In this document: in pieces, positions 1-32,000 of the stretch | Numbering within the stretch: the first letter of the stretch is position 1 | How the letters are laid out: each line of letters opens with the position of its first letter | Assembly (NCBI GenBank): GCA_041494705.1 | Contig: JBGQBI010000004.1 | Coordinates: 120,001-152,000, forward strand | DNA: 32,000 nucleotides | From: Candidatus Methanoperedens sp. | GTDB taxonomy: Archaea > Halobacteriota > Methanosarcinia > Methanosarcinales > Methanoperedenaceae | Direction: 5' to 3' | The notes under the pieces: model-generated | Told to the model about the DNA's origin: nothing | What the model saw: only the letters and a program-made list of their open reading frames with translations | Databases searched by the model: none | Made by a program: the position numbers and the translations under genes

Positions 1-2
1 GG

Positions 3-353
3 GGATTACTCACTTATGCACTGGGTCCCACAATTCCAATTTTAATAATGCTTGGAACTAATGAATTGTATGGATTTAAGACTTCATGGATTAGAACTGC
101 ATATGCGTATTTAATGTTTATAGTATGCCTGATGGAAGGTTTGATTTTCGGAGTGCTTATCAATGATCTTTATTTGGCAACCGGTGGAATAAAGGATGTG
201 ATAGATGTTGGCGCTCGCATTCCCGGCTTTCAAATATCTTCTTTCATTTCGGCTCACTTTTTATTGAAGGGAATTGAAGATTTTTCAACGAATGCGGCGA
301 TATCCATTTTGATAATTATTGTTACAATATATTATCTGTCAAAAAAAAGCTAA
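3..353 (+). CDS. Integral membrane protein, C-terminal part (5' end outside the window); function unknown
   Basis: Frame 3 is open from the window edge (GLLTYALGPTIPILIMLGTNE...) to TAA 351-353, so the tracked ORF 48..353 is only the tail of a longer gene. It has hydrophobic helices (AYAYLMFIVCLMEGLIFGVLI, AAISILIIIVTIYYL). No catalytic motif recognised. Confidence 0.45.
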   Translation, partial: GLLTYALGPTIPILIMLGTNELYGFKTSWIRTAYAYLMFIVCLMEGLIFGVLINDLYLATGGIKDVIDVGARIPGFQISSFISAHFLLKGIEDFSTNAAISILIIIVTIYYLSKKS

Positions 354-1786
354 CCCTTTATCCAGAAGTCCATCAATTTTGATTCCAGCATAAATTTAAA
401 AAAAAGATTTTTCACTCTGAATCTTGCTATGGGCTTATAAATATCAGAGAGGATTCCTTTCGAAGAATAAACCATCCCTCTACTTCCATGCAGGAAAAGT
501 GAGGAATAAAATAAATACTTCAACATTTTCATCCTCTGGTCGGATATCCATGGTATATTACCATAGTTGGACCCACTCCATCCTTCCAGGGTGGATGGAA
601 CTCTATATCCCTCATTTATCGCCTTACCGAAAATTTCTGTACCAGGATATGGTACGTAGTTGCAAAGCGGTGATGAGATTGCATTTGGTGAACCATCTAT
701 TAATTCAAAAACTAATTCTACTGTTTTTTTCAGGTCTTCTTCAGTTTCTGTGGGAAAACCTGCCATGAAATTATACTGGCAGACAATATTGAATTTTTTG
801 AGTTTTTTCGCCACCTCTCTGACCTGGGAAATTGTAATATTTTTTCTTACTAGATTCAAAATTCTCTCAGATCCAGATTCAATTCCAAAATGAAGTTTTC
901 TGCATCCACTCTTTTCTATCAAACTTAGAAATTCATCATTCATCTTAATAGCTATTTTTACATTTATTCCCTGACTTTCCCATGTAAGATCCCAACCTTC
1001 TTTGATGATACCTTTTGCGATCTCTTCCACTCTTTTTAAATCTATGAAAAAATCATCGTCGACTATATATAAATTCTTAACACCATATTTTTCCACCCCT
1101 CTTTTTATCATCGCTAAAGTTTTTTCAGCAGATAAGGCCCGCCACTTTCTCTTGTTATATGCAGGATTGTAGCAATAGGCACAGTTATTCGGGCATCCTC
1201 TTGAAGTTTGTATGTTTAGTGTCGGTCTACCTTCAAATAATGGTAAATACTTTTTTACCTCAACCAAATGATAAGGTAGGTCTGGAAGTGTATTCAAATC
1301 AACAAAAGGACGTGGATTGTTGTTCTTGATTACACCGTTTGACTTAAACCAAACTCCTTCTATTCCATCTAATGCGATACCTTTATCCAGATGTTTTACA
1401 AGTTCATAAAAAGTGATCTCACCTTCGCCTGCAACCACAATATCAACGAATTCGTTTTCGAGAGTTTCAGCAGGCAAAAGACTTGGGTGAATACCTCCCC
1501 AAACAACCGGTACTTTCGATTCTTTTTTAACTATTTTGGATGCCTCTAAGCCATGTTTAATCTGCACTCCCGTCATTGACGTCACACCGACACAAATTAC
1601 ATCCTTCTTCAACTCTTCTTTCAGTGTGTTTTTCCATTCCAAATCAGTTCTTTGGTCAATTATTCTTACTTTGTATTCTTTTTCAACTAACGTTGATACA
1701 CATAACAAAGCAAGCGGTAGAGATGGTGATGTTCTCACTTCGTCCCAATCTCCTACTATCGGCTGAATTAGAATAACATTTCTCAT
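350..1786 (-). CDS. B12-binding (class B) radical SAM enzyme
   Basis: 478-aa ORF. The N-terminal part looks like a cobalamin-binding Rossmann segment (VILIQP...ICVGVTSMTG...VVWGGIHPS). The radical-SAM cluster motif CPNNCAYC (C198/C202/C205, CxxxCxxC) is present. A GAGGA Shine-Dalgarno site sits 5 nt upstream of ATG 1786. Confidence 0.85.
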   Translation of the reverse strand: MRNVILIQPIVGDWDEVRTSPSLPLALLCVSTLVEKEYKVRIIDQRTDLEWKNTLKEELKKDVICVGVTSMTGVQIKHGLEASKIVKKESKVPVVWGGIHPSLLPAETLENEFVDIVVAGEGEITFYELVKHLDKGIALDGIEGVWFKSNGVIKNNNPRPFVDLNTLPDLPYHLVEVKKYLPLFEGRPTLNIQTSRGCPNNCAYCYNPAYNKRKWRALSAEKTLAMIKRGVEKYGVKNLYIVDDDFFIDLKRVEEIAKGIIKEGWDLTWESQGINVKIAIKMNDEFLSLIEKSGCRKLHFGIESGSERILNLVRKNITISQVREVAKKLKKFNIVCQYNFMAGFPTETEEDLKKTVELVFELIDGSPNAISSPLCNYVPYPGTEIFGKAINEGYRVPSTLEGWSGSNYGNIPWISDQRMKMLKYLFYSSLFLHGSRGMVYSSKGILSDIYKPIARFRVKNLFFKFMLESKLMDFWIKG

Positions 1787-1948
1787 TTGTGTCCTCTATG
1801 CTCAATAAATAGAGTATATCGATATATAATTTTCCGGTAGTTAGTTATGTTTTGGTAACCGCTATTTCTGCATGCATTGCGAAAAATTTATTACCTGCAA
1901 ACTGCCACTAGTGCTACAAGCTTGGGAAAGATCAAATTTCAAGAAAAG
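1787..1948. promoter_or_regulatory. Divergent promoter region (radical SAM gene / methyltransferase) with palindromic TATA-like element
   Basis: AT-rich spacer containing the 12-bp perfect palindrome TATATCGATATA (1815-1826) within AAATAGAGTATATCGATATATAATTTT. Confidence 0.3.
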
Positions 1949-2530
1949 ATGCGAAAAAAAATCGCATTAAAGGATTTGAATATGAAAAAAACAATTGAAT
2001 TCCGAAGTAAGCTTTTCATCAAAGGATGCAACAACCTCATAGGACCAAACGATAAGGTGCTCGATGTCGGGTCTGGGAATGGTGTTATGGCGTGGGAATT
2101 TAAAAAAAAAATTGGCTGTGATATTATATGTACTGATATTTTAAATTATATACAGGTGAAGTTGCCTTTTATAAAAATGAATGATCCTTGTAAATTACCG
2201 TTTCAAGACAACGAGTTTGATCTTGTTATGTTGATTGATATGTTGCATCATACTGATGATTCAACTCAAAAAATGTTAATAACAGAAAGCAAACGTATTG
2301 GCAAGTCCATATTAATATTTGAAACTCGACCTACACTGAAAGCAATGATATTAGACCATATATTAAATTTTATTCATGAAAAAAATATGAATATCCCTTT
2401 AAATTTCAAAAATGAATTTTATTGGAAAAAAATATTGGATGGTGTTGGATTTAAAAACATCAATTACCTCGAAATAAAAGAACCCCTGTATTATCCATTG
2501 TCCCATTTTGGTTATTTTTGTAAAAAGTAG
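1949..2530 (+). CDS. Class I SAM-dependent methyltransferase
   Basis: Motif I VLDVGSGNG, followed by CTDIL and DLVMLIDMLHH segments typical of Methyltransf_11/23-like enzymes. ATG 1949 (or 1982) is preferred over the tracked TTG at 1877. This is the only plus-strand gene in the glycan block. Confidence 0.75.
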   Translation: MRKKIALKDLNMKKTIEFRSKLFIKGCNNLIGPNDKVLDVGSGNGVMAWEFKKKIGCDIICTDILNYIQVKLPFIKMNDPCKLPFQDNEFDLVMLIDMLHHTDDSTQKMLITESKRIGKSILIFETRPTLKAMILDHILNFIHEKNMNIPLNFKNEFYWKKILDGVGFKNINYLEIKEPLYYPLSHFGYFCKK

Positions 2531-2549
2531 AGAAAATATTCAGAATAAT

Positions 2550-3995
2550 TTACCTCATTTTTGATACAATTAATTTTCGTTCAGAATTAAATTGATATCC
2601 CAATCTTTCTCCTAAATTCAAGACATTCTTATTGTTGTATATTGATGTGTACACTTTCTCATATTTAGTTAATTCAGTTCTTGTTGCTATTTCATCAGCG
2701 ACCAAAAAAAAAGTTTTATTAGTATAATTATTTGTTATTCTATCTAAATAAGGATCAGATAAATCATCTATGGTACTGTACATCTGCCTATCTCCATCAA
2801 GCCCTACGCCTGAATACCAGGCTATCTGTGGGCTGTATTTCTCTTGAACTAGCACAAGATATTTGCCTGGATGTTCATCCATATAATTCTTAATAAAAAC
2901 CCCTGCATCCTTTGTGGCGGTATATCCTGCATCTCCGGTGTAACTTAAAAGAATATACGAGACTGGAAGCGCAGAAATAACGACAACCGACATTAAAAGC
3001 ACGGTGGCGAATCGCTTATTCAGCTTCCCTGAAATCCTGACAATCCCTGCACCCGCCATTATCGCCACCGGTGCCATCAGCGGCAGCGAATAATACTCAT
3101 GGCTCGGCGGCGTCCTCACCAGCACAAAAACCCCATATATCAAAAGCCATATGGCGAGTATGTTCTTTACATTCCTCTCTTTTAATATTTGATATGCAGC
3201 AGCCGCAATTACCAGAGGTGATATCCCGGCTGCGGTAAACAGGACGACCCTTGACAGGTCTGAGAACGGTTCGCTCCTGTAAGCAAGCTCGCCAAATACG
3301 ATATTGAAAATAACCGTAAAGTTCCCTGAAACTGCATAATAAGAGAGCCATACCAGGAGCGGTATCATTCCCGCAAAAAAGCACAACATCGCATTAATTA
3401 TCTGTTTTCTCTTAATTCCTTGAAAATAACTCCATACAAGAACAACTGGCAGCACAGCAAGCGCCGGCTGCTTGGTGAATACAGCAAGCCCCAGTGCAAT
3501 TCCAAATGGCAGCATGCTTGTATCGTTCTTATATGCGCGCACATACAGCGCAATCGCAAGCGTCATAAGCGCTGTCATCAAAGGATCTGTCTGCGCCCTG
3601 CCGAACCAGAGTATGTTCCAGGGAATAAATATGAAGATGATGGCTGCTATTTCTGCAGTTCTCTCATCATACAATTCCTTAGCCAGTATATACACACCTG
3701 AAACTGCAATGATCTCTGAGAGGATAGATACAAGGCGTGCGCTTATGTCTGCAATCCCAAAAATCTTAAAGGATGCATATACTGCATACGAAAAAAAAGG
3801 GGGAGCTGATGAGAAGGGGTCCCCTCCGGGATATGCCACCTGCTCCCACAATGAACCTGAAAAATAATTTTTTGCTATTAGAGAGTAATATCCTTCATTC
3901 CAGCCGTGGTAGAACCCGTAGGATGAAAGAGTAGCAATATATGTGCGCACAACAATGTACGTTATTATAATTGCGAGCAACCATCTTTTTTTCAT
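2550..3995 (-). CDS. GT-C fold glycosyltransferase of the ArnT/PMT (GT39/GT83-like, PMT_2) type
   Basis: 481 aa with many hydrophobic helices. The first-loop motif HGWNEGYYSLIA sits at the position of the ArnT/PMT acidic motif, and PWNILWFGRAQTDP follows. There is a soluble C-terminal domain of about 120 aa. ATGA start/stop overlap (3992-3995) with the upstream GT2 gene. Confidence 0.8.
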   Translation of the reverse strand: MKKRWLLAIIITYIVVRTYIATLSSYGFYHGWNEGYYSLIAKNYFSGSLWEQVAYPGGDPFSSAPPFFSYAVYASFKIFGIADISARLVSILSEIIAVSGVYILAKELYDERTAEIAAIIFIFIPWNILWFGRAQTDPLMTALMTLAIALYVRAYKNDTSMLPFGIALGLAVFTKQPALAVLPVVLVWSYFQGIKRKQIINAMLCFFAGMIPLLVWLSYYAVSGNFTVIFNIVFGELAYRSEPFSDLSRVVLFTAAGISPLVIAAAAYQILKERNVKNILAIWLLIYGVFVLVRTPPSHEYYSLPLMAPVAIMAGAGIVRISGKLNKRFATVLLMSVVVISALPVSYILLSYTGDAGYTATKDAGVFIKNYMDEHPGKYLVLVQEKYSPQIAWYSGVGLDGDRQMYSTIDDLSDPYLDRITNNYTNKTFFLVADEIATRTELTKYEKVYTSIYNNKNVLNLGERLGYQFNSERKLIVSKMR

Positions 3996-5734
3996 GTCGC
4001 ATCATCTGGTTTACGTGAGCTCTTTCTCGCCTCTGCAAAATAACCCCTTGATGCAAATCCCAGATGGATTGTCGAAACCATCCCGAATATAATCGTAACC
4101 GATGATCTTACAAAATGGTCAACCAGGGCCAGGGAAAAACCTGTTGATACGGGTATTCCGAACAGGGCTAAGACCCCTGCCATCGTCCCTTCATATATCC
4201 CGATACCCCCCGGCGTTATGGGTATGGTCTGTGCAAGGAAAGAAGTGATCCCGGCAACTGCCGCCAGCGAGAACGGGATCTTATATCCTATTGCCATGGC
4301 TGCTATGTATATGCCAGATATCTCAAAAATCCAGACCGGAACAGAAATAGCAATAGATAGTATAAGCGCACTCGGATTAGAGTATATCCTGTAAAGCCCT
4401 TCCTTCATGGAATTCATAAAACCTGAAATAGCCGGGAACCTCTTACCAAGCTTTCTGGAAATGAACGCGTCGTACCTGTAAGCAAAAAAAAGCATCACTA
4501 CGAGCAGGAAAGCGATCGCAAGTGCGGCGATAGCGACTATTGACATCGTTCTGCCTCTTGAAACGAACATTGCGCCAGCGCCCAGCATGAGTGCCAGCGT
4601 AAACATATCCATTGCTCTTTCAATTACTATTGTGGACAGGCTTATGCCCATGGGGGTCTTCTCTGTGGTCTTGAGGGCCGCGCCCCTTGCGATATCTCCC
4701 GCCCTTGCAGGAAGAAGATAGTTCAAAAGAAAGCCGAACATCAGGCTTTTAAAGAGAATATCCCTTGGCACAACATAACCCGACGTCCGAAGAAGCACGC
4801 TCCATCTCCATGTGCGCATGAAGAATGCCATTGTGATTGCCGCAAATCCTACAAAAATATAAACCAAGGAGACATTTTTAATCGTTTCATATACCTGGGA
4901 GTAGCCGGAATATTTGAAAATCCCAAGCAAAACAAGGATTCCGATTACCAGCGCCCCTAAAAGTTTCCATTTTGAACCAGAAACCACCGAGCTGAACAGG
5001 TCTCTGAGGCTTATAATATTCCCGATGATGAACAGTTTCATGAGGCGCTTACCGTATTTAGTGCCATTCTCTGAAAGCTTGAGCTTTGCTACCCCCCGCT
5101 TCCTCCCGTACCAGGTAACCGGGACCTCGGCGCTTCTGAAACCCATGATATGCGCTTTAAGAGGTATCTCCACTGTGAGGTCAAAACCATTAGCTTCCAG
5201 TTTGTCTATTCCTATACTATCCAGCACCTCTTTTCTGTATGCCTTGAAAGCATTGGTAATATCTTTATGCTTAATCCCGAAAAGCAACCTGACGCTGTTG
5301 TTAAAAGTCCGGTTCGCGATCATTTTTACAGGTGGATATCCATCCGTTCCTCCACCTTCTACGAACCTTGAGCCATATGCGATATCATAGCCCTCCTCGA
5401 TTTTCCGGACAAGCTTTACTATGTCCTTCGGGTCATCCGAGAGGTCCCCCATTACAGGTATTATGATATCCCCGGTAGCATTCCTGAATCCTTCTTTTAT
5501 TGCATTGCCAAACCCGGGGGTGGAGTGGCTGTGAACAGGTTTAATTCTTGGGTTCAGACTTGCGAGCTTTTCTATTATTTCAGGCGTCCTGTCTGTGCTG
5601 TTGTCGTTTACTATTACCAGTTCGTAGTCTCGTGTTTCTTCATGCCTATCAAGAACAGGAAGGAGTTCGTCAAGCAGGTTGGGAAGGTTTTCTTCTTCAT
5701 TATGGGCAGGGACTACAATTGATATTTTGGACAT
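3992..5734 (-). CDS. Fusion protein: GT2 polyprenyl/dolichyl-phosphate glycosyltransferase (ArnC/DPM-synthase-like) plus flippase-like LPG-synthase-TM (UPF0104) membrane domain
   Basis: The N-terminal ~230 aa carry GT-A signatures: ISIVVPAHNEEENL, VNDNSTDRT, GDLSDDP. The C-terminal ~330 aa are polytopic and carry the LLPARAGDIARGAALK motif that I associate with the flippase-like/LPG_synthase_TM family. Confidence 0.8.
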   Translation of the reverse strand: MSKISIVVPAHNEEENLPNLLDELLPVLDRHEETRDYELVIVNDNSTDRTPEIIEKLASLNPRIKPVHSHSTPGFGNAIKEGFRNATGDIIIPVMGDLSDDPKDIVKLVRKIEEGYDIAYGSRFVEGGGTDGYPPVKMIANRTFNNSVRLLFGIKHKDITNAFKAYRKEVLDSIGIDKLEANGFDLTVEIPLKAHIMGFRSAEVPVTWYGRKRGVAKLKLSENGTKYGKRLMKLFIIGNIISLRDLFSSVVSGSKWKLLGALVIGILVLLGIFKYSGYSQVYETIKNVSLVYIFVGFAAITMAFFMRTWRWSVLLRTSGYVVPRDILFKSLMFGFLLNYLLPARAGDIARGAALKTTEKTPMGISLSTIVIERAMDMFTLALMLGAGAMFVSRGRTMSIVAIAALAIAFLLVVMLFFAYRYDAFISRKLGKRFPAISGFMNSMKEGLYRIYSNPSALILSIAISVPVWIFEISGIYIAAMAIGYKIPFSLAAVAGITSFLAQTIPITPGGIGIYEGTMAGVLALFGIPVSTGFSLALVDHFVRSSVTIIFGMVSTIHLGFASRGYFAEARKSSRKPDDAT

Positions 5735-5764
5735 TTTGTTTTAATAATACAATGTTTTTGATTC

Positions 5765-6832
5765 TTATTGGATTTGTGAAAAAACGCTGTTCTTATATAT
5801 TTCAACCAGTATGTCCTTGAGGTTATATTTATAGTTCCATCCCGGATAATGGGATTTGAATTTACTCACATCGCTTATCCACCAGATATGGTCGCCGATA
5901 CGGTTCGTTTCTGTATAAGAATAATCCATCTTTTTTCCAGTTATCTCCTCACACATTGCTATCGCTTCCAGCATCGAGCAATTCGAATGCCTGCTTCCCC
6001 CCATATTATATACTTCTCCTATACGAGGTTTCTGGTAAAAGTGCCAGAAAGCGTTCACAAGATCGAAACTATGGATATTGTCCCTGACCTGTTTCCCTTT
6101 ATACCCGTATATCGTATAATGTGTGCCAGTGGCAGCGCATTTCATCAGGTATGCCAGGAATCCATGCAGAATAGTTGGTGAATGCCCCGGTCCTGTCAGG
6201 CATCCGCCCCTGAAGCAGACGGTTTTCATATTGAAATACTTGCCGTACTCCTGGACAAGCACATCCGCAGCCAGTTTTGAAGCGCCGAACAGGCTGTGTT
6301 TTGTTTGGTCAACGCTCATGGACTCATCAATCCCTTTTTCATAATACGGGTGTGATTCATCGATTTCCCACCGTGTTTCAAGTTCAACAAGCGGCAGGCT
6401 GTTCGGGGTATCCCCATAGACCTTATTGGTGGAAGTGAATATGAACACGGCATCAGGACAATACTGCCTTGTCATTTCAAGGAGCGTCAGGGTTCCATTT
6501 GCATTAACTGTGAAATCAGTAAAGGGATCCTTTGCGGCCCAATCATGGGAAGGCTGTGCAGCAGTATGGATAATTAATTTTATATCTTTATTGTATTTCA
6601 TAAAGATGGCTTCCATTGCTGCTTTGTCCCGGATGTCCTCACTGTAATGAACATAATTTTTTATTTCAGACTCAAGTTTTTTCCGGCTCCATTCGGTGGA
6701 TGCCTCTTCACCGAAAAATACTTTTCTCATATCGTTGTCTATTCCAGCGACCTTAAAGCCCTTTTTACTGAAAAACCTGACAGATTCAGCCCCTATCAAA
6801 CCTGCTGAACCTGTTATCAAAGCAATTTCCAT
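5765..6832 (-). CDS. Extended SDR (NAD-dependent epimerase/dehydratase, CDP-paratose-2-epimerase-like) with atypical FxxxK in place of YxxxK
   Basis: [11 protein letters not shown] (GxxGxxG), FTSTNKVYG and [12 protein letters not shown] are present. The catalytic-motif position reads LFGASK (TTC codon at 6289-6287) instead of YGxxK. ATG 6832 is preceded by AGGAG 7 nt upstream, so the tracked TTG 6853 is rejected. Confidence 0.8.
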
Positions 6833-6845
6833 TAAAATTCTCCTC

Positions 6846-7907
6846 TCATGCAAGAATTGGTTTTAGTAATTCTGAGTTCTCTTTTATCCATATAGATATT
6901 TCCCTTATTATCTCATCCACACTAATTTTGGGCTTCCAGCCAGTTTTTTCCGTTATCTTGCTGTTATCCGTCATATAAATTCGGATATCACCCGGTCTGT
7001 CTTCATTGATGCTATCTATTTGTATTTTATTTCCTGTATATCTCTGACAGAGAGCGGTAAGCTCTAGCAATGATATTGTCCGTTCAAGCCCTCCACCAAC
7101 ATTGTATATTTCACCGTTATGTGAATCCATATCATTGATTTCAATTTCTAAAAGACTATAGAGGTCTTTAACATGTAGAATATCCCTTACCTGTTTCCCC
7201 TTCCCGCCGTAGCCGACATAACTTAAAGACTTCTTATAATGATGTTTTGCAATCCACAGTACAATTACCCCCTGATCTACTTTCCCCATCTGCCACGTCC
7301 CTGTGAGAAGCCCGCAACGATTTATGACACCTCTTATCCCATACATTTCTATATATTCCTGGAGGAGCAACTCCGACGCAAGCTTTGTTGCACCATATAA
7401 TGTTCGAGAACTTTTGAGCGGGAAATCTTCTGTAAAACCTTTTGAGGATACACCCGGAATAGCCTGATTATCAGATAGTTCAAAGCGGGTGGGTTTTTCG
7501 ATAAAGTTCAAATTATTAATAGTTTTTACAGGATATACTCTGCTGGTGGAGAGGAAAATTATATCAGCCCCGCATTTTCTCGTATATTCGAGACAGTTGA
7601 TAGTACCAAGGAGGTTAGTGTTCAGGAGATATTCAGGTGATGAGTTATATCCAGCCATCACAGATGGTTCTGCTGAGCATTCGATTACGATGTCAGTTTT
7701 TCCGACAGCTTCAAAGTCCTCCTTGTTCCTTATATCGCCATGAATGAATTCAATACCGTTTTCTTTCAATCTTGGAATATTGAGTTCAGAACCTCTCCTT
7801 TTAAGATTATCAAAAGCAACTACCTCGACATCTTTCTTATTTCTTTTGAACTCAATGGCAAGATTTGAGCCAACAAACCCTGCACCACCTGTGATTAATA
7901 TTTTCAT
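6846..7907 (-). CDS. Extended SDR, CDP-paratose/tyvelose-2-epimerase-like NDP-sugar epimerase
   Basis: [12 protein letters not shown], canonical LYGATK (YxxxK), DQGVIVLWI and [11 protein letters not shown] resemble the RfbE/paratose-epimerase family as I recall it. ATGA overlap with the upstream uxs stop (7904-7907). Visibly AT-rich. Confidence 0.75.
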
Positions 7908-8839
7908 TTATTGTCTAAAATAATCTTGAAATACTTTATAGTTTCCTTCAACCCTCGCTCAATCGAAACAAGAGGTTCCCATTTTAATAATTTCCTTGCC
8001 TTCGTAATATCTGGCCTCCGTTGCTTCGGGTCATCCACCGGGAGCTCTTTGAATACGATATTTGAGCTGCTTCCTGTCATCTTCAATATTATCTCTGCGA
8101 ACTCAAGAATCGTATGCTCTTCCGGATTCCCGATATTCACAGGCAGCGAATAATCCGACATCATCAATCGATAAATTCCCTCAACTTCATCACTCACATA
8201 GCAGAAACTTCGGGTCTGGGAGCCATCACCGTATACTGTGAGGTCATCACCGCGCAGGGCCTGCCCTATGAAGTTTGGCACCACGCGTCCATCATTCAGA
8301 CGCATCCTCGGACCATAGGTGTTAAAAATGCGCACTATCCTCGTATCAATTCCATGATACCGGTGATATGCCATTGTGATTGCTTCAGCATATCGCTTCG
8401 CCTCATCATAAACACCCCGCGGCCCTATCGGGTTCACATTACCCCAGTATTCCTCGCTCTGCGGATTCACCAGCGGGTCGCCATAAACCTCTGAAGTCGA
8501 TGCAAGCAGGAAACGCGCTCCTTTTTCCTTGGCAAGACCGAGCATGTTATGCGTGCCAAGAGCCCCGACTTTAAGGGTCTGTATAGGCAACTCAAGGTAA
8601 TCTATCGGGCTTGCAGGACTGGCAAGATGGAATATGAAATCTATTTTTTCCTCTAAATAAAGAGGCTTGGTAACATCGTGCCTGATATACGAGAACTTCT
8701 CATTTTTTATGTGGCTGATATTCTCTGCACTTCCGGTAATCAGGTTATCTACACATATCACTTCATATTCTTTGGACAGCAGCAAATCACACAGATGCGA
8801 ACCGAGAAATCCTGCGCCGCCTGTCACTAATACTTTCAT
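7904..8839 (-). CDS. uxs: UDP-glucuronate decarboxylase (UDP-xylose synthase)
   Basis: 311 aa with [29 protein letters not shown] (YxxxK), [10 protein letters not shown] and [13 protein letters not shown]. The length and motif order are typical of UXS. Confidence 0.88.
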
Positions 8840-8857
8840 AAAGCGACACCTCGCTTT
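8840..8857 (-). promoter_or_regulatory. Hairpin abutting the uxs start codon with the SD-like GGUG in its loop
   Basis: The mRNA sense reads AAAGCGA-GGUG-UCGCUUU-AUG: a perfect 7-bp stem and 4-nt loop, ending at the base before ATG 8839. Confidence 0.4.
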
Positions 8858-8867
8858 ATGCGGTGTT

Positions 8868-8888
8868 CAGGTATGCTTCGCATACCTG
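8868..8888 (-). promoter_or_regulatory. Perfect 9-bp hairpin/palindrome CAGGTATGC-nnn-GCATACCTG
   Basis: Read directly: caggtatgc ttc gcatacctg, in the spacer between the nucleotidyltransferase and uxs. Confidence 0.4.
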
Positions 8889-8915
8889 TCGTTTGAAAAA
8901 ACTTTCTTAAATATT

Positions 8916-8938
8916 TACGTATGGAAACGCCATACGTA
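8916..8938 (-). terminator. Perfect 9-bp hairpin TACGTATGG-n5-CCATACGTA, followed on the mRNA strand by a T-run; candidate terminator or attenuator
   Basis: Read directly. In minus-strand sense the hairpin is followed by AAATATTTAAGAAAGTTTTTTC, which also contains a TATA-like AAATATTTAA. Confidence 0.35.
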
Positions 8939-8968
8939 CTGAATTTCATAAAGTTTTTCATTTTCACC

Positions 8969-9985
8969 TCAGAACTCTATAGATGATGAATCCCCTATAT
9001 TAAGGGAATTATGTTTCCCGTGTACACTGGCATCATCTCCAACGATTGACCTCTGTAGATTGACTTTCGAGATATGCGAGCGTGAGCCTATCACGCTGTC
9101 CGAGATGATGCTGCTCTCAATATAAGAATCGCTCGCAATGGATGCGTGAGGTCCAACAACCGAATTAATTATCGTTACGTTATCACCTATGGCAACCGGC
9201 TGGATTATCACCGAATCTTTTATCTGATGCACATGGTCAATATCCTCCTTCTCATCCAGCAGTACCCGATTTGTCTCAAGCAGGGACTCCGGATGCCCGC
9301 AGTCATACCAGCTTGAAACCGGGAAAGTTTTAAGACGGTGTCCTCTGTTCACCATCTCCTGCAGAGCATCAGTAAGCTGGTATTCCCCGCGCGTCCGCAT
9401 ATTTTTCTTAATCATATCATCCAGTATCGACAAAAGAACAGAGGTTTCCTTTATGAAATAAACGCCTGCTATACCCAGGTTGGATTTCGGATGTGCGGGT
9501 TTTTCTTCCAGTCTTTTAATATATTTTCCCTCAAGCTCTACAATACCGTATTTCCTCGGGTCATCTACCTCCCGCACTCCAATCGATGCTGCGCACTCGC
9601 CGTTGGTCAGATAATGTTTATAAAATTCTGAATAGCCTGCCTTGAAAATCATATCCCCGAGTGCAATCATTATATTAGATTCGCCGATTTCATCCCTGGC
9701 GACATAAATCGAATGACCCAGACCGAGCTGTTCATCCTGGTCAACATATCTGATATTGAAAATGCCCGAATAATTCTTATCCACATACGATATAATCTGC
9801 TCTTTCTTGTAGCCCACTACCATTATTATCTCTTCAGGCTCGACATCTATCATCCTGTCCAGTATATGCCCGATTATGGGCTTGCCTGCGATATACACCA
9901 TTGGCTTGGGTTTTGTGAATGTATGCGGAAAAAGGCGTTTTCCTGCCCCTGCTGCTGGAATGATTACCTTGATTTTATTTTTCAC
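8969..9985 (-). CDS. Sugar-1-phosphate nucleotidyltransferase with C-terminal left-handed beta-helix (hexapeptide) domain
   Basis: KVIIPAAGAGKRLFPHTFTKPKPMV is the nucleotidyltransferase P-loop-like signature. C-terminal hexapeptide repeats are present (IGDNVTIINSVVGPHASIASDSYIESSIISDSVIGSRS). GTG 9985 sits behind AGGAG and is preferred. The tracked TTG 10012, which overlaps the ugd stop, remains possible. Confidence 0.8.
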   Translation of the reverse strand: MKNKIKVIIPAAGAGKRLFPHTFTKPKPMVYIAGKPIIGHILDRMIDVEPEEIIMVVGYKKEQIISYVDKNYSGIFNIRYVDQDEQLGLGHSIYVARDEIGESNIMIALGDMIFKAGYSEFYKHYLTNGECAASIGVREVDDPRKYGIVELEGKYIKRLEEKPAHPKSNLGIAGVYFIKETSVLLSILDDMIKKNMRTRGEYQLTDALQEMVNRGHRLKTFPVSSWYDCGHPESLLETNRVLLDEKEDIDHVHQIKDSVIIQPVAIGDNVTIINSVVGPHASIASDSYIESSIISDSVIGSRSHISKVNLQRSIVGDDASVHGKHNSLNIGDSSSIEF

Positions 9986-10002
9986 GGTCTTTATTCTCCT
10001 GA

Positions 10003-11289
10003 TTACCAGCAAAGACCCACATATTCAATATCTTTCCCCGGCTTAACCAGGATGTGCCGTCCGTCTATTACAAGCCTCTTTTCCATAACATCAAATTCCT
10101 TATTAAGTGATTTAAATTCATCCCATTCGGTCATTATAAGGCAGGCATCAGCGTCGCGTAATGCATCCGCTGCCGAGCTGTAATATCCAATGCCGCTGAA
10201 TAGCTTTTTCATGTTCTCGTTTGCCATCGGGTCGTAAGCAGATACCCTGGCTCCTTCATCCAGCAATTCTTTAATTACCGGTATCGACCTTGATTCCCTG
10301 ATGTCATCGGTGTCATTCTTAAACGCAAGCCCAAGGACTGCGATATTTTTCCCTTCCAGGCTCCCAAGCTTATTTTTTAGCAATAGCACCATCCTTGCCG
10401 GTTGTCCCTCGTTAATCGCAATTACTGATTTAAGCAATTGAGGTTCATAGCCAATCTCCTTCGCCTTGCCTATCAGGGCTTTCACATCCTTGGGGAAACA
10501 TGAGCCTCCAAAGCCGGCTCCTGCATTAAGGAAATGCGGTCCAATCCTGAAATCCTTTCCCACGGCAGACATTACTTCGTAGGTGTCTATATCCAATTTC
10601 TTACAGATGTTCCCGACCTCGTTAGCAAACGAAATCTTTGTTGCAAGGAACGAATTGTTAACGTATTTTATCATCTCAGCCGTGCGCGGGTTTGTCCTTG
10701 TTACCTCGCATTTAAGACCGTTATAAAGAGTGGCTACAATATCCCCGGACTTCTTATCCATCGACCCTACCACGATTTTGTCGGGATGCATGAAATCATG
10801 AACCGCCTTGCCTTCGCGCAGGAACTCCGGGTTCATGGCAATACCGAACTCCCCCTGATGTTTTCCTGAATGTTTCTCTATTATGGGCAGCACTATTTTC
10901 TCTGTCGTTTCAGGTACAACAGTGCTTTTTACAACGATAACATGGTAACCTTTCTTTTTTCTTAGCGAGTCACCAATACTTGCGCTTGCTGCCTTGACGA
11001 TAGCGAGGTCAATGTTGCCTTCGGAGTCGGAAGGCGTTCCCACACAAATAAACGATACATCAGAATTCATTATCGCAAACTCGTAATCTGAAGTGGCGCT
11101 GAGTCTCTTGCCGGCATGTTTTTCCAGTAGTTCCTGGAGTCCTTCTTCATAAATCGGCGGAATGCCTGCATTTATCCGGTCAATTTTTGACTTATCTATA
11201 TCAACACATATCACTTCGTGCCCGAGTTCTGCAAAACATGCTGCGCTGACAGTACCAACGTATCCTGTCCCGATTACTGAAATTTTCAT
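10003..11289 (-). CDS. ugd: UDP-glucose 6-dehydrogenase (nucleotide-sugar dehydrogenase)
   Basis: MKISVIGTGYVGTVSAACFAELGHEV NAD-binding fold, catalytic-Cys motif GFGGSCFPKDVKAL, 428 aa. Confidence 0.9.
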   Translation of the reverse strand: MKISVIGTGYVGTVSAACFAELGHEVICVDIDKSKIDRINAGIPPIYEEGLQELLEKHAGKRLSATSDYEFAIMNSDVSFICVGTPSDSEGNIDLAIVKAASASIGDSLRKKKGYHVIVVKSTVVPETTEKIVLPIIEKHSGKHQGEFGIAMNPEFLREGKAVHDFMHPDKIVVGSMDKKSGDIVATLYNGLKCEVTRTNPRTAEMIKYVNNSFLATKISFANEVGNICKKLDIDTYEVMSAVGKDFRIGPHFLNAGAGFGGSCFPKDVKALIGKAKEIGYEPQLLKSVIAINEGQPARMVLLLKNKLGSLEGKNIAVLGLAFKNDTDDIRESRSIPVIKELLDEGARVSAYDPMANENMKKLFSGIGYYSSAADALRDADACLIMTEWDEFKSLNKEFDVMEKRLVIDGRHILVKPGKDIEYVGLCW

Positions 11290-11417
11290 GAGTTTTCCTG
11301 TTTTGTATCTTTATTTTAACAATTGCCTATAAGTTTTTGGTTTTGCTCGTAATTTTTTACTGATAATGGTGGCTTTTCGTTCATGGCTTTTTTTATATCC
11401 GCAATAGAATGTTGTAA

Positions 11418-12644
11418 TCATTGCGATTTTACAAGTTTTCTTGTATGTTCTGCAACTTCCAGAGGGTCAACGTGCAGCCTTGCCACGCCGCTATCCATAG
11501 CAGCCTGCGCCACGGCAGAAGCAACCGACGGCGCAACCTCCGGGTCAAAAATGCCAGGTATAATCATATCCTCAGAAGGCTCAGGCACAAGCGAAGCCAG
11601 TGCATTTGCCGCTGCCAGTTTCATTTCCTCATTAATATCCTTCGCCCTTACGTCCAGCGCGCCCCTGAATACGCCGGGAAAACCAAGTGCGTTGTTTATC
11701 TGGTTTATGCAGTCTGAACGACCTGTCCCGACAATGCGCGCCCCGGCATGTTTTGCTTTTTCGAGCATGATTTCAGGTATCGGGTTTGCTAGCGGGAAAA
11801 CAATCGCGTCATCTGCCATCGAACGCACCATATCCTCCGAAACTATACCGGCTACTGACAGACCAATGAAAACATCGGCTCCATTCATGGCATCGGCAAG
11901 AGACCCGGATATTCGATTTTTATTGGTAAGCTTTGCAAGCTCTTCTTTGGCAGGGTTTAGGCCGGCTCTGCCTTTATAAATTATGCCTGTGGAATCGCAT
12001 ACAATAATATCCTTCACCCCTTCGTTTATTAATAGCATGGCGCTTGCAGTGCCCGCAGCTCCCGCCCCGCTTATGACTACTTTTACCTCACCGAACTTTT
12101 TCCCGACAATCTTTAAGGCATTAATTAACGCAGCAAGCATTACAAGCGCAGCGCCGTGCTGGTCATCATGAAACACCGGGATATCCAGCATTTTTTTTAA
12201 CCGTGTCTCTATTTCAAAACACCTCGGTGCGCCAATATCCTCAAGATTGATACCACCGAAAACAGGCGCAATATTCTTTACGATATTGATTATCTCATCG
12301 GTATCCTTTGTATCAAGACAGATGGGAAAAGCATCAACCCCTCCGAAGACCTTGAAAAGCATGGCTTTTCCCTCCATTACAGGCATGGCAGCCAATGCTC
12401 CGAGGTCGCCTAATCCGAGAACGGATGAGCCGTCACTCACCACAGCCACAAAGTTTGCTTTTCCGGTATAGCGGTAAACATCTTCGCTGTTTTTATGAAT
12501 CCGAAGACATGGCTCTGCAACCCCGGGTGTATATGCAAGGCTCATATCTTCTTTTGTTTTTATTTTGACTTTGCTTTTCAGGGCTATTTTCCCATGATGG
12601 GACTCATGGAACCGAAGCGCCTTCTCATATATTGTATCCTTCAT
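11418..12644 (-). CDS. NAD(P)-dependent malic enzyme (short form)
   Basis: 408 aa with LAYTPGVAEPC, FNDDQHG-like VFHDDQHGAALV and ISGAGAAGTA dinucleotide motifs, typical of prokaryotic malic enzymes. Confidence 0.88.
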   Translation of the reverse strand: MKDTIYEKALRFHESHHGKIALKSKVKIKTKEDMSLAYTPGVAEPCLRIHKNSEDVYRYTGKANFVAVVSDGSSVLGLGDLGALAAMPVMEGKAMLFKVFGGVDAFPICLDTKDTDEIINIVKNIAPVFGGINLEDIGAPRCFEIETRLKKMLDIPVFHDDQHGAALVMLAALINALKIVGKKFGEVKVVISGAGAAGTASAMLLINEGVKDIIVCDSTGIIYKGRAGLNPAKEELAKLTNKNRISGSLADAMNGADVFIGLSVAGIVSEDMVRSMADDAIVFPLANPIPEIMLEKAKHAGARIVGTGRSDCINQINNALGFPGVFRGALDVRAKDINEEMKLAAANALASLVPEPSEDMIIPGIFDPEVAPSVASAVAQAAMDSGVARLHVDPLEVAEHTRKLVKSQ

Positions 12645-12650
12645 CCATTC

Positions 12651-13316
12651 TCACTCCTCTTGTGCCATTTCCACTGCTTTTTTATGTAACTCCCCTGCCT
12701 TATGTATTCCGCCTTTTATGCCCCGAAGAGCCCTGCACGGGTACTGCTGCACAAGAAGCCCCGCTCTTGCCGGCGCATCTTTTGCGCTCGTTCCCACAAG
12801 CCCCTTCGCCATGTGCCATGTGCTCCCGCAGGGTGCGCCGCGGAGCACTTCCACCTTTGTTATAAGACCGGCTTTTGTGGTTATTTTAAGCTTCGGTCTT
12901 CCGAAACATGAAGCGAATTCGTCAACGACTTCATTACCGCATTGTTCTATATCGCAGCAGATTTCATGAATTTCAACATGCATGTTATATTTTTCAGAAA
13001 TCTTTTGAAGTTCGGATAACCCGCCTGCCCTTGCCGCGCCGCCTGCGATAATTACAGCGCGGGCGCCGTTCTCTCCTGCAAGGCGCACGATTTCGGGAGT
13101 GAGGTCGGGGTGGAGGATGTAGGCTATGACGAGGTCGCTTGAAAAAATGCTTTTATCAAGATTCAGGTTAGCCAAAAAGTCAGATGGAGCCTCTATAAAA
13201 TCGGGAAGGGACTCAGGGATTTCCTGTGAAGAGACCCTGAATGTGGAGTTGTTTTTGATGTTTTCAATAAGGCGTTTGCCATATTTTCCTCTGGAGATTA
13301 CCCCGATTGAGATCAT
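12651..13316 (-). CDS. Cys-rich archaeal protein, probably DUF166/COG1810 family; function unknown
   Basis: 221 aa. The N-terminus MISIGVISRGKYGKRLIENI and several conserved-looking cysteines (EICCDIEQCG, ASCFGRP, GAPCGSTWH, YPCRAL) match my recollection of DUF166. Not verifiable here. Confidence 0.45.
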   Translation of the reverse strand: MISIGVISRGKYGKRLIENIKNNSTFRVSSQEIPESLPDFIEAPSDFLANLNLDKSIFSSDLVIAYILHPDLTPEIVRLAGENGARAVIIAGGAARAGGLSELQKISEKYNMHVEIHEICCDIEQCGNEVVDEFASCFGRPKLKITTKAGLITKVEVLRGAPCGSTWHMAKGLVGTSAKDAPARAGLLVQQYPCRALRGIKGGIHKAGELHKKAVEMAQEE

Positions 13317-13401
13317 TAATTGATAAATTGTCGCTTTAGTATTTTGGTCTTGCGGAATTTAATCAAAACATTCTTATCTTTTTACACTGTAAAAGAAAGT
13401 G

Positions 13402-14592
13402 ATGAGCACTCAAATAATCCAGTCATCAAACTCCCTCGAAGGCAAAACCATAGTCCTTGGAATCACAGGAAGCATCGCAGCCGTCCGGTGCGTCGAGCTT
13501 GCCCGGGAACTCATGAGACACGGCGCAAACGTGCATGCAGTCATGACACAGGCGGCGCAGAAAATCATTCATCCCGAAGCCATGCGTTACGCCACGGGCA
13601 ATCCGGTGATTACAGAAATTACAGGCGGCGTTGAGCATGTGGAATTCTGCGGTATCGGGGGCAAAGCCTCTCTTTTGCTGATTGCGCCGTGCACTGCGAA
13701 CACAATTGGTAAAATCGCGCACGGCATCGATGATACGCCGGTCACGACATTTGCTACGACGGCTTTTGGCTCAGGCATCCCGATAATGATAGTTCCCGCG
13801 ATGCACGAATCCATGTATGACCATCCGATAGTTATTGAAAATATTGGGAAACTCACAGAACTGGGAGTTGAGTTCATAAATCCCATATTGGAGGAAGGCG
13901 CAGCTAAGATAGCCTCAAATGAAGAAATAGTGCTGAGGGCGGAGAGGACGCTTGGCAGGAAAACTCTTGCAGGCAAAAGCATATTGATTACGGGCGGAGC
14001 AACAGCCGAAGCCATTGACCCCATCAGGATTTTGACAAACCGCGCCTCCGGGAAGACCGGAATCGAGCTTGCACTTGAGGCTTTCAGGAGGGGCGCTGAT
14101 GTTACACTTGTTCACAGGGACTGCATCGGGATTCAGGGGATTTGCGAGTTCAATGTCGAGAGCGCACAGGATATGACAGATACGGTGATTGAAGAGCTGG
14201 GCAAAGGATACGACCTGTTCATCAGCGCTGCCGCAATCTCTGATTTCACTATAAAACCATCTAAAACCAAGATAAAATCCGATAAGGGTGTAACCCTGTC
14301 TCTGAAACCAGCGCCTAAACTCATCAAACAGGTGCGGTTGAAATATCCAGGATTAAAAATCATCGGCTTTAAAGCAGAAACCGGGGTAACGGAAGACGAG
14401 CTAATAGAGAGTGCACGCAAATCGATGGAATCGTCCCGGCTTAGCATGGTCGTGGCGAACGATGTATCTTCAGGCGGCATGGGTACAGATACAAATGAGG
14501 TTTATCTTATCGATGACGGGATTAAAAAAGTCAGCGGAACCAAACATGAGATAGCAAAAGAGATAATGGATAAAGTCGAGGCACTTCTCTAA
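13402..14592 (+). CDS. coaBC: Bifunctional phosphopantothenoylcysteine decarboxylase / phosphopantothenate-cysteine ligase
   Basis: Flavoprotein N-domain (GKTIVLGITGSIAAVRCVELARELMRHGANVHAVMT, PCTANTIGK) plus DFP C-domain (ILITGGATAEAIDPIRILTNRASGKTG, ISAAAISDF). ATG 13402 is one codon inside the tracked GTG 13399. Confidence 0.9.
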   Translation: MSTQIIQSSNSLEGKTIVLGITGSIAAVRCVELARELMRHGANVHAVMTQAAQKIIHPEAMRYATGNPVITEITGGVEHVEFCGIGGKASLLLIAPCTANTIGKIAHGIDDTPVTTFATTAFGSGIPIMIVPAMHESMYDHPIVIENIGKLTELGVEFINPILEEGAAKIASNEEIVLRAERTLGRKTLAGKSILITGGATAEAIDPIRILTNRASGKTGIELALEAFRRGADVTLVHRDCIGIQGICEFNVESAQDMTDTVIEELGKGYDLFISAAAISDFTIKPSKTKIKSDKGVTLSLKPAPKLIKQVRLKYPGLKIIGFKAETGVTEDELIESARKSMESSRLSMVVANDVSSGGMGTDTNEVYLIDDGIKKVSGTKHEIAKEIMDKVEALL

Positions 14593-14630
14593 AATCCATG
14601 AAAAACTTTATGAAAGTTTTATCAAAAGAA

Positions 14631-14652
14631 GGGGTATGCCACTGCATACCCC
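14631..14652 (+). promoter_or_regulatory. Perfect 9-bp hairpin GGGGTATGC-cact-GCATACCCC between coaBC and the next gene
   Basis: Read directly. It lies 39 nt after the coaBC stop and 29 nt before ATG 14681. It shares the arm core GGTATGC/GCATACC with the 8868-8888 hairpin. Confidence 0.4.
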
Positions 14653-14680
14653 TATACCGCATAAAGTGAGGTTTCGCTTT

Positions 14681-14968
14681 ATGAAAATAATCACCATTGA
14701 CCCGTGTTTCACAAAGGGAGAGGAGGATTTATTCAGCGGAGAGGCCGAACTTGGCAGTATAAAAATAACTCAGTATGCTGTTGAAGAACTTAAAAAACAC
14801 TTCAATAGCGTGCAGGTAACGCCAGACAACGAGATGCTTATTCTCACCAATTCTCCGGTTGAGAAAATCATTGTTTTCGATACCGGGCGCGCAATAATCA
14901 GGCGCATAGCAAGCAAGGAGCTTGCAGTGAGCAGATTTGAGATGCTTGAGAAAGTGCTTGCTGGATGA
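14681..14968 (+). CDS. Small hypothetical protein (95 aa)
   Basis: ATG 14681 is preceded by GTGAGGT 8 nt upstream. The tracked start 14636 would run through a perfect hairpin (14631-14652). The stop lies 3 nt before the HIT gene start, suggesting co-transcription. No motif recognised. Confidence 0.5.
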   Translation: MKIITIDPCFTKGEEDLFSGEAELGSIKITQYAVEELKKHFNSVQVTPDNEMLILTNSPVEKIIVFDTGRAIIRRIASKELAVSRFEMLEKVLAG

Positions 14969-14971
14969 AAT

Positions 14972-15313
14972 ATGGCAACCGATTGCATCTTCTGCAAAAT
15001 CATCAAAGGCGAATCGCCCGCAAATTTTGTTTATAAAGATGATGACCTGGTGGTATTCCATAACATCAAGCCCTCGGCGCCAGTCCATGTGCTGATAGTC
15101 CCGCTTGAGCATATTGAAAGCGTCAATGCGCTTGAAGAGAAGCACAGCCCCATCATCTCGAAAATGGTGCTAAAGGCAAAGGAAATAGCCAGAACACTTG
15201 GAATCCAAGACAGCGGCTACAAGCTTGTAATAAACGTAGGCAGCGGCGCAGGGCAGGTAATATTCCATCTGCACATACATCTTATTGGCGGGTGGGCGAG
15301 AAGTGAAATTTAA
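14972..15313 (+). CDS. HIT-family (histidine triad) nucleotide hydrolase/transferase
   Basis: 113 aa with CIFCKII at the N-terminus and the histidine triad HLHIHLIGG near the C-terminus. Confidence 0.88.
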   Translation: MATDCIFCKIIKGESPANFVYKDDDLVVFHNIKPSAPVHVLIVPLEHIESVNALEEKHSPIISKMVLKAKEIARTLGIQDSGYKLVINVGSGAGQVIFHLHIHLIGGWARSEI

Positions 15314-15342
15314 TCTAATCGCCGCAAAGCCGCAGAGGGAAC

Positions 15343-15349
15343 AAAAAAA
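15343..15349 (-). terminator. Oligo-T tract directly after the rps27ae stop (archaeal-type terminator candidate)
   Basis: The minus strand reads TAA TTTTTTT GTT, at the end of the eif2g-to-rps27ae operon. Confidence 0.4.
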
Positions 15350-15499
15350 TTACTTCTTGAACTCTGTATAGCCGCACTTACCACATGCAAGGCGGTTCTT
15401 GTGCTCACCAAGGAATACGCCGGGCCCGCATCTGGGACAAGAGGGTTTTATCCTTTTCGCCTTATTATCGCTTATTTCATAAAATTCATTAATTGCCAT
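15350..15499 (-). CDS. rps27ae: Ribosomal protein S27ae (eS31), zinc-ribbon type
   Basis: Not in the ORF track because it is only 49 aa. My manual translation of the minus strand gives [49 protein letters not shown], with CxxC...CxxC. It starts 6 nt after the S24e stop, the conserved S24e-S27ae gene order. Confidence 0.85.
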
Positions 15500-15504
15500 T
15501 AAAA

Positions 15505-15948
15505 TCACTTCTTTTCAGGTTTTTTCTTTTCTTCTGATTTAGCTTCTGCTTTGGGTTTGGCTTCAGCTTTAGGCTCATGTTTAGCTTCAGCCTTTGGCTC
15601 GGCTTTAACTTCAGCTTCTTTAGCCGCAGGTGCAGCCGGAGCTGCCTGGGCAGGAGCTGCTTCGCCTTCTTTTACCTTTGGTGCATCCCTTGCAACAAGA
15701 TGCTCGTGAGCTAACTGTTTTAAGCGCTCTTCGGTCTGGTAGATACAGGCTGTTCCTGTCAATTCCTGTTTTCCATACATCGTTCCAAGACGCTCTATCA
15801 CGATTAACTCGGGTTTTGAATTCAGCAGCGCTGCAAGTTTGCCCTTAACCTCAATCCTTGAGGGGGTTATTTTATCCTTAACTTTTATCGATATCTCTCT
15901 TCTTTTCAATATGGGATTTGTCTTATCTTTGATAATCTGAACTTCCAT
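15505..15948 (-). CDS. rps24e: Ribosomal protein S24e (eS24) with ~59-aa Lys/Ala/Glu/Pro-rich C-terminal extension
   Basis: The N-terminal ~88 aa ([23 protein letters not shown]...[16 protein letters not shown]...) is a typical S24e core. The tail [59 protein letters not shown] continues in frame with no stop. Confidence 0.85.
15508..15684 (-). repeat. Coding low-complexity repeat (KAEPKAEAK-type) forming the S24e tail
   Basis: Imperfect tandem reiteration of gcttcagc(c)tttgg(c)tc-like units on the plus strand, encoding [26 protein letters not shown]. Confidence 0.7.
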
Positions 15949-15950
15949 TA

Positions 15951-16484
15951 TTAATTCTCCTTACACTTCATTTTATCAAGCAATGATTGTATTTCTTTTT
16001 TCTTGTTCTCTGTAACTCGAACCAGTACCGCCCCTTTGTCAGGCAACCCATATATAATTACTGATGAAATCGGCGCCATAGCAATTGACGGCAGGGCTGC
16101 AAGATCCTCTTCGCCTTTTATAAATATCTGTACCGGTGTTTTTGATTCCATTGCCCTTGCGATTTCCTGCAACAGTTCCTCCGTTATTGTTCCGGGTGGG
16201 TTTTCAACCGTTATTGTTTTAAAATGCGCATGCCTTGTGCCCTTCATGATTTTATCGGAAGCCGGACCGCGTTTTGTCCTGTCGTCCACAAAGGATATAT
16301 CAGGGACCAGCCCGGCTGTCAGGAGATTGAAAGTGACAATATCCCCTACAGAAATTATTTTAGAATATTTATGTAAATCTTTGATAATCTGCTTTGCATT
16401 CTCGATACCGTCTCCGGAATAAAGTTCACCATGGAGTTTTCGAAGTTCTTCTCTTAACTCTTCCGGCAGGCAGTATTTTTTCAA
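15951..16484 (-). CDS. DUF359-family protein, probable GTP-dependent dephospho-CoA kinase
   Basis: 177 aa with LPEELREELRKLHGELY...ISVGDIVTFNLLTAGLVPDISFVDDRTKRG, matching my recollection of the DUF359 family. It sits at the conserved archaeal position between spt4 and rps24e. TTG start 1 nt after the spt4 stop. Confidence 0.7.
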   Translation of the reverse strand: MKKYCLPEELREELRKLHGELYSGDGIENAKQIIKDLHKYSKIISVGDIVTFNLLTAGLVPDISFVDDRTKRGPASDKIMKGTRHAHFKTITVENPPGTITEELLQEIARAMESKTPVQIFIKGEEDLAALPSIAMAPISSVIIYGLPDKGAVLVRVTENKKKEIQSLLDKMKCKEN

Positions 16485-16485
16485 G

Positions 16486-16671
16486 TTAGCGTACCTTCAA
16501 TGCATACTTTCCCGGTAAATTAACGCTAAGTCTTTTTGCGATCTGTGATTTTTCCGGGTCGATTATAACCACATAACCGCTCCAATCAGAGGTTAGCGCC
16601 GTCGAATTGCAGACCTGGCATATCTGCCCGGTGACTATCCTGTGGCATTGCCTGCAAACGCTTTCTGCCAT
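16486..16671 (-). CDS. spt4: Transcription elongation factor Spt4 (RpoE'')
   Basis: 61 aa with zinc ribbon CRQC...CQVC, then TSDWSGYVVIIDPEKSQIAKRL...GKYALKV. The start overlaps the rpoE' stop (TAATG). Confidence 0.9.
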   Translation of the reverse strand: MAESVCRQCHRIVTGQICQVCNSTALTSDWSGYVVIIDPEKSQIAKRLSVNLPGKYALKVR

Positions 16672-17306
16672 TATGTTCCCCCGGTTTCATCTGATTTCCC
16701 GGTTTTTGGCTCTTCTTTCTTTTTCTTCTTGGGTTTTGCTTTTTCTTCGCCGCCCTCTTTAGGAGTGCGGGCTTCTTCAATCCACTCCAGTTTGCCAAGG
16801 GCATGCTGGCGCATGGTGAGACCTATTTTACTGTCCCTGGGTTCACGTTCATTTAAGCTCACGGCAATTATTCTTGCACGAACCTTGTCCCCTTCTGTTA
16901 TTGCACGGCCCGATTCTCTGGTTATCAGGCGTGAATTTTTCTCATCATAACTGATGAATTCATCTGTCAACTGGCTTACATGCACAAGACCGTCAAGAGG
17001 ACCTATGCCCACGAAAATCCCGAACTCGACAACTTCAACTACGCTTCCTTCAATGATTTCCTGAAGTTCGGGCATGAAGGTCAGGGCATCAAAGATGGCG
17101 TCGTAATAAACACCGCCATCCCCTGCCAGTATATGTCCTTCCCCGACTTCAATCACGTCTTTTACCGCTACTATTGCGCCGATTCTCTTGTCCACAAGCC
17201 CTTCAAGTTTTTCGCGCAAAGCGAGTTTAACTGCTTCCTGTACAGGTTCACCAAGTAATTCCGGCGCAATTCTCACCGTATCCGATAATCTCATTTTCTT
17301 ATACAT
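16671..17306 (-). CDS. rpoE: DNA-directed RNA polymerase subunit E' (Rpo7) with Lys-rich C-terminal extension
   Basis: The N-terminal domain MYKKMRLSDTVRIAPELLGE plus an S1 domain (GSVVEVVEFGIFVGIGPLDGLVHVSQL) are typical of Rpo7. The tail EEARTPKEGGEEKAKPKKKKKEEPKTGKSDETGGT follows the usual end. Confidence 0.9.
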   Translation of the reverse strand: MYKKMRLSDTVRIAPELLGEPVQEAVKLALREKLEGLVDKRIGAIVAVKDVIEVGEGHILAGDGGVYYDAIFDALTFMPELQEIIEGSVVEVVEFGIFVGIGPLDGLVHVSQLTDEFISYDEKNSRLITRESGRAITEGDKVRARIIAVSLNEREPRDSKIGLTMRQHALGKLEWIEEARTPKEGGEEKAKPKKKKKEEPKTGKSDETGGT

Positions 17307-17326
17307 CTAAATCCTCTTAATAAAAG

Positions 17327-17698
17327 TTATTGAATACTCAAACGAGTTTTTTCTCGAAGATACACAGTACTGATTCCCTTACTACATAATCTTTTCTTTA
17401 ATTCTATGTCGTTAGTCAGGACAGCCGCTTTTTCAGTAATAGCCAGTTCCACAATGACATCGTCCGCGAATCCATTCTTTTCTACGACTGTACACCTGCC
17501 CAGCAATGACAATGCAATTTTGGCGGCTTTCCTGTCCCTGCCCTTCCCCTCTGCATAAATTTTTTCTAATTCCTTGACAGAAGGTCTTGGAACCATATAA
17601 GAATCAAAACCCAATCTTTCAAGCTCCGAAAAAATGTCCAGCCCGAACTGGCCGGGAACCATCATCCCGTTGGTGTCGATTATCACTTTTCTTGTCAT
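17327..17698 (-). CDS. PIN-domain ribonuclease (Fcf1/Utp24-like, conserved archaeal housekeeping type)
   Basis: 123 aa with acidic PIN residues in [15 protein letters not shown] and LTNDIELKK. 4-nt overlap with the aIF2-gamma stop. Conserved position between eif2g and rpoE'. Confidence 0.7.
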
Positions 17699-18924
17699 TT
17701 AAATTCTTTCAACACGCCTGAACCGATAAGCCTCCAGCGCGCTCCCACACGCCTGCTTATTGCAATATGTGCGCCTTTATCTGCGCATATCGGTCTTTTA
17801 AGTTTGACCTCGGCGTCAGCCCCCCTTGCACTTATGACGACGCCAATCGTGGTAGCCGTCCCGACATTAAGCATCAGTGGTTCATTTGAACGTATAGGCT
17901 CGACCGCTGCTTCATCGCTTATCCCGACAACACGTTCAAGAAGTTTGGTTTCCATCAGGAAGCCCTCAAGAGTCGGGGGCAGCGACCCCGGAATCCCTGC
18001 GACCTGCCCGACAAGGGCATCGCTTTTGGTAAGAGTGGGGTCAAGGTTGGTGCCAATGCCTATAAGGCCGCCTGGTACAGCTTCATTTAACTCTTCCTTC
18101 CCTGCATGAATAGTGGTTATCACAGTTTTGATGGGGACCCATTTCACAACTCCCCCGCTTTCAACCTTTCTGCCGGGACGCATCTCTATCTCATCACCCG
18201 GACGAAAAACACCGCAATTCAAAGAACCGCCGATAGCGCCTCCTACAAGTTTATCAGGAAGTGTACCGGGTTTATTGATATCAAAAGACCGCGCCACATA
18301 CATCAATGGTGATTTCTTCAGGTCGTGTTTTGGGGTAGGGATGTATTTTTCAATAGCTTCAATGACAAGATCGATATTTGTATTCTGCTGGGCTGAGATT
18401 GGTATAACCGGCGCATTCTCTGCCACAGTTCCTTTCACGAATGCCTTGATCTGGTTGTAACTCTCAAGGACTTTCTCCCGCGGAACAATGTCAATCTTAT
18501 TCTGGATAATCAGTATATTTTTAATCCCCATGATATTCAATGCCATAAGATGTTCTTTTGTCTGCGGCTGCGGGCATTGTTCATTGGCAGCGATAACAAG
18601 GAGTGCGCCGTCCATCAATGCTGCTCCCGATAACATGGTAGCCATCAGAGTCTCATGACCCGGGGAATCCACAAACGAAATAGCACGAAGTACCTCTGTT
18701 TTTGCTCCGCATTTTTCGCATGTTTCTTTAGTTGTATAACCGTCAGGTGGAGAGCAGTCAGGGCATTTCCTGAGCACAATATCCGCATAGCCGAGCCTTA
18801 TCGATATTCCCCTTTTTATCTCTTCGCTGTGCCTGTCTGTCCATACGCCCGAAAGTGCCTTGACGAGCGTGGTCTTGCCATGGTCAACATGCCCTACAAT
18901 GCCGATATTTACAACTGGTTGCAA
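17695..18924 (-). CDS. eif2g: Translation initiation factor aIF2 gamma subunit
   Basis: GTPase motifs [17 protein letters not shown] and NKID, plus zinc knuckle CPDC...CEKCG, 409 aa. TTG start 6 nt downstream of GGAGG (18928-18932 on the plus strand as cctcc). Confidence 0.92.
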
Positions 18925-19034
18925 TGAAATCCTCCAATACGGAAACGATGCCTTACATTGGGCTCTTTGTATTTAATGGCTTTTACATAAAAGGTTACGG
19001 GACTGAATGGGCTACGCATTAAACGAGGCTGGAT

Positions 19035-19148
19035 TTACTTTTTCTTCTTTTTCCCATATTCCATGAAATCCCTTCCAGCCTCAAGAATCTCATTAATTTT
19101 ATCTGCTTTGCTCCGTTCGATATATACTACTTTTGCTTTCATTTCCAT
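19035..19148 (-). CDS. Candidate small ORF (37 aa) ending in KKKKK; speculative
   Basis: Manual translation gives MEMKAKVVYIERSKADKINEILEAGRDFMEYGKKKKK. It is the only plausible ORF in a 418-bp gap, has no convincing SD, and resembles nothing I recognise. Confidence 0.2.
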   Translation of the reverse strand: MEMKAKVVYIERSKADKINEILEAGRDFMEYGKKKKK

Positions 19149-19342
19149 ACTTCCGGTCAGGAGTGAAGAAGAATCTCACCGATATCAAAATACCCCTATT
19201 TTCATTTTTCCCCATTTCTTAGTTGGTTTTATCTAAATTGTGAGATATTCTTACTATGCCCCATTATTAATTTCATACATGCAATTATAGTCTTGTTGGT
19301 CACAAAGCTGGTAAATAATATTTAATCATTAAAATTAAAAAT

Positions 19343-19771
19343 TTATCTTAATACGCGCTTCATCAGGGTTTGCAAGCAAATATCATATTTATCACATTGC
19401 GCACATTCATTCCAGATGAGTTTTTTCTCCTCGTTTGGAAGGCGAAAGAACCCCTTTTTCTCAAAAAAAGCAGGCGAAGTGGTACGAAGATAAACCGCAT
19501 CTGCAAGCTCAGTAGCGCGGATTAAAATTGCATCTACCAATCTTGAACCTATACCTTTATTGCGATAAGCCGGCAACACGGCTATCGAGCGCAGTTCCAC
19601 AACATCCCCGATGTCCAGGCAGGCGCATCCCACGGTCTTTTTATCAAGCACTGCCATTATGAATTCAGGAAGGTTTTTCTCTACTTTCTCGGTGTCAAGA
19701 TAATAAAAAGAGAGAAGCGTTTTTATATCTTTAATATCCGCCTGTGCTGCCTTCCTGAGTTCAATATCCAT
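19343..19771 (-). CDS. GNAT-family N-acetyltransferase
   Basis: 142 aa with acetyl-CoA binding motif LRSIAVLPAYRNKGIGSRLV. The C-terminus carries CAQCDKYDIC (CxxCx5C). Confidence 0.85.
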   Translation of the reverse strand: MDIELRKAAQADIKDIKTLLSFYYLDTEKVEKNLPEFIMAVLDKKTVGCACLDIGDVVELRSIAVLPAYRNKGIGSRLVDAILIRATELADAVYLRTTSPAFFEKKGFFRLPNEEKKLIWNECAQCDKYDICLQTLMKRVLR

Positions 19772-19874
19772 TTAATTTATTTTTTTCCTTTCTTTTCCGT
19801 ATCGGATAATTCAATAATCTTTAAGATAATTCTTTATACTATATATTTGTTTATAGAAATTATTTGAGTAAATT
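19772..19874. promoter_or_regulatory. Divergent promoter region (GNAT / HD hydrolase)
   Basis: Very AT-rich. TATA-like CTTTATACTATATATTTG (19831-19848) lies about 30 nt upstream of ATG 19875. Confidence 0.3.
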
Positions 19875-21059
19875 ATGAAAGTTATTCGCGACCCGATACA
19901 CGATTACATTGAACTGGACGAGCTTGCACTGGCGCTTATCGATACCCCCGAGGTCCAGAGATTGCGCAGAATACGGCAGCTGGGTTTTTCAAACCTTGTG
20001 TATCCCGGGGCAAACCATACCCGGTTTGAACATTCACTGGGCACATATCATCTCGCCAAACACCTGGTAAAATATGTGGATGAACTCAAGCGGGATGAAT
20101 TGCTCGCTGCTTCCTTACTCCATGATATCGGGCACGGGCCTTTTTCCCATGCGACAGAGGAGCTGATTGTCCGTTATACAAGGAAAAGCCATGATAACGT
20201 GGAAGGGTTATTGAGAAAAGGAGTGATTTCCGATGTACTTAAGGATTTTTCCCTGTCACCATCAAATATTGCAGGACATATTAAAGGTGAGACTTATCCG
20301 GGTCAGATTATCAACAGTGAAATAGACGTGGACAGGATGGATTATCTTGTGCGAGATGCTCATTATACGGGTGTAGCTTTCGGTCTTATCGACCATGTAA
20401 GGTTAATTCACGAACTCGGGTTCAATGAGAATAAACTAGTCCTGAACCCAGGCGGTCTTCAGGCTGCCGAGTCGCTTCTGGTATCGCGGTTTCTGATGCA
20501 TCCCACAGTTTATTTCCATCATGTCTCCCGGATTGCCGAATCCATGTGCGAACATGCTGCAGAATATATGATTGAGAATGGCCTTTCTCCTGAATCATTC
20601 CAGCGAATGGATGATGTCGCTTTCATGAACGAGATGAAAAATGCAGGCGGTTACGCATCCGATATCGCAAAAAGGCTTGATGAAAGAAAATTGTATAAGC
20701 GTGCGCTTTATACTGATCTTGATTCGCTGGGCATAGACGCGATAAAACTCAGGAATAATATTAGAAGGGTTGAGATTGAGATAGCAGAGAGCGCCGGGGT
20801 AAAGCCTGAATATGTACTTGTGGATATCCCTGAAATGCCGGAGATTGCAGAAATGAAAGCCCAGGTTCTTATTAATGGAAAATTGATACCTATCGATAAA
20901 GCCTCAAGCCTTGTTGCGGCACTGGGAAAAGCGCAGCTTGATAACTGGCGCCTTGGTGTTTTCACCCCGCCTGAATACAGGGAAAAAGTGGGCGCTGCTG
21001 CAAGGAAATTCTTTGAAGTAAAAAAAGATATGAAACAATTCAAATTGACTGAGCTTTGA
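19875..21059 (+). CDS. HD-domain phosphohydrolase (COG1078-like, dNTP triphosphohydrolase-related)
   Basis: RFEHSLGTYHLA and LLHDIGHGPFSH (the H...HD metal site), followed by DVDRMDYLVRDAHYTG. 394 aa. Confidence 0.85.
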   Translation: MKVIRDPIHDYIELDELALALIDTPEVQRLRRIRQLGFSNLVYPGANHTRFEHSLGTYHLAKHLVKYVDELKRDELLAASLLHDIGHGPFSHATEELIVRYTRKSHDNVEGLLRKGVISDVLKDFSLSPSNIAGHIKGETYPGQIINSEIDVDRMDYLVRDAHYTGVAFGLIDHVRLIHELGFNENKLVLNPGGLQAAESLLVSRFLMHPTVYFHHVSRIAESMCEHAAEYMIENGLSPESFQRMDDVAFMNEMKNAGGYASDIAKRLDERKLYKRALYTDLDSLGIDAIKLRNNIRRVEIEIAESAGVKPEYVLVDIPEMPEIAEMKAQVLINGKLIPIDKASSLVAALGKAQLDNWRLGVFTPPEYREKVGAAARKFFEVKKDMKQFKLTEL

Positions 21060-21798
21060 GCGCCCTTCGTATCACGTCTTCTTTTTCCGGTCTGAATAAT
21101 TCTCTTATTCCATAAGATTCATGATACATGTCCAGGCCACGAATTATCACTATCGGCATACCGCCATTCCCTTCTCCCATCAGGATATTTGCAAATCCCG
21201 CAATTTCATCCACAATTGCTTCGTTTTTAACCTCAAGCACCCTCCCGAAAAGGTCCCGGGTACCACGCCAGTCCCGTGTTGCTTTTATTCCCGCAATACC
21301 GATTGCGGCTCCAGTCTGGCCTATCCTGAAAGCCCTGCCGTTCGTGTCTGTAATAATAACGCTGACTTTTTTACCGGTATATTTTAAAATGGATTCTTTT
21401 AGTTTCCGTGCGCTTTCATCCGGGTCTTCGGGAAGTAACAGGATGTTTTTCTCACCTTCGACATTGGAATGGTCGATACCTGCATTAACGCAGATGCTGC
21501 CGTTCCTGGTACGGACAAGAAGAAAGGGCGATTCCAGTAATATTTCCTCGCTTTCATCAAGCACAGCCTGCACAAATCCCGGGTCGTTGCCGTTTCTTTT
21601 TGCGATAATTTTTGCCCGCTGTGTTACTTTAACGCTATCCAGGGACACAATCCTGCCTTCGGATTTGGATACGACAGTGGAAGAAATAACAACGATATCA
21701 TGCTCCCTGAGTTCTGTTTGTTCACTCAAAATGAGCGCAATATCGTCACCCTGTTTAATCAGGGGGATATTTTCAACGGCAAATGCAGTTGCATTCAA
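21040..21798 (-). CDS. cofE: Coenzyme F420-0:L-glutamate ligase
   Basis: 252 aa. IPLIKQGDDIALIL, VVISSTVVSKSEGR and VIITDTNGRAFRIGQTGAAIGIAG match the CofE pattern. TTG start 6 nt after GAGGA. The 3' end overlaps the convergent HD gene by 20 nt. Confidence 0.82.
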   Translation of the reverse strand: MNATAFAVENIPLIKQGDDIALILSEQTELREHDIVVISSTVVSKSEGRIVSLDSVKVTQRAKIIAKRNGNDPGFVQAVLDESEEILLESPFLLVRTRNGSICVNAGIDHSNVEGEKNILLLPEDPDESARKLKESILKYTGKKVSVIITDTNGRAFRIGQTGAAIGIAGIKATRDWRGTRDLFGRVLEVKNEAIVDEIAGFANILMGEGNGGMPIVIIRGLDMYHESYGIRELFRPEKEDVIRRALKAQSI

Positions 21799-21844
21799 TC
21801 GGATTCCTCGCCCCCTTAAAATGCAGGTGGAATAATAATGCTTT

Positions 21845-21864
21845 CTAAGAAAAAGCTGCAGCCT
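21845..21864 (-). terminator. T5 tract after the hppA stop (terminator candidate)
   Basis: The minus strand reads TGA AGGCTGCAGC TTTTTCTTAG. Confidence 0.3.
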
Positions 21865-23922
21865 TCATCCAAGAAGGCTGTGTTTCAGAATCAGCGCGGC
21901 AAACAGTATCGCTACGATGTTCATCACTTTTATCAGGGGATTAATCGCCGGGCCTGCCGTATCCTTTGTCGGGTCGCCCACAGTGTCGCCCACAACTGCG
22001 GCTGCGTGCGTAGGATTCTTGCTCCCGTCCGGAAGTCTCTTCCCGCCCAGGTTGCCTGACTCGATATATTTCTTGGCATTATCCCATGCCGCGCCTCCGG
22101 TTGTCATCATGAGAGCAAGGAGGAGACCCGAGATAATCACGCCGATAAGAAGACCGCCAAGCGCCACCGGGCCGAATATAAAGCCCACGAGCAAAGGTGA
22201 GAGCACTGCAAGAAGCCCGGGTACTACCATTTCTTTCTGCGCCGCTATGGTAACGATGTCAACACACTTTCCATAATCGGGCTTCGCTGTTCCTTCCATG
22301 ATGCCCTTTATTTCCCTGAACTGCCGCCTTATCTCAGTGACTATGGTTGTTGCCGCCCTTCCCACAGCGCCCATCAGGAAGCTTGCGAACAGGAATGGTA
22401 TCATGCCGCCTATTAGCAATCCCACAAGAACAAGAGGGTTTGAGAGTTCAAGCGATAATACAGGCTTCCCATCAGCCAGCAGGAGCTTGTTTACCTCACT
22501 GCTGTATGCAGCAAAGAGAGCAAGAGCGCCGAGCGCCGCCGAGCCTATGGCATAGCCTTTTGTGACCGCTTTTGTGGTGTTTCCCACCGCGTCCAGCGGG
22601 TCGGTGATATCCCTGACCTCCTTGGACAGCTCAGCCATCTCCGCTATTCCGCCTGCGTTGTCTGTTATCGGGCCGTATGAGTCTATGGCGATTATAATGC
22701 CTGTTACCGACAGCATGGCTGCCGCTGCTATGGCAATCCCGTATAACCCAAGTGCCCCGCCGCCCATGACCGTATATGAAATCAGGATTCCTGCGCAAAT
22801 GACTATTACAGGTAAAGCAGTGCTCTGAAGCCCTACCGCAAGCCCTGTTATGATGTTTGTTCCGGGTCCTGTTACCGAAGCGTTAGCAATGTCCTTTACC
22901 GGACCATGCGTTGTCGCTGTGTAATACTCGGTAATGATTATCATCGCTGCCGTGACGCCAAGACCCACAAGTGCGCTGATGAACATTCCCTTATTCCCAC
23001 CCATCAACTGCTGTGTGATTATATAGAACAATACTACTGATATCGCTCCCGCCACAATGGCACCCTTATACATCGCCCCCATTATATCGCCTGATTTTCC
23101 AAGCTTGACAAAGAACGTCCCGATTATGGATGCAATAATTGCTGCTGCTCCGAGCATCAGGGGATAGGTGACTGCATTTGGATATTTGTCTATTACTGTA
23201 ACTCCAATCAGCATCGCGCCAAGCGCCGTAACCGCGTATGTTTCGAAAAGGTCAGCCGCCATTCCCGCGCAGTCGCCCACATTATCGCCCACGTTATCGG
23301 CTATGACACCGGGATTGCGCGGGTCGTCCTCGGGTATTCCGGCTTCCACTTTCCCAACAAGGTCTGTTCCCACATCGGCTGCTTTGGTATATATCCCGCC
23401 TCCAATCCTTGCGAAAAGACTTATGAGCGATGCACCGAATCCGAAACCTATGACCTTATCAACCGCGCCGACATTTCCACCGAATGCGATATAAAGCCCG
23501 CTCACGCCAAGGAGCGCAAGGCTTGCCACGGATATACCTGTGACTGCGCCGCCTTTGAACGCCACATTAAGCGCTTGCTGCATACCTTCTTTTGCAGCAT
23601 TGGCACAGCGAACGTTGCTGCGCACGGATATGTTCATGCCAAGATAACCTGCTGATGCGGACATAAGCGCGCCGAGAATAAATCCAATAGCGGTAGGCAC
23701 GTTAATTGCCAATGCGAGCAAAACGGCAAGAATGACCGCGATTACAGCCACGGTCTTATACTGCCTGTTCAGGTAAGCCATAGCGCCTTCCTGTATGGCA
23801 GAGGCGATTTCTTTCATCCTGTCAGTGCCTGCATCAAGTTTGAGTATATACAAAACAAGATACACGGCAAATAATAAACCGATAACGCCCGCAAGCGGGG
23901 CTGAATACAATAACGAATCCAT
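21865..23922 (-). CDS. hppA: Membrane-bound proton-translocating pyrophosphatase, K+-independent signature
   Basis: [25 protein letters not shown] and [26 protein letters not shown] are present. [10 protein letters not shown] has Lys where the K+-dependent type has Ala. ATG 23922 with GGAGG upstream is preferred to the tracked TTG 23946. Confidence 0.93.
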
Positions 23923-23997
23923 AATTTCCTCCTGATTTCCCGCCAACTTGGCGCTAAGGATATATATTATTTACCTATTACGCTCATAAACAAAATT
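23923..23997. promoter_or_regulatory. Divergent promoter region (hppA / radical SAM) with 13-bp palindrome
   Basis: TATA-like GGATATATATTATTTA (23957-23972) lies between the two starts. The perfect odd palindrome CGCCAAcTTGGCG (23941-23953) lies between the TATA element and the hppA SD. Confidence 0.3.
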
Positions 23998-24945
23998 ATG
24001 AACTCCAACCTGCATCGCGCAAGAACCATGATAGATGCGCTGGAAACCGACCCCGATACTAAAGCCTCCATGCTCAGGGGTTTCGAGCGCAGGCTTGGGC
24101 TTTTTGGCAGTGATATTCTTTTTTTCAATGAGCCTTTTACGCCGGTTTCCCTGACGGGCACACGCTGCGCACTTTCCTGCAAACATTGCAACTCGCATTA
24201 CCTGCGCCACATGCTTGACGGCTCTGAGGGAAAATTGGAGGCTGAAGCCGAAAAATTAGCCAGTAAGGGCGCGCAAGGGATATTGCTAAGCGGGGGAAGC
24301 GCTAAGGATGGAAGTGTTCCTACATATGAGCAATCGGGCGTTATCCAAAAAATCAAAGGCGATAAGAAACTCAAAATCAGCGCGCATACAGGCATTGTGA
24401 ACGTCTCGCAAGCACAAATACTTTCGGAATATCTTGATATGGCGCTCGTTGATGTTCTTGGCGATGATGAAACAATCCATGATATCCTCGGCATCGAGGT
24501 GTGTGTGAAGGATTATGAGGAGTCGCTGCGGCATCTCGCCTCTCTCGGAATTCCGCTTGCCCCGCATATCATTGTAGGGCTGCATAACGGCAGATTAAAA
24601 GGCGAATTCAAAGCTCTTGAAATTGTCAAAAAATTCAATCCCGTGACTGTGGTGATTGTTGTATTTATTCCCACAAAAGGAACCGCTATGGTGAGCGTCT
24701 CCCCACCAAAAATTGAGGATGTGGTCAAAGTGATTACAACCGCGCGGGAGATGTTTGACGTACCGCTTTCATTAAGCTGCGTGCGCCCGGGAGGACGTTA
24801 TCGCTCGGAACTTGATAAATACGCAATCCTGGGCGGGATTGACCGGATAGCTGTGCCTTCAAGAAGTGCCCTTGTGACGGCCGGGGAACTCGGATTGAAT
24901 ATCATTGAAATCCCGAAAATGTGCTGTTCTTATAATGTGATATGA
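23998..24945 (+). CDS. Radical SAM enzyme, subfamily not recognised
   Basis: 315 aa with CALSCKHC (CxxxCxxC) at about aa 57-64 and a GILLSGG SAM-binding-like strand. Extra cysteines are present (EVCVKD, LSCVRPGG, C-terminal KMCCSY). ATGATGA overlap with the next gene. Confidence 0.75.
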   Translation: MNSNLHRARTMIDALETDPDTKASMLRGFERRLGLFGSDILFFNEPFTPVSLTGTRCALSCKHCNSHYLRHMLDGSEGKLEAEAEKLASKGAQGILLSGGSAKDGSVPTYEQSGVIQKIKGDKKLKISAHTGIVNVSQAQILSEYLDMALVDVLGDDETIHDILGIEVCVKDYEESLRHLASLGIPLAPHIIVGLHNGRLKGEFKALEIVKKFNPVTVVIVVFIPTKGTAMVSVSPPKIEDVVKVITTAREMFDVPLSLSCVRPGGRYRSELDKYAILGGIDRIAVPSRSALVTAGELGLNIIEIPKMCCSYNVI

Positions 24946-25766
24946 TGAAAAAGATAGCAAGCCATGACGACATCGATATTTTTGCACCTGACAATTCAAG
25001 GTTCTCCTTCCTGAAAAGCCCTTATGCAGCCCATAAAACCAAAAGCGCCGTGGACATATATTATGGGAGTTTTGGCAGCGAAGCGCTTTCGCCGGTTGAC
25101 GGCGAAATAATCGATGTCAGGAGTTTCGATACACCAACACCTTTTAAGGATATTGATTCCAGGGAACATCTAATCGCCATACGTCAGGGTAAATACGTCA
25201 TCAAAATAATCCATATAAAACCTGAAGTTTCAATCGGCGAAACCATATCGAAAGGCGACCTGCTCGGTACATTTATTAAAAACGGCTATTTCATTTTCTG
25301 GAACGACCCGGTGATGCATGTTGAAGTCAGGAAACCCTGGGATTACCTTCGCGCATCGAATAACCTGAACCTTTTGCCCGATATTGAATGGACGGCGCTC
25401 CCGAAAGGCAAAACCCTTGAAGTTGATTGCCAGGTCGAAGAAGTTAATAAGAGATACTCTCTCCTCAGCGCGCCTAACATTTCCTGCGGAGATGTGAGGG
25501 GATTTGCAATAGATGGCGGCTTTCTTGACGGTTTTATCAGTTCAAACGGGGACGGCGGCTTTTTTGGTACAGTTAAAAAGCAGGGATTTTTCCATCCAGA
25601 AGCATCATCACTTGAAATTTCAAAAGGCGATTCCGAAATAAAATGCTCGGGCATTGCCTTTTGCCTGTCTTTAAAAGAACCGAGAATCAAAGTAATCCCA
25701 GGAAAATACGGCGATAAACCCATATCTTTGGGCGATAAAATCCATGTAAAGCTTGCTTTTTATTGA
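24942..25766 (+). CDS. LytM/M23-like beta-barrel protein with incomplete zinc-ligand set plus unknown C-terminal beta domain
   Basis: The order KSAVDIYY ... SPVDGEIIDV ... YVIKIIHIKPEVSIGETISKGDLLGT ... NDPVMHVEVR parallels M23 HxxxD ... G-x-V ... H ... V-x-G-x-x-IG ... PHLHFEV. Lys replaces the first His, and Val replaces the first His of HxH. Translationally coupled to the radical SAM gene. Confidence 0.5.
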   Translation: MMKKIASHDDIDIFAPDNSRFSFLKSPYAAHKTKSAVDIYYGSFGSEALSPVDGEIIDVRSFDTPTPFKDIDSREHLIAIRQGKYVIKIIHIKPEVSIGETISKGDLLGTFIKNGYFIFWNDPVMHVEVRKPWDYLRASNNLNLLPDIEWTALPKGKTLEVDCQVEEVNKRYSLLSAPNISCGDVRGFAIDGGFLDGFISSNGDGGFFGTVKKQGFFHPEASSLEISKGDSEIKCSGIAFCLSLKEPRIKVIPGKYGDKPISLGDKIHVKLAFY

Positions 25767-26236
25767 CCACCCTTGCGCAGCCTTACCCGCAAAACGTCAG
25801 CGGCGCTGCTTAAATCAGCTTCATAAAGGTCTTTTATCTTTGAGTTGTAAAGATAAGCGTAGACTTTCCTTATATCAGCCTCTATCTTTTCCCTGGAAGC
25901 TGGATTTTCAGGCGACAGGATCGTATAAAAATCATCCTGGTGTGTTATTACGAAATATCTTAAATCCTCTGCTTTTTTCATTTCAGGCAATAGCCGCAGG
26001 GCTCTTATAATCGGGGGGCCTCTGGTTTTGCGCTGCTTCGGGCCGTCATGGAGATACAGGCCGAACAACGAATCCCCTGTTTTTAAAATGGCGGTCAGCG
26101 TCATTGCCCCGGCCCCGCTGCATACCTCCACCTTTTCACCGATAACCGAATAACCCATCCCAGCTAATTGTTTCCCGGCGAATTGCAGGAGGGAGAGTTC
26201 ATATTCCCGCTCAGGAATGCCCCAGTAATCGGTCAT
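25760..26236 (-). CDS. Hypothetical protein (158 aa)
   Basis: Clean ORF with ATG start. Its stop overlaps the convergent upstream gene by 7 nt. No motif recognised. Confidence 0.5.
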   Translation of the reverse strand: MTDYWGIPEREYELSLLQFAGKQLAGMGYSVIGEKVEVCSGAGAMTLTAILKTGDSLFGLYLHDGPKQRKTRGPPIIRALRLLPEMKKAEDLRYFVITHQDDFYTILSPENPASREKIEADIRKVYAYLYNSKIKDLYEADLSSAADVLRVRLRKGGQ

Positions 26237-26347
26237 AGCAGCAAGCAGGTTTGGATGGATATTTATAGGTATCTTCCAAATGGATTAAAAAAGTATTAGA
26301 AAAGTATATGTAACAATCATTATAATTTATATATGGAGGTTTTATCG
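26237..26347. promoter_or_regulatory. Divergent promoter region upstream of the envelope gene cluster
   Basis: AT-rich: AAAAAGTATTAGAAAAGTATATGTAACAATCATTATAATTTATATATGGAGG, with GGAGG as the SD for ATG 26348. Confidence 0.3.
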
Positions 26348-27070
26348 ATGAAAACATTTAAACTCTTATTTGTGAATTTGTTAATTCTTGTGATCCTGGC
26401 AAGCCCAGCGCTATCACAAACAAATGACACAACAGCAAACCAAACAACAACAGCGCCCACGGTTGTAGCCACTACCGTTGCGCCTACGGTGGTAGCAACT
26501 ACTGCTGCCCCCACAGCAACAGCCGCAGCAACGACCGGGAAATTCCGCGTGGGTCCGTCCGTTACGCTAAGACCGGTAACCGAAGTGATAGAAACAAACC
26601 AGGATGGAATTGTGGAATTGTTTATGAATAATCCGTCTTTGAACGATGTTACGCTTAATGTAGACGCACGCATCAGTGTACCCAGCGGCATACACGTTTA
26701 CGGTCAAAGTTTCGGAGAGGCGGCAGGTGCCGGAGTGGTAGCCGGTACGTTCAGTGTTCCACCGGGCACGTCAAGGACTATAATAGTAGTTATAAAAGCA
26801 GATAAATCAGCAAGAATCGGCTCTCATACTCTGCAGTTCACAGGATTGTATTGGCCAGACGATAACAAAGACGCTTTCCAGCCCTTGAGTCTTACATACT
26901 CTGTAACTGTCAAGGAAGCATCAAAGAATCCGGAGAGTCCGGACATTGCAAATCCCAGTGCTGTTCCAACAGGAGCAGAGACGCCCAAAGTACAAATACC
27001 CGGATTCGGCGCTGTACTGGCTATATTTGGTGTATTTGCAATTGCACGCCTGCTTTCAAGGAAAGTATAG
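26348..27070 (+). CDS. Secreted surface protein: signal peptide, Thr-rich stalk, beta-sandwich domain, PGF-CTERM archaeosortase signal
   Basis: ATG 26348 lies 8 nt after GGAGG. The signal peptide is MKTFKLLFVNLLILVILASPALSQ. NDT and NQT sequons are followed by APTVVATTV repeats. The C-terminus PGFGAVLAIFGVFAIARLLSRKV has the PGF motif, a TM helix and a basic tail. Confidence 0.85.
   Translation: MKTFKLLFVNLLILVILASPALSQTNDTTANQTTTAPTVVATTVAPTVVATTAAPTATAAATTGKFRVGPSVTLRPVTEVIETNQDGIVELFMNNPSLNDVTLNVDARISVPSGIHVYGQSFGEAAGAGVVAGTFSVPPGTSRTIIVVIKADKSARIGSHTLQFTGLYWPDDNKDAFQPLSLTYSVTVKEASKNPESPDIANPSAVPTGAETPKVQIPGFGAVLAIFGVFAIARLLSRKV
26453..26536 (+). repeat. 27-bp coding tandem repeat (APTVVATTV x2 plus a degenerate third unit)
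   Basis: gcgcccacggttgtagccactaccgtt (26453-26479) and gcgcctacggtggtagcaactactgct (26480-26506), then gcccccacagcaacagccgcagcaacgacc. Confidence 0.8.
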
Positions 27071-27152
27071 AGATATATAGAGACCAAAAATAAATTCGGG
27101 CTGAACACGTTATTAGCTTGCTTAATATGGTAGAAAGGAGTCGTGAATAGTT

Positions 27153-28754
27153 ATGAGCGCACGTCTGCTTTCAGGAAAAAAAATAATGAAAAAAATAATT
27201 TTATTTTTTTTAATATTCATATTATTGGTTAATAACGCTTCAGCCTATACATTTACCAATATCGGAAGAGATTTTAAGATAGAATACCCGTCAGGCTGGA
27301 CTTATACCGAAGAACCTGACGGTTCTGACCAGACTTTTACCAGCCAGACCGGGCATGCATGGGTAAGAGTTGCTGTTGTGCCTTCCGATGGGATGATTCT
27401 TGATGATATAGTAGGTGAGAGAATAAGGTATCTCAACAGTTTGGGCATTTACCCCTTCAGTGAAAAATACGTAACAATCAACGGCGTGACTGACAAAGTC
27501 AAAGAATTGATGTTTTACGAAAATTATCAACAGAAAGAATATAAAGAAAGACAGATTCTCACGCTCTCCGGGAATAAATATTATATTATTACGGCAGGAA
27601 CGGCAACAAGTGATTATCCGTTTTATTCAGAGGACCTTGACCGGATTATCAATTCATTTAATGTCATACAACCTTCTATAGCCACCACAACCACAGGGGC
27701 AATTTCTACACCACCGCCAGCTACACCAACACCAGAGGAAACAGACGAGATATTGTCCTCAGACGTTGCAAGCATCGCTCTTCACAGGGAGAAAACCAAG
27801 GTGGATGTTGGAGAGGAGGTTCTATTAAAACTGTCAATAGTCAATTATATTTCAAATCCGTCGCCGATGGAAGTTCAGCTAATTCTGGCACCTCCTTCTG
27901 GAATGTCAATTACTTCAACGGAATTTACCCAGAGCACTACCGGGCAATCTACTTCAAATTACACGCTTAACCCCGGTCAAAACAGAGATATTGAAATAAG
28001 TTTAAAAGCCAATGAAATAGGCAATTTTAATGTGGAAGGAAGGGTGGTATATTATTTCGGGGAAAATAAAACATCTGCTGTGATAAAAACATTTAAAAAG
28101 CCTATAACGGTAAAATCTGCGGGAGTGATACCCGTAGGGACGACTACCAAACCGCCAGAACCATCCGATGGCTCATCTATAATTGTTGGTATTATAGCCA
28201 TCATTGCGATCATTTTTACTGTTTATGTAATTTTTAATAAGATAGCTAAAGCATTTAAAAATAAATTAACAAAAGGTAAAGCCCCAACAGAAGCCGAAGT
28301 TCATGCGGCAGAGGCCGAAATTCCGCAGCCTTCGGGTATTGGGGAAGAGCCGGCAAGAATTGAGCCAAAGATAAAAAAAGAATCGGCGTTTGAAGCTGAA
28401 AAAAGAAAACAGCATAGTATTTTGCCGCCGGAAGATCTTGATATCGACACAAGGAATTACCTGGGTTCAGGGGTCAATACCGCCATCTCAACGCTTGGTG
28501 CTGAGATAGCAAACGCTGAAAATGATGCGTTGGAGATGCAGGGTGCAATAAAGAAAGACGAGGATGTCCTTGGCAAGCTCGGAACCAGGCTTGTAAATAA
28601 AGAGATTTCAGACCAGACTTATAATGATTTGAAAAATAAGTATATGAGAAAGATTTCCGAATTGAAAAGCAAATCCGCGGCTCTTGAAAGCAATGCAGCA
28701 AAACTGAAAAAAATCCGTTCTTTCATCCATGAAAAAGGAAAATACTATACGTAG
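27153..28754 (+). CDS. Type I membrane protein: signal peptide, PsbP/DcrB-like domain, Thr/Pro linker, beta-sandwich domain, TM helix, cytoplasmic coiled-coil tail with SHOCT-like motif
   Basis: Signal peptide h-region KKIILFFLIFILLVNNASA. FKIEYPSGWTYTEEPDG...NKYYIITAGTA...IINSFNV resembles the PsbP/DcrB fold pattern. The linker is TTTTGAISTPPPATPTPEE. The beta domain has NPSPMEVQLILAPPSGMSI...PGQNRDIEISLKA...ITVKSA. The TM helix is IIVGIIAIIAIIFTVYVIF. The tail contains LGKLGTRLVNKEISDQTYNDLKNKY. An alternative start is ATG 27186. Confidence 0.7.
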   Translation: MSARLLSGKKIMKKIILFFLIFILLVNNASAYTFTNIGRDFKIEYPSGWTYTEEPDGSDQTFTSQTGHAWVRVAVVPSDGMILDDIVGERIRYLNSLGIYPFSEKYVTINGVTDKVKELMFYENYQQKEYKERQILTLSGNKYYIITAGTATSDYPFYSEDLDRIINSFNVIQPSIATTTTGAISTPPPATPTPEETDEILSSDVASIALHREKTKVDVGEEVLLKLSIVNYISNPSPMEVQLILAPPSGMSITSTEFTQSTTGQSTSNYTLNPGQNRDIEISLKANEIGNFNVEGRVVYYFGENKTSAVIKTFKKPITVKSAGVIPVGTTTKPPEPSDGSSIIVGIIAIIAIIFTVYVIFNKIAKAFKNKLTKGKAPTEAEVHAAEAEIPQPSGIGEEPARIEPKIKKESAFEAEKRKQHSILPPEDLDIDTRNYLGSGVNTAISTLGAEIANAENDALEMQGAIKKDEDVLGKLGTRLVNKEISDQTYNDLKNKYMRKISELKSKSAALESNAAKLKKIRSFIHEKGKYYT

Positions 28755-28869
28755 GTTAGAACCGGATGATTAAAATGATGAAACCCGGTTGTTCACAATT
28801 TCAAGCTCTGTTAATAGAAGGTGGGAATCCAGCCAATAATGCACATACACCACAATTCAGGTTGGTTAT

Positions 28870-30180
28870 ATGAACAATAAACTAAATGTTATCTTAATTG
28901 TTTTTTTTATTTTCCTCGTTAACACGGCGCAAGCCCAGGCTATCGAGCATAATTATGTATCTCTTACAGTAACACCGGGAGAGGAAATCAGCAGGACGAC
29001 CAGTTTTACAGGTGCATACAAGCCCTTATTTGCCGCGGTTGATGCTTCCGGCAGTGCCTCATTGTGGGTCATACCAAGACACATAGATTTCGGTCCAATC
29101 AATCCCGGAGATAAAATTGTAAAGGATTATACAATAAGTGTTCCCTCGAATCAAAGACCCGGATACTATGAGTTGATATGGGAATTTAGCTGCAGATATA
29201 CGGATGGAACCACCTGTACAGTCACAAGCGATACGGTGCTTCAAATTACAGTGCAGGCTGCACCTACGCCAACAACCGCAAATAAATATACATCTCTTAC
29301 CTTAACACCGGGAGAAGAGCAAAGTGAATATCTGGAATTCAGCGCACCTTACGACAGCATGTACGCCTGGTCGGATGCTTCCGGCGAGGCAGCATCATGG
29401 GTAACGCCAACACATGTAGATTTCGGTATAATCGATAAGGGGACATCCAATAAGCGGTACTATACAATAAAAGTCCCGGATAATCAATATCCTGGATACT
29501 ATGAGATAATCTGGAAATCGGGCTGCAAATACGTTTCGGGGAAAACTTGCTCGGTTACAGGTGAAACTGTGATTCAAATTACCGTAGAGGCAAAACCCAT
29601 GCCAACATTCACGAGTTACATACCCCGATATACGCCAACGCCGGAAAGTTCAACTGCCCCCATCATTGTCGGATTTATTTTTATATTGGTATTATTTATT
29701 ATCTGGATATCCATTGTATCCTGGGTTGCCGGGGATGCTAATAAACGGGGAACAAGCGGAACCCTGTGGGGAATTTTAACGTTTTTCCTGGGTTTACTTG
29801 GCTTGCTGATATATCTTATAGCCCGGCCAAAAGGAAATCTTGTTTTATGTGGTTATTGCGGGAAAGAAAAATTAGAAAAATTAACCCGATGTCCCCATTG
29901 CAAGAATGCCACAACGCCTGCTCCCGGGCCAGCGCCGGTGAGACCCGGACCGATTTCGTACCCTGCTATTCCCCAAAAACCCGAAGTGGCTGTTGACGAA
30001 TTAAAAGGGCTAAAAGAAAAGCTCAGTAAAATCAATGCACTTCTTGATAAACTGGATGAGATGCTTGCGCAGGGTGAGATAACCGAAACTAAATATAAGG
30101 AGTTGGCTGGAAAATACAGAGCCGAGGCTGATAGTCTTAAGAACCGGATAGCAGAAAAAGAGCTTCTGGATGAGGAGTGA
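28870..30180 (+). CDS. Membrane protein: signal peptide, two tandem Cys-pair beta domains, PLDc_N-like two-helix membrane hairpin, zinc ribbon, Pro-rich linker, C-terminal SHOCT-like helix
   Basis: Signal peptide MNNKLNVILIVFFIFLVNTAQA. Repeats span aa 28-137 and 138-247. WISIVSWVAGDANKRGTSGTLWGILTFFLGLLGLLIYLIARP is like the small PLDc_N membrane domain as I recall it. The ribbon is CGYCGKEKLEKLTRCPHC. The helix is LDKLDEMLAQGEITETKYKELAGKYRAEADSLKN. With two helices the topology of the C-terminal part is ambiguous. Confidence 0.7.
   Translation: MNNKLNVILIVFFIFLVNTAQAQAIEHNYVSLTVTPGEEISRTTSFTGAYKPLFAAVDASGSASLWVIPRHIDFGPINPGDKIVKDYTISVPSNQRPGYYELIWEFSCRYTDGTTCTVTSDTVLQITVQAAPTPTTANKYTSLTLTPGEEQSEYLEFSAPYDSMYAWSDASGEAASWVTPTHVDFGIIDKGTSNKRYYTIKVPDNQYPGYYEIIWKSGCKYVSGKTCSVTGETVIQITVEAKPMPTFTSYIPRYTPTPESSTAPIIVGFIFILVLFIIWISIVSWVAGDANKRGTSGTLWGILTFFLGLLGLLIYLIARPKGNLVLCGYCGKEKLEKLTRCPHCKNATTPAPGPAPVRPGPISYPAIPQKPEVAVDELKGLKEKLSKINALLDKLDEMLAQGEITETKYKELAGKYRAEADSLKNRIAEKELLDEE
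28951..29610 (+). repeat. Internal tandem duplication of a ~110-aa domain (2 x 330 nt)
   Basis: Units 28951-29280 and 29281-29610. My hand alignment shows about half of the residues identical (SLT.TPGEE, DASG, W..P.H.DFG, Y.I.VP.NQ.PGYYE.IW, C.Y..G..C.VT..TV.QITV). Confidence 0.8.
29998..30168 (+). repeat. Copy 1 of the 171-nt SHOCT-like module (C-terminus of the 28870-30180 protein)
   Basis: Aligns without gaps to 30245-30415. I count 139/171 identical nt and 48/57 identical aa. Confidence 0.85.
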
Positions 30181-30238
30181 AGGAAGCAATAGCCGCACAA
30201 AAGAGTAAGTGACAAAACCAAAAACCAGGCGAGACTCC

Positions 30239-30880
30239 ATGAACGAACTAAAAGAACTTAAGGAGAGGTGCAGTAAAATCAACTCGCTCCTTGACAAACT
30301 GGATGAAAGGCTTGCGCAGGGCGAGCTTAGCGAGGCTAAATATAAAGAGTTAGCTGGAAAATACAGAGCAGAGGCGGATAGTCTTAAGAATCAGATAGCT
30401 GAGAAAGAGCTTTTGCAGGATGTCGGACTTAAAACCGAGGAGAGGGAAGAACCAATAGCCGAATATCCGGAAAAAGAGCCTGAAAAGCCGGTTTTTAAAG
30501 AGGGCGCAAAATATTGTTCTAATTGCGGAGCTTTGATAGATGAAAGGGCAGAGATTTGTCCTAAATGCGGTGTAAGAGTTTCAGAGCCTCCCATCAGCAG
30601 AATTTCAATAATACCAGAGAAAAAAAATGTTGCTCTTGCAGTCGTGCTGAGCTTTTTTATTCCGGGATTGGGGCAAATGTATTGTGGTAAAGCGGCAAGA
30701 GGTGTGGGAATTTTAGTGCTTAGCATTCTGATGTTTTTGATTTTCGGATTTGCCGCAAGTTCGGCAGGCGCAGCATCTTCAGCACCAGCCTTTCCCTTTT
30801 TATTGTGGATTCTGGTTTACATATGGAACATTTATGATGCATATAAACTCGCTGGAAAAATAAATCGTGGAGAAGCTTAA
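30239..30880 (+). CDS. Membrane protein: N-terminal SHOCT-like helix, acidic/Pro linker, zinc ribbon, C-terminal PGLGQMYCG-type (TM2-like) membrane domain
   Basis: MNELKELKERCSKINSLLDKLDERLAQGELSEAKYKELAGKYRAEADSLKNQIAEKELL is followed by CSNCGALIDERAEICPKCG and then VVLSFFIPGLGQMYCGKAARGVGILVL...WNIYDAYKLA. The tracked GTG 30209 is an alternative start. Confidence 0.7.
   Translation: MNELKELKERCSKINSLLDKLDERLAQGELSEAKYKELAGKYRAEADSLKNQIAEKELLQDVGLKTEEREEPIAEYPEKEPEKPVFKEGAKYCSNCGALIDERAEICPKCGVRVSEPPISRISIIPEKKNVALAVVLSFFIPGLGQMYCGKAARGVGILVLSILMFLIFGFAASSAGAASSAPAFPFLLWILVYIWNIYDAYKLAGKINRGEA
30245..30415 (+). repeat. Copy 2 of the 171-nt SHOCT-like module (N-terminus of the 30239-30880 protein)
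   Basis: See copy 1. The offset is 247 nt, so the copies are in different reading frames of the window but each is in frame in its own gene. Confidence 0.85.
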
Positions 30881-30931
30881 TCAGGGCTTATTTGCAGCGT
30901 TGTGAATCCTGAACAAAATCCGTACCGTGAA

Positions 30932-32000
30932 CTATACGAACTTCGGCCTTGCCGACAATTTCACAGAAAGCGGATGCCTCTTGAACGGGAATCCGAAGAC
31001 CTCATCCGATATCCTGTCATTCAGTTCCCCAACCGTCATTTTAATATTCGCAGGCTTATTCGGCGATGATTCGCTCCTCACTGTAACTGTAAGATTATCT
31101 CCTGCAACCTCTTCGTCCCCCACAACTGCAACATACGGTACCCATTCCTTCCCTGCATCGCGTATCTTCTTGCCCACAGTCTCCTCGCGGTCATCGATGT
31201 CCACTCTCCAGTTCAAGCCGCCGGCAACTTTTTCCGCATATTCCAGGTGCTTTTCCGCAACGGGAATTATGCGCACCTGCGTGGGTGAGAGCCACACCGG
31301 GAACATGGGAACGATGCCCTTCTCCGAGTTCATGTGCGCTTTTTCAAGCAGGGCGTATATGCACCTCTCGATGGCGCCGCTGGGCGAGCAGTGGAGAATG
31401 GTGGGTCTTTTTTCAGCGCCTGTTGAATCGATATACTTTATGCCGTATCGCTCCGCATTCTCAACATCTATCTGCACAGTGGATAAAGCGCTGGCTTTGT
31501 CCATGGCGTCAACATAATTGAACTCGAACTTCAACACAAAATAGAAAAACCTCTGGTCCCAGAGCTCTATCAGTACAGGCTTATTGACTGTCTTGACAAG
31601 CCCAACTATGAAATCCTTATTCTCCTCATAGAAATCACGCGTGAAGCGGATTGCAACTTCGTAATCGGTCAAATCAATGCCGATTTTTGACAGCACGTTA
31701 ATGCACATGTTATACTGGTCGTTAAACTGCGCCACTGCCTCGTCCATGTCCCTGCACAGCGAATGCATATCCGGCATCGTGAACGCGCGAAGCCGCCGCA
31801 GCCCGACAAGCTCGCCGCTTTGCTCTTTCCTGAAGCTGTAACGTGTGAGTTCCACCATCCGAAGCGGCAGGTTCCTGTATGATATGGTCATGTCGTGGTT
31901 CATGAGGAACTGCCCGAAGCATGCCGCAAACCGCAAAAAAAGCTGCTTCTTGTCAGCTTCTATGGAATATTGCCGCGCCGGGAAGCGGTCAAGATATTTC
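30932..32000 (-). CDS. thrS: Threonyl-tRNA synthetase, C-terminal catalytic and anticodon-binding part (5' end outside the window)
   Basis: Class II core [40 protein letters not shown] and [17 protein letters not shown], plus a C-terminal anticodon-binding domain ([17 protein letters not shown]...[26 protein letters not shown]). The frame stays open upstream of the tracked TTG 31936 to the window edge (...[21 protein letters not shown]). Confidence 0.88.

Follow-up and report, generated by a model that had tools for sequence, protein, structure and literature searches.

Four consecutive genes, referred to here as g1 to g4 and spanning positions 26348-30880 of the window (the whole 32,000-nt stretch of Candidatus Methanoperedens DNA that was analysed), encode envelope proteins that share parts with one another. 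Our preferred reading, in which our confidence is about evenly poised, is that they represent a conserved cluster specific to Methanoperedenaceae, probably an operon, whose four envelope proteins were built from shuffled modules and make use of a promiscuous membrane-proximal association module. This module would be a "handle" that has been put on many Methanoperedens membrane proteins with extracytoplasmic domains, being cytoplasmic in almost all of them, and it may act as a protein-protein association element linking envelope proteins among themselves or with a shared partner beneath the membrane. Such a handle would order the ectodomains and couple them to the cytoplasm, while the homologous beta-sandwiches of g1 and g2 could supply a second, extracellular contact.

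Layout of the cluster and domain composition of its proteins

The open reading frame list contains all four genes in the same orientation on the plus strand, and the original prediction of four adjacent plus-strand envelope genes sharing parts was borne out by the reading frames, by homology and by domain matches. The first gene, g1, occupies 26348..27070, with an upstream start option at 26333; GGAGG is located 8 nt upstream of the ATG at 26348. The reading frame of g2 extends over 27153..28754 and probably starts at 27186, corresponding to M12, where its orthologues begin. It is followed by g3 (28870..30180) and g4 (30239..30880), for which the ATG at 30239 is preferred over the GTG at 30209 given in the open reading frame listing; the orthologues begin with MNELKELK, which corresponds to this ATG. 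An exact match to the archaeal TATA-box consensus TTTATATA is found on the plus strand upstream of g1 (26326..26333) and is the sole match with at most one mismatch across the four spacers of the cluster. The three internal spacers (27071-27185, 28755-28869 and 30181-30238) contain neither T5 runs nor TATA matches, which is compatible with a single transcription unit without proving it, and the four genes probably form a co-transcribed operon.

The protein encoded by g1 is a surface protein, presumably lipid-anchored following archaeosortase processing. It consists of a signal peptide, a Thr-rich stretch with N-x-T sequons, a beta-sandwich (~26537-26920) that is the best-conserved portion of the entire cluster, and a PGF-CTERM sorting signal (26996-27064). 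The sorting signal had been predicted and passes the Pfam threshold (PF18204, 22.7 bits against a cut-off of 18.8, residues 222-244), although the cut-off of TIGR04126 is not reached (21.5 against 24.5). The C-terminal motif PGFGAVLAIFGVFAIARLLSRKV is directly legible as PGF, hydrophobic helix and basic tail, as in the PGF-CTERM/archaeosortase A surface proteins, from which g1 differs in that its Thr-rich stretch is N-terminal instead of adjoining the anchor.

The second protein, g2, is a type I membrane protein displaying a PsbP-like domain and a g1-type beta-sandwich. Its signal peptide is followed by the PsbP-like domain (27240-27665), a Thr/Pro linker, the sandwich (27747-28115, residues 199-321), a TM helix (28173-28265, residues 341-371) and a 162-aa tail with a disordered stretch and a helical cytoplasmic part (28386-28748), the end of which forms a long helical hairpin (28473-28748) with VNKEI at its turn. 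The PsbP assignment, likewise part of the original prediction, holds at the level of both sequence and fold: residues 30-171 exceed the thresholds of PsbP_2 (PF18933, 31.4 against 27) and PF01789 (29.2 against 23.5), and Foldseek aligns the AF2 model with the PsbP structures 2xb3, 1v2b and 4rth at TM 0.6-0.73 and an rmsd of 3-4 Å. Unlike known PsbP and PsbP_2 proteins, g2 has no photosystem context, and its domain is fused to the sandwich, the TM helix and the helical cytoplasmic tail. The proposed kinship of the g1 and g2 sandwiches proved to be genuine homology (BLASTP 25% identity over 100 aa, E 8e-5; hhalign probability 96%, E 2e-9).

The third protein, g3, encoded on the plus strand, starts with a signal peptide. 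Next come two Ig-like sandwiches in tandem (28945-29253 and 29284-29586), each holding a conserved Cys pair; they go back to a 333-nt duplication within the gene. The remainder comprises a two-helix membrane hairpin resembling PLDc_N (29659-29823), a CxxC-x10-CxxC ribbon (29848-29901), a linker rich in Pro and, finally, the helical module (29989-30174). The hydrophobic helices of the hairpin are placed by AF2 at residues 264-293 and 297-318. The window protein itself gives no match to PLDc_N (PF13396) at E<=0.1, whereas 34 of the 46 g3 orthologues do (best 3.8e-5); in the NCBI annotation one orthologue is called a PLD nuclease N-terminal domain protein. Within the ribbon, which contains two short strands, C327, C330, C341 and C344 are each kept in at least 90% of orthologues. 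Parity of the hydrophobic segments (signal peptide plus two hydrophobic helices) puts the ribbon and the module of g3 outside, while the modules of g2 and g4 are cytoplasmic by topology. By this count the g3 module would lie on the opposite membrane face from the other two copies, the positive-charge bias being ambiguous (K+R: loop, 2.2 per 10 aa; region following the second helix, 2.95 per 15 aa).

The last protein, g4, is small, spans the membrane several times and contains a zinc ribbon; it is composed of an N-terminal hairpin module (30239-30424), an acidic linker, a zinc ribbon (30509-30577) and a three-helix DUF6677/TM2-like membrane domain (30620-30853). Concerning the CxxC...CxxC ribbons predicted on both g3 and g4, the one on g4 exceeds the zinc-ribbon threshold (PF13248/PF13240; Zn_ribbon_3, 31.9 against 27), while that of g3 has the conserved cysteines but no match of the window protein to the zinc-ribbon Pfam models. 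The membrane domain of g4 stays below the Pfam thresholds of TM2 (PF05154, 18.6 against 27.9) and DUF6677 (PF20382, 20.4 against 24.3), and its homologues bear both labels in their source annotation. Residues ~90-223 align at 40-46% identity with YozV-like zinc-ribbon plus DUF6677/TM2-like proteins of 117-200 aa from Methanobrevibacter, Methanotrichaceae and Syntrophorhabdaceae, a type that is widespread in bacteria and archaea but lacks the N-terminal hairpin module of g4.

A helical module shared by g2, g3 and g4

The module at the C-terminus of g3 and that at the N-terminus of g4 are close relatives (residues 368-435 and 4-71, 72% identity over 68 aa, E 5e-28), and the kinship extends to the DNA: a 178-nt direct repeat on the plus strand, whose two copies are 81% identical, encodes the module both in the 3'-terminal part of g3 (29996..30173) and in the 5'-terminal part of g4 (30243..30420). 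The tail of g2 appears to be a distant relative, the relation being weak at the sequence level (residues 457-512 against g4, 32% identity, E 5e-5; hhalign probability 70%, E 4e-5). Hence, of the predicted helix common to all three proteins, the g3/g4 pair stands firmly and g2 joins it only at a distance. In the AF2 models the module takes the form of two long helices with a short turn (residues 374-400 and 406-435 in g3, 441-481 and 487-532 in g2, pLDDT 85-94), with a length of ~60-62 aa in g3 and g4 and ~90-92 aa in g2. The turn has an invariant Gly in g3 and g4 and the VNKEI sequence in g2 instead. On the basis of these models, the module can be read as a membrane-proximal, antiparallel helical hairpin with a divergent SHOCT/GvpG-type turn region. 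The mean net charge across orthologues is -2.8 for the acidic g3 and g4 modules and +3.9 for the basic g2 hairpin.

Several features bring the module close to the SHOCT domain (PF09851; Eberhardt et al., 2013, PMC3581485), namely a two-helix motif whose turn in g3 and g4 bears a conserved Gly, the local pattern L..L..L..G-E-[IL]-[ST]....Y..L, a usual position at a protein terminus and promiscuity. Furthermore, the published SHOCT partners include the double zinc ribbon, TM2 and FGE-sulfatase (PMC3581485), all three of which are found with the module here. At the gathering threshold of 27 bits the window copies are not recognised as SHOCT (16.1 for g3, 17.6 for g4, no match for g2); matches of lower stringency occur in 35 of the 46 g3 orthologues (best E-value 1e-3). 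Homology is also supported transitively, as a profile built from the three window modules recovers SHOCT-matching proteins. The differences concern length, SHOCT comprising ~30 aa and the module ~62 aa in g3/g4 and ~92 aa in g2, with helices two to three times longer, as well as the missing Gly of g2, the N-terminal placement in g4 and the narrow distribution of the module, which is limited to archaea of the Methanoperedens type and a small number of metagenomic relatives. SHOCT had originally been taken to denote a short oligomerisation motif, which is incorrect: the acronym stands for "SHOrt C-Terminal" domain, and in the sole published multimerisation test the fusion protein was monomeric (PMC3581485). 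The oligomerisation premise thus rests on a misreading of the acronym, and oligomerisation does not define the SHOCT family.

A similar likeness exists to GvpG (PF05120). Among 83 weaker matches of the window profile, 32 match Pfam SHOCT (best E 1.1e-10) and 33 match GvpG at E<=0.01, and in three of three cases checked these matches coincide with the residues aligned by the window profile; for P0309, the SHOCT match is contained within the stretch that the profile aligns. The window proteins themselves give no GvpG match at E<=1, and no gas-vesicle genes are found nearby.

Occurrence of the module on other membrane proteins

When searched against 1.84 billion representative proteins, the profile of the three window modules retrieved 120 proteins at E<=1e-3, of which 35 reach E<=1e-10. 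The module is thus rare, and at the same time it is attached N- or C-terminally, next to TM segments, to ~20 other membrane-protein architectures, including cupredoxin, FGE-sulfatase, type IV pilin-like, S-layer-domain, TY-Chap3, TPR and HNH proteins. One carrier, P0111, is solitary, and another, P0099, is a chimaera combining parts of g2 and g3. The helix had been proposed as a tie particular to three partners; since the module is promiscuous, sharing it does not single out g2, g3 and g4 as partners. Its placement is uniform, as a TM segment is never more than ~130 aa away and almost every architecture has the module in the cytoplasm.

This placement is also what would be expected if the module did not bind itself but positioned proteins at the inner membrane face or at an unrelated common partner, the four proteins then acting independently, an explanation that we consider unlikely. 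In its favour, SHOCT-like domains associated with the PSP system have been predicted to anchor disparate domains at the inner leaflet (Ravi et al., 2024, PMC11237479). These domains resemble the module in being intracellular, membrane-proximal and fused to disparate domains, and in co-occurring with zinc ribbons, TM modules and CesT/TY-chaperone-like domains; the relatives of the module repeatedly have TY-Chap3 and Band-7 partners, in line with that study (PMC11237479). However, the module is here combined with extracytoplasmic domains of the Ig-like or PsbP type, and neither the window nor the related loci examined contain pspA, pspC, Toastrack or liaF genes. In every orthologue the g3 and g4 modules have a net negative charge, which argues against electrostatic binding to a lipid surface assumed to be anionic. 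Moreover, the proteins are already embedded in the membrane so that no anchor is required, and the conserved order of the four genes is left unexplained.

One recurrent arrangement concerns pairs of neighbouring genes. In all Methanoperedens loci a gene with a C-terminal module is followed by one with an N-terminal module, and the same pairing recurs in L014, an unrelated metagenome contig, where P0249 ends in the module and P0252, directly after it, starts with the module (52% identity between the two copies, E 4e-16), their other domains being different.

Conservation and plasticity of the locus

Fifteen loci of the Methanoperedens type (L001-L009 and the metagenome loci L015-L020) retain the order g1-g2-g3-g4 as far as their contigs extend, in agreement with the expectation that the homologues would be neighbours elsewhere. 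Protein identity across these loci drops to 46-58%, and the flanks are unrelated in L003, L004, L008 and L009. Full-length homologues of g2 and g3 were recovered exclusively from Methanoperedens-type records among 5.8 billion proteins. Regardless of function, the cluster is a well-delimited family-specific marker of Methanoperedenaceae.

Synteny retained despite differing flanks is one argument for the arrangement initially put forward, a dedicated hetero-oligomer of g2, g3 and g4 with a coiled-coil/zinc-ribbon hub beneath the membrane and g1 docked outside. We regard this arrangement as doubtful, if worth serious attention. The recurrence of the C-terminal/N-terminal pairing in L014 with unrelated domains, the opposite net charges of the basic g2 and the acidic g3 and g4 modules, and the membrane-proximal zinc ribbon on both g3 and g4 would fit such a complex. 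So would the clade-specific states common to the g3 and g4 modules, the window g4 module being 79% identical to the window g3 module as compared to 49% to its g4 orthologue in L004. On the other hand, there are ~20 other carriers, the solitary P0111 among them, the SHOCT domain was monomeric in its only test (PMC3581485), and parity puts the g3 module on the opposite membrane face. These three points weaken our preferred reading as well, as do the weak relation of the g2 tail to the g3/g4 module and the plasticity of the locus described below. In addition, the g3 position of L010 is occupied by a single-TM protein that has neither PLDc_N nor a zinc ribbon, which means that conservation does not extend to a fixed ribbon hub.

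The locus is also plastic, as indicated by extra genes: L001, L002 and L010 contain a fifth module gene that is absent from the window, and L010 has an expanded array that includes a Kelch/PGF-CTERM protein and TY-Chap3 genes. These additions also fit a hot spot of surface-gene duplication and module exchange that forms no functional unit, with adjacency and shared parts as by-products of local duplication. The 178-nt repeat across the g3/g4 boundary, the 333-nt duplication inside g3 and the chimaeric P0099 point the same way. We nevertheless hold this explanation to be very unlikely, as the core order survives to 46-58% identity in four unrelated genomic contexts and conservation is strong in both the g2 tail and the g1 sandwich.

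A further-reaching version of our preferred reading, which we deem improbable, takes the extended SHOCT-like hairpin for a homotypic "zipper" peculiar to this lineage that would draw many Methanoperedens envelope proteins into one sub-membrane lattice, with the highly conserved g1-type sandwich as the matching extracellular docking module. To our knowledge, no SHOCT-type domain has been given a demonstrated function since the type was described in 2013, widespread as these domains are. If true, the zipper would constitute a previously undescribed archaeal cell-surface organisation and the first function assigned to a SHOCT-type domain. The extended variant in paired neighbouring genes, with a C-terminal copy followed by an N-terminal one, offers a concrete case for testing heterotypic association. 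As far as we know, Methanoperedens is a nitrate- and metal-dependent methane oxidiser whose envelope is almost unstudied. The envelope is the site of its extracellular electron transfer. A cytoplasmic handle common to cupredoxin, S-layer-like and Ig-like surface proteins would indicate an organising principle of the Methanoperedens surface. Members of the putative lattice would be, besides the g2-g4 set, cupredoxin, S-layer-domain, pilin-like and sulfatase-maturase-like proteins.

Gene models and domain content

The best-supported reading of the four plus-strand genes g1 to g4 is that they form a Methanoperedenaceae-specific envelope gene cluster, the products of which carry a promiscuous, membrane-proximal, SHOCT-like hairpin. 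The window belongs to a contig of 2.07 Mb from Candidatus Methanoperedens (ANME-2d), a name under which identical copies of six of the seven window proteins queried are recorded, and four plus-strand ORFs fill positions 26333–30880. The most likely starts are ATG 26348 for g1, with GGAGG 8 nt upstream, ATG 27186 for g2, since orthologue alignments start at MKKIILFF, and ATG 30239 for g4, the orthologues of which are 213 aa long with the N-terminus MNELKELK. The internal spacers measure 82–115, 115 and 58 nt; no T5 run or TATA-box match was found in these three, and g1 is preceded by an exact TTTATATA. These findings fit a single transcript without proving it.

In the g1 product a Thr-rich stretch containing N-x-T sequons lies between the signal peptide and a beta-sandwich, and the C-terminal PGF-CTERM signal scores above the Pfam threshold (22.7 vs 18.8) and below that of TIGR04126 (21.5 vs 24.5). 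In g2, PsbP_2 and PsbP both exceed the Pfam threshold, and the AlphaFold2 model (mean pLDDT 71) contains at 31–170 a fold that matches PsbP crystal structures with TM 0.6–0.73 (Foldseek). Both of these originally predicted assignments, PGF-CTERM and PsbP, are upheld by Pfam. The model continues with a beta-sandwich (199–321), a single TM helix (341–371), a disordered stretch and a helical tail (412–532, pLDDT 85–94), which ends in two helices (441–481 and 487–532) joined by the short turn VNKEI. Besides PsbP, Foldseek retrieved only arrestin and complement MG sandwiches for g2, which were set aside.

The g3 model (mean pLDDT 75) shows two Ig-like sandwiches (26–128 and 139–239), each with a Cys pair conserved among orthologues and together derived from a 333-nt internal duplication, followed by hydrophobic helices at 264–293 and 297–318, a CxxC-x10-CxxC ribbon, a Pro-rich disordered linker and two C-terminal helices (374–400 and 406–435) with the short turn QGEIT. 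The hydrophobic pair had been taken for a PLDc_N-like hairpin; the window copy has no PLDc_N match, but 34 of 46 orthologues do (best E 3.8e-5), and 18 match the NEW3 sandwich family. All four Cys of the proposed zinc ribbon of g3 are kept in at least 90% of orthologues. Foldseek matches of the g3 sandwiches were generic tandem Ig/FnIII folds only (ciliary central-apparatus proteins, RbmA, transglutaminase) and gave no functional lead. In g4, which begins with a two-helix module, the predicted zinc ribbon is upheld (31.9 vs threshold 27), whereas the membrane domain stays under threshold for both TM2 and DUF6677. Small ribbon plus membrane-domain proteins, widespread in bacteria and archaea, match g4 but lack its N-terminal module. 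Nothing reached an NCBIfam cut-off, and the window has no Rfam matches.

Shared parts and the identity of the module

That the cluster is built from shared parts was borne out. The sandwiches of g1 and g2 are homologous (hhalign 96%, E 2e-9), and g3 368–435 and g4 4–71 share 72% identity (E 5e-28; hhalign probability 99.9%), their module region being encoded by a direct DNA repeat, 178 nt long, the copies of which are 81% identical. The claim that g2, g3 and g4 carry the same helix thus stands for g3 and g4, while the g2 tail is a distant relative (BLASTP 32% over 56 aa, E 5e-5; hhalign 70%, E 4e-5); an unrelated module, that of the metagenome protein P0252, retrieves the g2-type tail with 35% identity. 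The modules of g3 and g4 orthologues carry a mean net charge of -2.8, whereas the mean for the g2 hairpin is +3.9, so that the former are acidic and the latter is basic. Module copies of one clade are closer to each other than orthologous copies are, the window g4 module sharing 79% identity with the g3 module beside it vs 49% with the g4 module of the related locus L004. A recent conversion of g3 and g4 by one another was rejected, since the DNA (80% identity) is not more alike than the protein (79%), and any homogenisation would therefore be old.

In the original prediction the helix had been said to fit the SHOCT short oligomerisation motif. SHOCT, however, denotes the SHOrt C-Terminal domain, and the authors who proposed oligomerisation tested it and found their fusion protein to be monomeric (PMC3581485), so that this premise was mistaken. 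According to the prediction of a later comparative study (PMC11237479), SHOCT-like domains bring disparate domains to the membrane's inner face. The fit to SHOCT was partial: the window modules score 16–18 bits against the Pfam family (threshold 27), and some of their weaker relatives do match it. When 1.84 billion representative proteins were searched with a profile built from the three window modules, only 120 matched at E<=1e-3, of which 35 reached E<=1e-10; strong matches span the entire ~62-aa module, weaker ones the central 35–40 aa only, often at the extreme C-terminus. SHOCT was matched by 32 and GvpG by 33 of the 83 weaker matches scanned (E<=0.01), on the same residues as the module profile in all three cases checked, and Band-7, a classical SHOCT partner, is also present in some. 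Because of the sub-threshold scores and this overlap, the module is named an extended, divergent SHOCT/GvpG-like helical hairpin and is not counted among the members of the SHOCT family. The only PDB sequence matches of the module profile (de novo designed TIM barrels, SET protein; E 0.002–0.5) cover short repeated stretches and are regarded as spurious. In the literature, no paper was found that links PsbP to Methanoperedens or SHOCT to PLDc_N.

Conservation and surroundings

A g2-based genome scan returned nine loci, all Methanoperedens-type, which retain the order g1-g2-g3-g4 as far as the contig extends, at identities down to 46–58%. Since the order is kept in L003, L004, L008 and L009, the flanking genes of which are related neither to the window flanks nor to one another, the four genes travel as a unit. 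A metagenome scan with a 12-module profile added six contigs with orthologous clusters in the same arrangement, along with short SHOCT-like cores from soda-lake samples, and no new independent gene pairs; the expectation that the homologues are neighbours elsewhere was thus confirmed. Full-length g2 and g3 homologues were not found outside Methanoperedens-type records, nor were viral contigs bearing the module.

The genes around the cluster are housekeeping genes (H+-PPase, CofE, eIF2-gamma, Rpo7, ThrRS), and a functional tie to such neighbours was rejected, as the flanks vary among genomes. Just upstream (24942–26236) lie genes for conserved, Methanoperedens-only hypothetical proteins of 274 aa (+) and 158 aa (-) with no Pfam match, found beside the cluster only in window-type genomes. 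A sugar-nucleotide/glycosyltransferase island is located 15 kb upstream; the run at 1–11300 encodes a B12-radical SAM protein, a methyltransferase, a PMT_2 glycosyltransferase, a GT2 fused to LPG_synthase_TM, three NAD epimerase/dehydratases, a nucleotidyl transferase and a UDP-glucose dehydrogenase, and GC is 32–36% in the first 3 kb vs ~45% elsewhere.

In L008 (3181–5867) the orthologues of g2 and g3 are each either split or truncated (429 aa plus remainder; 366 aa), likely due to frameshifts or assembly errors in that MAG. A fifth gene follows g4 at L001 8916–9650, L002 13638–14369 and L010 9338–10048, without counterpart in the window, where g4 abuts thrS; its product is a soluble 240-aa protein with an N-terminal module fused to a ~170-aa domain without Pfam match. 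The variant locus L010 (4150–13672) has window-like flanks and an expanded array that includes a protein with three Cys-pair sandwiches, a module plus TY-Chap3 protein and a Kelch propeller protein with g1-type sandwich and PGF-CTERM.

Promiscuity, gene pairing and membrane sidedness

Copies of the module at 60–80% identity occur on many other proteins, including a cupredoxin protein that also has a g1-type sandwich (P0111), an FGE-sulfatase-domain protein (P0112), type IV pilin-like and S-layer-domain proteins (P0237, P0251), TY-Chap3 plus TM2-like proteins (P0174–P0177), PsbP plus single-TM proteins (P0103–P0107), a protein read from its sequence as HNH-like (P0238), a TPR protein (P0256) and several multi-TM proteins. 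In about 23 architectures it is N-terminal without a signal peptide, and in others it comes after a single TM helix that is itself preceded by a signal peptide and an ectodomain; in both types it is predicted to be cytoplasmic and at most ~130 aa from a TM segment. With the module on so many membrane-protein architectures, sharing it cannot by itself mark g2, g3 and g4 as mutual partners. The hetero-oligomeric hub of g2 to g4 originally proposed is one possible reading, but it has lost both its SHOCT premise and its argument for specificity.

Other observations bear on association as such. Every Methanoperedens locus has a gene ending in the module followed by one starting with it, and the unrelated metagenome contig L014 (574–5168) encodes, in this order, a secreted 415-aa protein, an ectodomain protein of 756 aa with the module at its C-terminus and a 322-aa multi-TM protein starting with it. 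There, the genes of P0249 (large ectodomain, two hydrophobic segments, C-terminal module) and P0252 (N-terminal module, DUF7978-like multi-TM domain) abut, with 52% identity between the two modules (E 4e-16). This pairing, the clade-wise likeness of copies and the opposite charges count in favour of association, and the hairpin probably mediates it.

The sidedness of g3 is less clear. Both g3 and P0249 have a signal peptide followed by two hydrophobic helices, so that parity would set the module, and the ribbon, outside the cell; the second g3 helix has positive charges at both ends, and the charge rule therefore leaves the matter undecided. In L010 the place of g3 is taken by a protein with PsbP, sandwich, single TM and module, the last necessarily cytoplasmic, which is a hint, and only a hint, towards a cytoplasmic g3 module. 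P0099 (682 aa, from an NCBI contig of 101941 bp) joins a g2-like PsbP to the g3 Cys-pair domain, PLDc_N hairpin and ribbon and then the sandwich and tail of g2, the tail not being preceded by a TM helix. Whether this chimaera arose by genuine recombination or by misassembly, it is inconsistent in either orientation and was discarded as a topology clue.

The g1-type sandwich constitutes a second promiscuous module, seen also on P0111 and on the Kelch protein (L010 11150–12733). In g1 (window 26537–26920) its conservation exceeds that of any other part of the cluster, with ~80% identity where g2 to g4 show 46–58%. The soda-lake contigs L021–L023, L033, L035 and L036 encode a ~300-aa protein with an N-terminal SHOCT-like core, adjoined by a divergently oriented 151-aa ORF that is also a weak core match.

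Follow-up and report, generated by a model that had tools for sequence, protein, structure and literature searches.

SHOCT domains and their SHOCT-like relatives occur widely among bacteria and archaea, and to our knowledge no function has been demonstrated for domains of this type since their description in 2013. Candidatus Methanoperedens, the source of the DNA analysed here, is a methane-oxidising archaeon of interest for anaerobic methane oxidation. The closest described relatives of the sequence module treated in this study are the SHOCT domain (PF09851; PMC3581485) and the SHOCT-like bihelical domains (PMC11237479), in which two amphipathic helices are joined at a conserved glycine, followed by Glu-Ile/Leu-Thr/Ser-x-x-x-Tyr/Phe, in a unit free of indels. 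They are placed terminally in promiscuous fusions, and the 2013 paper named PLDc_N hairpins, zinc ribbons and TM2 domains among the fusion partners and listed about 80 small PLDc_N plus SHOCT membrane proteins, none longer than 173 aa (PMC3581485). The membrane-proximal assembly proposed for SHOCT-like domains is purely computational (PMC11237479). The module of the present locus shares the helix-Gly-helix build, the motif after the glycine, the absence of indels, the terminal and promiscuous fusion to the same partner domains and the putative cytoplasmic, membrane-proximal placement; function is unproven in both. It differs from SHOCT in length (about 60 vs about 28 residues), in heptad-patterned extensions on both sides and a conserved (E/D)VGL tail, and in a score of 18-20 bits against a Pfam cut-off of 27. 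Its full-length form was found only in part of one archaeal genus, and it is paired on adjacent genes with a very high peptide conservation.

The window, i.e., the whole stretch of 32,000 nt that was analysed, contains a conserved cluster of three genes, U, A and B (Table 1). A repeat search revealed a direct repeat of 178 nt across the A/B boundary (29996-30173 vs 30243-30420, 81% identical, spacing 247). The first-pass annotation had aligned 171 nt of it, corresponding to the two module copies in Table 1, with 139 identical nucleotides; a recount yielded 140/171, while the 48/57 identical amino acids and the 27 differing codons, 18 of them synonymous only and 9 non-synonymous, were reproduced. 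Each copy is read in the frame of its own gene, the offset of 247 nt shifting the frame by one. Compared without gaps to all other positions of the window, the A copy had on average 43.2 identities (sd 6.0, next-best 69/171), which places the B copy 16 sd over the background, and a whole-genome protein search with the A module retrieved the B copy at E 9e-25. The repeat had also been regarded as a substrate for recombination that would fuse or delete the junction. This was not borne out: the longest identical run between the copies is 17 nt, hence the repeat is unlike a working recombination substrate, and fused or deleted forms of A and B were found neither in 19 genomes of the genus nor among 51 protein-library matches. 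The A gene of genome G017 is split into frames of 368 and 78 aa, which is not a fusion.

Table 1. Features of the U-A-B cluster in window coordinates
Feature	Position	Strand	Description
Gene U	27153..28754	+	Signal peptide, PsbP-like ectodomain, one transmembrane helix, cytoplasmic helical tail (predicted)
Diverged module copy in U tail	28548..28685	+	Weak match to the A module of this genome (E 0.17, E 0.08)
Gene A	28870..30180	+	436 aa; ORF; AlphaFold mean pLDDT 69
Two tandem beta-sandwich (Ig-like) domains of A, ~111 aa each	28945..29586	+	333-nt internal duplication
Two hydrophobic helices of A, PLDc_N-like hairpin	29659..29820	+	Residues 264-317; hydropathy, model helices H264-293 and H296-317
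Zinc ribbon of A (CGYC...CPHC)	29839..29907	+	Four Cys invariant in 7 orthologues
Module copy A	29998-30168	+	Residues 377-433 of A; putative extended SHOCT-like helical hairpin
A-B spacer	30181..30238	+	58 nt, no run of T; partly conserved in L060-L064
Gene B	30239..30880	+	213 aa from conserved ATG; ORF; AlphaFold mean pLDDT 72
Module copy B	30245-30415	+	Residues 3-59 of B; conserved tail QDVGLK runs on to 30433
Zinc ribbon of B (CSNC...CPKC)	30509..30577	+	Pfam Zn_ribbon_3, 31.9 bits vs cut-off 27, E 8e-8
Membrane domain of B, TM2/DUF6677-like	30620..30865	+	Three to four helices; Pfam sub-threshold, model

Several lines of evidence point to the module as a variant of the SHOCT domain and not, as initially read, an anonymous coiled coil. 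Pfam SHOCT matched the A module with 18.5 bits (E 1.7e-3) and the B module with 20.4 bits (E 4.4e-4), both under the gathering threshold of 27 bits and limited to profile positions 3-18, and the 15 residues matched are identical in position for both copies. A profile built from the two copies and searched against 1.84 billion proteins gave only 51 matches, the weak ones (E 4e-6 to 8e-4) being Pfam-certified SHOCT proteins of 41-92 bits. An hhalign comparison of the module alignment with 14 canonical SHOCT units reached a probability of 97.4% (E 1e-11) over module residues 15-40, a match that is favoured because these units were taken from the matches of the module's own profile. In the AlphaFold models both copies consist of a helix, a five-residue loop at Q-G-E-I/L-T/S and a second helix (A: H374-400 and H406-435, pLDDT 84-87; B: H2-26 and H32-63, pLDDT 80-88). 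Residue G26 is invariant and E27 is conserved at 90% or more in 21 aligned modules. An alignment of the 46 full copies, which come from 19 genomes, has no indels over 57 residues. With two helices of roughly 25 and 30 residues, the conserved unit reaches a length of 57-63 residues compared to about 28-30 in SHOCT, and we therefore call it an extended variant. Hydrophobic residues follow each other in a continuous 3-4 spacing through helix 1 (positions 2, 5, 9, 12, 16, 19, 23) and helix 2 (33, 36, 40, 44, 47, 51). The heptad a/d pattern expected of a coiled coil was therefore confirmed, the single long helix was not, as AlphaFold predicts an intramolecular two-helix hairpin. Sequence and models thus describe the module as an extended SHOCT-like bihelical hairpin, in which heptad-patterned extensions flank a SHOCT-like core.

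Other helical families resemble the module to a lesser degree. The SHOCT-related GvpG (PF05120) and DUF1707 (PF08044) gave weak matches on the same Gly-turn core, e.g., GvpG to the A module with E 0.02, and were found in 11 and 4 of the 51 library matches; the scores stay far under the cut-offs, and the locus has no gas-vesicle gene context. Foldseek aligned the module locally to 60-residue helical hairpins with rmsd 1-2 A. Among them were the antiparallel hairpins of the ESCRT-I headpiece (6vme), the coiled-coil domain of a serine integrase (5uae) and ribosomal protein L29, several of which bundle with partner hairpins; target-normalised TM-scores were 0.74-0.84 and E-values at least 3, which indicates likeness of shape only, not kinship or function. 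The B model had no PDB match with E below 3, the best match by sequence to a solved structure had E 0.03, and no relative of the module was found in viral contigs.

The proteins carrying the module are composites without an NCBIfam family for U, A or B. Protein A (orthologues in genomes of the genus 57-87% identical) begins with a signal peptide and two beta-sandwich domains; two hydrophobic helices and a CxxC...CxxC zinc ribbon come next, and a Pro-rich linker leads to the C-terminal module. Its ectodomain repeats (D2-D5, spacing 333, 71-84% identity) are modelled as strands E26-E128 and E139-E239 with pLDDT 80-90, and their Foldseek matches were Ig-like/ASH/RbmA folds (E 1e-11 to 1e-7). The zinc ribbon has weak Pfam matches and is modelled as low-confidence beta hairpins. 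The hydrophobic hairpin matched PLDc_N (PF13396) with 13.8 bits (E 0.057), below the cut-off of 23.3. Relatives match over the full profile 1-41 (P0018 25.7, P0002 22.2, P0005 20.2 bits), and P0018, 126 aa, passes the cut-off and consists of a PLDc_N hairpin and a SHOCT-like module alone. With its PLDc_N-like two-helix hairpin ahead of the SHOCT-like module, the C-terminal half of A resembles the small PLDc_N plus SHOCT proteins, from which A differs in its signal peptide, ectodomains, zinc ribbon and sub-cut-off hairpin.

Protein B (orthologues 47-92% identical) has the module at its N-terminus; an acidic linker connects it to a zinc ribbon, and a TM2-like membrane domain forms the C-terminal part. 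This domain matched TM2 (PF05154) with 18.6 bits (E 2e-3, cut-off 27.9) and DUF6677 with 20.4 bits (cut-off 24.3), and its modelled helices are H131-140, H144-148, H152-175 and H184-209. The B orthologue of G009, G020 and L066 has no zinc ribbon. A start at GTG 30209 was rejected for ATG 30239, as the frames of three orthologues open only two codons before that ATG; the module therefore occupies codons 3-59, as the first-pass annotation had placed it. The A-B arrangement suggests co-transcription. Gene U, the first of the cluster, lies upstream of A also in G010, G015, G001 and L060-L066. Its product has hydrophobic segments at residues 5-35 and 336-368 and matches Pfam PsbP_2 at E 2e-7; at the position of the diverged module copy, U orthologues match the module profile with E 8e-7 to 6e-6.

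The full module was present in 19/49 genomes of the genus, all of one Candidatus Methanoperedens sublineage, and a sample of 400 genomes across the phylum gave weak matches to the SHOCT-like core only, none to the full module. All orthologues of A and B that were found carry the module. Of the 19 genomes with the module, 18 contain both A and B, which lie side by side in 16; in G001 and G005 they lie on different contigs. Homologues with zinc ribbon and TM2 domain in Methanoperedens genomes without A have no module. The strong library matches show the module at a terminus in eight or more architectures. It precedes TM2, multi-TM, single-pass and soluble domains and follows PLDc_N with zinc ribbon, PsbP with TM, and HNH. 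Its partners include PLDc_N, zinc ribbon, TM2, PsbP, HNH and pilin-like N-termini, and it is also found on unlinked genes of unrelated architecture. The mirrored domain order noticed for A and B holds in this genome, it does not extend to a general rule: B orthologues of two clades have an additional domain of ~85-105 aa ahead of the module, and, as noted, the zinc ribbon is missing from B of G009 and G020.

The peptide is under purifying selection in both genes. Between the A and B copies, the Nei-Gojobori method gave dN 0.092, dS 1.18 and an omega of 0.078 (codon bootstrap 0.02-0.22, Fisher p 4e-10). Among orthologues, omega of the B module was 0.015-0.18 compared to 0.2-0.4 in the remainder of the gene, and of the A module 0.23-0.45. 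The conservation proposed from codon counts hence agreed with the formal dN/dS estimate, omega being 0.08 between the copies and below 0.5 among the orthologues of both. A consistent depression of synonymous sites in the module was not observed, as dS relative to the rest of the gene was lower in A and higher in B. With a dS of about 1.2, the duplication is old. The module is charge-neutral (12 K/R vs 12-13 D/E), and the exposed charged residues K18, D20, E21, E27, E30, E43, K48 and E53 are conserved at 90% or more; these may form a conserved binding surface.

Three accounts dispense with selection for a shared peptide or with the exchange of DNA between the genes. The module is rich in K, E and L like many helical linkers, and a recent functionless duplication in drift, or a chance likeness of low-complexity charged helices, would be one explanation; the distance from the window background, the omega of 0.08 and the gapless conservation in 46 copies leave it practically no credibility, and we consider it refuted. 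Ongoing gene conversion might instead keep the copies alike, since they lie on the same strand only 247 nt apart and the trees described below suggest one past replacement. Conversion would homogenise the synonymous sites too, yet two thirds of the differing codons (18/27) are synonymous only, dS is about 1.2, identical runs end at 17 nt, and B modules orthologous within the clade likewise show omega 0.015-0.18. The conversion account is disfavoured, and we rate it as very improbable. The third account competes with the main reading, a replacement of the B module at the DNA level. A and B modules share 84% of their amino acids here vs 54-72% in other clades, and the B modules of the window's clade are 74-84% identical to A modules of that clade, 47-67% to B modules elsewhere. 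In free maximum likelihood trees of all sites, amino acids or third positions they nest among the A modules of the clade, with 99/99 support in the set of 22 rows. We take it as somewhat probable from these comparisons that the B module was overwritten by an A-type copy in an ancestor of the clade, via gene conversion or module replacement. Selection would then have held both copies, while synonymous sites ran to near saturation. Upstream of the two modules, stretches of 70 nt had no similarity above shuffled controls in seven genomes, thus copied DNA would be confined to the module. The alternative is convergence or co-evolution of interacting hairpins at the protein level. It would account for these dissimilar flanks and for a synonymous divergence between A and B of the window (pS 0.60) that is not below that between the window A and A of other clades (pS 0.30-0.60), combined with a non-synonymous divergence of 0.074 vs 0.13-0.18. 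Furthermore, AU tests did not reject a tree with all A apart from all B (p 0.099 for nucleotides, 0.073 for amino acids, 0.217 for third positions). With B and C held together, p was 0.022 for 30 rows and 0.167 for 46 rows; B alone held together was rejected (p 0.002), in part a reflection of C modules nesting in B. The fair comparisons are A against B and B with C, of which neither was significant overall. Against convergence, third codon positions alone also nest the B modules among the A modules of the clade, at synonymous sites the window B differs less from the A genes of its own clade (pS 0.54-0.60) than from those of other clades (0.62-0.81), and about ten convergent positions would require strong selection for matching. 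We therefore regard convergence as quite unlikely.

For the role of the module, we propose that the hairpin serves as a portable tag on the cytoplasmic end of several membrane proteins in one Candidatus Methanoperedens sublineage. Proteins with an outside domain (A, and U with a diverged copy) would have it at the C-terminus and those whose membrane or outside part comes after it (B, C and others) at the N-terminus, and the mirrored order of A and B would arise because the tag sits at the cytoplasmic end of each. Beneath the membrane, the hairpins of co-encoded proteins would pack together as a helical bundle and unite A and B with U, and with C where it occurs, in a single envelope complex. 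This assembly is a tentative proposal, with the chances somewhat against it; the explanation as a whole, i.e., a portable SHOCT-like tag, a replaced module in B and docking, seems to us slightly better than an even bet. A stricter form, in which the hairpins are heterotypic docking tags, their sequence decides which envelope proteins assemble, and the replacement re-matched the partners, we judge unlikely. It counts against the proposal that A and B modules of other clades are only 54-72% identical, so that like-with-like matching is not required. Topology bears on the proposal as well. In single-pass relatives with a signal peptide the module follows the TM helix, and N-terminal copies such as that of B have no signal peptide; the copies in B and in the single-pass relatives are therefore predicted to be cytoplasmic. 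The tail of A is ambiguous: if the signal peptide and both hydrophobic helices are taken as simple topology with the helices spanning the membrane, it lies outside the cell, away from the cytoplasmic N-terminus of B, and only its K/R-rich start (6 of the first 25 residues) argues for the cytoplasm.

The modules may also not bind each other at all. Each would hold its own protein at the inner membrane face or bind one and the same third component, for instance a surface of lipid head groups or a hub protein in the cytoplasm, so that A and B stayed alike through the shared partner. In the prediction of Ravi et al. 2024 (PMC11237479), SHOCT-like domains tether a variety of other domains to the inner leaflet, the one published test of a canonical SHOCT domain for self-association, by size-exclusion chromatography, was negative (PMC3581485), the module occurs on unlinked genes with unrelated architectures, and the conserved charged surface suits a common partner as well as self-binding. 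On the other side, a charge-neutral module is atypical for a lipid-binding amphipathic segment, the TM2-type protein has the module only where A is also present, mostly adjoining, and no candidate hub protein was identified. On balance the non-binding alternative appears rather unlikely.

The proposed docking of A and B has consequences beyond this locus, which represents a compact natural test case: adjacent, co-inherited membrane proteins with near-identical long hairpins under strong purifying selection, of which one may have had its module altered to fit that of its partner. Should no binding occur between the 62-residue peptides, A and B are an ordinary case of a promiscuous domain common to neighbouring genes. 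If the peptides do bind, SHOCT-type hairpins gain a concrete role as assembly tags, pointing to an undescribed envelope complex in Methanoperedens, and heterotypic docking tags would make this the first natural system revealing what SHOCT-type domains do.

A repeat search of the window revealed a direct repeat of 81 % identity (29996-30173 and 30243-30420, spacing 247) at the end of gene A and the start of gene B. By direct count over the 171 nt of the two copies, 140 nucleotides and 48 of the 57 amino acids were identical, and 18 of the 27 differing codons differed only synonymously. Copy A shared a mean of 43 identical positions of 171 (sd 6) with all other positions in the window, and the next-best position reached 69. 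The start codon of gene B is the ATG at 30239; three orthologues have an open frame that extends no more than two codons ahead of it. Thus, the first-pass annotation, which had described a module duplicated across the gene boundary, was accurate almost to the letter.

Coordinates of the genes, module copies and related features
Feature	Locus	Position	Strand	Length
Gene U, ahead of A	window	27153-28754	+	
Gene A	window	28870-30180	+	436 aa
Tandem duplication in A	window	28949-29607		333 nt
Module copy A	window	29998-30168	+	171 nt
Gene B	window	30239-30880	+	213 aa
Module copy B	window	30245-30415	+	171 nt
B orthologue with extra N-terminal domain	L048	3249-4187		
B orthologue with extra N-terminal domain	L046	516-1451		
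B orthologue with extra N-terminal domain	L050	7635-8372		
B orthologue with extra N-terminal domain	L081			
Gene C, between B and thrS	L044	6118-6921		
Gene C, between B and thrS	L045	5975-6766		
Split A orthologue (G017:C2)	L053	5729-7040		368 + 78 aa

Both copies matched the Pfam domain SHOCT (PF09851) below threshold in an identical stretch of ~15 residues (18.5 and 20.4 bits, cut-off 27). Known fusion partners of SHOCT include PLDc_N hairpins, zinc ribbons and TM2 domains (PMC3581485). A profile built from the two copies and searched against 1.84 billion representative proteins yielded 51 matches in all at E up to 1e-3, 27 of them at E up to 1e-10. The strong matches carried the full module, N- or C-terminal, on many architectures, and the weak ones were proteins passing Pfam SHOCT at 41-92 bits. 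An hhalign comparison of 21 modules with 14 canonical SHOCT units, taken from the module's own matches, aligned module residues 15-40 with a probability of 97.4 %. AlphaFold predicted for both copies a helix, a five-residue loop at Q-G-E-I/L-T/S and a second helix (pLDDT 80-88; H2-26 and H32-63 in B, H374-400 and H406-435 in A). Foldseek found no significant relative of the modelled hairpin; local matches were 60-residue antiparallel hairpins with an rmsd of 1-2 Å. Hydrophobic residues recur at a spacing of 3-4 in both helices, and the module ends in a conserved (E/D)VGL. By the domain and profile matches, the modelled hairpin and the residue spacing, the module is a SHOCT-like core, extended on both sides into a predicted coiled-coil hairpin. 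The A protein of the window ends in LLDEE* (30160-30192), while six orthologues end in LLDEVGLKK* or similar, and compared to L060 an AGTG stands in place of 18 nt (TTGGACTTAAAAAATAGT); thus this A has lost the conserved VGL tail.

The full module was present in 19 of the 49 genus genomes with 2-5 copies per genome. Among 400 genomes sampled across the phylum only weak core matches were obtained and the full module was not found, and none of the viral contigs carried it. Eighteen of the 19 module genomes had both A and B, adjacent in 16, and the module was C-terminal in every A orthologue and near the N-terminus in every B orthologue. The mirrored domain order proposed in the first-pass annotation applies to the A and B of the window, but the B orthologues of G001, G005, G009, G020 and G048 possess an additional domain of ~85-105 residues (MVKVAKKIGMHTLEADYSQL...) ahead of the module, and those of G009 and G020 are devoid of the zinc ribbon. 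Fused or deleted forms of the two genes, expected from recombination at the repeat, were not found in the 19 module genomes and the 51 library matches. In genomes without A, homologues of the zinc-ribbon and TM2 core of B are devoid of a module. In three Methanoperedens genomes with neither A nor module (G014, G003, G004), stand-alone zinc-ribbon and TM2 proteins of 106-125 aa (L015, L018, L019) were 38-44 % identical to B residues 90-209 and encoded in other neighbourhoods than that of B. The gene order PGF-CTERM protein, U, A, B, C in some genomes, and thrS is common to the window, G010 and G015; the tail of U includes a diverged module copy. Gene C, a module fused to a soluble domain of ~170 residues, was observed between B and thrS in G010, G015 and G059. 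It is absent from the window, where only 51 nt (30881-30931) lie in its place.

A and B modules shared 70-84 % identity in the clade of the window versus 54-72 % in other clades, and the B module of the window was only 47-67 % identical to B modules of other clades. In maximum-likelihood trees of 30 and 46 modules, the B and C modules of the window's clade nested within its A modules, with a support of 99/99 in a 22-row set. For 36 A and B rows, trees from all sites, amino acids and third positions only gave this nesting alike; the AU test of a clean A/B split yielded p values of 0.099 (all sites), 0.073 (amino acids) and 0.217 (third positions). From identities and trees, the best reading, though not proven, is that an A-type module replaced that of B on the stem of the window's clade. 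Such a replacement cannot be recent, because dS between the copies is ~1.2 (0.16-0.49 among orthologous genes of the clade), the copies share no identical stretch longer than 17 nt, and no similarity was found between the upstream flanks of the two modules. Purifying selection on the peptide, suspected from the codon differences, was borne out by formal dN/dS: ω was 0.078 between the copies (Nei-Gojobori; bootstrap 0.02-0.22, dN 0.092, dS 1.18) and, among orthologues, 0.015-0.18 for the B module, 0.23-0.45 for the A module and 0.2-0.4 for the rest of both genes. Since the probable replacement, selection has preserved the peptide.

A shared binding function of the modules is likely, because exposed charged residues are conserved, A and B strictly co-occur and adjoin, B-core homologues lack the module where A is missing, and the module of B was possibly rewritten to the A type. 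The module may be placed on whichever protein end is cytoplasmic, so the mirrored order would need no special symmetry. A later computational study assigned to SHOCT-like domains a proposed role in protein assembly on the inner membrane face (PMC11237479). For the simplest version, we infer that the hairpins of co-encoded proteins might bundle together, as in the docking suggested by the first-pass annotation. Against this step stand the negative SEC result on self-association of a canonical SHOCT domain (PMC3581485), the fact that A and B modules are less alike in other clades, and conflicting topology signals in A. The main rival is that each module copy binds the membrane or one common third partner. 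The signal peptide of A and its two hydrophobic helices of 25 and 21 residues, with the loop GDANKRGTSG, would by simple counting leave the zinc ribbon and the module tail outside the cell (topology conflict at 29659-29907). The K/R-rich tail (6 of the first 25 residues) and single-pass relatives argue for a location inside.

The SHOCT-like family and neighbouring genes sharing such hairpins have already been described (Ravi et al. 2024, PMC11237479), and no paper linking SHOCT and Methanoperedens was found. New are the extended 60-residue form, restricted to some members of one genus, the tail-to-head placement on adjacent genes and the quantified selection; the A-to-B replacement is a further, suggested novelty. 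The locus is chiefly of value as a clean system for experiments on SHOCT function.

Some six-fold and three-fold codons of the module (9, 12, 16, 22, 23 and 36; 30022-30105 in copy A) are nearly fixed in 30 copies: L23 is CTT in 28/28, L16 CTT in 28/29, L9 CTC in 21/23 and L36 TTA in 23/30, with CTC and TTA contributing only 13-16 % of all leucine codons in the genome. Sites of two-fold degeneracy are close to equilibrium, and dS across the module is not consistently low. In two genomes, A and B/C paralogues are located on separate contigs (G001:C1 and G001:C52; G005:C312 and G005:C503). The gene next after A in G001 is unrelated to B, and on G001:C52 two B-type genes flank a broken module fragment of 54 aa. 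The split of the A orthologue in G017, a genome 66 % complete, stems from either a frameshift or faulty assembly. The tandem duplication in A, with pieces 71-84 % identical, encodes both of its beta-sandwich ectodomains; a conserved Cys pair is present in each, and their Foldseek matches were generic Ig-like/ASH/RbmA folds.
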